This document shows, piece by piece, positions 1-49,284 of a DNA stretch of 49,284 nucleotides. A program made the position numbers and the translations under genes. The DNA is taken from positions 1 through 49,284 of the IMG/VR virus record IMGVR_UViG_3300031555_003080. One strand, 5' to 3'. Numbering within the stretch: the first letter of the stretch is position 1; every line of letters begins with the position of its first letter. The notes beneath the pieces are model-generated. The model saw only the letters and a program-made list of their open reading frames with translations, was not told the DNA's origin and ran no database searches. Source of the DNA: a virus.

Positions 1-230
1 TGAAACAAATGTATTTTGCCGCTCCCGCAGGTCAAGGTTATAAACCAAGTGTAAAAGATGCTGCAACAACAGCTCCTCAAACAGTCTTTGGACCAATTAT
101 TGTTTATGTAAAAGGTGCAAATGAATATGTTACTGATGATGCTCCAAACGGAATTGCTTATGACGTTTGGTATGTTGCAAATGCAGATGCCGCAGCAGGA
201 GACGCTACTGTTAACATCGGAAAAGCTTAA
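1..230 (+). CDS. 3' end of a virion gene continuing from upstream of the window (partial), unknown function
   Basis: Frame-3 reading frame is open from nt 3 to TAA at 228-230. There is no visible RBS for the ATG at nt 9. It is followed closely by the strong RBS AAGGAAGGAGG of the next gene. Confidence 0.4.
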   Translation, partial: KQMYFAAPAGQGYKPSVKDAATTAPQTVFGPIIVYVKGANEYVTDDAPNGIAYDVWYVANADAAAGDATVNIGKA

Positions 231-249
231 GGAAGGAGGAAAGTGATTA

Positions 250-1971
250 ATGTCAATTCGTGATGATTTTTTTGCTAATCAAGCAGTTGCAGCTTTATGG
301 GACGTTGCTGTTTCTATAAAGAGAGGTAATCCACTTCCTTTAGATTCTAATTCTGTATTTAAGAGCTATGCAGATTTAGAAACTTATGCTTCTGGTGTTT
401 TAGCATATCCTGGTCAAATTGTGGCCGTTGTAAATGCTGATTCTACTGAGATTTATTTCTTAGACCAAGAATTGGCAATTAAGCCTGTTGGTTCTGTTCC
501 AACAGCAGATAATAAGAGTATTGAAGTTGTTGATGGAATTCTTTCTATTCACGATTATGGTAATTCTTATTATAAATATATCGAAGAAGCTACTGATGAA
601 GAGTCTGGAGAAGTAATTCCAGCTCATTACGAAAAAGTTGAAGTTTCTGAAGAAAATCCTTGGATTGCAGGTCTTGAGCCTCGAGTAGTTGCTGAAGGCG
701 ATGATTTAGTAATTGGATGGTATCAACCAAATCCAACCACTATTGATGGAGTTCAAACTCAAATTGCTGATTTACAAAAGACAGTTGAAGAAATTGTTGA
801 AGAAATTGGTGACCCTGCTAAAGATGAACTCACTCTTGCCACCGGTCTTTATCTTGAGCTTGATAAAAAGGCTGATAAAGCTTCAACCTACACCAAGACA
901 GAAGTTGATAATTTAATTGCTTCTGCTGATCATTTAAAGAGAAAGATTTTTGATACTAAAGAACTTGCTCAAGAGTTTGTTGATGAAAATCCTGATACCG
1001 CAGACCAATATATTTATATGATCCCTAATGGATTGCAAAATGACTCTAATAAATATTATGAGTATATGCTCATTGACGATATTTTAGAGCCAGTCGGCAA
1101 TTGGGAAGTAGATTTAAATGATTATTTTACAGAAGATGAATTAAAACAATATCTTGAAAGCTATTATACTGAAGAAGAAGTTCAGGCTATTTTAACTGAT
1201 TATGCTACAAAGACTGATTTAGAAGGCTATTATGATATTGATCAAATTGATAATCTTTTAACAAGTTATTACACTTCTGAAAAAGTAAATGAACTTTTAG
1301 ATAAATACGTTCTTAAAGAAGAAGGTAAAAGTCTTGTCAAAGACGCTGAAATTGCAAAACTTGAAACAGTTCTTGCAAATGCAGAACCTAATTATATTAA
1401 GAGCGTTTCTTCTAATTTCACTGTAACAGAAGCTGGTCAATTAAATCTTAATACTATCTCTATTGGACAAATTGAAAACTTACAAGAAACTTTAGATGAT
1501 AAAGTAACGCGTACTTTTACTACTAATGAAGATGGTTCAAAAACTGAATGGATTCTTTTAAGTCCAGAAAATCAAGCTAAATTGGCAGCATTAACAATTG
1601 GTGATACTGGTGATCTTGAAGTTGCTGGTACAGTTAATGCTGAAAATGTTAAAGGATTGGGTTCTTGGATTACAACTAATAGAGATATAATTTCTGGTCT
1701 ATATCCATTAGCCGATCAAACAAAACTTTTAAGTATTGAAGAAGGAGCAGAAAAGAACTTTATTCGTGCAGTTAATGAGGAGCAATTCTCAGTAACCACT
1801 GAAGGAGTTTTAAGTCTGACCCAAGATTACGTTTTAACTTCCCTTTATAGAGCTGAAATAGGTAGTTTAGATGACCTTATCAGAGCTGAAGGTGGAGATG
1901 GAAACACTACCCTTGTTGACGAAATTAATTATATTAATGAACGTCTACAATGGCAAACTATTGATGAATAA
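250..1971 (+). CDS. acidic repeat-containing virion protein, putative tail fibre / receptor-binding protein
   Basis: 573-aa ORF with RBS GGAAGGAGG upstream. It is acidic with short internal repeats (e.g. LESYYTEEEV / LTSYYTSEKV) and lies within a structural gene block. Confidence 0.75.
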   Translation: MSIRDDFFANQAVAALWDVAVSIKRGNPLPLDSNSVFKSYADLETYASGVLAYPGQIVAVVNADSTEIYFLDQELAIKPVGSVPTADNKSIEVVDGILSIHDYGNSYYKYIEEATDEESGEVIPAHYEKVEVSEENPWIAGLEPRVVAEGDDLVIGWYQPNPTTIDGVQTQIADLQKTVEEIVEEIGDPAKDELTLATGLYLELDKKADKASTYTKTEVDNLIASADHLKRKIFDTKELAQEFVDENPDTADQYIYMIPNGLQNDSNKYYEYMLIDDILEPVGNWEVDLNDYFTEDELKQYLESYYTEEEVQAILTDYATKTDLEGYYDIDQIDNLLTSYYTSEKVNELLDKYVLKEEGKSLVKDAEIAKLETVLANAEPNYIKSVSSNFTVTEAGQLNLNTISIGQIENLQETLDDKVTRTFTTNEDGSKTEWILLSPENQAKLAALTIGDTGDLEVAGTVNAENVKGLGSWITTNRDIISGLYPLADQTKLLSIEEGAEKNFIRAVNEEQFSVTTEGVLSLTQDYVLTSLYRAEIGSLDDLIRAEGGDGNTTLVDEINYINERLQWQTIDE

Positions 1972-1992
1972 ATTAAAGGAGGAAATTAAATA

Positions 1993-3642
1993 ATGGCTAA
2001 TATCCTTTTTAAGAGAGGTTTACATCAGAATTTACCTACCACAGCCATTGACGGTGCGTTTTATTTAACTGAAGATACTCATCGTTTGTATGCTGGTATT
2101 GGAACTGAACTTGTTGACCTTAACAAATACATCCGCACTTTTGCAACTTTAGCTGAATTAAAGAGCGGTTGGACCGATCCTGAAATTGGCGATTTTGCGT
2201 ACATTGAAGGCGGCAATATTCTTGCTGTTTATAGAACCTTTGAAGGTACTCAACAGTGGGTGCAGATTAACCAAAATACTGATACTTTAAACTCAAGTCT
2301 TGCATTTACAGGAGACGGAAATAGTGATCCTGGTACTTTAACTCTTACTTTAACCGACTCTGAAAGCGACAAGGTTACAGGTACTGTTAAATTTATTGGC
2401 ACTAAGGGTGTTGATGTTACCGTTGCCGCAGATGGTGCTGTTACTGTTGAAGGCAATCCTTATTCTCTTGGAGTGGGTTATACTGAAGCTGGCGGTACTG
2501 TAAGTGCAATGACTGTAACTCTTAATTCTGAAGATGATGAGGTTGCAGACACTAATTTTAATATTACTGCTGGTAAGAATATCACCTTTGCTAAGACTAC
2601 TAATGGTATTAAGATTAATGGAGTTGACGCAGCTGCCTTCAATAAAGATGCAAGCGCAAGTTATTTAGAAGTCGATGAAGGCACTCCATCTTTAAAAATT
2701 ACTTTAAGTAATGGTGAATTTATTGAGCTTTCTGATGCAAATTCTCTTTACTATACTTATGGTAAGACTGTTAGCGCTACTACATACAATCAAGGAAAAC
2801 TTGATGTTTACACCACAAGTGAAGTTGATGATAAACTTAAAGAATTGAATCACATGACCTATAGAGGTCCTGTTACTTCTGCAAGTTTACCAACTGATGT
2901 AAGTGTTGGCGATACCTACATGGCAGCAGCTTCCTTTACTATTAAGCTTGATACTGGAAATATTATTTCTTCTACTGGAGAAAATCAACAGGTAAAAATT
3001 GGTGACTTGTTCATTGCTACTGGTACAGAAGATGCTTCTACTGGTAAAATTACTACTTCTACTTTGAAGTGGACTTACATTCCTGCTGGCGATGACTCTC
3101 AGACCGACACTGTTTATAACTATAGTTTAAATACTGCCGATCATATTCTTTCTATTCAGGAAAGCACCAGTGGTGACGTTGTTGCTCATATTGATGTTGA
3201 TAACACTGATAATAAGTTAGTATTAACTTCTACTGTTGATAGTACTAATTATCCTAAAGTTGAAGTTCCTTGGAAGCTTCAAATTAATCACGCAAAAGTA
3301 ACTAGAAATAACACCACTTCTACTACATCTGACGTTCATACTTTTACAGCTGTTGACACTATCACCACAGATGATACCGGTCACGTTACTGGTGTTAACA
3401 CTAAGACTGTTAAGGTTTATACTTATGAGCTTAGTGGAGCTGCTGTTACTAATAACGGCACTGCAGGCGATGCAGTTACTGTTGTTGACACTTTAAAGAA
3501 TAGCAGTAACGATGCTGCTGGTACTTCTACATTTAAGGTAGAAACTTCTGTTACTAATGGCGTTCATAATGATAACTTAAAGGTTACTGCAAACGCTGCA
3601 GGCGATGGCTTTAAGATTACTATGGAATGGGGAACTTTCTAA
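1993..3642 (+). CDS. Thr-rich tail-fibre-like protein
   Basis: 549-aa ORF with RBS AAAGGAGG. Its N-terminus (LFKRGL..NLP....DGAFYLTEDTHRLYAG) matches a motif shared with the genes at 3790 and 14797. It is Thr/Gly-rich and probably all-beta. Confidence 0.75.
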   Translation: MANILFKRGLHQNLPTTAIDGAFYLTEDTHRLYAGIGTELVDLNKYIRTFATLAELKSGWTDPEIGDFAYIEGGNILAVYRTFEGTQQWVQINQNTDTLNSSLAFTGDGNSDPGTLTLTLTDSESDKVTGTVKFIGTKGVDVTVAADGAVTVEGNPYSLGVGYTEAGGTVSAMTVTLNSEDDEVADTNFNITAGKNITFAKTTNGIKINGVDAAAFNKDASASYLEVDEGTPSLKITLSNGEFIELSDANSLYYTYGKTVSATTYNQGKLDVYTTSEVDDKLKELNHMTYRGPVTSASLPTDVSVGDTYMAAASFTIKLDTGNIISSTGENQQVKIGDLFIATGTEDASTGKITTSTLKWTYIPAGDDSQTDTVYNYSLNTADHILSIQESTSGDVVAHIDVDNTDNKLVLTSTVDSTNYPKVEVPWKLQINHAKVTRNNTTSTTSDVHTFTAVDTITTDDTGHVTGVNTKTVKVYTYELSGAAVTNNGTAGDAVTVVDTLKNSSNDAAGTSTFKVETSVTNGVHNDNLKVTANAAGDGFKITMEWGTF

Positions 3643-3717
3643 TTTGAAGGGCAGACCCTATTAATTTGTCTATAAAGAATTTGAATTCTTATAGAGGAAA
3701 TTGAAAATCTTTAAAAT

Positions 3718-3760
3718 GGGAAAGAAAGGATTTAATGTCCTCTTCTTTCCCATTTTTTTA
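3718..3760 (+). terminator. rho-independent terminator
   Basis: GGGAAAGAA ... TTCTTTCCC stem followed by ATTTTTTTATTTTTT. Confidence 0.65.
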
Positions 3761-3789
3761 TTTTTTGGATAGAAAGGAGATAAAAAAGA

Positions 3790-6700
3790 ATGAGTAATAC
3801 TGAATTTCGTCCAGTAAGAGGTACTCAAGCTACTATTGATGCTTTACCAATTACAGACGGATACGTTTATTACGCAGTAGACACTGGTCGCATTTATATG
3901 GACAAAGGCGACGCAAGAATCTCCATGGGCGGAGGCGGAGCCGCAAACGGTTCTTCTATCTATTTCGGCGTTTATGGCAAAGAAATTAAAGAAGACTCTG
4001 AAACTAAAATGTATTATTATCCTATTGATGGTTTAGAAGATAAAAATGCTGAACCTCGAGTAGATGATATGATTTTGGATGACACTGGCGCCCTATACCG
4101 CATTAAGAGAATCGGTGAAACTTCTTATGCTTGTACTTTATTGCCTTTAAGCGGCAATGGAAGTGGACCTACCATTATTCGTCCTAATCTTACAATCGCA
4201 AGCATTCCTAACCCAATTATTATTAATGGACAGCCTTTTGAAATTACTTTTACTGTAACTTCAATCGTTGAAGAAAGCGGTTCTCCATTGGCAGAGGATA
4301 TGACTGTCTATTGGTCTTTAATTGATAAAGATAGTGGTCAGGTCTATTATAAAGGAACTCCAGTAGGAGTAAAACATAACGTTCCTTATAATTTACCTGT
4401 TGGCGATTATTTAAAAGAATCTGCTGAAACTGTTATTGAACTCTATGCAGAAGCTCTTAACCATGATGAAGCATCTGCAATTAGACAAGCAACTGTTACT
4501 ACTGTTGAAATGTATTTAGAGCATACTTCTCGTTATAATCCTGCAAACAGATATAGTTCAACTAATGTAAATCTTGAGTGCAATGCTATCGGTAACTTGT
4601 CTAAGATTTTAGAGTGGAGCGTTGATGGAGGCGTTGTTGAAAGTAAAGTTCTTACTCCAAATTCAACCAACCCTCAAACATTTACAGTTCCCACCGCATT
4701 AGCTACTCATGGATATCATACTATTCAAGTTGATTTATATCAAAATTTGGGTAGTGCAGATTCACCTAAAAAAGGTATTTCCGCAAATCCTTTAATCTAT
4801 GAAATTGCAGTTACTGAAGCAGGCAATAATACTCCTATCATTTGGATGGGTGAGTATCAAGATACTTATTATAACTATGACACAATTCAAATTCCTTTCA
4901 TGGTTTATAATCCTGCGAATACCAGTAGCGTAGAAGTTCGTTTAAAGAAAAACGATGTAGAAATTGATGGTTCTCCAAGAACTATTGAAGAATTTAGTGA
5001 TTATTCTTATTGGCAGATTGCTGATGCAGATTTAAATAAAGAAAATTATTATTCTATTGAGTGCGGTAAAACTATTGATACTACTGTTGTACGTGAAATC
5101 AAGTTTAAGGTTATTCCTGACCCTAACCGCGATATGACTGTTGTTAAGCAAAATAGCTTACAGTTAAATTTTGATCCAGCTGGTCGTTCTAATGCAGAAC
5201 CTACAACAAAGCGTGCATCTTGGTCTTATACCAGAGGCGGCACTGAATATAAAGCTGAATTTGATAACTTTAACTGGTATAATAATGGTTGGTACACTGA
5301 CAGTGAAAGTAAGAGCACTTTCTTAAGAATTAGTAATGGTGCTAAATTTACCATTCCATTTGAAGGTGGTTTGGAATTCGGCACAAGTGATACTGCAAAA
5401 CAATCTAATGCAATTGAATTAGCATTTAAAGTTAGAAATATTCAGAATTATTCTAACTTGATCACTAACGTAACTCGTTATAATATTCCTACTGCATTTG
5501 GAGACGATGGTAAGCCTACTTCTTATACTTCTGACGCTTCTCTTTATGAGAATGAATTTAAGAATCAGTCTTTATATACCAACTACGATGCTTTCTTGCA
5601 GGCAAGATTAGAGCCTGATGTTTACGACAACTTACAATTCCGTGAAGTTCAAAAGAACGTAAACTTAAGTAATGCAGTATTTGGCTTCTATAGCGGTAAT
5701 AATAATAATGCAGTTGGTGTATGTGTAGGTTCTCAAGATACTTTCTTCTCTAATGGTTATGATACCGTTAACGTATCTTTCGTTGAAGGAGAAATGGTAT
5801 ACTTAAGCTTCGTTTATGAGCATACTCCTGCTGTTGGCAGTAAGTTATACATTTATATTAATGGTTGTATTACTGGTGTTATTGAGTCTTCTATTACTGG
5901 CGATACCGGTTTTAAGATCAATACTAATGAAATTGTTTTTAATAGTGAAACTTGTGATATTGACCTTTATAAAATGAGAATTTATAATACCGCACTTACT
6001 GTTAATGATATTGTTACTAACCACGCAGTAGATAAAAAGAATATTACTATTTATGACCAGAATGGTTTGGCCATTGAAAACCAAGCTCTTCAAGAATTCC
6101 AGCTCGATTTTAAAAAGATTGAAAACTGGAATAAAGAACATCCAGAGCTTCCTTTGATGCCTTACATTATTTATGATACTTCTACTACAACTTCTGACGA
6201 TAAGCTTCCTTATGCTAAAGCAAATGGTGCTACTAAGATTAGAGTAGAATTCGTAAATACTCCTCTTGATACTGCTTATGCACGTGGCGAGTTGGTTAAA
6301 AAGGCTGTTGAAGATGGACTCTTGGATGAACTCGAAACTGATCAAGAAACTATTGACGAAGCTGTTCGTATTTATTATAAGCACCACTGTCCTTCTTGGA
6401 CTTCTACAATGACAACTGGTGATGTTGTAGGTCTTGAAGTTCAAGGTACTTCTTCTGAGTTCTATCCTCGTAGAAACTTTAAGATTAAAACTAAACATGG
6501 TGGCGAATGCTGCTGGGGCGATCTTGAAGACGATGACGGCAATGTTATTGGCCAGGGATGGACTGAAGAAGAATGCTTAAATATCTTTATGAATAAAGGT
6601 CCTTTTGAGGAAATTTATGAAGCAGATAAAGAAAAATTAAAAGCGGACGAACATTATTACGGCTATGAAGAGTCTCGTATGTTTGATGGTTGGTATATGA

Positions 6701-9700
6701 ATAACTATACTAATCCAACAGATAGATGGACTATGAAGGTCGACTATATGGAGTCTTCTGGATCTTATAATGCTGGTTTTGCAAGTCTTGTTGGTAATGC
6801 TTACACCAAGCATCCCCTTCAGGATTATGTAAAGGCAGGAGTATTAACAAATACAGGCGAACTTGAAAATGATGTATTTGGCGATATGAGATGGAAAGAC
6901 TTTAGAACTTCTCTCTTGGGCTTCCCAGTTATGGCGTTCCATAAGAGAAAAGTAAAAGGTTCTTCTACTGGTGAAACAGAATGTGTCTTTATTGGTTATT
7001 ATAGGATGCTTTTAGATAAGGGCTCTGACCAAGTTCTTGGTTTTAAGGCTCCTAAAAAAATTAAGCATACTTTAGTAGATAACCAAAGATTAAGAGATGT
7101 TGCAGAGTGTTGGGAATTCTCAACTAATGCAAGAACTTTCTGTTCTTATAAAGACCCATGGGACCGTGTTGAATTAAGCTTTAAAGGTCCTGCATCTGAA
7201 GGAGATAAAGTCTTTATTAAACTTGAAGGTAATAAAATTGGTGGACCTATGGTTCTTAACCATTTTGAACCTCGTTATTTTGCATATGAGGATTACTTAA
7301 AGAATGATGAAGATGGCTTCTATAATTTTGGAAATCTCGATCAAGATACTGTTGATGCAATGTGTGATGATATTGGAATTGATAGAATTGACATTGCTGC
7401 AGAGGATGCTAAATATAAAGCCCAAGATGGCGCTGTTTACTTAATGCGCAATTGGGAAAAAGTATGTAAATGGATTTATAGCACCAATTTAGATAATGTA
7501 AAATCTCAAGGTGAATACAAAGTTGCTCCTGTTGGTAAAGTTGTATATGAGCCAGGTAAATTCTATGTAATGGATGATACTGTTGAGGGTGGTTACAGAA
7601 TTTCTGATGATGCTTTTGATCCAGACGAAACCTATTTCGAGATTGTAGATTATGAAGTAGAAGTAGAAAAAACTGACGAAGAGGGAAATCCTATTCTTGA
7701 TGAAGATGGAAATCCTGAAATGGAGACTGTAACTCGTCAAACTTATGCAAATGCTTATGCAACTACATCTGATTTGATTTATAAGCCAAATACATTCTAT
7801 GTAGATGTCTCTGGAGCTTACTCTCTCTGTTCTGATGCTGAATTTGATACATCTACTACTTATTATATCTTTGAATCTTTAGCAGATGAAAAGATTGCTG
7901 AAATTGCTGACTTGCTCGTTGAGCCTGCTACAGCATGGGATGAAAATACTGAATATTATACTTATAATAGAGACGCCAAAGTTATTTCTGGCGGTGGCAA
8001 GACAGAAGCGGTAACTTACGTAGGTAAAGTTAGCAACGAGCGTTTTGCAGCAAATAATTACTATGTTGCAGCACCTAAGAAATATGCAAGTACTACATAT
8101 AAGTATGATACAAAAGAATATAGAACCGCAAAATTCATGAATGAGTTAAAAGACCACTTCGATTTAGAATATCTTGCAACTTATTTCATTATGACAGAAG
8201 TTTTCGAGTGCTATGACTCTCGTGGTAAGAACTGTATGATGGCTTCTTGGGGTCCATTAAAAGAGGGCGGAGACTACATTTGGTATCCTATCTTCTATGA
8301 TATTGATACTCAGTTAGGTATTAATAATACCGGTATTCCTTCTTTCGAATTTAATGTTGACGCAACTGAGGCTGGAAACTATTCTACTTCTGACAGTATC
8401 TTATGGAATAACTTCTATAAGTTCTTCAAAGGTTCTCAAATTTTAAATAAATATAAGAACTTGAGAAATCAAGATTCTACTTTTGATAAATTAGATAATC
8501 CTCCATTGCAGAGTGTTGACTATCTTGAGAAATGGTATACTTTTAATGAAGAAGTAACTAAGAATATCGCAGATAGAGGACAAAGACCTTTGATTGCAAC
8601 CAACTTAGATATGTATTATAAGTATATTACAATCACTAACCCTAAAGCAGAAAGCCAAGGTGTAGCTTATATTCCTGGTTCTGATGGTGTTTATGATTAC
8701 GATAAAGATGGAACTTATTTCTATGCATTACAGGGCGACCGCTCTCAGTCTAGACGTCAGTTCTTAACCAACCGTATTGAATATATTGACTCTTGGTTGA
8801 ACCAAGGTAACTATCAACGTGGTGGTAACAACCGTATTCGTGGACGTATTTCTGCAAACAGTGGTGAAAACGGTAAGACTTCTGACTGGTGGGTTGAAAC
8901 TGATCTTGATCCATACTGGACCGATCAGGAATTTGGCACTAAGTCTCATGACTTCGACGCTGAATATTGGTTAACCTTACAACCAATTCGAAGTGCATAT
9001 GTTACCGCAGGTGACGACAGCGCAAACTATCCTTCTCAGAAGTATGATGGTAAGAACCCTGTTAAATTTAAATTGGGCGATATTGAAGCTGGTGTTCGTA
9101 AGAGTAATAACTATCCTGAGCAGTTGGTTTATATTTATGGTATGAATCAAATGTCTGATTTCGGTGAAATGAATAAGCTTTACTGGACTGAGTTCTATAT
9201 GGAAGGTAATGCCGATCACTTAACTCGTTTACAGCTTGGATATGATGGATTTAGTAAAACTGATCCTACTGTACAATGGTATAACCAGAAGTTGAATGGT
9301 ATTAAGTTATCTGATATGCCTCTGTTGCAAGAAGCTAACTTCAGTAGAATTACACTTCAAACTCAAACAAGTTTGGATTTAAGTGCTTCTGAAAAGCTTG
9401 AAAACTTTAGAGCTGTTGGAACAAGTAACTTGACCAGTGTAAACTTTGCAGATGGTGTTGCATTAAATACTTTGTATTTACCTAAGTCTGTAACTTCTTT
9501 AAAACTTGTTCAAGCTAACCTCTTGGATAATTTGATTGCTGAAGGTACTGCTCCAACTCCTGTAAACAATGAAGATGGAACTGTAACTCCTCCAACTCAA
9601 GGTTTGTTTATTGACGGTTTCTTTAGTGACACTTTCGATTCTGCATTAACAAGCATTCATTTCAATGGTGGCGCTTTAGGCTTTGGTACTTATCAGATTT

Positions 9701-11478
9701 TGAAGAAGTATTATGATTATATTGCTTCTAAACCTGAAGACAGTACTTCTTATAAGTTAACCATGAAAGATGTTAACTGGTCTCCTTATGTTCAGTTAAC
9801 TGAAGGCGCTGTTTATGATGCAGCTGAAACCAATTATTATATTAATGATAGACACTACGGATTTACTGCTTGGACTAAGAATGCTGCAGCATTTGATGAT
9901 CTTGTTCTTAATGGACAGCTTTATTTGTATACTGGTGAACCAAAGGTAAATATTGATGATAGCTTTATTGAAATGCTTCAAAATATTTACAATAATAAAG
10001 TTAACTTCGAAGACGCTTCTGCAAGCAATACTCGTCCAATTATTTCTGGTATTGTTTATGTTAATAATACAAATGCAGTTGAAGAGAGCTGGATTAGAAA
10101 TACTCTACAAGAGTTGTATCCAGATTTAACATTCTTCTTTGCTTCTGTAGAAAAAGCTTACTCTGCTGAATTCTTCTATAAAGATCCAGATACTGGAGTA
10201 GATAAATACGTTAAGTTTGCTAATGGTGATACCGCACCTTCTATTCAGAAAATTGCTAAATCTGCTTATGATGCAAATAATAACGTATGGTTTGAAGATC
10301 CTTTCACTCTTTACGCTCCTACAAGAGCTCACTATGACTTTAAGGGTTGGAGTACAGATCCCGATGCAGATCCAAGCACTGATACAGCTAACATTATCGA
10401 AAATGTTGATGAATGGAATGCATTAAAGATTAACTCTACTACTTACGACTATAAGTATTATGCAATCTTTGCAATTCACTCTTATGATATTATTTTCTAC
10501 GACGGCGATGGCTCTATCCTTGAAGGTTCTATCCTTCCTTATGGAACTGATGGAATTCCTGTTCCTTCTTTAGTTCCTGGATTAGATGATTCTGGTCTTG
10601 ATTTGTATGAAACTAATACCTTTGTGGGTTACACAGATAATACTTTAACTAATAAGATTGTAAATCCTGCTCAGATTACCGTTCGCGGTAAAATGGAATT
10701 CTGGCCTGTTTTTGATCAGGTAGATGTTTATACCAATATTCATCCAGAATATTTCCATGGAGATTTCTATACTGGAGAAACTGGAGTTAGAGGCGTTGAA
10801 CTTTACTTAGATAAGCGTGTTCAAGGCAAACTTACAATTCCAAAAGTATTTAAGATGGAAGATGGAAAAGAATATCCTGTATTGGCATTAAACGCAACCT
10901 TTGCAACAACCTATAATCCTGAATCAGGTAAGGGTTATTCAAATGGTGATAAACTTACTCACGTGTTCTTTGAAAAAGGAACTTCAATTGAGGCTTTCCT
11001 CGATTATGCTTTCTTTGGACACGGCACACAAACAGGTAAGAGCGTATTAACATATGTAGAGTTCCCAGATACTTTACTTACTATTGGATGGCAATGTTTC
11101 ATCCGTTGTAGTCTTTTAGATTATCGTGTAGTAACACAAGATCCGACAAAACTTCCTACCGCTGTTATTAGAGGCGCTAAGGTAAGACAGATTAGTGAGC
11201 AAGCATTCCAGCAAGCATTTAAATCATATTCTGTAACTGATTTCCAAATTGGATCAAGTGTTGAAACTCTTCAAAGTAGAGTATTTAATAATATTGGTAT
11301 TTCAGCTAATACCTTACTTATTGGTACTCCTAATGAAGATTCTAAATTAGTAATTTATACTAATGACAGAATTATGAATACCGCTTCTAATGTATTGTTC
11401 TACACTAGCAACTACACAGAAGATGATATTGGTACATTGCAACCTAACTTCCCAGGAGCTGCAATCCAAATCAAATAA
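3790..11478 (+). CDS. giant (2562 aa) virion protein, putative tail fibre / receptor-binding multidomain protein
   Basis: Uninterrupted 7.7-kb ORF with RBS AAAGGAG. Its N-terminus (IDALPITDGYVYYAVDTGRIYMD) is related to the N-termini of the 1993 and 14797 gene products. No catalytic motif was recognised. Confidence 0.8.
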   Translation: MSNTEFRPVRGTQATIDALPITDGYVYYAVDTGRIYMDKGDARISMGGGGAANGSSIYFGVYGKEIKEDSETKMYYYPIDGLEDKNAEPRVDDMILDDTGALYRIKRIGETSYACTLLPLSGNGSGPTIIRPNLTIASIPNPIIINGQPFEITFTVTSIVEESGSPLAEDMTVYWSLIDKDSGQVYYKGTPVGVKHNVPYNLPVGDYLKESAETVIELYAEALNHDEASAIRQATVTTVEMYLEHTSRYNPANRYSSTNVNLECNAIGNLSKILEWSVDGGVVESKVLTPNSTNPQTFTVPTALATHGYHTIQVDLYQNLGSADSPKKGISANPLIYEIAVTEAGNNTPIIWMGEYQDTYYNYDTIQIPFMVYNPANTSSVEVRLKKNDVEIDGSPRTIEEFSDYSYWQIADADLNKENYYSIECGKTIDTTVVREIKFKVIPDPNRDMTVVKQNSLQLNFDPAGRSNAEPTTKRASWSYTRGGTEYKAEFDNFNWYNNGWYTDSESKSTFLRISNGAKFTIPFEGGLEFGTSDTAKQSNAIELAFKVRNIQNYSNLITNVTRYNIPTAFGDDGKPTSYTSDASLYENEFKNQSLYTNYDAFLQARLEPDVYDNLQFREVQKNVNLSNAVFGFYSGNNNNAVGVCVGSQDTFFSNGYDTVNVSFVEGEMVYLSFVYEHTPAVGSKLYIYINGCITGVIESSITGDTGFKINTNEIVFNSETCDIDLYKMRIYNTALTVNDIVTNHAVDKKNITIYDQNGLAIENQALQEFQLDFKKIENWNKEHPELPLMPYIIYDTSTTTSDDKLPYAKANGATKIRVEFVNTPLDTAYARGELVKKAVEDGLLDELETDQETIDEAVRIYYKHHCPSWTSTMTTGDVVGLEVQGTSSEFYPRRNFKIKTKHGGECCWGDLEDDDGNVIGQGWTEEECLNIFMNKGPFEEIYEADKEKLKADEHYYGYEESRMFDGWYMNNYTNPTDRWTMKVDYMESSGSYNAGFASLVGNAYTKHPLQDYVKAGVLTNTGELENDVFGDMRWKDFRTSLLGFPVMAFHKRKVKGSSTGETECVFIGYYRMLLDKGSDQVLGFKAPKKIKHTLVDNQRLRDVAECWEFSTNARTFCSYKDPWDRVELSFKGPASEGDKVFIKLEGNKIGGPMVLNHFEPRYFAYEDYLKNDEDGFYNFGNLDQDTVDAMCDDIGIDRIDIAAEDAKYKAQDGAVYLMRNWEKVCKWIYSTNLDNVKSQGEYKVAPVGKVVYEPGKFYVMDDTVEGGYRISDDAFDPDETYFEIVDYEVEVEKTDEEGNPILDEDGNPEMETVTRQTYANAYATTSDLIYKPNTFYVDVSGAYSLCSDAEFDTSTTYYIFESLADEKIAEIADLLVEPATAWDENTEYYTYNRDAKVISGGGKTEAVTYVGKVSNERFAANNYYVAAPKKYASTTYKYDTKEYRTAKFMNELKDHFDLEYLATYFIMTEVFECYDSRGKNCMMASWGPLKEGGDYIWYPIFYDIDTQLGINNTGIPSFEFNVDATEAGNYSTSDSILWNNFYKFFKGSQILNKYKNLRNQDSTFDKLDNPPLQSVDYLEKWYTFNEEVTKNIADRGQRPLIATNLDMYYKYITITNPKAESQGVAYIPGSDGVYDYDKDGTYFYALQGDRSQSRRQFLTNRIEYIDSWLNQGNYQRGGNNRIRGRISANSGENGKTSDWWVETDLDPYWTDQEFGTKSHDFDAEYWLTLQPIRSAYVTAGDDSANYPSQKYDGKNPVKFKLGDIEAGVRKSNNYPEQLVYIYGMNQMSDFGEMNKLYWTEFYMEGNADHLTRLQLGYDGFSKTDPTVQWYNQKLNGIKLSDMPLLQEANFSRITLQTQTSLDLSASEKLENFRAVGTSNLTSVNFADGVALNTLYLPKSVTSLKLVQANLLDNLIAEGTAPTPVNNEDGTVTPPTQGLFIDGFFSDTFDSALTSIHFNGGALGFGTYQILKKYYDYIASKPEDSTSYKLTMKDVNWSPYVQLTEGAVYDAAETNYYINDRHYGFTAWTKNAAAFDDLVLNGQLYLYTGEPKVNIDDSFIEMLQNIYNNKVNFEDASASNTRPIISGIVYVNNTNAVEESWIRNTLQELYPDLTFFFASVEKAYSAEFFYKDPDTGVDKYVKFANGDTAPSIQKIAKSAYDANNNVWFEDPFTLYAPTRAHYDFKGWSTDPDADPSTDTANIIENVDEWNALKINSTTYDYKYYAIFAIHSYDIIFYDGDGSILEGSILPYGTDGIPVPSLVPGLDDSGLDLYETNTFVGYTDNTLTNKIVNPAQITVRGKMEFWPVFDQVDVYTNIHPEYFHGDFYTGETGVRGVELYLDKRVQGKLTIPKVFKMEDGKEYPVLALNATFATTYNPESGKGYSNGDKLTHVFFEKGTSIEAFLDYAFFGHGTQTGKSVLTYVEFPDTLLTIGWQCFIRCSLLDYRVVTQDPTKLPTAVIRGAKVRQISEQAFQQAFKSYSVTDFQIGSSVETLQSRVFNNIGISANTLLIGTPNEDSKLVIYTNDRIMNTASNVLFYTSNYTEDDIGTLQPNFPGAAIQIK

Positions 11479-11494
11479 AAAAGGAGATTGAAAT

Positions 11495-11692
11495 ATGACT
11501 AAAGAAGTTTTATACTTGTACACTGGTACAAATGGGAGTATTTTGTCTCCTATTCACTTAGAAGACACTTTTTACTCTCGCAGACTCAGACTGTGGGCTG
11601 ATGAAGGTAAGGCCCTTACCAAAAATGGTAAAGATGTTTACCTTACTGTTGTAATTCCTGAAGAGGAATTAGAACTCTGGTACGAGATTTAA
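11495..11692 (+). CDS. small hypothetical protein (65 aa)
   Basis: ORF with RBS AAAAGGAG 8 nt upstream of the ATG, tightly following the giant gene. Confidence 0.5.
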   Translation: MTKEVLYLYTGTNGSILSPIHLEDTFYSRRLRLWADEGKALTKNGKDVYLTVVIPEEELELWYEI

Positions 11693-11698
11693 GGAATA

Positions 11699-11742
11699 AA
11701 AAAGAGTGAGCCAGAATGTCCTGGCTCACTCTACCTAAATCT
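11699..11742 (+). terminator. probable intrinsic terminator (weak U-tract)
   Basis: Stem AGAGTGAGCCAG / CTGGCTCACTCT with a 6-nt loop, followed by ACCTAAATCTT. Confidence 0.4.
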
Positions 11743-11849
11743 TGCAGGCCAATTATAATTAATAAATTTACCAAAATTTATAATTATTTATGATAAGTTT
11801 GAAATCTTTCAAACGCATATTTGATTATTTTAAGAAAGGATGATATTGA

Positions 11850-13994
11850 GTGATTACTGCTATTAAAGCCGAAAATATTAGTGCTTATAAGGCATTATTT
11901 GAAGAGGCTTCCGACATCCTTAGTGGCTATAAGAGAGTTAGAACTTATGATAGTGAGGTAGACGCTTATTATTATAAAGATGCTGAAGCAGAAACTGCAG
12001 ATGAACTTTTTAAGAAAGATACCACTATCACTGACTTGGTAACCTTTGCACAGTCTTTAGCAAAGTACTCTGTTCTTTATGTTAAAGAAGGAGAGGCCGC
12101 AGAAGGATTTGAGCCAATGCTTGGCATTACCACTTTAGAAGAATATTTCAGCTGGTTAAGAAATCTTGGTAATATTGATAGAAAATATACTGTATTACCT
12201 TTAGATGAAGACCATTTTGAGATTAATGCCGACACTCGCGCAATTAGTATTCCTGCAAGCTTCAAGAAGAATGGCGTTGCTGTTCAAGGTGATGACCTTG
12301 CAGAAGTTTTATACTTCAGAGTAGACCGCTACTTTGACTATATGGACTTAAACAACACTGATATTTATATTCAGTGGGAAACTCCAAAAGATCCAGTAAC
12401 TGGACTTACTACAAAATCTTTATCTCCTGCTTATATTCGTGACATTGATAGTGAACCAGGTAAATTAATTTTCGGCTGGGCATTGTCTGATGCTATTACC
12501 GCAAATTCTGGTACTCTTAAATTCTCTGTTCGTTTCTTCCAGTGGGCAGATGATGAAAAGGCTGCAACAGGCGCAGAAAAGATTATTGCTTACAGCTTTA
12601 GTACTTTAACTGCTTCTGTATCTATTCAGGCAGGTCTTAATTTTAATTTAGAGTCTGATGAACATAAGGTAGACGATGTTGGAAATCGTTTAATCGAGCG
12701 TCTTGAAAATAGTGAAATTGCTGGTGGTTATGCTGCTGCAACTCCTATCTTTGAAAAGAATCTTGATAAACCTAATGCAGATCTTATCTATGATCTCGAT
12801 CCAGCAACTCAGACTTTTGATCTTTTAGTTCAAGCTTATGCTACCGATACTGGAGCAATTACTTACACTTGGAAGAAGCAAGGATTAAATCCTGATAACT
12901 CTGAGCAGGGTCAAGATATTGAGACTTTTACAGGAGTTAATGTATTCGTAAAAGTTGAAGATTTGACTAAATTAAATAAAGCTTATGCTTACTATTGGAC
13001 TAATGGTAACGACAGTAATGGCGATCCTATCTATACCAGATATGATAGATTTACTACTAATGCTGACGGCACCCTTTCTCCTAATACTGAAGATTTAGAT
13101 ATGAAAGACGCAGAAGGCAATAAAACTTTTGCTCTTTATGTAAAACAATCTAAATTTACTGCCGATAGTGCTGGTTTATATTGGTGTGTTGCCGAAAACC
13201 GTATTACAAACAGTTCTTCTTCTGCATTAAGTAAAAAGGCAAAATTCCCTCGTCCAGAAGATGTTAGAATTTCTGAACATCCTGCGGCAAAAGCAATTTT
13301 GACTGAACTTGCAGATGGAACCCTTGAATGTAAATTGGTAGTCGTTGCTGATAATACTGATGGTGTTTTAACTTATCAGTGGCAAAAAGATGATAATTAT
13401 GCTCTTAACTTTGGTTCTGAGACTCCTGCATTTGAAGATGTTCTTGAAGTTGAAGGAAACACTGGTAAAGATGCAGAATATATTGTAACTGCTCCTGGAC
13501 ATTATAGAGTTGTTGTAACTAATACAAGAAATTACTCTGATGCAAAAGAAGAGTACAAAGAATGGGCTAAGAAAACTTTAATTTCTGAAGTAAGCCGTGT
13601 AACTAAGTTCCCATCTATGCCTGTTATCATGGATGCAGATTTGAACAGTAAGTTATTCCAAGTTAGTGCATTAACTGATGAAAATTGTCCTACTGTTGAA
13701 ATGAACCCAGATGTTGAGTCTGATGGATACACTGTATCTTGGTTCTTAAATGAAGACAATATTGATTACCCAATTGCAGAAGATATTAATCTTGGTAAAG
13801 ATGCTGATGGAAATATTATTCTTAAGGCTTCTTTCAACCCAGCTTCTCCTTTGTATGCTGACAAGATTACAAACTTGAGTAGCGATAGAGATATTGACGG
13901 TGCTTATTATGCTATCGTTACTAACTGGGTAAATGGTGAATCTAACTCAACAAAGAAACCAGAATTCGAAGACATGTTCAAGGTCAATAAGTAA
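11850..13994 (+). CDS. virion structural protein (714 aa), unknown function
   Basis: GTG-initiated ORF with an AAGGA RBS. Its N-terminal region shares a domain with the 209-aa protein at 14023 (..VLYFRVDRYFDYMDL...IQWETP vs ..IIWFKTDRFYDNIDL...IQYVNA). Confidence 0.7.
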   Translation: MITAIKAENISAYKALFEEASDILSGYKRVRTYDSEVDAYYYKDAEAETADELFKKDTTITDLVTFAQSLAKYSVLYVKEGEAAEGFEPMLGITTLEEYFSWLRNLGNIDRKYTVLPLDEDHFEINADTRAISIPASFKKNGVAVQGDDLAEVLYFRVDRYFDYMDLNNTDIYIQWETPKDPVTGLTTKSLSPAYIRDIDSEPGKLIFGWALSDAITANSGTLKFSVRFFQWADDEKAATGAEKIIAYSFSTLTASVSIQAGLNFNLESDEHKVDDVGNRLIERLENSEIAGGYAAATPIFEKNLDKPNADLIYDLDPATQTFDLLVQAYATDTGAITYTWKKQGLNPDNSEQGQDIETFTGVNVFVKVEDLTKLNKAYAYYWTNGNDSNGDPIYTRYDRFTTNADGTLSPNTEDLDMKDAEGNKTFALYVKQSKFTADSAGLYWCVAENRITNSSSSALSKKAKFPRPEDVRISEHPAAKAILTELADGTLECKLVVVADNTDGVLTYQWQKDDNYALNFGSETPAFEDVLEVEGNTGKDAEYIVTAPGHYRVVVTNTRNYSDAKEEYKEWAKKTLISEVSRVTKFPSMPVIMDADLNSKLFQVSALTDENCPTVEMNPDVESDGYTVSWFLNEDNIDYPIAEDINLGKDADGNIILKASFNPASPLYADKITNLSSDRDIDGAYYAIVTNWVNGESNSTKKPEFEDMFKVNK

Positions 13995-14022
13995 TCTATA
14001 TTCAAGAAAGGAGTAATTAAAT

Positions 14023-14652
14023 ATGAAGGTTTCTCCACAAGAATATAATAGCTTATTAGGTAGACTTATTGACCCCAATGAGTATACTAATTTTCTCCGT
14101 ATCCCGGCGGATGAGCCAATTTATGAAATTGATTTAAATCAAAGAAAAATTAATGTTCCTGAGTTCTTGAGCGTTGAAGAAGATCACAATGCAGAAATCA
14201 TTTGGTTTAAAACTGATAGATTTTATGACAATATTGATTTATATGAATCTACTTGTTGGATTCAATATGTTAACGCTAATAATGAAGAGTATTTCTATGC
14301 GGCGCCAATTATTATTGGCGCCCAAGAATTTGGAAATGAGCAGATTTTAATTCCTTGGGCAATTAGTAAAGAAGTTGCTAAAGCTACAGGCGTTATTTCT
14401 TTTTCTTTCCAATTCTTTAAATTAAGTGAAGATAAAAATCGCTTCCTTTATGTACTAAATACTCAGGTAGCAAAGAGCAAAATCTTAGCTGGCCTTCGTG
14501 TTGATCCTCTGGCTTTCTTAACAGATGACGAAAAAGAGGAGTCAGATTTTTTGCCACAAAGAGAATGGCTCACCAATGAAATTACAAGATTGCATGATGC
14601 TTATTCTACATTATCTGGAGATTATAAGCTATATTGGATTGATCTATTATAA
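14023..14652 (+). CDS. hypothetical virion protein (209 aa), paralogous to the N-terminal part of the 714-aa protein
   Basis: ORF with RBS AGAAAGGAG and the shared motif noted above. Confidence 0.7.
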   Translation: MKVSPQEYNSLLGRLIDPNEYTNFLRIPADEPIYEIDLNQRKINVPEFLSVEEDHNAEIIWFKTDRFYDNIDLYESTCWIQYVNANNEEYFYAAPIIIGAQEFGNEQILIPWAISKEVAKATGVISFSFQFFKLSEDKNRFLYVLNTQVAKSKILAGLRVDPLAFLTDDEKEESDFLPQREWLTNEITRLHDAYSTLSGDYKLYWIDLL

Positions 14653-14660
14653 ATAATTTA

Positions 14661-14700
14661 AGCCCCTTGTTTAGAGATAAACAAGGGGCTTATTTTTGTT
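14661..14700 (+). terminator. rho-independent terminator
   Basis: AAGCCCCTTGTTTA gag TAAACAAGGGGCTT followed by ATTTTTGTTTTGG. Confidence 0.85.
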
Positions 14701-14796
14701 TTGGTCAAAAATATATAAGATTTTTGACCAAAAAATTATATTATATAGAAGATATAATCTTTGTAATTATGAAACGAAAGGAGTCGTTGAAGATCG

Positions 14797-15552
14797 ATGG
14801 CTTTATTTAAAATATTACAAGGTTTGGACGCAAATAAACCTGCTGCTTTAACAAATGGTTATTGTTATTTTACAATTGACAATAATATGTTTTATGTGGA
14901 CCACCCCAATGCGTCTGGTACGTTGGTCAGAAGCCCTCTTAATGCGCAAAATGCAAACACTTTAACCGCAGACAGCGCAGCGGGCACAGTGGCTAAACTT
15001 GTTCAAGAAATGTCAAGTTCTAGCTTAGAAATTCCTTCTTGTAATGCAGTTTATTCTTATTTACATGATACTGTTATTCCAGATTTAGAGGGTTTAATTG
15101 ATCTTAAAATGGATAAACAAAATCCTCGTGGCGTAGGTAATTTTAGTTTAAACGGATTGTCTACAAATACAACTCCAGGAGATTTTTCTTTCTATGCTGG
15201 AGATGCTGGATCTGCTTCTGGAGATTATTCTATTTCTATAGGTAATACAACAGATGCATCAGGAACTTCATCTATTGCTCTTGGTGATCATGTTTCTGCA
15301 AAAGGCAATAATCAAGTTGTTCTTGGTAAATATAATGTTGAAGATACTAGTAATACTTATGGATTTATTTTTGGTGGAGGAACTTCATCTACAAGAAAAA
15401 ATTTATTTACAATTGATTGGTCTGGTAATGGTGTTTTATTAGGTAATTTAACACTTGAAGATCCAGTTGCATCTAGTCATGCCGCTACAAAAAGATATGT
15501 TGATGACATGGTAGAAGTTACTGTTCAATTAATTGTTATTAAGGAGGTCTAA
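14797..15552 (+). CDS. tail fibre protein with YadA-head-like (SIAIG/SxSIG) repeats
   Basis: 251 aa. The N-terminal motif ALFKILQGL...P...NGYCYFTIDNNMFYVD is shared with the 1993 and 3790 genes. It contains ..YSISIGNTTDASGTSSIALGDHVSAKGNNQVVLG.. repeats and the C-terminal HAATKRYVDDM. Confidence 0.75.
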   Translation: MALFKILQGLDANKPAALTNGYCYFTIDNNMFYVDHPNASGTLVRSPLNAQNANTLTADSAAGTVAKLVQEMSSSSLEIPSCNAVYSYLHDTVIPDLEGLIDLKMDKQNPRGVGNFSLNGLSTNTTPGDFSFYAGDAGSASGDYSISIGNTTDASGTSSIALGDHVSAKGNNQVVLGKYNVEDTSNTYGFIFGGGTSSTRKNLFTIDWSGNGVLLGNLTLEDPVASSHAATKRYVDDMVEVTVQLIVIKEV

Positions 15553-15554
15553 TT

Positions 15555-16631
15555 ATGTCATTATATTTAGGACCTAACTTAATTAGTGGAGTTTTTACAA
15601 CTTTTCATACTACTACTTATGATACTGGCGATGCTACCGCTACAGCGCCAGATATTTTATCTGGTAAAACTGCTTATGTAAACGGAGCGAAAGTAACTGG
15701 AACTATGCCTCAAAAAACTGGTTCTGATATTACTAAAAGCGGAGCGTCCTTTACAGTTCCTTCCGGATATTATTCTTCTAGCTATACTGGTACAATTGCT
15801 AGTGGAGCTTTAAGAACTCCTACGTATAGCACTACAGCTTCTACTGGTCAAGTTACCGTTACTTACGGAGTCTCTACTGCAGGATATTTAGCAACAAGTT
15901 CACCAACTTGGACTTTTACTCCTTTTACAAAAAGAACTTCAGTAGTTACAACATATGGTAGTACTATAACTCCATCTACTACAGGAACAAAAACTATTAC
16001 TATTCCAGCGGGATATTATCCAACAGCAGAAACCCTTACTATTGCTAAGGCTGCCGCAGGAGGTGCGGCTCAAACAGGAACTATTTCAGCAAGCTCTAGG
16101 ACTTATACTATTTCAACCTCTTTTACTCCAAAAGGGTTTATGATGATTTCTTCAAGCTATTATTTTGATGGAGATTTAAATTTAATGTCTCTTTGGGCTT
16201 TTAATAGTTCTACTTCAGCTTCTGGTTATTATGAGACTAGTAGTAGCGGAAGTAGCGGAAGTGGCACTTATACCGTGGTAACCAGTGATTTGTTCGGTAG
16301 TTTATTTTATGATCCACCAGACAGTACAGCCAGTGACTATGAGCCTGCTGAATTAGTTCTACCAGGAGACTTTACATCAGCTATGTATGCCAGCGTTTTA
16401 GACCCATATTTGACTAATCCTGCTTCATACTATGTTGAAGGAAGTGACGCTACATTGGGTGATTTAGGATGGAGTGACTATGCAGTTTACAGCAGTGGCG
16501 GTGGAAGTAGTGGTAGTACTGGTGCATATCCTGTTTCTGGATGTTCAGTTTCTTATTCTTCTACTGGAATTACTGTTTCTGTAAATAGCTCTTACTATTG
16601 CCCAACAATGAGCTATGTTGTTTGGGGGTGA
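15555..16631 (+). CDS. Ser/Thr/Gly-rich tail-fibre-like protein
   Basis: 358 aa with RBS AAGGAGG and extreme S/T/G/Y content. It is adjacent to a fibre gene. Confidence 0.7.
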   Translation: MSLYLGPNLISGVFTTFHTTTYDTGDATATAPDILSGKTAYVNGAKVTGTMPQKTGSDITKSGASFTVPSGYYSSSYTGTIASGALRTPTYSTTASTGQVTVTYGVSTAGYLATSSPTWTFTPFTKRTSVVTTYGSTITPSTTGTKTITIPAGYYPTAETLTIAKAAAGGAAQTGTISASSRTYTISTSFTPKGFMMISSSYYFDGDLNLMSLWAFNSSTSASGYYETSSSGSSGSGTYTVVTSDLFGSLFYDPPDSTASDYEPAELVLPGDFTSAMYASVLDPYLTNPASYYVEGSDATLGDLGWSDYAVYSSGGGSSGSTGAYPVSGCSVSYSSTGITVSVNSSYYCPTMSYVVWG

Positions 16632-16635
16632 TTGA

Positions 16636-16893
16636 ATGTATTTTGGAAAACAATTGCATGAGAATTCTTTTTCTTTAATATCTTCATCTTTACCTATAAT
16701 GGCTTCAGACACTTTAATTGAAATTTCTGAAGAGGAATTTAATGAATTGTCAAAGACAATTAGATTGAAGCAAATTTTAGAAAAAAGAAAAAGACTTGAA
16801 GATTTAAATATTATTAAACGAAGAGAAGAAATTATACCAGAAATCGTTGAGCCTAATCAGTCCTTTGTAATTAATGAGGAGGATCAGGTATGA
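16636..16893 (+). CDS. hypothetical protein (85 aa)
   Basis: ORF with a GGGGGTG RBS. Its stop overlaps the next start (ATGA). Confidence 0.5.
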   Translation: MYFGKQLHENSFSLISSSLPIMASDTLIEISEEEFNELSKTIRLKQILEKRKRLEDLNIIKRREEIIPEIVEPNQSFVINEEDQV

Positions 16894-17567
16894 TTGATAT
16901 AAAAAAAGATGTAAAAATACAAGACTTATATAATTATTATTATATGATTTCATTGTATAATTTAATAAAATTTTATAATTGTAAATGGGAATTTTTATCT
17001 ATTAATGATAAAAATTTTTTAAATGGCACTAATCTTAAATATGATGATTTTTCTGTTAATAAATATTTAAGATTATATCAAAATGAGAAAATAAAATTAG
17101 CAGAAGATATTATAAATAATGGAATGTATTTTCCATATTTTGTATATGGACTTCCTGATGAACAAATAGATGATAATTCTGTAAGCATTGCTTTAGGAAA
17201 ACATAGATATTATAGTAAATTACTTTATCAAAATAAGTATGGTAAAATTGACACTAAATTTTTATTCATCTATGTTCCTAATAAACTTCCTCAAAATACT
17301 CCTATAGGTTTTAATAATTGTTTTTATAATTTAGACTCTGAAGGAAATTTAACTTTACATGATACAATTTTTGTTAATTCTAAAACTGAATTAATGAAAT
17401 ATTTTGATCGATTTGGAGGAAGTCTATCTGTTTTATTTTCCGATAATAGGATTAAAACCAATCCCATATTAAATGATGAAAATCTTTTTTCTCAATTTAT
17501 TAATGCTCCTTTAGATGAAAATAACATTCTTTTTAAGTATATTCCTAGTTCTGTTGACTTAAAATGA
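16890..17567 (+). CDS. ParB/Srx-like domain protein (paralog 1)
   Basis: 225 aa and extremely AT-rich. The motif EDIINNGMYFPYFVYG...ALGKHRYYSKL parallels DIVENGMYVPFLFGE...NGSHRLNSL in the 28280 gene, and resembles the ParB/sulfiredoxin DGHHR box. Confidence 0.55.
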   Translation: MIDIKKDVKIQDLYNYYYMISLYNLIKFYNCKWEFLSINDKNFLNGTNLKYDDFSVNKYLRLYQNEKIKLAEDIINNGMYFPYFVYGLPDEQIDDNSVSIALGKHRYYSKLLYQNKYGKIDTKFLFIYVPNKLPQNTPIGFNNCFYNLDSEGNLTLHDTIFVNSKTELMKYFDRFGGSLSVLFSDNRIKTNPILNDENLFSQFINAPLDENNILFKYIPSSVDLK

Positions 17568-17582
17568 AAAATATGTTATAAT
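17554..17582 (+). promoter_or_regulatory. sigma70-type promoter (TTGACT, 17-nt spacer, TG-extended TATAAT) for the NeuB-like gene
   Basis: TTGACT at 17554-17559, a 17-nt spacer ending ATGT, and TATAAT at 17577-17582. The -35 hexamer overlaps the last codons of the preceding ORF. Confidence 0.6.
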
Positions 17583-17603
17583 AAAGAAAAAGGAGTGTGT
17601 TAA

Positions 17604-18428
17604 ATGTATATTATTGCTGAAATTGGTATTAATCATAATGGAAATATTGAGACTGCTTTAGAAATGATTAAAGCAGCAAAAGATGCTGGAGCAACTTGTG
17701 TAAAATTTCAAAAAAGAAATCCTGACGTTTGCGTTCCAGAAGATCAAAAAAATAAACCTAAGACATTTCTTGGAGAGGAAATGACTTATTTAGAATATAA
17801 AAAGAAGATTGAATTTGGAAAAGAGGAATACGATCAAATTAATGCTCTTTGCAAAGAACTTCACATTGATTGGACTGCAAGTGTTTGGGACATGGATAGC
17901 GTTAATTTTATGCTTTGGTATAAAAATGATATTCCTTTTATAAAAATTCCAAGTGCATTGATTACAGATATTGAATTATTAAAAGCTGTTGATGCAACTG
18001 GAATCCCAATTCTTATGTCTAATGGAATGAGTTCTCAAGAACAAATTGATAAAGCTATTTCTTCTTTAACTCATTTAAGCGGGCTAATGCATTGTAATAG
18101 CTCTTATCCTTGCAATCCAAAAGAATTGGATTTAAATGTAATTAAAACTTATAAAACCATTTATCCAGGTCTCACAATAGGCTATAGTGGCCATGAGGTT
18201 GGACATTTCCCTACCTGTTTAGCTGTTGCCGCAGGTGCTCAAATTATTGAAAGACATTTTACTTTAGATAATAATATGGAAGGCACCGATCAAAAAGCAA
18301 GCTTAGATAAAAAGCATTTCGAAGCAATGTGCAAAGATATTTAGGGAATAGAAGAAATTATGGGGGGATATTTACCTAAAGTTTATCCCGCTGAACAAGA
18401 AGTTGCTAAAAAATTAAGAAAGGAATGA
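17604..18428 (+). CDS. NeuB-family (sialic / nonulosonic acid synthase-like) protein lacking a SAF domain, interrupted by in-frame TAG at 18342-18344
   Basis: N-terminal IIAEIGINHNG and the ..GYSGHE...IIERHFTLD..MEGTDQKASL.. motifs are typical of NeuB/PseI/SpsE. After the TAG the same frame continues GIEEIMGGYLPKVYPAEQEVAKKLRKE, matching the NeuB region IR.vE..mG.GiK.v.PaEq....rkS, before TGA at 18426-18428. Confidence 0.65.
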
Positions 18429-18434
18429 TTTTAA

Positions 18435-19142
18435 TTGGCTTTTCAAGTTAATAGTGAAAAAAATCTTTATCCTTTTAAATTATATTACTTAACACAATCT
18501 GCTTATGAAGAGTTGTTAAGAGGCGGTACAATTGGTACTCATGTCTTAGATGAAACAGCACTATATCTAACCGAAATTGATGAGAGTTTAGGTGCAGATA
18601 CAAAAGTATCTACTTCTGCCGATGCTACTACTACAACTCTTTATGTAACAGGATGCACTGGTACAACTACCGGTCCATTAAAATATAATTCCAAAGTATA
18701 TATTAACTGTGCTACTGGAGTTCTTTATGGTGCAGCATGGAACGACTATGCAGAATATCGTGTAGCTTCTGAAATTGAGCCTGGCCGAGTAGTATGCGAG
18801 AACGGTGACGATACATTAAGTCGTTCCTATGAACGCCTACAGCCTGGCGCGGCAATTATCTCTGATACTTTTGGATTTGCCATTGGTGAAAGTGGAGAAG
18901 CTAGAACTCCTCTCGCAGTTAGTGGTCGAGTATTAGCATATCCGTATGAAGACAGAGAATCTTACTCTCCTGGCGATGCTGTTTGTGCAGGCCCAGATGG
19001 AACTGTTTCTAAAATGACTCGTGAGGAAATTAGAGAATATCCAGAACGCATTATTGGAACTGTTTCTGCAATTCCAAACTATGAAGTTTGGGGAGAGAAC
19101 CAAATTCATGTTAATGGTCGAATTTGGATTAAAGTTAAATAA
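18435..19142 (+). CDS. tail-fibre-like / unknown virion-associated protein (235 aa, TTG start)
   Basis: Same frame as the NeuB ORF. The only start candidates are TTG codons; TTG at 18435 follows an AAAGGA RBS. The C-terminal region is Gly/Ala-rich and beta-like. The protein family is not recognised. Confidence 0.5.
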   Translation: MAFQVNSEKNLYPFKLYYLTQSAYEELLRGGTIGTHVLDETALYLTEIDESLGADTKVSTSADATTTTLYVTGCTGTTTGPLKYNSKVYINCATGVLYGAAWNDYAEYRVASEIEPGRVVCENGDDTLSRSYERLQPGAAIISDTFGFAIGESGEARTPLAVSGRVLAYPYEDRESYSPGDAVCAGPDGTVSKMTREEIREYPERIIGTVSAIPNYEVWGENQIHVNGRIWIKVK

Positions 19143-19160
19143 TTTAAAAGAAAATAAATT

Positions 19161-19205
19161 AAGGGATACTAATCATATGATTAGTATCCCTTTTTTTGTT
19201 TTTAT
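19161..19205. terminator. bidirectional rho-independent terminator
   Basis: Perfect 15-bp stem AAGGGATACTAATCA / TGATTAGTATCCCTT with a T-run on the + strand and an A/T-rich tract on the other side. It lies between convergent genes. Confidence 0.85.
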
Positions 19206-19912
19206 TCAAGAATTCGATTATAATTAATCCATGCATTCCTTACAGTATCATATTGTTTCATTGGAAAGAAAAGAACGTCATCATTTTCAAAAATAATATT
19301 GTCTTTATTTACAATTTTAATTTCTCCAATATTAATCAATAAACTTGGAGGTAAAAATAAAAAAGTTTTATGTTTTTGAAGAGGATCAATTGCTTTCTCA
19401 AAGGAAGAACGAAGGGTTTGACCATCAAACATATTTCCATCGGTTAAATGATAACATAGACATCTTTTAACGATATTAATATAGTTTAAATGATTAACTC
19501 TAACTCGTCTTTCGCCTCCAGCAATTTTAATGATAATATTATCATCTTGAATATTTTTCTTAATTTCTTTTAATACATCAATGATTTCTTCTCTATCCAA
19601 TGGTTTCATTAGAAAATAATCAACTCTTGCTTTTGCAGCTAAATGAGCTACAGAGGGGTCGCTACTTAAATAAATAAAACGAGCACCAACATCAATCTTT
19701 TTCATTCGACTTCCTAATTCTAAAACGTCCTCTTTAGAGTCCATATCCATAATATAAATATCATAACTCCCTGGCACAGTAATAAAAGTGTCAGGATCAT
19801 TAAAATAAGATACTTTAGCCATCGCTTTAACATCAATTAAAAAATCTTGAGTTATGCTTTTTAAATATTCGGTATCCTCTTTTATATCACTATAAATTGC
19901 AATAGATAACAT
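19202..19912 (-). CDS. response regulator with receiver domain and LytTR DNA-binding domain (AgrA/LytR family)
   Basis: The N-terminus has IAIYSD...DIYIMDMD (phospho-acceptor Asp), ..YLSSDPS.. and ..LMKP.. The C-terminal region (from IKIAGGERRVRVNHLNYIN, running on through LFLPPSLLIN) looks like a LytTR domain. There is no adjacent histidine kinase. Confidence 0.75.
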   Translation of the reverse strand: MLSIAIYSDIKEDTEYLKSITQDFLIDVKAMAKVSYFNDPDTFITVPGSYDIYIMDMDSKEDVLELGSRMKKIDVGARFIYLSSDPSVAHLAAKARVDYFLMKPLDREEIIDVLKEIKKNIQDDNIIIKIAGGERRVRVNHLNYINIVKRCLCYHLTDGNMFDGQTLRSSFEKAIDPLQKHKTFLFLPPSLLINIGEIKIVNKDNIIFENDDVLFFPMKQYDTVRNAWINYNRILE

Positions 19913-19934
19913 ATAGCCACTCCTTTCATAATTT

Positions 19935-19963
19935 TATTATATCACATTTTTGCGACAAAATCA
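19935..19963 (-). promoter_or_regulatory. sigma70-type promoter for the LytTR regulator (TTGATT, 17-nt spacer, TATAAT), bracketed by the inverted repeat TATCACA/TGTGATA
   Basis: The reverse complement reads TTGATTttgtcgcaaaaatgtgaTATAAT, about 22 nt upstream of the RBS AAAGGAG. TATCACA at 19939-19945 and TGTGATA at 19971-19977 form an inverted repeat around it. Confidence 0.55.
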
Positions 19964-20240
19964 AATAATTTTGTGATAAAAACAAATAAAATCCTACTTG
20001 CGTTTTTGAAATGAAAAATTAAAAATGTGAATTTGCAATCAAAAATAAAATTTGTGTAGGCGAAAAATTATCCAAAATTTTTGTGAGTTCTTGAGATTTA
20101 TCGTGCGCCATTAAAACTCATATAATAATGGAAGGGTGAGAGAGAAAAATATTTTAACAAAGGAGGGCGCCTATATGAATTATAATTACCCTTAGTCACA
20201 GTTTCAAACTCAATCTGTTGGATATGGAGGTTACAGGCCA

Positions 20241-20603
20241 GTGCCACAGTATCCGCAATGGGTTCAAACTACAAATACTTCTCAACCAGTGAGACCGGTA
20301 TCCTCGATTGAAGAAGTAAAAGCCTGCCCGATAGATTTCGATGGTTCAGTATTTTATTTCGCTGATGTGGCCAATAAGCGAATTTATACTAAACAAATCA
20401 ATCTTGATGGAACTGTATCAATCAATTTATATGAATTAAAAACTGACCAGCCTGCTGACTCGTTTCAATATGTAACTAAACAAGAATTTGAAAATGTTGT
20501 AGCTCAATTGTATAATACTTTTAATCCGTTACTAAAACCAGTAGAAGATGTACAGCAGCCTGCGGCACAGCCTACACAACAAAAATCAACTTTTGAATTT
20601 TAA
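20241..20603 (+). CDS. hypothetical protein (120 aa)
   Basis: GTG start preceded by GGAGG. No recognisable motif. Confidence 0.5.
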   Translation: MPQYPQWVQTTNTSQPVRPVSSIEEVKACPIDFDGSVFYFADVANKRIYTKQINLDGTVSINLYELKTDQPADSFQYVTKQEFENVVAQLYNTFNPLLKPVEDVQQPAAQPTQQKSTFEF

Positions 20604-20617
20604 GGAGGGAGTTCTAA

Positions 20618-20851
20618 ATGTTTACTATACCTTGGTTCTTAGGAATGATTAAGAAAGGTTATAATCCTCAGCAAGTTATGATGAATGTCCTGGAGTCAAT
20701 GAAAGGGACTCCCATGGGTGATAATTTAATCAATCTCGCTCATTCCGGAAACACTAAAGAAATTGAAAAAATTGCTCGAAACATTGCCGCTCAAAGAGGC
20801 GTTGATTTCGACAAAGAATTCGAAGCTTTTCGTAAGCAATACGGATTCTAA
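20618..20851 (+). CDS. hypothetical protein (77 aa)
   Basis: RBS AAGGAGGG 8 nt upstream. Confidence 0.55.
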   Translation: MFTIPWFLGMIKKGYNPQQVMMNVLESMKGTPMGDNLINLAHSGNTKEIEKIARNIAAQRGVDFDKEFEAFRKQYGF

Positions 20852-20900
20852 TTAAAACAAAACAAATGGAGACAAAATAAAACAAATGGAGGTAAATAAT

Positions 20901-21638
20901 ATGTTTAAAGGAAATGGTGGATATAATTTATCTGATATTGCTGCTGTAACCCGTGGCAGCAATGGAGACGGCCTGTGGGGTGGAGATGGAGCTTGGTGGA
21001 TTATCCTTCTCTTCTTATTTGCTGGATGGGGTAATGGAGGATACGGTGGAGGCCTTGGTGGCGGAAACGCTAGAGATGCGGTATCTTATGGTTTCGACAT
21101 TAATGGTCTTGAGAATGGTATTCGTGGTTTAGAACATGGCATTTGTGATGGTTTCTATGATATGAATACTAGCTTAATGACCGGTTTTGGCAACACCGCA
21201 ATGGGTGCAATGCAAAACACTAATGCTATTATGAGTCGTCTCTGTGACATGAGTGCTGACCAAGCAGCTTGCTGCTGCGAGACTCAGCGTTTAATTGAGC
21301 GTGGTTTATGCGAAGTAAATTATAATATCTTAACTCAATCTAATGCAACCAATACAAATATTTCTAATGCAGCAAGAGATATTATTGAAAACAATAATAA
21401 CGGAGTTCGTTCTATTCTTGACTTCTTAACTCAAGATAAAATTGCTACTCTTCAGGCAGAAAATCAGGCTCTTCGTCTTACTGCTTCTCAACAGGCTCAA
21501 AATAGTTATTTAATTGATCAATTGGGTGCTAAGGCTCCAATTCCTGCTTATGTAGTTGCAAATCCTAATGCAATCTATGGTGGCTATGGTTACTATAACG
21601 GTGGCTGCTATGGTACATTTAATAACTGCTGCAATTGA
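20901..21638 (+). CDS. Gly-rich membrane protein with a Cys-rich C-terminus (about 245 aa)
   Basis: Start ATG at 20901 is preferred over 20886 because of GGAGG spacing. It has one predicted TM helix (WWIILLFLFAGW), GGYGGGLGGG tracts, CCCE and a C-terminal GGCYGTFNNCCN. Confidence 0.55.
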   Translation: MFKGNGGYNLSDIAAVTRGSNGDGLWGGDGAWWIILLFLFAGWGNGGYGGGLGGGNARDAVSYGFDINGLENGIRGLEHGICDGFYDMNTSLMTGFGNTAMGAMQNTNAIMSRLCDMSADQAACCCETQRLIERGLCEVNYNILTQSNATNTNISNAARDIIENNNNGVRSILDFLTQDKIATLQAENQALRLTASQQAQNSYLIDQLGAKAPIPAYVVANPNAIYGGYGYYNGGCYGTFNNCCN

Positions 21639-21653
21639 TAAGGAGGTATGAGT

Positions 21654-22073
21654 ATGGAAATTATTGCTAATGCATTACAAACTGTTGCAGCAAATCAAAA
21701 TGTTTATTTCACTGATACTATCACCGGTGGGAGTATGTCAATCTCCCACCGCTCTAATAGCGGACTTGTGAGTTTGTTTGGCAACACAAATCAATGTCGT
21801 GCAAGATTTAAAATAACTTTTGGCGGAAATATTGCAATTCCAGCAGAAGAGACGGTGGGACCAATTTCGTTGGCAATTGCAATTGATGGAGAGGCAGTTC
21901 AATCTACAACTATGACAGTAACTCCTACCGCAGTAGATACTTTCTTTAATGTATTCTCTGCAATTTTCGTTGATGTTCCAAGAGGAAATGTTGAAACTAT
22001 TAGTGTGAAAAATATTAGTGACATTCCAATAGAATTAGAGAATGCAAATTTAATTATTGAAAGAGTTGCTTGA
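21654..22073 (+). CDS. hypothetical protein (about 139 aa), beta-rich
   Basis: RBS AAGGAGG. The second ATG is preferred on spacing grounds. Confidence 0.5.
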   Translation: MEIIANALQTVAANQNVYFTDTITGGSMSISHRSNSGLVSLFGNTNQCRARFKITFGGNIAIPAEETVGPISLAIAIDGEAVQSTTMTVTPTAVDTFFNVFSAIFVDVPRGNVETISVKNISDIPIELENANLIIERVA

Positions 22074-22087
22074 AAGGAGGAGTGAAG

Positions 22088-22660
22088 ATGTCTATTGAAA
22101 GAATGAAAACAATGAAAGAAGCTTTTATGTGTGCCGTTGAAGGTCAGATGTATAATCTTGCCGAGGTTGATGCAGAAGAGCTTGGTGAAGTTGTAGATAT
22201 GATTAAAGATTTAAGTGAAGCAATTTATTATTGTGAAGTAACAAAAGCAATGGAAGAATCTGAAAAGAATGGTAGTCAAGAGTCAATGTACTACACTCCA
22301 ATGTATTATTCCGATCGCGGAAGCGGAAACGGCAGGTCTTCATCTAATAGTAATTCCACCTCTTCTGGATCGATGAATGGAAATAATGGTACTAGTAGTT
22401 CACAGTATTATGAAAGAGAATATCCTCATGCATTTATGGACGGAAGAGAAGGAAAGAGTTATCGTTCAAGAAGAATGTATATGGAAGCTAAAGAAACTAA
22501 ACAAGATAAAGCATCACAAATGAGAGAGTTAGAAAAGTATATGCAAGAATTAACTCAAGATGTTGTTGAAATGGTTGAAGGTTCTTCTCAAGAAGAAAAG
22601 AGTTATTTAAGTAAAAAGATTTCTGCACTTGCAACAAAACTTTCTCAATTAAGTGATTAA
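22088..22660 (+). CDS. hypothetical low-complexity protein (about 190 aa)
   Basis: RBS AAAGGAGG, then ATG (MSIERM..). Central Ser/Asn/Gly-rich low-complexity segment. Confidence 0.5.
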   Translation: MSIERMKTMKEAFMCAVEGQMYNLAEVDAEELGEVVDMIKDLSEAIYYCEVTKAMEESEKNGSQESMYYTPMYYSDRGSGNGRSSSNSNSTSSGSMNGNNGTSSSQYYEREYPHAFMDGREGKSYRSRRMYMEAKETKQDKASQMRELEKYMQELTQDVVEMVEGSSQEEKSYLSKKISALATKLSQLSD

Positions 22661-22685
22661 AATTAACGGAGAAGATTGGAAGATT

Positions 22686-22916
22686 ATGTTAGCGTCTTCC
22701 AATCACCCTTCTTTGCAACGTCCAAATGGTTCTTTCACTCTTGGATGTTGTGATGATAATTTAAAAACTATTTATATTGCGGATGGGCTTACGGATTTTT
22801 ATTTTAAGAAAGTTTTGTGTCATGAGCTTGTTCATGCGTGTATGTATAGTTATAATGTCGAATTAAATGATTATCAAGAAGAAGTTTTAGCTGATTTAAT
22901 AGCCACTTATGGATAG
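22686..22916 (+). CDS. small HExxH zinc-metallopeptidase-like protein (ImmA/SprT-like?)
   Basis: Contains CHELVHACMY (HExxH). The start is uncertain (GTG at 22653 or ATG at 22686). It ends with TAG. Confidence 0.4.
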   Translation: MLASSNHPSLQRPNGSFTLGCCDDNLKTIYIADGLTDFYFKKVLCHELVHACMYSYNVELNDYQEEVLADLIATYG

Positions 22917-22970
22917 GAAATAATCTCTATAACAAATACAATTTTTTGTAGATTGCATAATTGCAAATAA

Positions 22971-23010
22971 AAAAAGGGAGACTATGTAAAAACATAGTCT
23001 CCCTTTTTTG
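22971..23010. terminator. bidirectional rho-independent terminator
   Basis: AAAAAGGGAGACTATG taaaaa CATAGTCTCCCTTTTTT, sitting between convergent genes. Confidence 0.85.
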
Positions 23011-23012
23011 TT

Positions 23013-23543
23013 TTATTCTTCGTCTGGTTTAATTTCAAGTTTTAAAACTCTTTCATAATATTCTTGAGCTTGACCATTGCCGCCTAAACCATGATATAAT
23101 TTATACATCTCGGTGATTTGTTCAAAGTCAGCTTCTGTAATGTAATTATCTCTTAAATGAGATTTACATAATTGAATGAGTCTAAACTTATAAGAGTTGA
23201 TAATCATATTCAAATTGCGGACATTATCATCCTCAACTTTTCTCAAATCGCTATACATAACAGCATGAGTTGCATCAGCCTCAGATTTAAGCTGATTCAC
23301 CATGGTTTTTGCATTATTATCAACCCCAACAATTTCAGCTTTTAATCTGGTTAATTCATCTACTATAGGCTCAATCTCATCAACAATCATCTGTCTATAT
23401 TGACGATTTTGGTCTGCTTTTTGCATTTCCTCGAGTTTCTTGTTTTTACTCCAAAGATGTTTACAAAAAGCTAGTGCGCCAGCGGAGACCAGACCGAAGA
23501 AAATCTCCAGCGCATACTTAGTAAGAATTTCCATGTGAAACAT
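23013..23543 (-). CDS. membrane-anchored coiled-coil protein (176 aa), function unknown (holin/spanin-like?)
   Basis: N-terminal TM helix (ALEIFFGLVSAGALAF) followed by a charged coiled-coil. RBS GGGAGG. It is the lone minus-strand gene among + strand genes. Confidence 0.55.
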   Translation of the reverse strand: MFHMEILTKYALEIFFGLVSAGALAFCKHLWSKNKKLEEMQKADQNRQYRQMIVDEIEPIVDELTRLKAEIVGVDNNAKTMVNQLKSEADATHAVMYSDLRKVEDDNVRNLNMIINSYKFRLIQLCKSHLRDNYITEADFEQITEMYKLYHGLGGNGQAQEYYERVLKLEIKPDEE

Positions 23544-23583
23544 CCTCCCTTTCTTTCCCTATAGAACATTGAAAATCTTGGTG

Positions 23584-23612
23584 ATTCTATTCTTTGACTT
23601 TGGCCAAATCAA
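23584..23612 (-). promoter_or_regulatory. sigma70-type promoter (TTGATT, 17-nt spacer, TAGAAT) for the 176-aa gene
   Basis: The reverse complement reads TTGATTtggccaaagtcaaagaaTAGAAT, about 35 nt upstream of the RBS. Confidence 0.45.
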
Positions 23613-23667
23613 ATAATATCGTTAAGATAAAAAATTAAAATAATGTAGAAGAAGAATTCGCTAGAAT

Positions 23668-23696
23668 TTGACTTTTATAATTTTTTGTGTTATAAT
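23668..23696 (+). promoter_or_regulatory. sigma70-type promoter (TTGACT, 17-nt spacer, TG-extended TATAAT)
   Basis: TTGACT at 23668-23673, a spacer ending TGTGT, and TATAAT at 23691-23696. It is divergent from the previous promoter. Confidence 0.65.
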
Positions 23697-23722
23697 AATA
23701 TTAGTAAAAGGAGGTAGCTTAT

Positions 23723-24049
23723 ATGCAAAAGATTATTATTTATTACGTTATCCCCGGAACCGAAGACACTCAAAGCATTGAACTTGTTGATTTAACTAGT
23801 TTTAAAGAAACTTTTTTAAATGAAAGACAAGAAATTCAATTTAGCTGTCAGGATACTTTTAAACCTGGTGTTTTAAAAACTCTTATGAATGCTTCTATTC
23901 AAAAGATCACTATGGAAAAGTATGATGCTGAAAATACTCTTCATTTAATTGATTTTGAAGCATATCCTGTGTTTGAAAAAATTTCACAAGATTACAAAGG
24001 AATTAAAATCGTTACAACTTTCCAGAGTATGAGTGTTTATAACTCTTAA
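23723..24049 (+). CDS. hypothetical protein (108 aa)
   Basis: RBS AAAAGGAGG. Confidence 0.55.
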   Translation: MQKIIIYYVIPGTEDTQSIELVDLTSFKETFLNERQEIQFSCQDTFKPGVLKTLMNASIQKITMEKYDAENTLHLIDFEAYPVFEKISQDYKGIKIVTTFQSMSVYNS

Positions 24050-24060
24050 GGAGGGTAATC

Positions 24061-25011
24061 ATGGCTAATCTAGTTAAAGCTGCCGATATTAGCTTAGATT
24101 CATCTTCTTGGTACCAAAGACTAAGGGCAATTCAATCAAGAATTGAAACAGGCGCTTGGACTGGAGTTACTATGACTTTGACCACTGACCCCGGTATTAA
24201 TACCGGGGCAATGGCCTTAGATGATCATTTAAATAATTTAATTTCAGCTATTTCAGCAGCTACTTCAAATGTTTTTTTGGCTTATGCCGACAAATCACAA
24301 TTACCGAGTTCAGTGTCTCCAGGCACACTAATTAAACAAATTACTTATGATGGAATTGATGCCACTTTAGATTCCATGGAATAGATTTGTAGTAATTGTT
24401 CAACATATCAGACATTCGCTAATAACAGTGGCGATTCGACATATACTACTTATAATAATACTTGTGCAACCAACAGCACTTATGAAAATACCTGTGATAC
24501 TAACTCAACATATTCAGATACCTGTGGAACTAACTCAACGTATTCAGATACCTGTGATACTAACTCAACATATTCAGATACCTGTGATACTTATTCTACT
24601 TATTCTGATACTTGTGCAACTTATTCCACTTATTCAGAAATTGCTACAAATGGTACTGAGATTACAGGTACAGCATATTCAACTGAAAATGCAAATTTAA
24701 GTGTTGCTTCTGGAGCCTATAGTTATAATTGTACTAATTATTGTGCTACTTATAATACAAATGACACATATCTAGAAAGTCAAACTTATGACACTTATTT
24801 AGAGAGTTTGACATATGAAACATATTTAGAAAGCTTAACCTATGAGACTTATTTAGAGAGTTTAATTTGTGAAACTTATGCTGAATCTTTAACTTATTCA
24901 ACATATCTTGAATCTCAAGTTTGCGCGACATATGCAGAGTCTCAAGTATATTCAACTTTTACTCAAAGCGCAGGAAATTCTACAGATGCTACATTTGCAG
25001 TTGTGACTTAA
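24061..25011 (+). CDS. candidate RiPP precursor-like gene: 107-aa N-terminal part, in-frame TAG (24382-24384), then a 209-codon Cys/Tyr/Ser/Thr/Asp-rich tandem-repeat region
   Basis: RBS AAGGAGGG before the ATG at 24061. Past the TAG the same frame stays open to TAA at 25009-25011 and contains no ATG or GTG. It encodes six TC(D/A/G)T(N/Y)STY(S/E)(D/N/E) decapeptide repeats followed by TY(E/D/S)TY(L/A)ES(L/Q) nonapeptide repeats. The repeats differ by synonymous codons (Ser as agt/agc/tct/tca, Leu as tta/ttg/cta/ctt, Glu as gag/gaa), indicating selection at the peptide level. Confidence 0.55.
24385..25011 (+). repeat. tandem 30-nt and 27-nt coding repeats (decapeptide and nonapeptide units)
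   Basis: Direct repeats such as cagatacctgtgatactaactcaacatatt (three near-identical copies) and acttatttagagagtttgacatatgaaacatat-type units. Confidence 0.8.
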
Positions 25012-25044
25012 GCTTTCAATTAAGAGAAAAAGGAGTTTAATAAA

Positions 25045-34827: not shown

Positions 34828-35041
34828 CCTTTTCTTCCTCCTCAAACTCATACTTTAATACGCCTGGGCGCTCATTGTCCCAGAAGGTAGTATGACCATC
34901 ACAATCGGGATTAGTGCAAGCATATACATACTGAGCAGGATAAGAGGTTAATACCATGCCAGTGTGACGCATTTCTGCGCCACACTTTTCACAGTATGGA
35001 ATTTCAATATATGCGCGTTTAATATATCTACGCTTAAGCAT
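34820..35041 (-). CDS. small zinc-ribbon protein
   Basis: CEKCG...CTNPDCDG (Cx2C...Cx2C). The start is set at the second ATG, which has GGAGG. It overlaps the polymerase stop by 8 nt. Confidence 0.45.
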   Translation of the reverse strand: MLKRRYIKRAYIEIPYCEKCGAEMRHTGMVLTSYPAQYVYACTNPDCDGHTTFWDNERPGVLKYEFEEEEKDV

Positions 35042-38000
35042 CTTCTTCAATTCCTCCTTGATAACGAGCATCTTTTAAAATTAATTCACCATCCGGCAGA
35101 ATTGCATCAATTTTATAAAGCTGATGACCACCAGAAGATGCATATTTCTTAGGAATGAAGTTATCACCAGAACGGAAACCCTGAACGACAATCATGTTGC
35201 CACGATTAAACCAAGATTTCTCAACAACGTGCTTAACTCCGTCTTCTCCTTTTTCAGAAATCTGTTTATCAAATAAAGAGAAGTATTCCTTTCTAAATTT
35301 AACTTCAACAACACCAGTGGTTGTTAAGATTGTTGCTGTAGAACGAGTTTTATTCTTCGCAATACATGTGCCGCAAATCTTATGAAGCTTAAACATTTTA
35401 ACTTCTGTGCTGTTTCGAGTTACAAAAGTCTTTTCAATTTCTGGCTCTTCTGGAAGTGAGAAGAAATCCACGAAACCATATCTATCTGTATTAACATCTT
35501 TTAATTCATGGTCATGATAATAGAAACACAAAACTTCCATTTCCCAAGCGGAGATAGTTCCCTTTGCATATTTATTCCAATCTTCCAAGAAGATTTTGTT
35601 ATTTAATGCTTCAAGAATTCCATCTTTATCACTTGCAATCCAGTTTCTAAAAACATCCATCCAAGGCTGATAAACTTTCTTATCCCACTGCTTCATATCA
35701 AGCTTAAAGTTTTCACTCATCAGCTCATCCTGACCAATTTCAACCAAGAAATTAATTGCTCTTTCATCAAGATTATAGTGAGTAGCAGTTCCTTTACAGA
35801 TAGCTTTCAAATAACGATTAAACTCATAAATTCTACGAGCCATAATCTGTTCATCAGTTGCTTCTGGCAGAAGTCCATGCTTAATTAAACCACCCATATT
35901 CTGTAAAGTCAGACGCTTTTTCTTATCACAAGTTTCCCAGATATACCAAGCCATACACATCTTACGATCCATCATGTCGTCAAATGCACCGCCCTTAATA
36001 AGGGAAATCATGGCCTGCTTGCCAGGCTTAACTCGATTTAAGAAATCACGAGGAGAAATATATGGACGATTTGCAATGATTGCATCAACCACATCATCAC
36101 CTACGTTCAGCATGCCCTTTAAACCAAACAGGATACGATTATTTTCAACGTCAGGTGCAAAACCGAATAAAGACTTGTTAATATTTGCCAAACTAACATT
36201 AATACCCTTACTACGGATATCTCCAATAGCTTTAGCAACCTTACCATAATCGGTACTCATGGTTCTACGAACTTTTGCTTTACCATCTGGCAAATCTTCA
36301 AAAGTCACGCCTTCAGATAAATCTTGAGCTTCTGGGTCATAAATATCTACAACTTCTTCTTCGCTACTATCTTCAAGAGAACCACTATTAACAATCAAGC
36401 ATGCAGTATCCCAATAAATAGGATTAAACTTCATAGCCAAAAAGATTGTTTGAATACCAACAAAAGAATAAGGTAGAGAGTGATTCAAGCTAAATGCATA
36501 ACCTAACTGGGGTGCAATCGCATTCTCCCAGAAATAGTCTGCAACTCGCTTATCATCAAATCTTCCATAAACCTGCTCACGTAGTTCGGGAATCTTTGAC
36601 ATCTGCTTCTTACCAACAATCTTACGAGCATTATTCGCTTCACCTAAAGTGAAGTTTGCCACATTCATAAGAAGCTCCATCATCTGCTCCTGAATTGCAC
36701 AACATCCCCAATACTGGTCACTATATTTGTGCATAATTGCTCGCTGTTCATCATTAAAACCAGCGTCTCTCATTTCCTTATCAAAAACTTCAAGACCCTG
36801 TTGCTGAATACGAACATATCTATCCTGCTGAGACTCCTTGCCTTTTTCAGACATAAGTCTCATCATAGCATTTGCGGCAGTCATCTCCATAGGATTCTGA
36901 CACTTTAACTTCTTTGCAATTGCCAAACCTACGCCGGTTGAGAACTGAAAGATATCCATAACATCACCGGCAGCCAGATGATCCCAGATGCCCTGTTCAG
37001 TTGTATCAATTACTTCTGGATGGATATATTTATTATAAATCTCACGAAGAGTTAAATCAGTTTCAATTTCATTATCTCCCTGTAACAATTCAAAACACTG
37101 AATAATCTTATCAGAAATTTCAGTTACAAGGAAGTCATATTTTGTGTCGCCTGCCGCTTCTGCTTTATGCAGGTCATAACAAGTAATCAATTCTCCATTT
37201 GGAGCTTTCATAAAGCTTGCAGTCTGGAATGGATCGTCACCATAAAGGATTGCGCCAGATGCATGGATACCACGCTTATTCACAAGTCCTTCAATACTGA
37301 TAATAATATCCAACAGACCAGGATACTGATTTACTTCTCTGATAAATGCCGTAACAGGCTTGCGTCCTTTTTCTTCATCGCCATATACAACTTCTTGAAT
37401 AGACCACAAGAAACCACGCTCCTGTGGAATCAAAGAACTCATATACTGGGCGATGTCAACATCGATTCCTTCTGGATAATCATCGCTTCGATAACCGCGA
37501 CAAGCTGTGAGTACAGCTGATTTCGTTCCTTCTGTTCCGAAAGTTGCGACTTGAACCAGTCCCAGCTCTCCTCGCTCTTTACGAATCGCTCTGAAGATTG
37601 CTGGTCGCTTACTCGGTGCAAGGTCAATGTCGATATCGGGCAACTCTGCTCTTTCCTTATTAAGGAAACGCCAGTAAGGTAGCTCCCATCTGATTGGGTC
37701 GAGCTGGGTAATGCCCAAGAGGTAGTTAGACAGAAATCCTGTGGATGATCCTCGACCTGGGCCAACAATCGATCCACACTCCCAGAATAAGTCGATATAG
37801 TGTTTAAAGGTGTTAAAATAAGCGAATAGGCAGTCATTTAATTTTGCTCCAATATCAATAATAACATCTGCTTCAGTTTCAAGTCTATCCCAATAAACAG
37901 GATTTTCTTGAAGCCCCTTATCCCATAAACTCTTTAAACACTCTTGGATCCAGTATCTCTCTTGAGGTTCATTAGAAGTGATAAGAGTCTGAATAAGCTT

Positions 38001-39029
38001 CCATCTATGATCAAAATTGTCCATGATAAGACCAGGAACCAAACTCCAATCCCCAATCTCATAATTAGTTACTTCAACTTTTGGAATCATTTGTTTATTT
38101 TCCAAAGAATAAGAAGTTACTTTATCTTGCATTTCTAATGTGTTATCCAGAATTTCATGGATGAAATCATTATCACCATATGCAAGATTTAAAAGTTCAA
38201 AGACTTCCTCAGAGTCCATAAGACGAGAGAACTCATAGAAGTCATCAACTTCTCGCTCACCATTTTTAGAATTAAGATAAGCCTTATGTACTTGTCTTTC
38301 TGCTTTTGTTAAATAATGAGCGTCAGTACCAACTACAAGTTTTACATCAAAAGCTTCACCAATTCGCTTTGTTCTGCGATTGACGGCAATTTGATCATCT
38401 TTTGTAGATGGTGCAATTTCCAAATAAAAATCTTCACCGAAGATAGATTTACAAAATGTTACAAAATTGTGAATCTTACCCAGGTGAAGTTGAGCAGTGT
38501 CGTAATCTCTTACAGATTCAGCTTCCTCTGCGGCAATAATTTCAGAACCCAATTCTCCGCCGATACAAGCTGTTGTTGCAATTACATGGCCTTTATAACG
38601 ACTCATGATATCCGCAAGCTCAGACTTCAATAACGGCACACGTTCCATCTTACGATCGACATAACTATTACGCCATGCTTGTGTACTCATTTCTCTCAAT
38701 GCTTTATGCCCAATTGCATCTTTTGCAATCAAAATAAAGTGATAATACTTTTGACCTCTATCTCTTGTATCAGTAAGATAAATCTCATTACCAAGAGCAA
38801 TTACAAAGTCAGGATGCTTATCTTTAATCTTTTTTGCATACTGATTAACTTCCATATGAGCAGAAAGACATTCGTGGTCAGTAATTGCTATACCACTTAA
38901 TCCCAACTCAATAGCCTTGTCAATCAAAGCAGTCGGACGATTGATACAGTCCAGCAAACGAATATTTGAATACATTGTATGGTTGTGACAACCAAAATAA
39001 GGTCTGTGAATCCCGGAATTAACTCTCAT
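35034..39029 (-). CDS. dnaE: DNA polymerase III alpha subunit, DnaE-type (N-terminal PHP domain, C-terminal OB fold)
   Basis: 1331 aa. The N-terminus HNHTMYSNIRLLDCI...GLSGIAITDHECLSAHMEV is a PHP domain. There is a long polymerase core and a C-terminal OB-like region. RBS AAAGGAG. Confidence 0.85.
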   Translation of the reverse strand: MRVNSGIHRPYFGCHNHTMYSNIRLLDCINRPTALIDKAIELGLSGIAITDHECLSAHMEVNQYAKKIKDKHPDFVIALGNEIYLTDTRDRGQKYYHFILIAKDAIGHKALREMSTQAWRNSYVDRKMERVPLLKSELADIMSRYKGHVIATTACIGGELGSEIIAAEEAESVRDYDTAQLHLGKIHNFVTFCKSIFGEDFYLEIAPSTKDDQIAVNRRTKRIGEAFDVKLVVGTDAHYLTKAERQVHKAYLNSKNGEREVDDFYEFSRLMDSEEVFELLNLAYGDNDFIHEILDNTLEMQDKVTSYSLENKQMIPKVEVTNYEIGDWSLVPGLIMDNFDHRWKLIQTLITSNEPQERYWIQECLKSLWDKGLQENPVYWDRLETEADVIIDIGAKLNDCLFAYFNTFKHYIDLFWECGSIVGPGRGSSTGFLSNYLLGITQLDPIRWELPYWRFLNKERAELPDIDIDLAPSKRPAIFRAIRKERGELGLVQVATFGTEGTKSAVLTACRGYRSDDYPEGIDVDIAQYMSSLIPQERGFLWSIQEVVYGDEEKGRKPVTAFIREVNQYPGLLDIIISIEGLVNKRGIHASGAILYGDDPFQTASFMKAPNGELITCYDLHKAEAAGDTKYDFLVTEISDKIIQCFELLQGDNEIETDLTLREIYNKYIHPEVIDTTEQGIWDHLAAGDVMDIFQFSTGVGLAIAKKLKCQNPMEMTAANAMMRLMSEKGKESQQDRYVRIQQQGLEVFDKEMRDAGFNDEQRAIMHKYSDQYWGCCAIQEQMMELLMNVANFTLGEANNARKIVGKKQMSKIPELREQVYGRFDDKRVADYFWENAIAPQLGYAFSLNHSLPYSFVGIQTIFLAMKFNPIYWDTACLIVNSGSLEDSSEEEVVDIYDPEAQDLSEGVTFEDLPDGKAKVRRTMSTDYGKVAKAIGDIRSKGINVSLANINKSLFGFAPDVENNRILFGLKGMLNVGDDVVDAIIANRPYISPRDFLNRVKPGKQAMISLIKGGAFDDMMDRKMCMAWYIWETCDKKKRLTLQNMGGLIKHGLLPEATDEQIMARRIYEFNRYLKAICKGTATHYNLDERAINFLVEIGQDELMSENFKLDMKQWDKKVYQPWMDVFRNWIASDKDGILEALNNKIFLEDWNKYAKGTISAWEMEVLCFYYHDHELKDVNTDRYGFVDFFSLPEEPEIEKTFVTRNSTEVKMFKLHKICGTCIAKNKTRSTATILTTTGVVEVKFRKEYFSLFDKQISEKGEDGVKHVVEKSWFNRGNMIVVQGFRSGDNFIPKKYASSGGHQLYKIDAILPDGELILKDARYQGGIEEDA

Positions 39030-39073
39030 TCGGCTACTCCTTTCATCATTTACTTTTTAATCTTTATACTTAT

Positions 39074-39102
39074 ATTATAACATAAATTTTTGGTAATGTC
39101 AA
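39074..39102 (-). promoter_or_regulatory. consensus sigma70 promoter (TTGACA, 17-nt spacer, TG-extended TATAAT) driving dnaE
   Basis: The reverse complement reads TTGACAttaccaaaaatttatgtTATAAT. The -10 is at + coordinates 39074-39079 and the -35 at 39097-39102. Confidence 0.7.
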
Positions 39103-39386
39103 TACCATTCACCGAGGTTGCTCAGCAACTGTCGGTCAAGCTCAATCTGCCCTTTGAGATATGCAACAATGGCATCTCTAACTTTATGAAGTTCTTCCAT
39201 ATCTGTAAAAGTTTGATTTGTAGTGCATGTAAGTTGAGATTCAAGGTTATCAATACGAGTGTTTATATCTGCGAAAATGCAATGAACACTTCCCTTAAGA
39301 TTTTCCGCCTTACTAGCATCTTTAAGGAACATATTATCTCCAAGAACTTCATCAAGACTGGCCATTAAATAACTTACATCAATCAT
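39099..39386 (-). CDS. hypothetical protein (about 95 aa)
   Basis: The internal ATG at 39386 overlaps the helicase stop as ATGA. The 115-aa track ORF start would overlap by 64 nt. Confidence 0.45.
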   Translation of the reverse strand: MIDVSYLMASLDEVLGDNMFLKDASKAENLKGSVHCIFADINTRIDNLESQLTCTTNQTFTDMEELHKVRDAIVAYLKGQIELDRQLLSNLGEWY

Positions 39387-40561
39387 CTGAAATTCCTCAC
39401 AATCACAAGCTTCTCCTTGGCACGTGTCGCCGCAGTATACAACCATCTATCATGATCATTGCCACGTAAGAACTCTTCAAGTACCAGCACTTTATCATAT
39501 TCACTACCCTGTGCTTTATGGCAAGTAATACAATAGCCATAATCAAAAGTTAACGGTCTAAATTGCTTAGGAAAACGCTTAAAGTTTTTCTCTGTTACTG
39601 TTGGCTCTCCAGTAGTCAATAGTTTATAGTCGATATTTAAATCTCTAAAATATAGGTCATGAGGAGAAGTCTGCACATCCAAATCTGTATAATCATCCGG
39701 CAGAAAATCGGCAATCATTTGAGGTTTTAAGAACGGATGATTATGATTGAATCTAATATTTGAAAGAGTACCAATAGTACCATTAACGAGAACATCGCCC
39801 GCTTCGGTAACAGTTTCCCAGTCATTACGAAGACAAATAATCTTATCTCCCTCTACTGGAATATTATCTTCTACTCCAAACAACATCTTTCTCATGCCAG
39901 TATTAACATCTCTACGAGTAAGGTTTTTTGCAACAATAATCTGATCGGCCCATCCATACATGCCGCCGACCATATCTTTCTGATCGATAACTTGCACTTC
40001 ATTACCCTTAAACAAAGATAAGGATTTGCCGTTTCGGATATCCATAGTAAGACGAATGATTTCACTTTCTTGAGCCTGTCTCATAATTTCATCAAGGAAA
40101 ATATGAGGATTGTAAAGAACCTGATTATCTTCTCCGATAGGAGGAAGCTGGAACGGGTCACCGAGGCAAATTACATGAATCTTGTGAGAAAGTAAAAGTT
40201 CCCAAATTTCTTTAGGAAGCATTGAAATTTCATCTACTACAATTAACTTATAAGGCCAATCAAGAGGACGCTTAACTTTGTGATAAAAAGTTCCATCGGC
40301 TCTTGGAAAGGACTGATAGAGAAGTCTATGTGCTGTCATAGCATTAGGGCAACCTTTTTCACGAAGAACTTTTGCCGCCTTGCCTGTATAAGCAATATAA
40401 CAAACATAGTCTTCATCGATATCGAGTGCATTTACAATAAATTTAACAAGAGTGGATTTACCAGTACCAGCATATCCAGCAATACAAGTCCAAGGCTCAT
40501 GATTCTTATATCGCTCGATGGCAATCTTTAATCCTTCCTCTTGCTTTTTTGTTAAAACCAT
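39383..40561 (-). CDS. SF1 DNA helicase, Dda/RecD/Pif1-like
   Basis: Walker A AGYAGTGKST, Walker B LIVVDEISML, GDPFQLPPI, and C-terminal ..GYCITCHKAQGSEYD. Confidence 0.8.
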   Translation of the reverse strand: MVLTKKQEEGLKIAIERYKNHEPWTCIAGYAGTGKSTLVKFIVNALDIDEDYVCYIAYTGKAAKVLREKGCPNAMTAHRLLYQSFPRADGTFYHKVKRPLDWPYKLIVVDEISMLPKEIWELLLSHKIHVICLGDPFQLPPIGEDNQVLYNPHIFLDEIMRQAQESEIIRLTMDIRNGKSLSLFKGNEVQVIDQKDMVGGMYGWADQIIVAKNLTRRDVNTGMRKMLFGVEDNIPVEGDKIICLRNDWETVTEAGDVLVNGTIGTLSNIRFNHNHPFLKPQMIADFLPDDYTDLDVQTSPHDLYFRDLNIDYKLLTTGEPTVTEKNFKRFPKQFRPLTFDYGYCITCHKAQGSEYDKVLVLEEFLRGNDHDRWLYTAATRAKEKLVIVRNFR

Positions 40562-40571
40562 TTAAGCCTCC

Positions 40572-41516
40572 TTACTGAATTTCTGCAAGTAAATTCTCGG
40601 AAAAATTCTTAAAAAATCTAATTCTGTTTCTATTAAAGTTTCTATTTGCAGTTAAACCACTAGAATATCTATTACTAAAAAGTTCAATATATTCTTTCTT
40701 TTGGTCTGTTGTTAAATTAAAGCGTCCCAAATCCCATAACAAATGAGGTAAACCTGTTGCTTTAGAACGATTGGTATTAAAGAAGCTTAAGTCTTCAATC
40801 TCATTAAGAAGATTATCAATATAACTACAGTATTTAGTTAATTCCATCGTAGTAAAATCTTCATAAGGAATCTGACTTGTATCTAAATCCTTACTATCCC
40901 CATATTTAATTAAACACATATGTCTAATTAAAGCTAGCTCTAAAGTTTCTGTGTCTAAAGTCATAGTATGCAATGTAGGATTTTCAAGCAAAAGATTAGT
41001 GAAATGTGTTCTAATATGAATATTTCTACTCATACCCTTCGCAATTTCAGATAAAGGCTGACCGCTGTTAATCTTTCTAAAAAGAATTGCATAGTCTTCG
41101 CTATCAGGTGATAGATTCGTGTATTCGGCAATAGACAATTCAGTATTTTTAATCTTAATCTGATACTCTTCTGGCAATTCAGAGAATTTAATTCTACCTT
41201 TATCTCTAATATCTTCGCTTAAAGATTTGTCAGCTCCATTAGAATAGAAAGGAATTTCATCATTCAGAATCTTAAAGATGGTTGTAAGACGCTGCTTGCC
41301 GTCAATAATATCATAACGATTGCCGCTAATAATAGCATGGATTTCAGGAATACGGAAACCAGTTAGCAGAGTATCCCATAAATTCTGTTGCTTTTCCTCA
41401 TTCCACAAATAACATCTTTGAACATCTAAATCTAAATTGATTCTTTTCTGTTGGTATAAAGTATAAATATATTCAATATTATAGCAGGTAGTTTTATATC
41501 TGTTTTTAGTTTCCAT
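40572..41516 (-). CDS. DUF262 / ParB-like nuclease-domain protein (DGQQR-type motif DGKQR)
   Basis: The N-terminal region has IDGKQRLTTIF. RBS AAAGGAG 5 nt upstream. No HNH/DUF1524 C-terminal half is evident. Confidence 0.6.
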   Translation of the reverse strand: METKNRYKTTCYNIEYIYTLYQQKRINLDLDVQRCYLWNEEKQQNLWDTLLTGFRIPEIHAIISGNRYDIIDGKQRLTTIFKILNDEIPFYSNGADKSLSEDIRDKGRIKFSELPEEYQIKIKNTELSIAEYTNLSPDSEDYAILFRKINSGQPLSEIAKGMSRNIHIRTHFTNLLLENPTLHTMTLDTETLELALIRHMCLIKYGDSKDLDTSQIPYEDFTTMELTKYCSYIDNLLNEIEDLSFFNTNRSKATGLPHLLWDLGRFNLTTDQKKEYIELFSNRYSSGLTANRNFNRNRIRFFKNFSENLLAEIQ

Positions 41517-41527
41517 ATTTTCTCCTT

Positions 41528-41809
41528 TCAGTCATGTTTACCAATAACCTCATCAAGAATTTGAATGAAACGCATTAAATCTCTTGTATGCATATCCTTC
41601 ACTCTCTGACGAGCTTCATTTTCAGAGCAACCATGCTTATATTTAAAATCATTAACCTCGGACTGAAAAGCACGAGATTGGTAGTCTTTAAATCTAAAAA
41701 CTAAACTATCAAAAGCAAAACCTTTAGTATGAGCCGCCATGTCGTCCATCGCATTTATCATAACATCATAAGCATGACTTTTTTCTATCGTCTTTTTTAA
41801 ATCACTCAT
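41528..41809 (-). CDS. hypothetical protein (about 93 aa)
   Basis: The internal ATG (MSDLKK) with a GAGGAA RBS overlaps the stop of the upstream gene (ATGA). The track's 41845 start is TTG. Confidence 0.5.
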   Translation of the reverse strand: MSDLKKTIEKSHAYDVMINAMDDMAAHTKGFAFDSLVFRFKDYQSRAFQSEVNDFKYKHGCSENEARQRVKDMHTRDLMRFIQILDEVIGKHD

Positions 41810-41997
41810 TTTCCATTCCTCATTTCTGAACCACAATGTGGGCAATACTTATATTTACCTTGACCGGGAGAAGGCTTCTTGCATCGACTACAACTAATAT
41901 GATGTATAGTTGTATACTCTGGCTCCTCCCAGATACTATCAAGTCTAATCTGCTCTGGCTCTTCAAGCCATTCGGCAGTTTCTTTTTTATTATCCAT
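41806..41997 (-). CDS. small zinc-ribbon protein (63 aa)
   Basis: CSRCKK...CPHCGS. Directly downstream of a consensus promoter. Confidence 0.5.
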   Translation of the reverse strand: MDNKKETAEWLEEPEQIRLDSIWEEPEYTTIHHISCSRCKKPSPGQGKYKYCPHCGSEMRNGK

Positions 41998-42027
41998 ACA
42001 ATCAATCCTTCTTTCTCTTATATATAT

Positions 42028-42056
42028 ATTATAACATAAAAATATAGAAAAATCAA
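42028..42056 (-). promoter_or_regulatory. sigma70 promoter (TTGATT, 17-nt spacer, TATAAT; conserved ATGTTATAATATATATA core)
   Basis: The reverse complement reads TTGATTtttctatatttttatgtTATAATatatataag. Confidence 0.65.
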
Positions 42057-42153
42057 TTTAGGAAGTTTTTAGTTCAAAAATAGTTAGAGCCTTTTTCGAT
42101 TTGGGATGACGATGCACATGACTGTCACCGGCCGGAGCAAGTTCCATGAAACG

Positions 42154-42186
42154 AAAAAAACGGTCTATATGTTTCCATATAGACCG
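42154..42186 (-). terminator. rho-independent terminator (minus strand)
   Basis: On the minus strand: CGGTCTATAT ggaaac ATATAGACCG followed by TTTTTTT. Confidence 0.75.
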
Positions 42187-42192
42187 TTGAGA

Positions 42193-43035
42193 TTAATTAT
42201 TTACAAAATAATTGTAAGCTTTTTCAGCATTGGTTTGTCTGATTGCGTAGTAATTAGAGTTGCAACGCTCATAACATTTAGCAAATGCCAATGCTGCATC
42301 TCTTTCGTTAGTCAATGCTAAAAATGAATCGTAGTTAAATCCTTTTTTATAAGCATATCCAAAAGTATCTAACTCATATTCGATAGTATCTCTTAAGAAA
42401 TCACACTGTTCGGCAAGTCCTGCTCCCCAGATTTCGCTGTAACCTCTACTCCATTGGCACATACCATAGTAGTTTTTGCCATATAAAGTATATTGGATGT
42501 TGAGTGTTTGTCCACCAACTTCAGCCATTAAATTTCCCATGATACCTGCACATACATAGTCATTCCAACCCAAATCTTTCATGTATAACCAAATCTCTGT
42601 TGCTGCAGGATATTCAGCTTTTTTAGCTTCCCATTTTGCATCAAAAGATTCTGCATAGAGTTTATCATATTGCGCTTGGTATACATCAATTGCAAGCTGA
42701 GAATTTCCCCATTCTGCTTTCGCAGATTCAATAGGGTGAGATGCTTCAGGCCACTCTAATTTACGAGCAGCTTCAGCTAACTCATGAGCAGTTGCTTGAT
42801 CAGCTTTTTCAACTTCAATTAAGATTTGTAATTGAGCCATAGTGTAAGTTTCCAGATTTGGATCTTCGAATTCAGTCATATAATCCACTTTATGATGTGG
42901 AATATCTACAACTTCTTCTACTACTGGCTCTAATTGAGCGGCTACTGCATTTCCTCCATTTGCATTAGAAGTAAATGCACAACACATTAATACTGTTAGA
43001 ATGGCTAATATAAATGCCATAATTCTCTTCTTCAT
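42193..43035 (-). CDS. secreted lysozyme-like protein (phage-tail-lysozyme-like C-terminal domain)
   Basis: Signal peptide MKKRIMAFILAILTVLMCCAFTSNA. The C-terminal domain has GIMGNLMAEVGG and YGMCQWS, resembling G.xGN...ESGG / QW lysozyme-like families. Confidence 0.45.
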   Translation of the reverse strand: MKKRIMAFILAILTVLMCCAFTSNANGGNAVAAQLEPVVEEVVDIPHHKVDYMTEFEDPNLETYTMAQLQILIEVEKADQATAHELAEAARKLEWPEASHPIESAKAEWGNSQLAIDVYQAQYDKLYAESFDAKWEAKKAEYPAATEIWLYMKDLGWNDYVCAGIMGNLMAEVGGQTLNIQYTLYGKNYYGMCQWSRGYSEIWGAGLAEQCDFLRDTIEYELDTFGYAYKKGFNYDSFLALTNERDAALAFAKCYERCNSNYYAIRQTNAEKAYNYFVNN

Positions 43036-43084
43036 TTTTATTTCTCCTTCTTGTTGTTATTAGGCAACAAGTCAGGGCATGTAA

Positions 43085-44830
43085 TTAAAAGTAATAATCG
43101 TTTCTTCCAATAATTTCGTAATCAGTAATCATAAATTGCGGAATTCCCCAATTGCTCCGCGTGCAAGTTCCTACTGCGTTAATAATTACATAACCTAAAT
43201 CTGAATGTAAAAGTTCATATTCTTCTTCAGACGACTTGAACTTGACTAGCGAACTCCCGTCTTCAAGCTGGATGTTTAGAGTGGGTTTGCCTTTTTCCAA
43301 ACCAAACAATCTTAGTTGCTTACCGTATATTCTCAAACCTTCAATGGCGATGAGGGGATCTTCAACCCCTTTACCCCAGATCTTTTCTTCATCGGCAATC
43401 TCAGAAAATGCTCGAGAAGATAAGTCTTTGGCGCCATCCCAAATCAGGTCTACTGAATATATGGGAGCGCAGTCGAAATCCTTGTAGGCTTCATTAACAT
43501 ATTGAACAAGAGCTTCATAATTCTCTTCTGGAAAACTTACACCAAAAGCCATTGCGTGACCTTGTGCATAATCAACAAGTCCAGATTGTTCCAATAGGTC
43601 TCTGAGGCTACCAAGATTTGCTTTATCGTATCCTCTGCCGGACCCTTGCCACTTAACCTTTCCATCCTCTTCGACTTTATTTAGAATTAAGATAGGTCTG
43701 CAGTAAGTGTCCAATAATCCATTTGCAATCAAACCAGTTAGATTTTTATCTGCTGCGTATTTGGGATCTAATCTAATTGCTAAGATTTTATTTTCAAGTA
43801 AATTTTCTTTTTCAATAGTCTTTAAGACAGCATCCATTGCATTGTCTTTAGACTTTGTTTGTCTATTCTTAACATTCTTACAAGTTCTTACAGCTTGTTC
43901 CACACGAGTTTCAAACTGACCTTTACATCCTCGTTTTGTAGATGGAACAGTTTTATAAGCCAAGAACTCAATCATAGACTCAAAAACTACTTGTTTTTCC
44001 GACTGAGTGCCGGAACGAGTAATTGCGTTAATATAAGGGGCAATATACCATGCAATATTGAATGGTGTTAACGCTTTGCCCTGAAAGTGAAAGTTATCCT
44101 CTGCCACCATAGTTTTCAATAGTGGATTTCTGAAACCTTGCATTCCTTTTAGGATAATCTGGCGAATCTCAAAATCCTTTAACGGCATGACATCCGCGAT
44201 AATGCCTGTTGTTGCTAAATCGACATAATCATCGGCATATGATGTGCCAAGTAATTCATCCATATAGCAACAGAACTTATAAACTACGCCTGCACCAGAA
44301 AGTGCTTTTGTGGGATAATCACACATTTGATTGTTAATTACACACGCATATTCTGAATATTTTTCAGCTTCGTGGTGATCAAGAACCAAAACATCAATTC
44401 CTCGATTATGAAGTTCTTCATGCTGTTCATAATCATTAGAACTTGAGTCTGGGGCGATGACGAGTTTAACGTCTTCGGGAATCGTGTCGGTTAGCAATCC
44501 ATGTTGCTTACCATCGTGGATACGATAGGAAATTTTTGTCTGAACAAAATGGGGGAATAAACAGTTCAGATAGTTTATGAGTATTGCGGACGATGTATAA
44601 CCATCGCAGTCACTATCCACCTGAATGAAGATTTTGTCATTTTGTCCGACGTGTTTCATGAGCATTTGGACGCCCTCATGCATATGTTCTAATTTAAGGG
44701 GGTCTACAATGTCATTTTGACTTGGATATTTAAATCTATCCATGTCTTCGAGTTTAATACCTCTGTTATGTAGCACCTGTTCTACGGCACTCATGGCCTC
44801 ATCTCTAGGTGCAATAAGTTGATATCTCAT
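43085..44830 (-). CDS. RecJ-like DHH-family single-strand DNA exonuclease
   Basis: DHH motifs DSDCDGYTS (I), VIAPDSSSND (II) and LVLDHHE (III). RBS GGAAGGAGG. Confidence 0.75.
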   Translation of the reverse strand: MRYQLIAPRDEAMSAVEQVLHNRGIKLEDMDRFKYPSQNDIVDPLKLEHMHEGVQMLMKHVGQNDKIFIQVDSDCDGYTSSAILINYLNCLFPHFVQTKISYRIHDGKQHGLLTDTIPEDVKLVIAPDSSSNDYEQHEELHNRGIDVLVLDHHEAEKYSEYACVINNQMCDYPTKALSGAGVVYKFCCYMDELLGTSYADDYVDLATTGIIADVMPLKDFEIRQIILKGMQGFRNPLLKTMVAEDNFHFQGKALTPFNIAWYIAPYINAITRSGTQSEKQVVFESMIEFLAYKTVPSTKRGCKGQFETRVEQAVRTCKNVKNRQTKSKDNAMDAVLKTIEKENLLENKILAIRLDPKYAADKNLTGLIANGLLDTYCRPILILNKVEEDGKVKWQGSGRGYDKANLGSLRDLLEQSGLVDYAQGHAMAFGVSFPEENYEALVQYVNEAYKDFDCAPIYSVDLIWDGAKDLSSRAFSEIADEEKIWGKGVEDPLIAIEGLRIYGKQLRLFGLEKGKPTLNIQLEDGSSLVKFKSSEEEYELLHSDLGYVIINAVGTCTRSNWGIPQFMITDYEIIGRNDYYF

Positions 44831-44912
44831 ATGAAATCAACCTCCTTCCAGAGTATCAAACTCCCACTTATAATTTGAATTTTCTTTCAAATAAGTTCAC
44901 CTAACTTTACCT

Positions 44913-45257
44913 TTAAAATGGTAGAGGGAGTTCATCGGAAATATGAAGGTTTCCTTCTCCCCAAAAGCGAACCGCTGAGAAAGGAAAGCAAATCATGCCT
45001 GGAGCAATAATTGTCCTATATACATCATAATCAATATTTCTTTCAATATAAGAGATGTTACAACGGTTGCCGCGAGATGAATCATTTGCTCCAGCTACTT
45101 TCCAAATATCTCCATTTTCAAATACAGCATAAGCACCATATTTAGAAAAATGATTTTTTGTAACAGGAATTTTCATTCGTTCATAATTGTCAATTATTGT
45201 TTTTAATTGTTCAAGTCCTTTAGAATAATCATCGTTATACCATATAATGCCTTTCAC
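44913..45257 (-). CDS. hypothetical protein (114 aa)
   Basis: ORF in an operon. Its start overlaps the primase stop. Confidence 0.5.
   Translation of the reverse strand: MKGIIWYNDDYSKGLEQLKTIIDNYERMKIPVTKNHFSKYGAYAVFENGDIWKVAGANDSSRGNRCNISYIERNIDYDVYRTIIAPGMICFPFSAVRFWGEGNLHISDELPLPF

Positions 45258-49284: not shown

What the first reader, a model, noticed from the sequence alone, without database searches (positions are those of the whole stretch)
17554..18428. NeuB-family sugar-acid synthase with its own consensus promoter inside the tail-fibre region, truncated before the SAF domain and containing an amber codon
The IIAEIGINHNG signature and the C-terminal consensus place this gene in the NeuB/PseI/LegI/SpsE family (condensation of PEP with a hexosamine). 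It is about 274 aa even with readthrough, so it lacks the usual SAF/antifreeze-like C-terminal domain. It has a textbook TTGACT-17-TGnTATAAT promoter overlapping the end of the preceding gene. Its position among receptor-binding proteins and a Ser/Thr-rich fibre hints at virion or host-surface glycan modification. No partner enzymes (CMP-transferase, epimerase) are visible.
Basis: partly seen in the sequence, partly recalled or inferred. Interest (0 to 1): 0.6.

Follow-up and report, generated by a model that had tools for sequence, protein, structure and literature searches.

The report
Recoded short NeuB synthase in phage
This phage gene for a sialic-acid-family sugar-acid synthase is real and probably intact, because its internal "stop" codon is most likely read as glutamine in a phage lineage that reassigns TAG, and here it is the only survivor of a four-gene CMP-sugar cassette that related phages carry at the same spot.

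Summary
Window 17604-18428 encodes a 274-aa NeuB-family protein (Pfam PF03102, E 6e-65) with one in-frame TAG at codon 247. It has no SAF domain. A TTGACT-17-TGnTATAAT promoter lies at 17554-17582.

- **Not truncated.** The protein belongs to a large natural SAF-less subfamily (253-287 aa), with one solved member, PDB 6NCS.
- **The amber is most likely a glutamine codon.** Five close relatives have CAA there. Relatives carry TAG at other Gln positions, including the family-invariant Q48. No gene in the window terminates with TAG. A relative carries a tRNA with a CUA anticodon. The nearest described phage, phAss-1, is in the published "code 15 clade". The 27 post-amber codons show 7 synonymous and 0 non-synonymous changes against the nearest relative.
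- **Partner enzymes exist, but in relatives.** Behind the same conserved promoter they carry a radical-SAM/SPASM protein, a PseF-like cytidylyltransferase, a mini-HAD phosphatase (sometimes fused to a cupin isomerase) and NeuB.

The window and four close lineages keep only NeuB, under purifying selection (dN/dS 0.04-0.12), followed 7 nt later by a phi29 gp12-like virion protein. Substrate and glycan target remain untested. This is a new member of known kinds, of moderate interest.

The parts
17554..17582 (+). Sigma-70/sigma-A-type promoter: -35 TTGACT (17554-17559), 17-nt spacer, extended -10 TGt-TATAAT (17574-17582). It overlaps the last codons of the upstream gene.
   Evidence: It matches 11 of 12 positions with TGn. 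It is conserved upstream of the first cassette gene in window, L001, L112/L113, L023, L114, L108 and L110. DNA homology between window and L001 begins exactly at 17554.
17590..17595 (+). Ribosome-binding site AAGGAG, 8 nt before the ATG.
   Evidence: Read directly from the sequence and conserved in relatives.
17604..18428 (+). SAF-less NeuB-family synthase gene. It encodes 274 aa if TAG (codon 247) is read as Gln, and 246 aa if TAG terminates.
   Evidence: Pfam NeuB E 5.9e-65. PDB 6NCS E 2.8e-35. Relatives of 82-97% identity are uninterrupted 274-aa proteins. dN/dS is 0.04-0.12.
18342..18344 (+). In-frame TAG (codon 247), inside the last helix of the TIM barrel. Most likely decoded as glutamine.
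   Evidence: It aligns with CAA (Gln) in L001, L002, L023, L112 and L113.
18345..18428 (+). Post-amber tail: the end of helix alpha-8 plus a conserved linker-like tail ending in KKLRKE, then TGA.
   Evidence: G254, E264, K270, L271 and R272 are invariant in 21 sequences. Against L001 there are 7 synonymous and 0 non-synonymous differences. It aligns to N. meningitidis NeuB up to about residue 278, the barrel-to-SAF linker.
18435..19142 (+). Gene starting 7 nt after the NeuB stop, with no predicted terminator before it, so presumably co-transcribed: a 235-aa virion appendage or decoration-type protein with a TTG start.
19161..19192 (.). Bidirectional intrinsic-terminator-like hairpin that closes the promoter-NeuB-fibre unit.
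   Evidence: 14-bp stem followed by a T-run on both strands.
16890..17567 (+). Upstream 225-aa gene that always precedes the promoter and cassette. It has a ParB/sulfiredoxin-like fold and an invariant GKHR motif. It is flanking context, not shown to be part of the pathway.

Best explanation
The gene encodes a functional, naturally SAF-less member of the NeuB family, which are metal-dependent enzymes that condense phosphoenolpyruvate (PEP) with a sugar. The phage belongs to a gut lineage that reads TAG as glutamine, so the ribosome reads through codon 247 and makes the full 274-aa protein. Stopping at the amber would remove half of the last barrel helix and the invariant basic tail.

The gene sits behind a conserved host-type promoter inside the tail-fibre module. 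No predicted terminator separates it from a phi29 gp12-like virion protein gene that starts 7 nt downstream; co-transcription of the two is inferred. In related phages the same promoter drives a cassette: a radical-SAM/SPASM enzyme, a PseF/KdsB-like cytidylyltransferase, a mini-HAD phosphatase (with or without a cupin sugar-phosphate isomerase), and NeuB. That gene set is what a pathway making a CMP-activated ulosonic (sialic-acid-like) sugar would need, possibly through a phosphorylated intermediate as in the KDN-9-P and Neu5Ac-9-P routes.

In this phage and its closest relatives, all cassette genes except NeuB have been lost. The lone synthase must therefore rely on host enzymes, or on genes outside the window, for activation and transfer.

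Shown: family membership, conserved catalytic residues, purifying selection including the post-amber tail, TAG/Gln interchange, promoter conservation, and cassette content in relatives.

Inferred: the suppressor tRNA of this particular phage, the substrate, the phosphorylated-intermediate route, co-transcription, and the final glycan target (virion fibre or host surface).
For: Family and active site:
- Pfam NeuB E 5.9e-65.
- Residues aligning with N. meningitidis NeuB E25, K53, Q55, K129, S132, S154, Y186, S213, H215, H236 and D247 are all kept.

Natural short form:
- All 120 best hits are 253-287 aa.
- PDB 6NCS is 290 aa.

TAG read as Gln:
- Window codon 247 aligns with CAA in 5 relatives.
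- The reverse case occurs 7 nt downstream, where window CAA aligns with TAG in L001/L002.
- 8 of 13 relative TAGs and 5 of 7 window-TAG comparisons align with Q.
- L110/L111 NeuB has TAG at the family-invariant Q48.
- L003, L108 and L110 have 23, 6 and 4 in-frame TAGs and no TAG terminator. The database proteins P0013 and P0027 carry Q at those codons.
- Under this reading the window has 46 genes with 32 TAA and 14 TGA terminators, no TAG terminator, and 4 in-frame TAGs against 530 CAA/CAG.
- L108 carries a tRNA with anticodon CUA.
- The nearest described phage by DNA polymerase is phAss-1 (39% identity), classified in 'Caudoviricetes code 15 clade'. The paper on it (PMC10607447) reports TAG read as Gln and tRNA-Sup-CTA genes.

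Selection:
- dN/dS is 0.04-0.12 before the amber.
- After the amber there are 7 synonymous and 0 non-synonymous changes against L001.

Cassette:
- Described.
- Among 30 distinct loci with short NeuB, the four nearest neighbour genes include CTP_transf_3 22 times, Radical_SAM 9, HAD 8 and Maf-type MptE-like 6.

Promoter conservation.
Against: - No suppressor tRNA was found in the 49-kb window or in the closest relatives' fragments.
- In-frame TAG is rare here (4 in 15,584 codons), so recoding in this genome rests on few sites.
- Only this genome has TAG at codon 247, which would also fit a recent CAG-to-TAG nonsense mutation.
- The window has no cytidylyltransferase, phosphatase or glycosyltransferase, so a complete pathway is not demonstrated.
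- N. meningitidis NeuB E134 aligns with L119, so the sugar pocket differs from characterised enzymes.
- NCBIfam scores are below the NeuB and PseI equivalog cut-offs.
- The HAD and cytidylyltransferase assignments in relatives are weak (27-43 bits).
Confidence: 0.7

Rival explanations
1. Recent nonsense mutation. TAG is a true stop in this genome, and the gene is a freshly inactivated or C-terminally truncated remnant of a decaying cassette.
For: - Three of the four cassette genes are already lost here.
- TAG at codon 247 is unique to this genome; five relatives have CAA.
- No tRNA(CUA) is in the window.
- In-frame TAG density is very low.
Against: - The difference from relatives is two bases (CAA against TAG), and the mirror-image change sits 7 nt downstream in L001/L002.
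- Another window TAG (20193) also aligns with CAA in L003.
- No window gene uses TAG as a terminator. The chance of that is about 6e-4 if 15% of stops were TAG, an assumed share.
- Relatives of the same NeuB clade carry TAG at an invariant Gln.
- The gene shows no other lesion, and its tail shows only synonymous differences against L001.
Confidence: 0.15
2. Partial or regulated suppression. TAG is read as stop early in infection and as Gln only once a phage suppressor tRNA accumulates. A host-type promoter can then fire at any time, but active full-length enzyme appears only late. This refines the best explanation and is not exclusive of it.
For: - The gene has a consensus host-type promoter inside a late structural module.
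- The title and abstract of the Borges et al. preprint (10.1101/2021.08.26.457843, listed) propose that recoding can regulate translation of late-stage and lytic genes.
- The window's in-frame TAGs lie in the 17-25 kb structural and accessory region and none in the replication genes.
Against: - There is a single TAG, near the C-terminus, and it is absent in five close relatives. It is therefore not a conserved regulatory feature of this gene.
- There are no expression data.
Confidence: 0.1
3. Sequencing or assembly artefact: the true codon is CAA or CAG.
For: Metagenomic source; a single codon is affected.
Against: - A 2,159-nt contig from JGI sample 3300032167 is 100% identical, including the TAG.
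- Other fragments of the same phage recur at 99.9-100% identity in three JGI samples.
- Two adjacent base differences from CAA are not a typical error.
Confidence: 0.03

Closest known systems
N-acetylneuraminate synthase NeuB (Neisseria meningitidis SiaC/NeuB, PDB 1XUU/1XUZ) and pseudaminic acid synthase PseI (PDB 8H2C)
   Same: Same Pfam domain and TIM-barrel catalytic core. The residues aligning with the metal ligands H215 and H236, and with E25, K53, K129, S132, S154, S213, Y186 and D247, are kept. The roles of these residues are recalled from the published N. meningitidis NeuB structure and were not tested here.
   Different: - No C-terminal SAF/antifreeze-like domain. In N. meningitidis NeuB that domain donates an Arg to the neighbouring subunit's active site (from memory).
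- E134 aligns with Leu.
- Scores are below the TIGR03569 and TIGR03586 cut-offs.
- The protein ends in an invariant basic KKLRK tail.
SAF-less 'N-acetylneuraminic acid synthetase', PDB 6NCS (290 aa)
   Same: It is the best solved relative (E 2.8e-35) and has the same short architecture, ending shortly after the barrel.
   Different: The match is distant (125 bits, against 418-614 bits for the close relatives). Its substrate does not appear in the tool output.
KDN-9-phosphate and Neu5Ac-9-phosphate route (synthase, then HAD phosphatase, then CMP-synthetase), as in animals and reported for Bacteroides thetaiotaomicron KDN (recalled, not verified here)
   Same: Relatives pair the short NeuB with a HAD-type phosphatase, a cytidylyltransferase and sometimes a mannose-6-P-isomerase-type cupin. 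This gene set fits a phosphorylated intermediate.
   Different: - The assignment rests on weak HMM hits.
- The radical-SAM/SPASM partner has no counterpart in those pathways.
- None of the partners is present in this window.
TAG-to-Gln (code 15) gut phages: phAss-1/Phassvirus group (PMC10607447), crAss-like phages (PMC9523058) and the recoded clades of Borges et al. (10.1101/2021.08.26.457843)
   Same: - In-frame TAG at Gln positions.
- No TAG terminators.
- A tRNA(CUA) in a relative.
- An SPbeta-like replication module, with the best DNA polymerase hit to phAss-1.
   Different: - Only 39% polymerase identity to phAss-1.
- TAG use is sparse here: 4 of 46 genes, against 41 of 147 ORFs in phAss-1.
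- No suppressor tRNA is seen in the window.
- phAss-1 has no NeuB.
Phage 'morons' (independently transcribed accessory units inside late operons)
   Same: The unit has its own consensus promoter, a terminator at its end, a mosaic breakpoint exactly at the -35 element, and variable gene content between relatives.
   Different: The unit also contains a virion-type structural gene. Expression from a prophage is not shown, and lysogeny genes were not identified in the window.

Membership tests
NeuB family (Pfam PF03102) | Significant full-length match to the NeuB catalytic-domain HMM | tested here: met
   E 5.9e-65, 219.5 bits against a cut-off of 22.1, covering model positions 1-238 of 241.
NeuB family (Pfam PF03102) | Conserved metal ligands and PEP-binding residues (N. 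meningitidis NeuB H215, H236, E25, K53, K129, S132, S154, S213, D247; roles recalled from the published structure) | tested here: met
   They align with H197, H218, E6, K34, K114, S117, S139, S195 and D229. E134 aligns with L119, which is a difference. Most are invariant in the 21-sequence alignment.
Canonical NeuB/PseI/LegI synthases (TIGR03569, TIGR03586 equivalogs) | C-terminal SAF/antifreeze-like domain | tested here: not met
   The protein ends at position 278 of the 329-position model. No SAF hit in Pfam.
Canonical NeuB/PseI/LegI synthases (TIGR03569, TIGR03586 equivalogs) | Score at or above the curated equivalog cut-off | tested here: not met
   NeuB_NnaB 228.3 bits against 399.65; PseI 160 bits against 340.25. 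Substrate class therefore cannot be assigned.
SAF-less short NeuB subfamily | Length of about 253-290 aa, the NeuB domain only, and a conserved C-terminal KKLRK-type tail | tested here: met
   The 120 best hits are 253-287 aa with PF03102 only. The tail is invariant at K270, L271 and R272. 6NCS is 290 aa.
CMP-nonulosonic/ulosonic acid biosynthesis pathway | A linked cytidylyltransferase (CMP-sugar synthetase) and other pathway genes | tested here: not met
   None is in the window (Pfam; cassette HMMs with E > 0.01). The feature is met in relatives: L108, L110, L114, and 22 CTP_transf_3 hits among the neighbours of 30 loci.
CMP-nonulosonic/ulosonic acid biosynthesis pathway | Enzymatic condensation of PEP with a defined sugar | not testable with these tools
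   This needs a recombinant enzyme assay.
Genetic code 15 (TAG = Gln) phages | In-frame TAG codons in conserved genes that align with Gln in homologues | tested here: met
   Window TAGs at 18342 and 20193 align with CAA. 8 of 13 relative TAGs align with Q. L110 has TAG at the invariant Q48.
Genetic code 15 (TAG = Gln) phages | TAG not used as a terminator | tested here: met
   0 of 46 window genes, and 0 of 65 called genes in L003, L108 and L110.
Genetic code 15 (TAG = Gln) phages | Suppressor tRNA with anticodon CUA | tested here: inconclusive
   None is in the window (ARAGORN; Rfam). The window is only part of a 50-200 kb contig. One is present in relative L108 at 190-264. The phAss-1 paper notes that some recoded phages lack such tRNAs.
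Sigma-70-type promoter | Consensus -35 and -10 hexamers with 17-nt spacing | tested here: met
   11 of 12 positions plus TGn, conserved in 7 lineages. Activity was not tested.

The most novel reading that the evidence does not exclude
A family of gut Firmicutes-type, TAG-recoding phages carries, inside the tail-fibre module and behind a host-type promoter, a self-contained cassette: a radical-SAM/SPASM enzyme, a PseF-like cytidylyltransferase, a mini-HAD phosphatase with or without a cupin isomerase, and a SAF-less NeuB. The cassette would make a previously undescribed CMP-activated ulosonic acid that decorates the adjacent fibre or decoration protein, or remodels the host surface. In the reduced form seen here, the lone synthase is kept by selection because it feeds a host pathway. 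The invariant basic C-terminal tail, downstream of the recoded TAG, would replace the SAF-domain arginine in substrate binding.
Probability: 0.2. Interest if true: 0.7.

Novelty: new member of a known kind. Interest (0 to 1): 0.42.

Why it matters
It shows how a standard-code reading creates a false pseudogene. Under table 11 the gene is called as a 246-aa fragment, as JGI did on contig L022, and the gene that follows NeuB in L001/L002 is called without its N-terminus. The code-15 reading restores both.

It also identifies a recurrent, promoter-led ulosonic-acid cassette in the tail modules of gut phages. That gives a concrete candidate for phage-directed glycosylation of virions or host surfaces in anaerobic Gram-positive systems, where such chemistry is little explored. 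The SAF-less NeuB subfamily appears to be large (all 120 listed best hits are short) and no characterised substrate turned up here, so a phage member with clear genetic partners in relatives is a good entry point for defining its substrate.

Tried and rejected
- **Near-identical phage genomes.** Megablast against 50,697 phage records gave no match. tblastn found only three distant NeuB hits.
- **IMG/VR and JGI metagenome scans with NeuB.** They returned only relatives of 65% identity or less. These were useful for the neighbour census but not for the recoding test.
- **Recovering the parent contig to look for tRNA(CUA).** Look-ups of window proteins returned only short, identical fragments (L022, L024-L026).
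- **tRNA and Rfam scans of the window.** Nothing found.
- **Hidden pathway partners in the window.** Pfam on about 44 proteins and custom HMMs for the cytidylyltransferase, mini-HAD and SPASM proteins found none.
- **Pyrrolysine reading of TAG** (ARAGORN labels the CUA tRNA 'Pyl'). Rejected, because TAG columns align with Gln.
- **Literature searches** for phage NeuB, nonulosonic acid and KDN synthase. No description of this cassette turned up. One search was badly framed and uninformative.
- **dN/dS against L114.** Meaningless because of indels, and discarded.
Full report
**1. What is at the coordinates**

The + strand carries an ATG at 17604 and an open frame to TAG at 18342-18344 (246 codons). 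The same frame continues for 27 more codons to TGA at 18426-18428. Read through, the 274-aa product matches Pfam NeuB (PF03102) at E 5.9e-65 over residues 21-255, so the match spans the amber.

NCBIfam gives NeuB_NnaB (TIGR03569) 228 bits and PseI (TIGR03586) 160 bits. Both are well below the equivalog cut-offs of 399.65 and 340.25, and both matches stop at about model position 270-278 of about 328. There is no SAF domain.

The promoter is present as described: TTGACT at 17554-17559, a 17-nt spacer, and TGt-TATAAT at 17574-17582, matching 11 of 12 positions. AAGGAG at 17590-17595 lies 8 nt before the ATG. Promoter-like strings as a class are not enriched in this 35% GC DNA (38 against 33.4 expected), so the consensus match alone proves little. 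Its conservation does (section 5).

**2. 'Truncated' is the wrong word**

The 120 best relatives among 5.8 billion proteins are all 253-287 aa and carry PF03102 only. The closest (77-97% identity) are 274-276 aa. In a 21-sequence alignment they share a conserved C-terminus...VYPSExEVAKKLRKE, with G254, E264, K270, L271 and R272 invariant. The best solved relative is 6NCS, a 290-aa 'N-acetylneuraminic acid synthetase' (E 2.8e-35). SpsE, N. meningitidis NeuB and PseI follow at E 1e-28 to 1e-25. This is therefore a natural SAF-less subfamily.

Aligned with N. meningitidis NeuB, the residues I recall as metal ligands and PEP or sugar contacts are kept: E25, K53, Q55, K129, S132, S154, Y186, S213, H215, H236 and D247. 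They correspond to E6, K34, Q36, K114, S117, S139, Y168, S195, H197, H218 and D229. E134 aligns with L119. The roles of these residues come from memory of the published structure.

The amber falls in the middle of the last barrel helix, at about N. meningitidis NeuB residue 265. Residues 261-274 correspond to the barrel-to-SAF linker. A 246-aa product would lack half of helix alpha-8 and the invariant basic tail.

**3. The amber codon is most likely a glutamine codon**

*Direct comparisons at the NeuB locus.*
- (a) In the DNA alignment with L001 and L002 (NeuB 96-97% identical by protein, depending on the alignment), codon 247 is CAA. Just downstream, codon 4 of the next gene is CAA in the window and TAG in L001/L002. 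That gene's TTG start and N-terminal peptide are conserved in L003, so this TAG lies inside coding sequence.
- (b) L023, L112 and L113 also have CAA at codon 247.

*TAG use across the lineage.*
- (c) In a code-15 tblastn of window proteins against relatives, 8 of 13 distinct relative TAGs align with window Gln, and 5 of 7 comparisons of window TAGs align with Gln. A second window site is 20193, codon 7 of gene 20175-20603, which aligns with CAA in L003.
- (d) The NeuB of L110/L111 has TAG at codon 48. That position is the family-invariant Q48 in PEDQKN.
- (e) The called genes of L003, L108 and L110 contain 23, 6 and 4 in-frame TAGs, and none ends in TAG. The database proteins P0013 and P0027 carry Q at those codons. 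Under table 11 the loci 'do not translate to the query', so an independent gene caller chose a TAG=Gln code for those contigs.
- (f) In the window, the only three ORFs that 'end' in TAG all continue in frame. Under the code-15 reading there are 46 genes with 32 TAA and 14 TGA terminators, no TAG terminator, and 4 in-frame TAGs against 530 CAA/CAG.

*Supporting machinery and relatives.*
- (g) L108, whose NeuB is 66% identical, carries a tRNA with anticodon CUA in a tRNA array. It begins UGGGG, like bacterial tRNA-Gln (this resemblance is from memory).
- (h) The best DNA polymerase match among 50,697 phage records is phAss-1 (39% identity), classified in 'Caudoviricetes code 15 clade'. The paper on it describes 135-kb gut phages with TAG read as Gln and tRNA-Sup-CTA genes, and notes that some recoded relatives lack such tRNAs (PMC10607447).

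*Selection on the tail.*
- (i) Between window and L001, the 27 post-amber codons show 7 synonymous and 0 non-synonymous differences. dN/dS before the amber is 0.04-0.12 against L001, L112, L113 and L023.

*Caveats.*
- No tRNA(CUA) is in the window or in the close relatives' fragments.
- The window is only part of a 50-200 kb contig that I could not retrieve.
- TAG is sparse in this genome.
- Only this genome has TAG at codon 247.

A recent nonsense mutation therefore keeps some probability (about 0.15). An assembly error is unlikely. A 2,159-nt contig from another JGI assembly is 100% identical, including the TAG, and other fragments of the phage recur at 99.9-100% identity in three samples.

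**4. Genomic setting**

The window is phage DNA.
- **Tail module.** A 2,562-aa protein is homologous to a relative's partial ORF (L112, product listed as 2,557 aa). Its position matches that of the 2,848-aa PhageMin_Tail protein, a tape-measure marker, in L114. YadA-head-like and fibre-like proteins follow.
- **Replication module on the minus strand.** It is SPbeta-like, with a PolIII-alpha/YorL-type polymerase, a DnaB-like helicase, NrdD/NrdG, dUTPase and a tail-lysozyme-domain (Phage_lysozyme2) protein. The anaerobic reductase and the sample sources suggest a gut anaerobe host; this is inference.

**5. The partners exist, in relatives, behind the same promoter**

In L114/L115 the homologue of the window's upstream 225-aa gene (60% identity) is followed by five genes: a radical-SAM/SPASM protein (280 aa), a CTP_transf_3 cytidylyltransferase (224 aa), a 100-aa mini-HAD phosphatase, NeuB (274 aa), and a 207-aa protein. 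The cytidylyltransferase's best NCBIfam hit is PseF at E 3.7e-11, followed by CMP-Kdo synthetase models. The mini-HAD has a DxDGT motif and a weak hit to the EcbF/BcbF capsule phosphatase family.

In L108, L110/L111, L029 and L031 the cassette is (SPASM) / cytidylyltransferase / HAD fused to a mannose-6-P-isomerase-type cupin / NeuB. L003 has SPASM followed by NeuB.

I took the two nearest ORFs on each side of NeuB at 30 distinct viral or metagenomic loci with short NeuB. Among these neighbours, CTP_transf_3 occurs 22 times, Radical_SAM 9, HAD hydrolases 8, methyltransferases about 9, and the Maf-type MptE-like domain 6.

A TTGAC(T/A)-17-TGnTATAAT promoter precedes the first gene of the cassette in every lineage. 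That gene is SPASM in L114 and L110, the cytidylyltransferase in L108, and NeuB itself in window, L001, L112/L113 and L023. DNA homology between window and L001 starts exactly at the -35 element.

The window has no homologue of the cytidylyltransferase, mini-HAD or SPASM proteins (tblastn; HMMs; Pfam). The window gene is therefore the remnant of a promoter-led cassette. Because the NeuB-only form is kept under purifying selection in at least four diverged lineages, the lone synthase is probably still useful. It would depend either on host enzymes or on genes outside the window.

**6. Mechanism proposed**

Shown:
- A NeuB-family catalytic core with intact ligands.
- Conservation of the tail beyond the amber.
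- Conservation of the promoter.
- Cassette content in relatives.

Inferred:
- Translation through TAG by a Gln-accepting tRNA(CUA) encoded elsewhere in the phage.
- Condensation of PEP with a hexose or hexosamine, possibly as the 6-phosphate given the recurrent HAD phosphatase and cupin isomerase partners. This is the logic of the KDN-9-P and Neu5Ac-9-P routes, recalled from the literature.
- CMP activation, and transfer to a glycan on the virion or the host surface.

Substrate class cannot be assigned. Scores are sub-threshold for both NeuB and PseI, and one sugar-side residue differs. The idea that the basic KKLRK tail substitutes for the SAF-domain arginine is speculation.

**7. Comparison, novelty and score**

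- Code-15 recoding in gut phages is established (10.1101/2021.08.26.457843; PMC9523058; PMC10607447).
- SAF-less NeuB proteins are abundant and have one solved structure.
- Morons with their own promoters are classical.

What I did not find described, in a limited set of searches, is this promoter-led cassette of radical-SAM enzyme, cytidylyltransferase, HAD phosphatase and short NeuB in phage tail modules, or its reduction to NeuB alone.

For the finding as given, the verdict is a new member of known kinds. The gene is real, it is probably intact under the correct genetic code, and its interest is moderate (0.42). The more novel reading, a new phage-made CMP-ulosonic acid used on virions or hosts, gets a probability of about 0.2.

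Noticed in passing
window 24061-25011 and 25045-29222: An ORF encodes a 107-aa N-terminal domain, then TAG at 24382, then 208 more open codons. The extension holds Cys/Ser/Thr/Tyr-rich tandem repeats: a 30-nt unit x5 (NSTYSDTCDT-like) and a 27/54-nt unit x5 (TYLESLTYE-like). It lies directly upstream of a radical-SAM gene (25045-26412, with CNLNCRYC) and three unannotated genes. It looks like a repetitive precursor plus a maturase cluster.
   Followed up: partly
window 20175-20603 (TAG at 20193-20195): This is a second well-supported in-frame TAG. Codon 7 of this gene aligns with CAA in L003, and the region upstream of the mechanically called GTG start at 20241 is conserved at 68%.
   Followed up: yes
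window 22653-22970 (TAG at 22914-22916): A small HExxH protein, weakly similar to DUF6782 and Peptidase_M78, 'ends' in TAG and continues for 17 codons to TAA. No relative covering this region was available to test readthrough.
   Followed up: partly
[not shown]
   Followed up: partly
L108 190-264: A tRNA with anticodon CUA (labelled 'Pyl' by ARAGORN) heads an array with tRNA-Leu, Gly, Lys and Met. It lies about 8 kb upstream of the cytidylyltransferase, HAD-cupin and NeuB cassette of a related phage contig.
   Followed up: partly
window 17554 (compared with L001 2767): There is a mosaic breakpoint. Window and L001 are 91% identical from the -35 hexamer through NeuB and the next gene. The gene immediately upstream is only 33% identical at protein level.
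   Followed up: yes
window 19202-19912 (minus strand): A receiver-domain-like protein (weak Response_reg hit, phrog_8810) sits just downstream of the bidirectional terminator at 19161-19192. cREC_REC-domain proteins also lie a few genes from the NeuB cassette in L108 and L110.
   Followed up: no
window 29243-48865 (minus strand): The replication and nucleotide-metabolism module is SPbeta-like. It includes a PolIII-alpha/YorL-type polymerase (1331 aa), a DnaB-like helicase, a superfamily-1 helicase, a DHH phosphoesterase, NrdD with its activase, a dUTPase, a guanylate-kinase-like protein, a GmrSD_N-like protein and a YorH-like protein. None of these genes contains TAG.
   Followed up: partly
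L001 867, L112 9089, L112 11841 / L113 4085: A minority of relative TAGs align with non-Gln residues of the window (T30, K146, A93). They fall in poorly conserved fibre regions, as expected for variable positions, but this was not examined further.
   Followed up: no

What the first reader, a model, noticed from the sequence alone, without database searches (positions are those of the whole stretch)
18342..24384. Two in-frame amber codons with downstream sense continuation suggest programmed TAG readthrough or recoding
TAG is the rarest stop in this window: 3 of about 50 gene ends, with none among the 23 minus-strand genes; TAA and TGA dominate. In two of the three cases the reading frame demonstrably continues with meaningful protein after the TAG. 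In the NeuB-like gene, the NeuB-alignable sequence runs across the TAG, which sits where an Arg is expected. In the repeat-peptide gene, the start-less downstream peptide is under selection. This points to amber suppression (a phage or host suppressor tRNA) or conditional TAG reassignment, as reported for late genes of some gut phages. No suppressor tRNA is visible in this window.
Basis: partly seen in the sequence, partly recalled or inferred. Interest (0 to 1): 0.8.

Follow-up and report, generated by a model that had tools for sequence, protein, structure and literature searches.

The report
Phage reads TAG as glutamine
This gut-type phage fragment has four genes interrupted by an in-frame TAG codon that is almost certainly read as glutamine rather than as a stop, which is a real but already described kind of genetic-code change in phages.

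Summary
All three ORFs that appear to end in TAG continue in frame as conserved protein: the NeuB-like gene (TAG 18342), an HExxH peptidase-like gene (22914) and the repeat protein (24382). A fourth in-frame TAG sits at codon 7 of gene 20175..20603 (TAG 20193). No credible gene in the window terminates with TAG.

Relatives decide the meaning:
- In loci homologous to window proteins I counted 433 in-frame TAGs against 8 TAA/TGA. Of the TAGs aligned to a residue, 42% fall on a window Gln (background 3.7%).
- The closest relatives swap TAG with CAA/CAG in both directions.
- The TAG in the repeat gene is kept in two diverged assemblies, and the one in the peptidase gene is kept in a 60%-identical relative.
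- Sequence downstream of each TAG is under purifying selection (dN/dS 0–0.43).
- The NeuB TAG allele is identical in four other assemblies.

The phage is a large SPbeta/phAss-like siphovirus, from a clade that mixes heavily TAG-recoded members with apparently standard-code ones. I conclude TAG means Gln (code 15), used sparingly here, which makes this a new member of a known kind.

No CUA tRNA was found in the window or in about 2 Mb of related loci, so the decoding agent is inferred, not shown.

The parts
17604..18428 (+). NeuB-like (N-acetylneuraminate/sialic-acid-synthase family) gene, 274 codons once TAG is read as sense; ends at TGA
   Evidence: Pfam NeuB match, E 1e-64, residues 21-255. 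More than 100 homologues are 272-287 aa long, and the invariant G254, E264 and R272 lie after the TAG.
18342..18344 (+). In-frame TAG, codon 247 of the NeuB-like gene
   Evidence: CAA (Gln) in L027, L028 and L029. The TAG is identical in four other JGI assemblies. Codons 248-274 against L027 show 7 synonymous and 0 non-synonymous differences.
20175..20603 (+). Conserved 142-codon gene of unknown function (phrog_21718); the standard-code ORF from GTG 20241 is a truncated artefact
   Evidence: The N-terminus MNYNYP*SQFQ aligns with MNYNYPQTQFQ in L030 and MNYNYPQPQFQ in L023, and a GGAG lies upstream of ATG 20175.
20193..20195 (+). In-frame TAG, codon 7 of gene 20175..20603
   Evidence: Aligns with Gln in L030 and L023. 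Codons 1-22 are under purifying selection, pN 0.08-0.10 against pS 0.76-0.96.
22653..22970 (+). HExxH metallopeptidase-like gene, 105 codons with TAG read as sense; ends at TAA
   Evidence: phrog_1233 match over residues 2-104. Weak Pfam peptidase hits. Homology to L001 and L053 extends past the TAG.
22914..22916 (+). In-frame TAG, codon 88 of the peptidase-like gene
   Evidence: TAG at the same codon in L001, which is 60% identical; Glu in MT838220/L053.
24061..25011 (+). Single 316-codon gene: a 107-aa N-terminal domain joined to a Cys/Ser/Thr/Tyr-rich tail with 30-nt and 27-nt tandem repeats
   Evidence: Full-length homologues of 278-317 aa. One continuous frame in L001, L023, L024, L025 and L026. 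Tandem repeats.
24382..24384 (+). In-frame TAG, codon 108 of the repeat-protein gene
   Evidence: TAG is kept at codon 108 in L025 and L026, which are about 83% identical and differ by frame-preserving indels. It is GGG in L023 and L024, which instead carry TAG at codon 19 where the window has CAA. dN/dS of the tail is 0.21-0.35.

Best explanation
The window comes from a large (probably about 150 kb) SPbeta/phAss-like tailed phage that translates TAG as glutamine (NCBI genetic code 15).

In this 49-kb stretch TAG is never a terminator. It occurs four times as a sense codon, all in the + strand block between 17.6 and 24.4 kb that also carries tail-fibre-like genes. It does not occur in frame in the - strand replication genes.

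Shown:
- The four TAGs lie inside genes whose downstream parts are conserved and under selection.
- In this lineage TAG behaves as a synonym of CAA/CAG.

Inferred from other recoded phages:
- A suppressor tRNA with anticodon CUA, charged with Gln and probably phage-encoded outside this window, outcompetes release factor 1 during infection.
- TAG-containing genes therefore give full-length protein only once the suppressor is present.
For: 1. All interruptions of homologous genes in relatives are TAG. I counted 433 TAG against 8 TAA/TGA, the latter mostly at alignment gaps. Of 415 TAGs aligned to a residue, 176 (42%) align with Gln in window proteins, against a background Gln frequency of 3.7%. 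The next most common partners are K, E and D.
2. Exchange runs both ways among close relatives. NeuB codon 247 is TAG in the window and CAA in L027, L028 and L029. In the adjacent gene 18435..19142, codon 4 is CAA in the window and TAG in L027 and L028. Repeat-gene codon 19 is CAA in the window and TAG in L023 and L024.
3. The TAG itself is conserved: codon 108 of the repeat gene in L025 and L026, and codon 88 of the peptidase gene in L001.
4. dN/dS downstream of the TAGs is 0-0.43, similar to the upstream parts.
5. Reading TAG as sense restores family-typical lengths. NeuB becomes 274 aa against 272-287 aa in homologues, with invariant residues after the TAG. The repeat protein becomes 316 aa against 278-317 aa.
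6. No credible gene ends in TAG. In standard-looking relatives TAG ends 12.5% of ORFs, so the probability of none among about 50 genes is about 0.001.
7. The clade contains heavily recoded members. Coding density under code 11 is 0.52-0.68 and rises to 0.90-0.93 under code 15, with 7-13 TAG per 1000 codons. By a density-gain threshold, 31 of 71 loci sharing a topoisomerase show the TAG signature.
8. The source pipelines had already translated several relatives with TAG as Q. The look-up of encoding contigs flag 'translates_to_query' was 'no', and the stored proteins carry Q at the TAG.
9. The nearest GenBank phage by polymerase is phAss-1, a described TAG-to-Gln phage with three tRNA-Sup-CTA genes (PMC10607447).
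Against: - No tRNA(CUA), and no tRNA at all, is present in the window.
- None was found in 115 related loci totalling 1.96 Mb. These loci overlap heavily and cover mainly the replication and tail regions.
- No release-factor or Gln-tRNA-synthetase gene was seen among the window proteins I scanned.
- Within the window the gain in coding density from code 11 to code 15 is small (0.931 to 0.945). The window alone would not pass a density-based recoding screen.
- There is no protein-level evidence.
- In one relative each, the residue opposite a window TAG is Glu, His or Gly rather than Gln.
Confidence: 0.88

Rival explanations
1. The TAGs are ordinary nonsense mutations in a standard-code phage, so these are decaying or truncated genes.
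For: At NeuB codon 247 the closest relatives carry a sense codon, CAA. Only four such codons occur in 49 kb.
Against: - The downstream segments are under purifying selection. NeuB codons 248-274 show 7 synonymous and 0 non-synonymous changes against L027.
- The TAG is conserved at the same codon across diverged relatives.
- Only TAG, never TAA or TGA, interrupts genes across the clade, even though A+T richness favours TAA.
- The NeuB TAG allele is identical in four other assemblies from different samples.
- A stop at codon 7 would abolish a gene that is conserved in every relative examined.
Confidence: 0.03
2. Standard code with programmed, partial read-through of leaky TAG terminators, so that each gene yields a short and a long isoform (as with the Q-beta A1 protein or retroviral gag-pol).
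For: In the repeat gene the TAG sits exactly at the junction between the N-terminal domain and the repeat tail, and it is kept there in three sequences.
Against: - TAG positions are not conserved over longer distances. The repeat gene has TAG at codon 19 in L023 and L024, and at eight positions in L001.
- The short products would be non-functional: a 6-aa peptide, or a NeuB lacking the invariant G254, E264 and R272.
- TAG is never used as a true terminator in the window.
- Relatives carry up to 13 TAG per 1000 codons, which leaky termination cannot sustain.
Confidence: 0.06
3. Sequencing or assembly error, or a chimeric contig.
For: The window is a metagenomic assembly. I could not retrieve its own contig.
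Against: - NeuB sequences carrying the TAG are identical over 825 nt in four other assemblies.
- The TAG is reproduced in ENA and Logan assemblies of relatives.
- Four independent sites all carry the same codon.
Confidence: 0.01
4. TAG encodes pyrrolysine or some residue other than Gln, or the host itself reads TAG as sense.
For: ARAGORN labels any CUA tRNA as tRNA-Pyl. The host is unknown. Polymerase relatives sit in MAGs labelled Mollicutes and Anaeroplasmatales.
Against: - TAG aligns with Gln about 11-fold more often than the background frequency, and the next partners (K, E, D, R) are typical Gln substitutes.
- No pyl genes were found among the window proteins I scanned.
- TAG density ranges from 0 to 13 per 1000 codons among relatives. 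That fits a phage-borne trait better than a host-wide code.
Confidence: 0.02

Closest known systems
Genetic code 15 (TAG to Gln) phages of animal and human guts: crAss-like, Lak and the 'gemstone' clades (Borges et al., bioRxiv 10.1101/2021.08.26.457843; proteomic validation in PMC9523058)
   Same: - In-frame TAG in conserved genes, aligning with Gln.
- TAG lost as a terminator.
- A low-GC genome (35%).
- In this window, recoding in the block that carries structural genes and not in the replication genes.
- Close relatives with different codes.
   Different: - Recoding here is very sparse: 4 TAG in about 15,200 codons. The window would be missed by coding-density screens.
- No suppressor tRNA was seen. 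Borges et al. report that they detected one in only 40% of TAG-recoded genomes.
phAss-1 / proposed Phassvirus group (OQ749652; PMC10607447)
   Same: - The best GenBank match of the PolIII-alpha-type polymerase (39%).
- A large siphovirus-type genome from gut samples.
- TAG to Gln recoding.
- An NrdD/NrdG module.
   Different: - Only about 39% polymerase identity, so this is not the same genus.
- phAss-1 has 41 recoded ORFs, 36 tRNAs and two tRNA-Sup-CTA genes directly upstream of nrdD. The window has no tRNA next to its nrdD.
Agate clade of Borges et al. (Firmicutes-infecting, about 154 kb, with standard, TAG- and TGA-recoded members mixed)
   Same: - Relatives have contigs of 100-194 kb.
- TAG-recoded and standard-looking members are mixed.
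- One relative looks TGA-recoded and one carries a tRNA(UCA).
   Different: Membership is defined by the large-terminase phylogeny, and the terminase is not in the window. This is a lead only.
SPbeta-like phages (Bacillus SPbeta, Enterococcus EF1)
   Same: A YorL-type PolIII-alpha polymerase (about 38% identity) and a YorH-family protein.
   Different: According to PMC10607447 these phages use the standard code.

Membership tests
TAG-to-Gln recoded (code 15) phage | In-frame TAG codons inside conserved protein-coding genes, with homology continuing past them | tested here: met
   Four genes: NeuB-like, gene 20175, the peptidase-like gene and the repeat protein.
TAG-to-Gln recoded (code 15) phage | TAG aligns preferentially with Gln in homologues | tested here: met
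   176 of 415 clade TAGs fall on a window Gln, against 3.7% background. Two of the four window TAGs (NeuB codon 247, gene 20175 codon 7) align with Gln in close relatives; the other two align with a conserved TAG in the closest relatives and with Gly or Glu in more distant ones.
TAG-to-Gln recoded (code 15) phage | TAG not used as a terminator | tested here: met
   0 of about 50 genes in the window once the three false ends are resolved. P is about 0.001 against the 12.5% seen in standard-looking relatives. This covers the 49-kb window only.
TAG-to-Gln recoded (code 15) phage | Clear gain in coding density or gene length when TAG is treated as sense | tested here: inconclusive
   The window goes from 0.931 to 0.945, a small gain. 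Relatives go from 0.52-0.68 to 0.90-0.93.
TAG-to-Gln recoded (code 15) phage | Suppressor tRNA with anticodon CUA in the phage genome | tested here: not met
   None in the window and none in 1.96 Mb of related loci. The rest of this genome could not be retrieved. This feature is common but not universal: Borges et al. detected it in 40% of TAG-recoded genomes.
TAG-to-Gln recoded (code 15) phage | Peptides with Gln at TAG positions | not testable with these tools
   Needs metaproteomics, as in PMC9523058.
Phassvirus (phAss-1 group) | High nucleotide identity and synteny with phAss-1 (the three species share 80-86% nucleotide identity) | tested here: not met
   No megablast match to any GenBank phage. 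Polymerase identity is only 39%. The order of nrdD and the polymerase differs.
Agate clade (Borges et al.) | Placement in the large-terminase tree with at least 95% bootstrap support | not testable with these tools
   The terminase is not in the window, and the reference sequences are not held.
Programmed stop-codon read-through (two isoforms from one leaky stop) | A genuine terminator at a fixed position, giving a functional short product and a minor extended one | tested here: not met
   TAG positions shift between relatives. The short products would lack invariant residues or be only 6 aa long.

The most novel reading that the evidence does not exclude
This lineage may decode TAG without a canonical phage-encoded tRNA(CUA), for example through a non-canonical or split suppressor RNA, a modified host tRNA-Gln, or inhibition of release factor 1. 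No CUA tRNA appeared in the window or in about 2 Mb of loci from relatives, including heavily recoded ones. A milder version of this reading is that the phage is a near-minimal intermediate in a code change: TAG has already been purged as a terminator, only a handful of TAG(Gln) codons exist, and these flip to and from CAA/CAG among relatives that are about 91% identical.
Probability: 0.12. Interest if true: 0.8.

Novelty: new member of a known kind. Interest (0 to 1): 0.4.

Why it matters
Practical consequence: standard-code gene calling mis-annotates at least four genes here. It truncates NeuB, cuts the N-terminus off gene 20175, shortens the peptidase-like gene, and splits the repeat protein into a 107-aa ORF and an orphan 'start-less' peptide. 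Annotation should use translation table 15.

Biological interest: the window adds a sparsely recoded member to a clade that mixes heavily TAG-recoded genomes with apparently standard-code ones. Borges et al. proposed an order of events for a code change: loss of the stop codon as a terminator, then a suppressor, then spread of sense TAGs. A contrast of this kind, with TAG and CAA/CAG flipping between relatives about 91% identical at the nucleotide level, is what is needed to test that order.

The phenomenon itself (TAG to Gln in gut phages) is already established bioinformatically and by metaproteomics, so the finding confirms known biology rather than opening something new.

Tried and rejected
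- **Retrieving the rest of the genome.** Look-ups of the terminal proteins returned only 1-4 kb contigs from other samples. Exact-match scans with the window ends found nothing in IMG/VR or in the JGI metagenome collection.
- **Hunting for a suppressor tRNA in relatives.** ARAGORN was run on every related locus, and Rfam on seven of them, with no CUA tRNA found.
- **A generic tRNA-Sup pattern scan of IMG/VR**. Two leads from it, L106 and L129, turned out to be unrelated phages with no CUA tRNA.
- **GenBank phage collection.** No nucleotide-level relative and no hit for the radical-SAM protein. Distant blastn gave only short 68-71% matches.
- **A global test of TAG as sense on the window alone** was uninformative, because recoding here is too sparse.
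- **Other upstream in-frame TAGs.** The ones at 23561, 29761 and upstream of nrdD lie in non-coding or overlapping sequence and are not recoded codons.
- **'Arg expected at the NeuB TAG'** was rejected.
- **The second metagenome scan** found only distant homologues.


Full report
**1. The observation**

A mechanical ORF map of the window gives 47 non-overlapping ORFs of at least 70 aa, covering 93% of the sequence. Their stops are TAA 32, TGA 12 and TAG 3, and all three TAG ends are on the + strand.

The NeuB-like ORF 17604..18344 ends at TAG 18342-18344. The same frame continues for 27 codons (GIEEIMGGYLPKVYPAEQEVAKKLRKE) to a TGA. With an X at the TAG, the Pfam NeuB domain matches residues 21-255 (E 1e-64), which is across codon 247.

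ORF 24061..24384 ends at TAG 24382-24384. Its frame stays open for a further 208 codons to TAA at 25009-25011, with no possible start codon before 24808.

ARAGORN and Rfam find no tRNA or other known RNA in the window.

**2. More TAGs than reported**

The third TAG-ended ORF (22653..22916, an HExxH peptidase-like protein) also continues in frame, as ...LIATYG*EIISITNTIFCRLHNCK. The homologue in L001, 60% identical, has TAG at the same codon and aligns through residue 103. GenBank MT838220 has Glu there and aligns through residue 101. PHROG 1233 matches residues 2-104.

I then checked which genes are bounded upstream by an in-frame TAG. That exposed a fourth case. The gene annotated from GTG 20241 really starts at ATG 20175 and reads MNYNYP*SQFQTQSVGYGGY... 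Relatives L030 and L023 read MNYNYPQTQFQ... and MNYNYPQPQFQ....

No plausible small gene in the intergenic gaps ends in TAG. The window therefore holds four in-frame TAGs (18342, 20193, 22914, 24382) and no TAG terminator. In the coding frames there are 318 CAA, 189 CAG and these TAG codons among about 15,200 codons (its gene list started this gene at 20241, so it counted three).

**3. What the window is**

The - strand half encodes NrdD/NrdG, a Dda-like helicase, RecJ, DnaB, a primase, dUTPase, guanylate kinase and a 1330-aa PolIII-alpha-type polymerase. The + strand half encodes very large tail-fibre-like proteins with LRR, YadA-head and Ig signatures.

The polymerase is 38-39% identical to those of phAss-1, Enterococcus EF1-like phages and Bacillus SPbeta. 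One protein carries the SPbeta YorH Pfam family. Nothing in GenBank phages is close at the DNA level.

IMG/VR holds relatives with 56-70% polymerase identity on contigs of 145-194 kb. MAGs labelled Mollicutes and Anaeroplasmatales hold similar contigs.

**4. Evidence from relatives**

*The repeat gene.* A protein search with the two halves joined found full-length homologues of 278-317 aa, which align end to end. The stored proteins of the closest ones show Q at the window's TAG. Their DNA (L025 from ENA, L026 from Logan) has TAG at exactly codon 108, so the source pipelines had translated with an alternative code. These sequences differ from the window by many substitutions and by in-frame indels of 20-21 codons in the tail, so the TAG is conserved and is not a recent accident. 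More distant homologues (L023, L024) have GGG at codon 108, but TAG at codon 19, where the window has CAA. L001 has eight TAGs in this gene.

*NeuB.* More than 100 homologues are 272-287 aa long, and the window's gene is 274 codons when read through. The invariant G254, E264 and R272 lie after the TAG. The closest relatives (L027 and L028, 96% amino-acid and 91% nucleotide identity) and L029 carry CAA at codon 247. L027 and L028 in turn have TAG at codon 4 of the adjacent gene, where the window has CAA. L030 has TAG at NeuB codon 266. The NeuB allele with TAG is identical over 825 nt in four other JGI assemblies.

*Clade-wide.* I ran tblastn with all window proteins against the related loci. 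Inside homologous regions there were 433 in-frame TAGs and only 8 TAA/TGA, the latter mostly at gaps. Of 415 TAGs aligned to a residue, 176 (42%) fall on a window Gln, against a background of 3.7%. K, E and D come next (earlier subsets).

*Selection.* Nei-Gojobori estimates for the segments downstream of the TAGs give dN/dS of 0 to 0.43, similar to the upstream parts. For NeuB codons 248-274 against L027 there are 7 synonymous and 0 non-synonymous differences. The repeat tail gives 0.21-0.35.

**5. A mixed clade**

Several relatives (L001, L030, L031, L032, L039, L054) are heavily recoded. Their coding density is 0.52-0.69 under code 11 and 0.90-0.93 when TAG is sense, with 6.6-13 TAG per 1000 codons. 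That includes replication genes such as recJ. L034 and several others look standard and use TAG as a terminator. L035 is intermediate.

Seventy-one loci of at least 8 kb share a topoisomerase with the clade. By a simple density-gain threshold, 31 of them show a clear TAG-recoding signature, 39 do not and 1 looks TGA-recoded. One locus carries a tRNA(UCA).

In twelve standard-looking loci TAG ends 36 of 288 ORFs (12.5%). At that rate, zero TAG terminators in 47-53 genes has a probability of about 0.001-0.002.

**6. Interpretation**

In this lineage TAG behaves as a synonymous Gln codon. The window's phage uses it sparingly, and within the visible 49 kb only in the + strand block that also holds the structural genes.

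This matches the published picture. TAG-to-Gln recoding is widespread in gut phages. It is preferentially found in late genes, varies between close relatives, and is preceded by loss of the codon as a terminator (bioRxiv 10.1101/2021.08.26.457843). It has been confirmed by metaproteomics for crAss-like phages (PMC9523058) and was described for the phAss-1 group, which is distantly related to this phage (PMC10607447).

The decoding agent is inferred, not shown. phAss-1 carries two tRNA-Sup-CTA genes next to nrdD and a third in a tRNA array. I found no CUA tRNA in the window or in 115 related loci totalling 1.96 Mb, which largely cover overlapping regions. The remainder of this genome could not be fetched. 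Borges et al. report that they detected suppressor tRNAs in only 40% of TAG-recoded genomes, so a negative result here is weak evidence.

**7. Rivals**

- Nonsense mutations and sequencing errors are excluded by four things: conservation of the TAG, the exclusivity of TAG among interrupting stops, purifying selection downstream, and independent assemblies.
- Isoform-producing leaky termination does not fit. TAG positions move between relatives, and the short products would be non-functional.
- Pyrrolysine or another residue is disfavoured by the Gln-centred alignment spectrum.

**8. Verdict**

It is a new, lightly recoded member of a known kind (code-15 phages). That matters for annotation and gives a modest data point on how such codes spread. 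It is not a new mechanism unless the missing suppressor proves to be truly absent.

Noticed in passing
window 24061-27824 (also L001 9968-13912, L023 4235-7996, L024 530-4290): The repeat protein has about five 30-nt repeats encoding TC[DGA]TNSTYSD and about five 27-nt repeats encoding TY[LA]ES[LQ]TYE, which form aromatic-x-Asp/Glu/Asn motifs; in L023 and L024 Trp replaces Tyr in these motifs. It is always followed by two radical-SAM/SPASM-like proteins, 25045..26412 (with a CNLNCRYC motif) and 26409..27824. Both have weak, sub-threshold similarity to sactipeptide, ranthipeptide and cyclophane peptide maturases. This looks like a phage-borne cassette for cross-linking a large repeat protein (RiPP-like).
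   Followed up: partly
L031, L032, L039 positions 10001-13987: In the heavily recoded relatives the 1330-aa PolIII-alpha gene has no in-frame TAG, while its neighbours do: recJ carries 12-14, and the Dda helicase, dnaB and nrdD carry several each. This suggests a very early, suppressor-independent expression class.
   Followed up: no
L031 14884-18004: The nrdD homologue is split into two aligned pieces separated by about 840 nt. This could be an intron, an intein or a homing-endonuclease insertion.
   Followed up: no
L054 (CAMELE010000010.1), L056 (CAZWLD010000037.1): Contigs with polymerases 69% and 58% identical to the window's are binned in MAGs labelled uncultured Mollicutes and Anaeroplasmatales. 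Both are TAG-recoded. This is a host lead only, and the binning may be compositional.
   Followed up: partly
L261 531-627: A distant clade member carries a 97-nt tRNA with anticodon UCA (ARAGORN labels it SeC) inside a small tRNA array. It may be an opal suppressor, which would fit TGA-recoded members of the clade.
   Followed up: no
window 19202-19912 (- strand): A response-regulator-receiver-like gene sits alone on the - strand inside the + strand late block. It is conserved in L001, L023 and L030 (53-82% identity), and carries a TAG in L030 and in L001.
   Followed up: no
window 18435-19142: This gene appears to start at TTG. In L027 and L028 its codon 4 is TAG, which led the source gene callers to truncate it to 209 aa. 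This is another annotation casualty of the code change.
   Followed up: partly

What the first reader, a model, noticed from the sequence alone, without database searches (positions are those of the whole stretch)
19202..19912. Orphan phage-encoded LytTR-family response regulator
This is a complete receiver domain (phospho-acceptor Asp in DIYIMDMD, conserved Ser and Lys) fused to a LytTR DNA-binding domain. That is the AgrA/ComE/LytR architecture normally paired with a quorum-sensing histidine kinase, yet no kinase or peptide-signal genes are nearby. A phage could use it to eavesdrop on host agr/com-like signalling through a host kinase, in order to time lysis or express the accessory cassette.
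Basis: partly seen in the sequence, partly recalled or inferred. Interest (0 to 1): 0.65.

Follow-up and report, generated by a model that had tools for sequence, protein, structure and literature searches.

The report
Kinase-less atypical LytTR regulator in phage
A large gut phage that reads the TAG stop codon as glutamine carries a bacterial-style receiver–LytTR response regulator as a conserved core gene with no partner kinase in view and a decaying phosphorylation site, so it most likely acts as the phage's own transcription factor and not as a listener on host quorum signals.

Summary
The ORF is real (19202–19912, minus strand, 236 aa). It is a receiver + LytTR protein. Pfam alone barely detects this (Response_reg 20 bits, below the cut-off; no LytTR hit). 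An AlphaFold model matches full-length ComE and the AgrA LytTR domain. A family profile bridges to Pfam-positive REC–LytTR proteins and to ComE, LytR and 3d6w by sequence.

The window is phage DNA, and no kinase lies in the 44 ORFs scanned or within ±10 kb at five fully sampled related phage loci.

The receiver is not complete. Ser replaces the first acidic residue, so 0 of 80 close relatives keep the canonical five-residue active site, against 60 of 82 cellular-type relatives. Syntenic phage orthologues have lost the phospho-acceptor Asp itself (Val, Gly, Thr). The LytTR half is much more conserved (80% versus 57% identity).

A unique, one-orientation array of CRCRA boxes overlaps the gene's own consensus promoter and fills the shared intergenic region. 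It includes a tandem 21-bp repeat.

Best reading: an atypical, probably phosphorylation-independent phage transcription factor that regulates itself and the divergent operon. Host-kinase eavesdropping is not excluded but is not favoured. The clade reads TAG as Gln.

The parts
19202..19912 (-). Regulator gene, 236 aa: monocistronic REC-LytTR response-regulator homologue
   Evidence: ORF list and sequence. More than 310 homologous clusters. AF2 model pLDDT 86.9. Foldseek top hit is full-length ComE 4cbv, E 1e-11.
19547..19912 (-). Receiver (pseudo-receiver) domain, aa 1-122. Has S8 (canonical Asp missing), D9, D56, S83, F100, K103-P104.
   Evidence: Pfam Response_reg 20 bits, below GA 30.2. Family profile hits the LytR receiver 6m8o at 1.6e-6 and 3.7e-19. 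Strand/helix positions. Residue statistics.
19217..19540 (-). LytTR DNA-binding domain, aa 125-232. About 35 invariant residues in the close family, including RCLCYH, FDGQ, LRxSF and PPSLLIN.
   Evidence: No Pfam hit for the sequence itself. 67/90 profile-linked relatives are Pfam LytTR. Profile hits 3d6w at 2.8e-9 and ComE at 2.8e-16. Fold matches 4g4k, 4xqj and 3d6w. 80% vs 57% identity relative to REC.
19918..19926 (-). Ribosome-binding site AAAGGAGTG of the regulator gene
   Evidence: Read from the sequence. A GGAGG-type RBS is conserved in relatives.
19936..19964 (-). The regulator's own sigma70/sigmaA-type promoter: TTGATT, 17-nt spacer, TGaTATAAT (extended -10)
   Evidence: Promoter scan gives 10/12 with TG. 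Conserved almost base for base in about 15 relatives.
19948..19989 (.). Tandem 21-nt direct repeat (86% identical). It carries two TC[A/G]CAAAA half-sites 21 bp apart that straddle the -35 hexamer, at about -26 and -47.
   Evidence: the repeat finder family D1. The zero-mismatch pair is unique in the 49 kb. Register is conserved in relatives.
19949..20110 (-). Array of CRCRA boxes, all in the regulator's orientation. Six match the search pattern, with cores at 19954, 19975, 20002, 20056, 20085 and 20105. A seventh, at 20029, matches only the looser pattern. Candidate operator array shared with the divergent promoter.
   Evidence: 6 sense vs 0 antisense in 262 bp against a background of 1.9 per kb; the only 262-bp stretch in the window with >=6. 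60 sense vs 3 antisense across 18 related loci, with recurring 29-27-27-21 spacing. Binding by the regulator is inferred, not shown.
20121..20142 (+). Putative -10 (TATAAT) of the divergent operon plus a highly conserved purine-rich leader, AATGGAAGGGTGAGAG. There is no good -35: TTGAGA lies 24 nt upstream.
   Evidence: Unique in the window. GGAAGGGTRAGAG occurs once per locus in 14 related loci, always in this intergenic region. No Rfam match and no significant fold. The promoter assignment was read from the sequence and is an inference.
20175..20603 (+). First gene of the divergent conserved operon. The true start is ATG 20175 behind AAAGGAGGG, with an in-frame TAG at 20193-20195 read as Gln.
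   Evidence: Alignment of the N-termini (MNYNYPqSQFQ vs MNYNYTQPQFQ; L010 has TAG at the same codon). Re-call of ORFs with TAG as sense. phrog_21718, unknown function.
19161..19192 (.). Perfect 14-bp-stem palindrome flanked by T-runs. A bidirectional intrinsic terminator that ends both the regulator gene and the convergent gene 18435-19142.
   Evidence: Terminator scan, both strands.

Best explanation
The gene encodes a phage transcription factor that descends from bacterial AgrA/ComE-type (REC-LytTR) response regulators. In this phage lineage it has become a kinase-less, atypical regulator.

Shown. It has the two-domain REC-LytTR architecture. It is a core gene at a fixed position in a clade of large TAG-to-Gln recoded phages, between a conserved operon of small genes and the variable tail-fibre module. 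It has its own consensus host-type promoter and terminator. Its receiver lacks one of the five catalytic residues, and orthologues lose more of them, including the phospho-acceptor. The LytTR domain is under much stronger constraint.

Inferred. The receiver now serves mainly as a dimerisation or regulatory scaffold and no longer as an obligatory phospho-switch. The LytTR domains bind the one-orientation CRCRA box array. That array includes a 21-bp-spaced pair straddling the -35 of the regulator's own promoter, which would repress or limit its own synthesis. Boxes further along lie in front of the -35-less divergent promoter, where binding could activate or time the conserved operon 20175-22916.
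For: Architecture. AF2 model pLDDT 86.9. Foldseek: ComE 4cbv 1e-11, AgrA LytTR 4g4k TM 0.81. Profiles: LytR REC 6m8o 3.7e-19, ComE 2.8e-16 end to end, 3d6w 2.8e-9. 74/90 and 67/90 profile-linked relatives are Pfam Response_reg and LytTR.

Phage core gene. Same synteny in L001, L003, L005, L006, L025 (29% identity) and L029. No close-clade copy in 185,579 species genomes.

No kinase. None in the 44 window ORFs scanned. None within +-10 kb at L001, L003, L005, L006 and L025, nor in the shorter stretches recovered for L029 and L030. In contrast, cellular relative P0200 is followed directly by a HATPase_c_5 kinase.

Receiver decay. Canonical quintet in 0/80 close relatives, 4/31 phage-type representatives and 60/82 other representatives. 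S8 in 75/80; position 9 is D50/N20/E5; position 83 is S48/G22/C10. D56 is replaced by V, G and T in syntenic or phage-context orthologues P0126, P0141 and P0146.

Constraint asymmetry. LytTR 80% vs REC 57% identity; entropy 0.67 vs 1.38 bits.

Operator candidate. Tandem 21-nt repeat over the promoter. The perfect pair is unique in 49 kb. The box array is unique in the window and orientation-biased 60:3 in relatives. A 21-bp periodicity of about 9-bp direct repeats is the established LytTR site geometry (AgrA, ComE; established knowledge).

Classification. It is a pseudo-receiver/atypical RR by the definition in PMC12632262.
Against: In the window's own subclade D56 (79/80), K103 (77/80), P104 (80/80) and the aromatic switch residue (78/80) are among the best-conserved receiver positions. 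This copy also keeps DD2 (D9) and S83. A weakened but real phosphorylation site is therefore possible. PMC12632262 notes that substitutions at DD, T or K do not necessarily abolish phosphotransfer.

At least one TAG-recoded, hence phage, relative (P0129) has a fully canonical receiver.

Binding of the protein to the box array is untested. The box pattern was defined after looking at this region. Looser versions of the paired motif are not enriched elsewhere in the window (12 observed vs 7.8 expected). The most distant orthologues show few such boxes.

About 72 kb of the contig was not seen, so a phage kinase elsewhere is not excluded.
Confidence: 0.5

Rival explanations
1. Eavesdropping. The regulator is still a working phospho-acceptor. 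It is phosphorylated by a host AgrC/HPK10-type kinase, so phage gene expression follows the host's peptide quorum signal.
For: D56, K103-P104, F100, D9 and S83 are present in this copy, and D56/K103 are near-invariant in the close subclade. The nearest cellular relatives pair with HATPase_c_5 kinases. Named relatives come from Clostridia/Oscillospiraceae, where such kinases are common (prevalence is from established knowledge). A canonical-receiver version exists on a TAG-recoded contig. Substitutions at DD do not always abolish phosphotransfer (PMC12632262).
Against: DD1 is Ser throughout the subclade. DD2 is Asn or Thr in 23/80, and the T position is Gly or Cys in 32/80. Syntenic orthologues lack the phospho-acceptor altogether, so the orthologous function does not require phosphorylation. 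The N-terminal part of helix alpha1 (positions 10-16), which normally carries kinase-specificity residues, is the most variable stretch of the protein. No host or kinase is identified.
Confidence: 0.2
2. Metabolic sensing without a kinase. The weakened receiver autophosphorylates from small-molecule donors such as acetyl phosphate, or responds to another input. One candidate is redox sensing via the clade-specific invariant Cys151/Cys153/His155 on one face of a LytTR strand. This would couple phage transcription to host physiology.
For: The D/K pair is retained with no kinase in view. The RCLCYH motif is invariant (80/80) and the two Cys are specific to the close clade. Redox-controlled orphan atypical regulators are documented (RitR, Hp1021; PMC12632262).
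Against: This is purely inferential. DD2 and T variability argue against any phosphorylation chemistry being essential. No metal or redox site was tested, and model coordinates could not be inspected.
Confidence: 0.12
3. Host-directed factor. The protein targets host LytTR-controlled promoters (agr-like, bacteriocin or competence regulons), or acts as a decoy or phosphate sink for a host kinase. It would reprogramme the host and leave phage genes alone. The box array would then belong to something else, such as another regulator or replication iterons.
For: No additional paired sites are detectable in 49 kb of phage DNA. The array is a one-orientation direct-repeat cluster in an AT-rich gap, which is also what iterons look like.
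Against: The LytTR domain and the box array are co-conserved across phages whose tail-fibre modules, and hence probably hosts, differ. The array overlaps the regulator's own promoter, the classic autoregulatory layout. Cumulative GC skew has its only extremum near 29 kb and none at 20 kb, so there is no origin signature here.
Confidence: 0.1

Closest known systems
AgrA (S. aureus) / ComE (S. pneumoniae) / LytR: REC-LytTR response regulators of peptide quorum-sensing and LytS-type two-component systems
   Same: Same two-domain architecture and folds: ComE 4cbv full length, AgrA LytTR 4g4k/4xqj, LytR REC 6m8o. Candidate operator made of short direct repeats at 21-bp periodicity.
   Different: No adjacent HPK10/LytS kinase, AgrB/D or peptide genes. 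DD1 is Ser. Below Pfam thresholds for both domains. The LytTR signature 'F-R-x-H-R-S-x-x-V-N' is 'F-L-F-L-P-P-S-L-L-I-N' here (the canonical signature is from memory). The proximal repeats straddle the -35 and do not lie upstream of it. Phage-encoded.
CdtR of Clostridioides difficile (orphan LytTR response regulator in the binary-toxin locus)
   Same: An orphan REC-LytTR regulator of a Clostridial element, encoded next to the genes it controls and without a linked kinase (PMC4944984).
   Different: CdtR is chromosomal and regulates toxin genes. No canonical LytTR boxes were found at its further targets. The present protein is a phage core gene with an obvious repeat array at its own promoter. 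Its sequence relationship to CdtR was not tested.
Pseudo-receiver / atypical response regulators (as defined by PMC12632262; e.g. RitR, Hp1021, ChxR, FrzS)
   Same: Lacks at least one of the five receiver active-site residues, is an orphan, and has its output domain retained.
   Different: The review covers bacterial proteins. This is a phage lineage that displays a graded series from a canonical receiver (P0129) through a D-retaining pseudo-receiver (this protein) to aspartate-less versions (P0126, P0141, P0146). Whether the review describes any LytTR-type examples was not checked.
Phage phiCDHM1 agr cassette (agrB, agrC, agrD without agrA)
   Same: Phage carriage of part of an agr-type signalling system, with the missing partner presumed to be supplied by the host (PMC11945551).
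   Different: It is the mirror image: phiCDHM1 has the kinase and the signal but no regulator, while this phage has the regulator only. phiCDHM1's genes are accessory, whereas this gene is a conserved core gene of its clade.
Uncharacterised viral database entries: 'Response regulator [Siphoviridae sp. ctiV651]' A0A8S5S4H7, PHROG 8810, and stand-alone phage LytTR proteins (Pseudomonas phage PMBT3, Brevibacillus phage Davies)
   Same: A0A8S5S4H7 matches over both domains (Foldseek E 2e-14, 243 columns). PHROG 8810 matches end to end (3e-9).
   Different: Only 15% identity to A0A8S5S4H7. None has a described function, operator or receiver analysis. The stand-alone LytTR proteins lack the receiver.

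Membership tests
Response regulator receiver domain (CheY-like, PF00072) | (beta-alpha)5 fold | tested here: met
   AF2 model: E2-7, H11-27, E32-37, H40-45, E52-56, H63-73, E78-83, H86-94, E99-102, H107-124. TM 0.75-0.83 to many solved receivers.
Response regulator receiver domain (CheY-like, PF00072) | Passes the Pfam gathering threshold | tested here: not met
   20 bits vs cut-off 30.2, E 8e-4. The family profile does reach solved receivers: 6m8o at 1.6e-6 and 3.7e-19.
Response regulator receiver domain (CheY-like, PF00072) | Phospho-acceptor Asp at the end of beta3 | tested here: met
   D56, 79/80 in the close family. Lost (V/G/T/N/H/L) in more distant phage orthologues.
Response regulator receiver domain (CheY-like, PF00072) | Acidic pair (DD) after beta1 that binds Mg2+ | tested here: not met
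   S8-D9. Position 8 is S in 75/80 and never D or E. Position 9 is D50/N20/E5.
Response regulator receiver domain (CheY-like, PF00072) | Ser/Thr at the end of beta4 and Lys after beta5 | tested here: met
   S83 and K103-P104 in this protein. In the family, position 83 is S48/G22/C10 and K103 is 77/80.
Response regulator receiver domain (CheY-like, PF00072) | Actually phosphorylated on Asp | not testable with these tools
   Needs phosphotransfer, acetyl-phosphate or Phos-tag assays.
LytTR DNA-binding domain (PF04397) | Sequence match to the family model | tested here: inconclusive
   The protein's own sequence gives no Pfam hit at E<=1. However, 67/90 relatives linked by its family profile are Pfam LytTR, and the wider profile hits the 3d6w LytTR domain at 2.8e-9 and ComE across both domains at 2.8e-16.
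LytTR DNA-binding domain (PF04397) | All-beta LytTR fold | tested here: met
   Foldseek: 4g4k_B TM 0.81, rmsd 2.1 A over 104 columns; 4xqj TM 0.79-0.80; 3d6w TM 0.69-0.71.
LytTR DNA-binding domain (PF04397) | Binds pairs of about 9-bp direct repeats roughly 12 bp apart | tested here: inconclusive
   A candidate site exists: a tandem 21-nt repeat with TCRCAAAA half-sites over its own promoter. Binding was not tested.
agr/com-type quorum-sensing two-component system | Cognate HPK10 (HATPase_c_5) kinase encoded with the regulator | tested here: not met
   No kinase domain in the 44 window ORFs scanned. None within +-10 kb at L001, L003, L005, L006 and L025, nor in the shorter stretches recovered for L029 and L030. 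Present next to cellular relative P0200. The remainder of the contig was not seen.
agr/com-type quorum-sensing two-component system | Signal-peptide precursor and processing/export genes (AgrD/AgrB, ComC/ComAB) | tested here: not met
   No such Pfam families among the window ORFs. Very short peptide genes would escape this test.
Pseudo-receiver / atypical response regulator (definition of PMC12632262) | Recognisable receiver fold lacking at least one of DD, D, T, K | tested here: met
   DD1 = Ser8. Definition quoted.
Pseudo-receiver / atypical response regulator (definition of PMC12632262) | Orphan (no linked kinase) | tested here: met
   As above, within the sequence available.

The most novel reading that the evidence does not exclude
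The phage lineage captures a natural series in which a host-derived quorum-sensing response regulator is converted step by step into a kinase-independent viral transcription factor. The series runs from a canonical receiver, through a D-retaining pseudo-receiver (this copy), to aspartate-less forms. This intermediate may still accept phosphate from a host AgrC-type kinase. In that case the timing of the conserved divergent operon, and indirectly of the neighbouring host-range module, would be tuned by host cell-density signalling. That would be a true phage 'eavesdropping' response regulator in a stop-codon-recoded gut phage.
Probability: 0.15. Interest if true: 0.8.

Novelty: new variant of a known kind. 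Interest (0 to 1): 0.5.

Why it matters
Phages are known to tap bacterial communication through one-component receptors (VqmA-phi, LuxR-type), through arbitrium peptides, and in phiCDHM1 through agr kinase and signal genes. A two-component response regulator fixed as a core gene of a large, widespread clade of gut and rumen phages has not been characterised.

The evidence here changes the question from 'which host kinase does it listen to?' to 'how does a receiver domain work once a virus has cut it loose from its kinase?'. The clade offers canonical, intermediate and aspartate-less versions of the same orthologue at the same locus. That makes it a ready-made comparative system for the open problem of how pseudo-receivers are regulated.

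It also supplies a concrete, testable operator (the CRCRA box array) and a candidate early/late control point in phages that switch genetic code during infection.

Tried and rejected
- Pfam, NCBIfam and PADLOC scans of the protein alone were nearly uninformative: Response_reg below threshold, no LytTR hit, no defence-system hit.
- A nucleotide search of 10 kb against 50,697 phage records found nothing. A protein search of the regulator there gave one weak fragment. The clade is therefore absent from the annotated phage collection, and I could not read a complete annotated genome to look for a kinase.
- Walking beyond the window with end-proteins returned only short duplicate contigs.
- IMG/VR gave only 3 related loci. 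GTDB species genomes gave none.
- I considered that the 28 homologues of 206 aa were natural N-terminal truncations lacking beta1. This was rejected: they are code-11 gene-calling artefacts caused by an in-frame TAG at codon 10.
- A search for a wider regulon using the paired half-site motif found no enrichment: 12 observed vs 7.8 expected, and the single-box 9-mer was not enriched.
- I considered the box array as replication-origin iterons. This is not supported by GC skew, whose extremum is at about 29 kb.
- I tested the conserved leader of the divergent operon as a structured or known RNA. There was no Rfam hit and the fold z-score was 0.24.
Full report
**Observation**

It is preceded by AAAGGAGTG. 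It is followed by a perfect 14-bp-stem palindrome with T-runs on both sides (19161-19192), which can terminate both this gene and the convergent gene 18435-19142. The gene is monocistronic and is the only minus-strand gene within a long run of plus-strand genes.

**Domain identity**

Standard models barely see the architecture.
- Pfam gives Response_reg at 20 bits (cut-off 30.2) and no LytTR hit even at E<=1.
- NCBIfam gives only a trace of LytR.
- PHROG 8810, of unknown function, matches end to end.

Three further lines establish the architecture.
1. An AlphaFold2 model built from 47 homologues is confident (pLDDT 86.9). It shows a (beta-alpha)5 domain followed by an all-beta domain with a terminal helix.
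2. Foldseek puts full-length ComE (4cbv) first at E 1e-11. It separately matches the AgrA LytTR domain (4g4k: TM 0.81, rmsd 2.1 A; 4xqj) and the B. cereus LytTR domain 3d6w.
3. The close-family profile hits the S. aureus LytR receiver 6m8o (1.6e-6). It also reaches 897 cluster representatives at E<=1e-10 in an exhaustive search.

Of 90 aligned representatives, 74 are Pfam Response_reg and 67 are Pfam LytTR. The wider profile hits ComE across both domains (2.8e-16), 3d6w (2.8e-9) and 6m8o (3.7e-19) by sequence. The protein is therefore a divergent but genuine REC-LytTR homologue.

**Is it phage, and is it orphan?**

The window encodes a PolIII-alpha-type polymerase, NrdD/NrdG, RecJ, Dda and DnaB helicases, primase, dUTPase, guanylate kinase, RuvC, a tail lysozyme and tail-fibre-like proteins. 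Its polymerase is 38-39% identical to those of Phass-1, Enterococcus EF1-like phages and SPbeta-like phages. No HisKA/HATPase family appears among the 44 ORFs scanned.

In related contigs of 62-201 kb the regulator always occupies the same place. The order is:
- PolIII-alpha, Gmk, NrdD, NrdG, ..., dUTPase, RuvC;
- a conserved block of five or six small genes;
- a roughly 300-bp gap;
- the regulator, transcribed divergently;
- a variable tail-fibre module that includes a 2,100-2,600-aa giant.

This holds down to 29% identity (P0141/L025). No kinase lies within +-10 kb in any of them. No close-clade copy was found in 185,579 species-representative genomes.

By contrast, a cellular relative on a dockerin/SLH-rich contig (P0200, about 25% identity) is followed directly by a 433-aa HATPase_c_5 kinase. 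Named relatives come from Oscillospiraceae and Clostridia MAGs. The gene is thus a long-standing core gene of a phage lineage, derived from AgrA-like regulators of Clostridia-type bacteria. It is orphan as far as the available sequence shows. About 72 kb of its own contig could not be retrieved.

**The receiver on close inspection**

Secondary-structure positions assign S8-D9 to the DD pair, D56 to the phospho-acceptor, S83 to the T position, F100 to the aromatic switch, and K103-P104 to the K position. The first acidic residue is missing.

Residue statistics among 80 full-length close relatives:

| Position | Role | Residues observed |
|---|---|---|
| 8 | DD1 | S 75, never acidic |
| 9 | DD2 | D 50, N 20, E 5 |
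| 56 | Phospho-acceptor | D 79 |
| 83 | T position | S 48, G 22, C 10 |
| 103 | K position | K 77 |

Frequency of the canonical [DE][DE]-D-[ST]-K quintet:

| Group | Canonical quintet |
|---|---|
| Close relatives | 0/80 |
| Representatives with the phage-type LytTR motif (P189-S190) | 4/31 |
| Remaining, cellular-type representatives | 60/82 |

Orthologues confirmed in phage synteny or phage-like context have lost the acceptor itself. P0126 has Val, and also Glu in place of the Lys. P0141 has Gly and P0146 has Thr. One relative on a TAG-recoded contig (P0129) is fully canonical.

The LytTR half is far more constrained than the receiver half: 80% vs 57% identity to the window protein, and 0.67 vs 1.38 bits of column entropy. 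By the definition in PMC12632262, a receiver lacking any one of the five residues is a pseudo-receiver and its protein an atypical response regulator. The same paper notes that such substitutions need not abolish phosphotransfer.

**Regulatory DNA**

The regulator's promoter is a near-consensus host-type promoter: TTGATT, 17 nt, TGaTATAAT (19964-19936). It is conserved almost base for base in about 15 relatives.

Overlapping it is a tandem 21-nt direct repeat (19948-19989, 86% identity). The repeat places two TC[A/G]CAAAA half-sites 21 bp apart, at about -26 and -47, on either side of the -35 hexamer. The zero-mismatch pair is unique in the 49 kb.

More CRCRA boxes continue across the whole 262-bp gap, all in the regulator's orientation. 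There are six against none in the opposite orientation, with a background of 1.9 per kb. No other 262-bp stretch of the window reaches six. In 18 related loci the same orientation bias is 60:3, and close relatives repeat the 29-27-27-21 spacing. The most distant orthologues show few such boxes.

Short direct repeats at 21-bp periodicity are the established site geometry of LytTR regulators such as AgrA and ComE. That statement rests on established knowledge; binding here is an inference.

The divergent operon has a TATAAT (20121-20126) but no acceptable -35: TTGAGA lies 24 nt upstream. Boxes sit at roughly -28, -48 and -77 from its presumed start. I read this from the sequence, and it is an inference.

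The layout suggests self-limitation at the regulator's own strong promoter and activation or timing of the divergent, activator-type promoter. GC skew gives no origin signature here, since the only extremum is near 29 kb. This argues weakly against reading the array as replication iterons. No wider regulon is detectable in the window.

**Unexpected context: stop-codon recoding**

In 18 of 20 related loci the regulator gene contains one to seven in-frame TAG codons at positions where homologues have Gln, including the invariant Q165. The 28 '206-aa' homologues are code-11 truncation artefacts.

The window belongs to the same clade. The first gene of the divergent operon starts at ATG 20175 behind AAAGGAGGG and reads MNYNYP-TAG-SQFQ. 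This aligns with MNYNYTQPQFQ in relatives and with a TAG at the same codon in L010. The window's own regulator gene has no TAG.

Under the published model that recoded phages translate TAG-containing genes only after the code switch (bioRxiv 10.1101/2021.08.26.457843), most relatives could make the full-length regulator only after suppression is active. This copy, in contrast, can be translated at once. The timing implications are inferred.

**Comparison with what is known**

- It works like, and is homologous to, AgrA/ComE/LytR regulators.
- It fails the system-level features of an agr/com module: there is no kinase and no signal genes.
- It fails one of the five receiver active-site criteria.
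- Its closest conceptual relatives are orphan LytTR regulators such as CdtR of C. difficile (PMC4944984) and bacterial pseudo-receiver regulators (PMC12632262).
- It is the mirror image of phage phiCDHM1, which carries agrB/C/D but no regulator (PMC11945551).

Phage REC-LytTR proteins already sit unannotated or generically annotated in databases. Examples are A0A8S5S4H7 'Response regulator [Siphoviridae sp.]' (Foldseek E 2e-14) and PHROG 8810. A review notes LytTR proteins in Pseudomonas phages. No paper in the searched library contains the phrase 'phage-encoded response regulator'. I found no characterised example in the few literature searches I ran.

**Verdict**

The 'eavesdropping' mechanism is possible but disfavoured. 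I commit to an atypical, kinase-independent phage transcription factor acting on the local box array (confidence about 0.5). Host-kinase phosphorylation stands at about 0.2, with other inputs or targets sharing the rest. This is a new variant of a known kind, of moderate interest.

Noticed in passing
window 20175-20603 (TAG at 20193-20195); related loci L001-L030: The phage clade reads TAG as Gln. 18 of 20 related regulator genes carry 1-7 in-frame TAGs. The window's divergent neighbour gene has a TAG at codon 7, aligned to Gln in relatives. Five window ORFs that 'end' in TAG under code 11 extend when TAG is read as sense: 17604-18344 becomes 18428, 22653-22916 becomes 22970, 24061-24384 fuses with 24428-24700, and 23013-23543 and 29243-29752 gain N-terminal extensions. 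No suppressor tRNA lies in the window.
   Followed up: partly
homologues P0013, P0043, P0099, P0115 etc.; L005/L006 9911-10621: The 28 database homologues of 206 aa are gene-calling artefacts. The true gene starts 30 codons upstream at TTG and contains a TAG at codon 10. L005 comes from an NCBI MAG labelled Methanobrevibacter sp. (GCA_017646885.1). That contig is evidently a mis-binned phage, and its tail module is fragmented under code 11.
   Followed up: yes
window 20127-20142 (+), and once per locus in 14 related loci: A purine-rich element, AATGGAAGGGTGAGAG, sits just downstream of the divergent operon's putative -10. It is conserved even in a 27%-identity orthologue's locus (L030). It is single-copy in the window, has no Rfam match and has no significant RNA fold. 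Its function is unexplained.
   Followed up: partly
window 19445-19462 (-), aa 150-155 of the regulator: The RCLCYH motif is invariant (80/80) on one beta-strand of the LytTR domain. The two Cys are specific to the close phage clade, whereas R, Y and H are shared with cellular relatives. It may be a metal or redox site.
   Followed up: no
window 16500-18500: GC drops to 27.5% over a NeuB-family sialic-acid-synthase-like gene (17604-18344/18428; Pfam NeuB 9.5e-63) and an unknown 225-aa gene. These sit at the end of the tail-fibre module next to YadA-head and hyaluronidase-like proteins. The module is replaced by different genes (LRR_5 giant, Laminin_G_3, Phage_tail_C) in relatives, so it looks like a swappable host-range or surface-glycan cassette.
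   Followed up: no
window 22653-22916 (+): The last small gene of the divergent operon encodes an 87-aa (105-aa if TAG is read through) protein with a CHELVHAC (HExxH) motif. This is reminiscent of small zinc metallopeptidases of the ImmA/IrrE or SprT kind. There was no Pfam or PADLOC hit.
   Followed up: partly
window ~29200: Gene orientation switches from plus to minus at 29222/29243, and cumulative GC skew peaks there. This could be a replication terminus or origin-type inflection, or simply a transcription-coupled skew.
   Followed up: no
window 19954-20105: The boxes sit at nearly mirror-symmetric distances from the two divergent promoters: about -25/-46/-73/-100 from the regulator's presumed start and about -28/-48/-77/-104 from the operon's. 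All boxes point the same way, so their orientation relative to each promoter is opposite.
   Followed up: partly
window 3790-11478 (+): A 2,562-aa ORF with no in-frame TAG. Relatives have 2,100-2,600-aa counterparts with LRR_5 repeats at the same position. It may be a giant tail or host-interaction protein.
   Followed up: no

What the first reader, a model, noticed from the sequence alone, without database searches (positions are those of the whole stretch)
24061..25011. Start-less Cys/Tyr repeat peptide fused in-frame across a TAG to a 107-aa ORF
Immediately after the TAG that ends the 107-aa ORF, the same frame stays open for 209 codons, an order of magnitude beyond the stop-free run expected by chance in AT-rich DNA. 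It encodes six TC(D/A/G)T(N/Y)STY(S/E)(D/N/E) decapeptides and about seven TY(E/D/S)TY(L/A)ES(L/Q) nonapeptides. Copies differ by synonymous codons (Ser as agt/agc/tct/tca, Leu as tta/ttg/cta/ctt), so the peptide, not the DNA, is under selection. There is no ATG or GTG in the region, so expression seems to require readthrough of the TAG; the lone in-frame TTG (24808) lacks an RBS and would skip the Cys-rich repeats. Regularly spaced Cys, Tyr-x-Asp/Asn/Glu triplets and Thr/Ser are exactly the residues cross-linked by rSAM/SPASM RiPP maturases (ranthipeptide/sactipeptide thioethers, three-residue cyclophanes).
Basis: seen in the sequence. Interest (0 to 1): 0.9.

Follow-up and report, generated by a model that had tools for sequence, protein, structure and literature searches.

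The report
Amber-recoded phage gene beside radical-SAM enzymes
The "start-less repeat peptide" is the back two-thirds of one 316-codon phage gene whose internal TAG is read as an amino acid (a known phage code change), and the protein is probably the substrate of the two radical-SAM enzymes next to it.

Summary
ORF 24061-24384 ends in TAG, and the frame stays open for 208 more codons that encode Cys/Tyr/Thr/Ser repeats.

It is one gene (24061-25011), not a separate peptide. Six database relatives are single proteins spanning both halves. Independent assemblies carry a TAG at the same codon. More distant relatives have Gly, Ser, Lys or Asn there, and carry TAG at other codons where the window has Gln.

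The tail after the TAG is under purifying selection (dN/dS 0.21-0.35). This holds even among genomes that share the TAG.

The other two TAG-"terminated" genes in the window (NeuB-like, metalloprotease-like) also continue in homology past their TAG. None of 48 genes truly ends in TAG. This is sparse TAG-to-amino-acid recoding (probably Gln, code 15), which is already known in gut phages. No suppressor tRNA lies in the window, which is only a fragment of a phage whose relatives are 120-197 kb.

The gene belongs to a conserved, undescribed cassette: a small protein, an N-domain plus hypervariable Cys/aromatic tail, radical-SAM 1, SPASM radical-SAM 2, and a ~170-aa protein. Relatives add YcaO, a glycosyltransferase and a C39-like peptidase. 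The RiPP-like substrate idea is therefore plausible but unproven.

The parts
24061..25011 (+). Single CDS of 316 sense codons (including the in-frame TAG) plus a TAA stop: N-domain followed by a repeat tail
   Evidence: P0001-P0006 cover both halves as one protein. The DNA of L006, L007, L106, L004, L005, L001 and L107 shows one continuous frame.
24048..24055 (+). Shine-Dalgarno sequence (aaggaggg), 5 nt upstream of the ATG at 24061
   Evidence: Read directly from the sequence.
24061..24381 (+). Conserved N-terminal domain of about 107 aa (leader-like), predicted to be helical
   Evidence: Family alignments A3 and A4 show W17 and G49 invariant. dN/dS is 0.11-0.17 against the relatives at 48% identity or more (L004-L007) and 0.34 against L001. 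The AF2 model has low confidence (pLDDT 43).
24382..24384 (+). In-frame TAG (codon 108) read as a sense codon, at the boundary between N-domain and tail
   Evidence: A TAG occupies the same codon in L006, L007, L106, L107, L111 and L127. L004/L005 have Gly, L001 has Ser, L108 has Lys, and L110/L115 have Asn. The database proteins show Q at this position.
24388..24390 (+). Invariant Cys110, two codons after the TAG
   Evidence: It is the only invariant residue in the junction and tail part of alignment A3.
24457..24636 (+). Six decapeptide repeats, (N/D)TC(A/D/G)T(N/Y)STY(E/S)
24757..24972 (+). Seven to eight nonapeptide repeats of the TY(E/D/S)TY(L/A)ES(L/Q) type. Relatives have W or F in place of Y.
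23723..24049 (+). Small conserved partner protein (108 aa) that always precedes the precursor-like gene
   Evidence: Homologues sit in the same position in L004, L005, L007, L106, L001, L107 and L108. It has no family hit.
25045..26412 (+). Radical-SAM enzyme 1 (455 aa): C16/C20/C23 cluster motif plus conserved C294, C312 and C420
   Evidence: Pfam Radical_SAM, E = 1.7e-6. NCBIfam gives only weak hits, led by RiPP maturases. There are 463 homologues. Invariant Cys residues come from alignment A2.
26409..27824 (+). Radical-SAM/SPASM enzyme 2 (471 aa): C48/C52/C55 plus a complete seven-Cys SPASM motif
   Evidence: C320, C338, C385, C388, C394, C398 and C417 are conserved in 7 of 7 sequences. It gives weak SPASM, SCIFF and PapB hits.
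27791..28303 (+). Conserved ~170-aa partner protein downstream of the enzymes, function unknown
   Evidence: Homologues are found in L004 by tblastn. Proteins at the same position in L107, L108 and L113 look homologous when their sequences are read by eye.
17604..18428 (+). NeuB-family gene with an in-frame TAG at 18342-18344 (second recoded gene)
   Evidence: Of the 18 relatives, 14 align on past the TAG to within a few residues of the same C-terminus, and the best three end in the same AKKLRKE. The Pfam NeuB match (residues 21-255) spans the TAG at residue 247.
22653..22970 (+). HExxH metalloprotease-like gene with an in-frame TAG at 22914-22916 (third recoded gene)
   Evidence: L002 aligns over residues 1-103 of 105 at 60% identity and has a TAG at the same codon.

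Best explanation
Window 24061-25011 is one late phage gene. Its codon 108 is a TAG that the ribosome reads as an amino acid during infection. That amino acid is most likely glutamine, delivered by an amber-suppressor tRNA encoded elsewhere in the genome. Relatives of this phage sit on contigs of 120-197 kb, so the window is only a fragment. This is the known 'genetic code 15' strategy of gut phages.

The window uses the strategy sparingly. There are three sense-TAGs, all in the plus-strand block of tail-fibre-like and other non-replication genes (taken to be the late block). No gene ends in TAG.

The product is a 316-aa protein. It has a ~107-aa conserved helical N-domain and a hypervariable acidic tail made of Cys, Tyr/Trp/Phe, Thr, Ser and Asn repeats.

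Inferred, not shown: this protein is the substrate of the two adjacent radical-SAM enzymes, one of which has a full SPASM domain. The enzymes would install intramolecular cross-links, such as Cys thioethers and/or aromatic C-C links. The N-domain would act as the recognition or leader part. The result would be a RiPP-like or cross-linked late protein.
For: One gene:
- Six database proteins span both halves.
- L001, L004 and L005 have a sense codon at position 108.

The TAG is not an error or a recent mutation:
- The same TAG occurs in independent assemblies: L006, L007 and L106. Two clusters of code-11 calls of 107 aa (11 member sequences) fit the same TAG.
- It also occurs in the diverged L107, L111 and L127.

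The tail is translated:
- dN/dS is 0.21 and 0.35 between TAG-bearing genomes at dS of about 0.4. There are no stops, and indels come only as whole repeat units.

Recoding is genome-wide:
- The NeuB-like and metalloprotease-like genes continue in homology past their TAGs.
- Stop usage is 33 TAA, 15 TGA and 0 TAG in 48 genes.
- In the 126-kb relative, the alignments to window proteins show 26 in-frame stops. All are TAG, and 13 lie opposite Gln in the window.
- TAG at codon 19 in L004, L005 and L107 lies opposite Gln19 of the window.

Literature:
- TAG-to-Gln recoding of late genes, preceded by loss of TAG stops in low-GC phages, is described in 10.1101/2021.08.26.457843, PMC9523058 and PMC10607447.

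Substrate inference:
- Both enzymes give their best hits to peptide-modifying rSAM/SPASM maturases, and nearly all their hits are of that kind.
- rSAM2 has a complete SPASM Cys motif.
- The precursor-like gene is next to the rSAM1 homologue in all loci examined.
- The L127 neighbourhood has YcaO, GT2 and Peptidase_C39_2. L108 has YcaO and an rSAM-GT2 fusion.
Against: - No suppressor tRNA, release-factor gene or any Rfam RNA lies in the window. None was seen in the fetched parts of relatives.
- The identity of the inserted amino acid is not shown. At the window's own three TAG sites, homologues have G/S/K/N, TAG, and mostly R with Q in two.
- Both enzymes score far below every curated family cut-off.
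- No RRE/PqqD-like domain, leader peptidase or exporter was detected in the window.
- At 316 aa the protein is far longer than usual RiPP precursors.
- AF2 gave no confident fold.
- The Thr/Ser/Asn-x-Ser/Thr-rich tail could equally be a glycosylated structural domain.
Confidence: 0.8

Rival explanations
1. Regulated dual output. The junction TAG is a genuine, partly leaky stop or timing gate. Early in infection, or without the suppressor, only the 107-aa N-domain is made. Once the suppressor is active, the full 316-aa protein is made. The TAG position at the domain boundary would then be functional.
For: The TAG sits exactly at the boundary between N-domain and tail in the window clade, L107, and L111/L127. 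These lineages have only 39-61% rSAM1 identity to the window. The position itself is otherwise variable (G/S/K/N). The invariant Cys110 lies just after it. Borges et al. propose recoded stops as timing regulators of late genes.
Against: Other lineages place TAG at codon 19 or at several positions in the same gene (L004, L005, L001, L107, L108). Truncated products from those sites would be meaningless. Only a few lineages were sampled, so shared ancestry or chance is not excluded.
Confidence: 0.15
2. True stop. The tail is an untranslated remnant (pseudogene), or a DNA-level satellite, downstream of a 107-aa gene.
For: In the standard code the ORF ends at 24384. No start codon with an RBS follows it. 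No suppressor tRNA is in the window.
Against: The tail's frame is intact in every relative, including at least four independent TAG-bearing assemblies. dN/dS is 0.21-0.35 and indels are whole repeat units. Repeat copies differ mainly synonymously. The two other TAG genes in the window also continue in homology.
Confidence: 0.03
3. Sequencing or assembly error, or a recent CAG-to-TAG nonsense mutation in this one genome.
For: A single C-to-T change in CAG would create the TAG. The database proteins show Q at that position.
Against: Those 'Q' residues are themselves TAG in the DNA of the two checked (L006 for P0001, L007 for P0002). L106 and the diverged L107, L111 and L127 have it too.
Confidence: 0.01
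4. The tail is translated through the TAG but is not an rSAM substrate. It would be a Thr/Ser/Asn-rich, possibly glycosylated, low-complexity structural or adhesive domain of a virion or fibre-associated protein. The rSAM enzymes would act on something else.
For: The tail is 23% Thr and 14% Ser, has 12 N-x-S/T sequons, and has no Lys, Arg, His or Pro. A NeuB-family sugar synthase lies nearby. GT2 genes sit in relatives' cassettes. The cassette sits among tail-fibre and lysis genes.
Against: It is tightly linked to the two rSAM genes across very different phage backbones, even where the order is rearranged (L113). Conserved features of the tail are Cys and aromatic-x-acidic motifs, which are typical rSAM targets. 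Glycosylation and rSAM cross-linking are not mutually exclusive.
Confidence: 0.2

Closest known systems
TAG-to-Gln (genetic code 15) recoded gut phages: crAss-like, Lak, Agate/Jade/Sapphire/Garnet clades, phAss-1 (10.1101/2021.08.26.457843; PMC9523058; PMC10607447)
   Same: In-frame TAGs sit inside conserved genes. They are confined to the structural/late block and are absent from replication genes. The genome is low in GC and has lost TAG as a terminator. Close relatives differ in TAG density. The predicted host is a standard-code Firmicute.
   Different: TAG density is very low here: 3 in 15,715 codons. No suppressor tRNA or RF2 gene was found in the 49-kb fragment. The phage backbone is SPbeta/Herelleviridae-like by its replication genes (DnaB 37-41% identity, a YorH domain). 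It is absent from the GenBank phage collection.
rSAM/SPASM thioether RiPP systems with repeated Cys motifs: PapB/freyrasin ranthipeptides, SCIFF/CteB, CcpM, and the CXXX-repeat system (NCBIfam NF047865, TIGR03974, TIGR04068, TIGR04115)
   Same: Enzymes with CX3CX2C plus a seven-Cys SPASM domain sit next to a gene with regularly spaced Cys and acidic or aromatic residues. These are the best NCBIfam hits.
   Different: Scores are 15-30 bits against cut-offs of 340-720. There are two enzymes. The precursor is 300-390 aa, with a 107-aa folded-looking N-domain instead of a short leader. No RRE was detected. The system is phage-borne and sits in a late-gene block.
Three-residue cyclophane (triceptide) maturases XyeB/YhhB/GrrM, and PqqE-type Glu-Tyr cross-linking (named from general knowledge of these families)
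   Same: The aromatic-x-(D/E/N) motif recurs dozens of times. Across relatives the aromatic position is kept as Y, W or F. Weak hits to YhhB, XyeB, GrrM and AmcB were found.
   Different: No family threshold is met. The chemistry is untested.
QhpC/QhpD: a protein subunit cross-linked by an rSAM/SPASM enzyme (TIGR03906 hit; the chemistry is from general knowledge)
   Same: It is a precedent for an rSAM/SPASM enzyme installing several Cys-to-Asp/Glu thioethers in a protein rather than in a short peptide.
   Different: There is no homology beyond the superfamily. The biological context is unrelated.
Programmed stop-codon readthrough extensions, such as the Qbeta A1 protein (general knowledge)
   Same: A stop codon sits between a short product and a long C-terminal extension in the same frame.
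   Different: Here, relatives carry TAGs at many other positions in the same gene and in other genes. That fits a code change, not a site-specific leaky stop.

Membership tests
Stop-codon-recoded (TAG sense, code 15) phage | In-frame TAG inside genes, with homology continuing downstream of it | tested here: met
   This holds for all three TAG-'ended' genes in the window: 24061-25011, 22653-22970 and 17604-18428.
Stop-codon-recoded (TAG sense, code 15) phage | TAG is not used as a terminator | tested here: met
   None of 48 genes ends in TAG; 33 end in TAA and 15 in TGA.
Stop-codon-recoded (TAG sense, code 15) phage | TAG aligns preferentially with Gln in homologues | tested here: inconclusive
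   Met for relatives' TAGs against the window: 13 of 26 in L002 lie opposite Gln, and codon 19 is TAG in L004, L005 and L107 against Gln in the window. The window's own three TAGs align with G/S/K/N, with TAG, and with R (mostly) or Q.
Stop-codon-recoded (TAG sense, code 15) phage | Genome encodes an amber-suppressor tRNA (anticodon CUA), and/or RF2 | tested here: inconclusive
   None was found in the window, even at relaxed thresholds. However, the window is a fragment of a phage whose relatives sit on contigs of 120-197 kb. Relatives have tRNA arrays, but no CUA anticodon was seen in the fetched parts. Borges et al. detected suppressors in only 40% of TAG-recoded genomes.
Stop-codon-recoded (TAG sense, code 15) phage | Recoded codons concentrated in late/structural genes and absent from replication genes | tested here: met
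   All three lie on the plus strand between 17.6 and 25 kb. None lies in the minus-strand replication block at 29-49 kb.
Stop-codon-recoded (TAG sense, code 15) phage | Peptides spanning the TAG with Gln inserted | not testable with these tools
   This needs (meta)proteomics, as in PMC9523058.
rSAM/SPASM RiPP (thioether or cyclophane) system | CX3CX2C radical-SAM cluster motif | tested here: met
   rSAM1 has C16/C20/C23 invariant. rSAM2 has C48/C52/C55 in 7 of 7 sequences.
rSAM/SPASM RiPP (thioether or cyclophane) system | Seven-Cys SPASM auxiliary-cluster motif | tested here: met
   rSAM2 has C320, C338, C385-x2-C388-x5-C394-x3-C398 and C417, all in 7 of 7 sequences. rSAM1 has only C294, C312 and C420, plus C248 nearly invariant.
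rSAM/SPASM RiPP (thioether or cyclophane) system | Score above the curated cut-off of a named maturase family or of the SPASM domain model | tested here: not met
   The best hits are 30 bits against cut-offs of 340-720. The SPASM domain model TIGR04085 scores 23.5 against a cut-off of 27. The best PDB hit is ChlB rSAM, E = 0.0016.
rSAM/SPASM RiPP (thioether or cyclophane) system | Adjacent precursor gene with Cys/aromatic target motifs, co-inherited with the enzymes | tested here: met
   The precursor-like gene is adjacent in the window and in L106, L004, L005, L001/2, L107, L108/9, L110, L111, L115, L113 and L127.
rSAM/SPASM RiPP (thioether or cyclophane) system | RiPP recognition element (PqqD-like), leader peptidase, exporter | tested here: inconclusive
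   None was detected in the window by Pfam, PHROGs or NCBIfam. The relative L127 has Peptidase_C39_2, GT2 and YcaO. L108 has YcaO and an rSAM-GT2 fusion.
rSAM/SPASM RiPP (thioether or cyclophane) system | Demonstrated cross-links (-2 Da per link) in the product | not testable with these tools
   This needs co-expression and mass spectrometry.

The most novel reading that the evidence does not exclude
The TAG placed exactly at the leader/core boundary, two codons before the only invariant Cys, would be a selected 'code-switch gate'. The cross-linkable and possibly toxic or assembly-active tail would be synthesised only after the phage's amber suppressor comes on. That would couple a genetic-code change to the timing of a phage-borne giant RiPP-like protein matured by two radical-SAM enzymes. 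The same boundary TAG in the window clade, L107 and L111/L127 would then be convergent or conserved regulation, not chance.
Probability: 0.15. Interest if true: 0.8.

Novelty: new variant of a known kind. Interest (0 to 1): 0.55.

Why it matters
Annotation. Standard-code gene calling cuts this gene at codon 108, or at Met38 in relatives. It loses the whole Cys/Tyr tail and also truncates two other genes. Sparse recoding of three codons in 49 kb is easily missed by coding-density tests, so such phages are probably under-counted.

Biology. The rSAM1 enzyme has more than 460 homologues in the protein database, and the cassette was found next to it in all twelve relatives examined, all gut-associated Firmicute phages or phage-like contigs. 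It pairs a 300-390-aa protein carrying hypervariable Cys/aromatic repeats with two very divergent radical-SAM enzymes, inside late-gene blocks. If the protein is their substrate, this would be an unusually large phage-encoded cross-linked protein or RiPP. It would be a new source of rSAM chemistry. It would also be a concrete case for testing whether recoded stops time late-gene expression.

Tried and rejected
- Structure. AF2 of the full protein (7-sequence alignment) gave pLDDT 30. AF2 of the N-domain (19 sequences) gave pLDDT 43. Neither was usable, so no fold searches were run.
- Family searches. Pfam, PHROGs and NCBIfam gave nothing for the precursor, the 108-aa, the 170-aa or the 331-aa proteins.
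- GenBank phages. blastn of 23600-28400 and tblastn of rSAM1 found no match.
- Suppressor tRNA. ARAGORN (default and relaxed) and Rfam on the window found none. ARAGORN on about 75 loci from relatives found tRNA arrays but no CUA anticodon.
- Retrieving the rest of the source genome failed. The exact-protein look-ups that found anything returned only 1-4-kb contigs, and one edge ORF was not on record. A long 50-200-kb contig is on record but no DNA was returned. Two exact-pattern scans of metagenome contigs found nothing.
- A separate start for the tail was rejected. TTG 24808 and the ATT after the TAG have no RBS, and relatives show one continuous gene.
- The alternative-frame ORFs 24428-24700 (+) and 24746-24955 (-) were rejected as by-products of the repeats.
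- A pseudogene or sequencing error was rejected (see the rival explanations).
Full report
1. The observation

A 107-codon ORF starts at ATG 24061 behind a strong Shine-Dalgarno sequence (aaggaggg, 24048-24055). It ends at TAG 24382-24384. The same frame then runs for 208 more sense codons to TAA 25009-25011.

- From base composition, a stop-free run of this length has a probability of about 2e-7 per start position.
- The tail contains six decapeptides, (N/D)TC(A/D/G)T(N/Y)STY(E/S), at 24457-24636. It also contains seven to eight TY(E/D/S)TY(L/A)ES(L/Q)-type nonapeptides at 24757-24972.
- Copies differ mostly synonymously: pS/pN is 0.50/0.15 for the decapeptides and 0.76/0.26 for the nonapeptides.
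- The tail is 23% Thr, 14% Ser, 13.5% Tyr, 9% Asn and 6% Cys. It has no Lys, Arg, His, Pro, Met or Trp, and it has 12 N-x-S/T sequons.
- The only in-frame start-like codons are TTG 24808 and a GTG at the penultimate codon.

2. It is one gene

A search with the fused sequence returned six proteins that cover both halves as a single protein, at 46-84% identity. Their DNA is decisive.

- L006, L007 and L106 come from different samples. All carry a TAG at exactly the same codon (...DSME*ICSN...). The database proteins show Q there because their gene caller read TAG as Gln.
- Two further clusters of 107-aa code-11 calls (11 member sequences) fit the same TAG.
- The more distant L004 and L005 have GGG (Gly) at that codon. 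They carry a TAG at codon 19 (SSWY*RLRR), where the window has CAA (Gln). Standard-code callers truncated them to Met38.
- The 126-kb IMG/VR relative (L001/L002) has Ser at the junction and eight other TAGs in the gene.
- L107, L111 and L127 are much more diverged. L107 and L111 have 61% and 39% rSAM1 identity to the window. All three again have TAG at the junction.

3. The tail is translated

Between the window and relatives that share the TAG, dN/dS is 0.21 (L006) and 0.35 (L007) at dS of about 0.4. The values are similar for L004 and L005, and 0.69 against the much more distant L001. There are no stops, and every indel is a whole repeat unit. An untranslated remnant would not behave this way.

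4. The window as a whole reads TAG as sense

Only three real-looking ORFs in the window end in TAG. All three continue in homology past the TAG.

- The HExxH metalloprotease-like gene (22653-22970) aligns with L002 over residues 1-103 of 105 at 60% identity. L002 has a TAG at the same codon.
- The NeuB-family gene (17604-18428) has 18 IMG/VR relatives. Of these, 14 align on past the TAG to within a few residues of the same C-terminus, and the best three end in the same AKKLRKE. The Pfam NeuB domain match spans the TAG.
- With these three extended, the 48 genes end in TAA 33 times, TGA 15 times and TAG never. The three sense-TAGs are all on the plus strand between 17.6 and 25 kb. The minus-strand replication block has none.
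- In L002, the alignments to window proteins show 26 in-frame stops. All are TAG, and 13 lie opposite Gln in the window.

This matches published descriptions: low-GC phages lose TAG stops, then gain sense-TAGs (read as Gln) in structural and lysis genes. Suppressor tRNAs were detectable in only about 40% of such genomes (10.1101/2021.08.26.457843). There is proteomic proof in crAss-like phages (PMC9523058). A 136-kb example with three suppressor tRNAs is also described (PMC10607447).

5. What is not shown about the recoding

- No tRNA or Rfam RNA lies in the window, even at relaxed thresholds.
- The window is only a fragment. No terminase or capsid gene was detected. The DnaB protein has 184 IMG/VR relatives on contigs of 120-197 kb.
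- The nearest cultured relatives are Enterococcus and SPbeta-like Bacillus phages, at 37-41% identity. A YorH domain is present.
- MAG bins point to Clostridia hosts: Clostridium, Faecalibacterium, Roseburia and Lachnospiraceae.
- I could not retrieve the rest of the genome.
- The inserted amino acid is inferred to be Gln by analogy. At the window's own TAG sites, homologues show G/S/K/N, TAG, and R (mostly) or Q.

6. What the protein is

The N-domain (~107 aa, predicted helical) defines a family. W17, G49 and Cys110 are invariant, and Cys110 lies two codons after the TAG.

- The tail is hypervariable in length (about 90-280 aa) and in sequence. It is always low-complexity and rich in Cys, with S, T, N or G; most tails also carry regularly spaced aromatic residues.
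- Across relatives the Tyr positions become Trp or Phe (TYLESL, TWAESL, TFLESL; FSD in L108). This leaves a recurring aromatic-x-(D/E/N) motif.
- AF2 gave no confident model.

7. The cassette

The gene always lies next to a homologue of rSAM1 (25045-26412; 463 homologues). In the closer relatives rSAM1 is followed by rSAM2 (26409-27824) and a ~170-200-aa protein, and the gene is preceded by a ~100-127-aa protein.

- In L113 the order is tail-fibre gene, rSAM1, rSAM2, 200-aa protein, precursor-like gene, amidase endolysin, tail genes.
- In L107 and L002 the cassette follows giant LRR and fibre-like genes.
- rSAM2 has CX3CX2C plus a complete seven-Cys SPASM motif, conserved in 7 of 7 sequences.
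- rSAM1 has CX3CX2C plus three or four further conserved Cys residues.
- NCBIfam hits for both enzymes are led by peptide maturases, and nearly all are of that kind: GggB, DynA, RumMC, PapB, CcpM, SCIFF, YhhB, XyeB, GrrM and QhpD. All score 15-30 bits against cut-offs of hundreds.
- Relatives' cassettes add classical RiPP accessories. L127 has YcaO, GT2 and Peptidase_C39_2. L108 has YcaO and an rSAM-GT2 fusion.
- No paper in the held library describes such a phage cassette.

8. Interpretation

Shown:
- This is one gene with a sense-TAG.
- The tail is translated and under purifying selection.
- Recoding in the window is genome-wide but sparse.
- The gene is linked to two rSAM genes across loci.

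Inferred:
- Gln is inserted by a phage suppressor tRNA.
- The protein is the substrate of the two rSAM enzymes, which would install thioether and/or aromatic cross-links, with the N-domain acting as the recognition or leader part.
- The protein's final role is open: a released RiPP or bacteriocin, as sublancin is on SPbeta (general knowledge), or a cross-linked late or virion protein.

Unexplained:
- The TAG recurs at exactly the domain boundary in three diverged lineages. This could mean that the TAG gates synthesis of the tail until the suppressor is active.
- Against that, other lineages place TAGs elsewhere in the gene, so the idea is weakly supported.

9. Verdict

- The mechanism is the already known TAG recoding of phage late genes, so that part is a new member of a known kind.
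- The cassette is the more interesting part: a giant Cys/aromatic repeat protein with two highly divergent rSAM enzymes in gut Firmicute phages. It appears to be an undescribed variant of rSAM/SPASM peptide-modification systems.

Noticed in passing
window 17604-18428 (TAG at 18342-18344): A NeuB-family (sialic/nonulosonic acid synthase) gene is truncated by 27 codons under the standard code. Of its 18 IMG/VR homologues, 14 align on past the TAG to within a few residues of the same C-terminus, and the best three end in the same AKKLRKE. This suggests phage-encoded sugar synthesis close to a Thr/Ser/N-x-S/T-rich protein.
   Followed up: partly
window 22653-22970 (TAG at 22914-22916); L002 16580-16888: A small HExxH metalloprotease-like gene has an in-frame TAG. 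The TAG sits at the same codon in a relative that is only 60% identical, so the TAG position is conserved.
   Followed up: partly
window 20886-22073: A Gly/Cys-rich 250-aa protein (phrog_16490, ending ...GGCYGTFNNCCN) and a 141-aa protein (phrog_20016) form a conserved pair. The pair is also present in L004 and L002. Function is unknown. L108 has ALK_LTK_GRD glycine-rich proteins next to its cassette.
   Followed up: no
window 3790-11478: A giant 2562-aa protein (phrog_14959). Its counterpart in L107 carries LRR_5 repeats. It is followed by fibre-like genes at 11850-13994 and 14023-14652, whose homologues directly precede the cassette in L002 and L107.
   Followed up: no
window 24428-24700 (+) and 24746-24955 (-): Alternative-frame ORFs of 90 aa (hydrophobic) and 69 aa lie inside the repeat region. 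L001 shows similar hydrophobic alternative-frame ORFs. They look like by-products of the repeat codon composition.
   Followed up: partly
L108 16091-16161 and L109 7990-8060: An odd tRNA-like gene called 'tRNA-?(Lys|Stop)' has a shortened anticodon loop (anticodon 'tt'). It lies in a TAG-recoded relative, at the head of a tRNA array about 5 kb downstream of the cassette.
   Followed up: partly
L127 2592-10642; L108 162-4767: In relatives the cassette is accompanied by YcaO, a GT2 glycosyltransferase, a C39-like peptidase and an rSAM-GT2 fusion protein. This is a fuller RiPP-like gene set than the window has.
   Followed up: partly
window 31348-34227 (-): Anaerobic ribonucleotide reductase NrdD and its activase NrdG are present. 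This points to a strictly anaerobic host.
   Followed up: no
window 16890-17567 and 28227-29222: The 225-aa protein gives a weak tblastn match (28% identity) to the L004 homologue of the 331-aa protein that follows the cassette. The two may be paralogues of unknown function.
   Followed up: no
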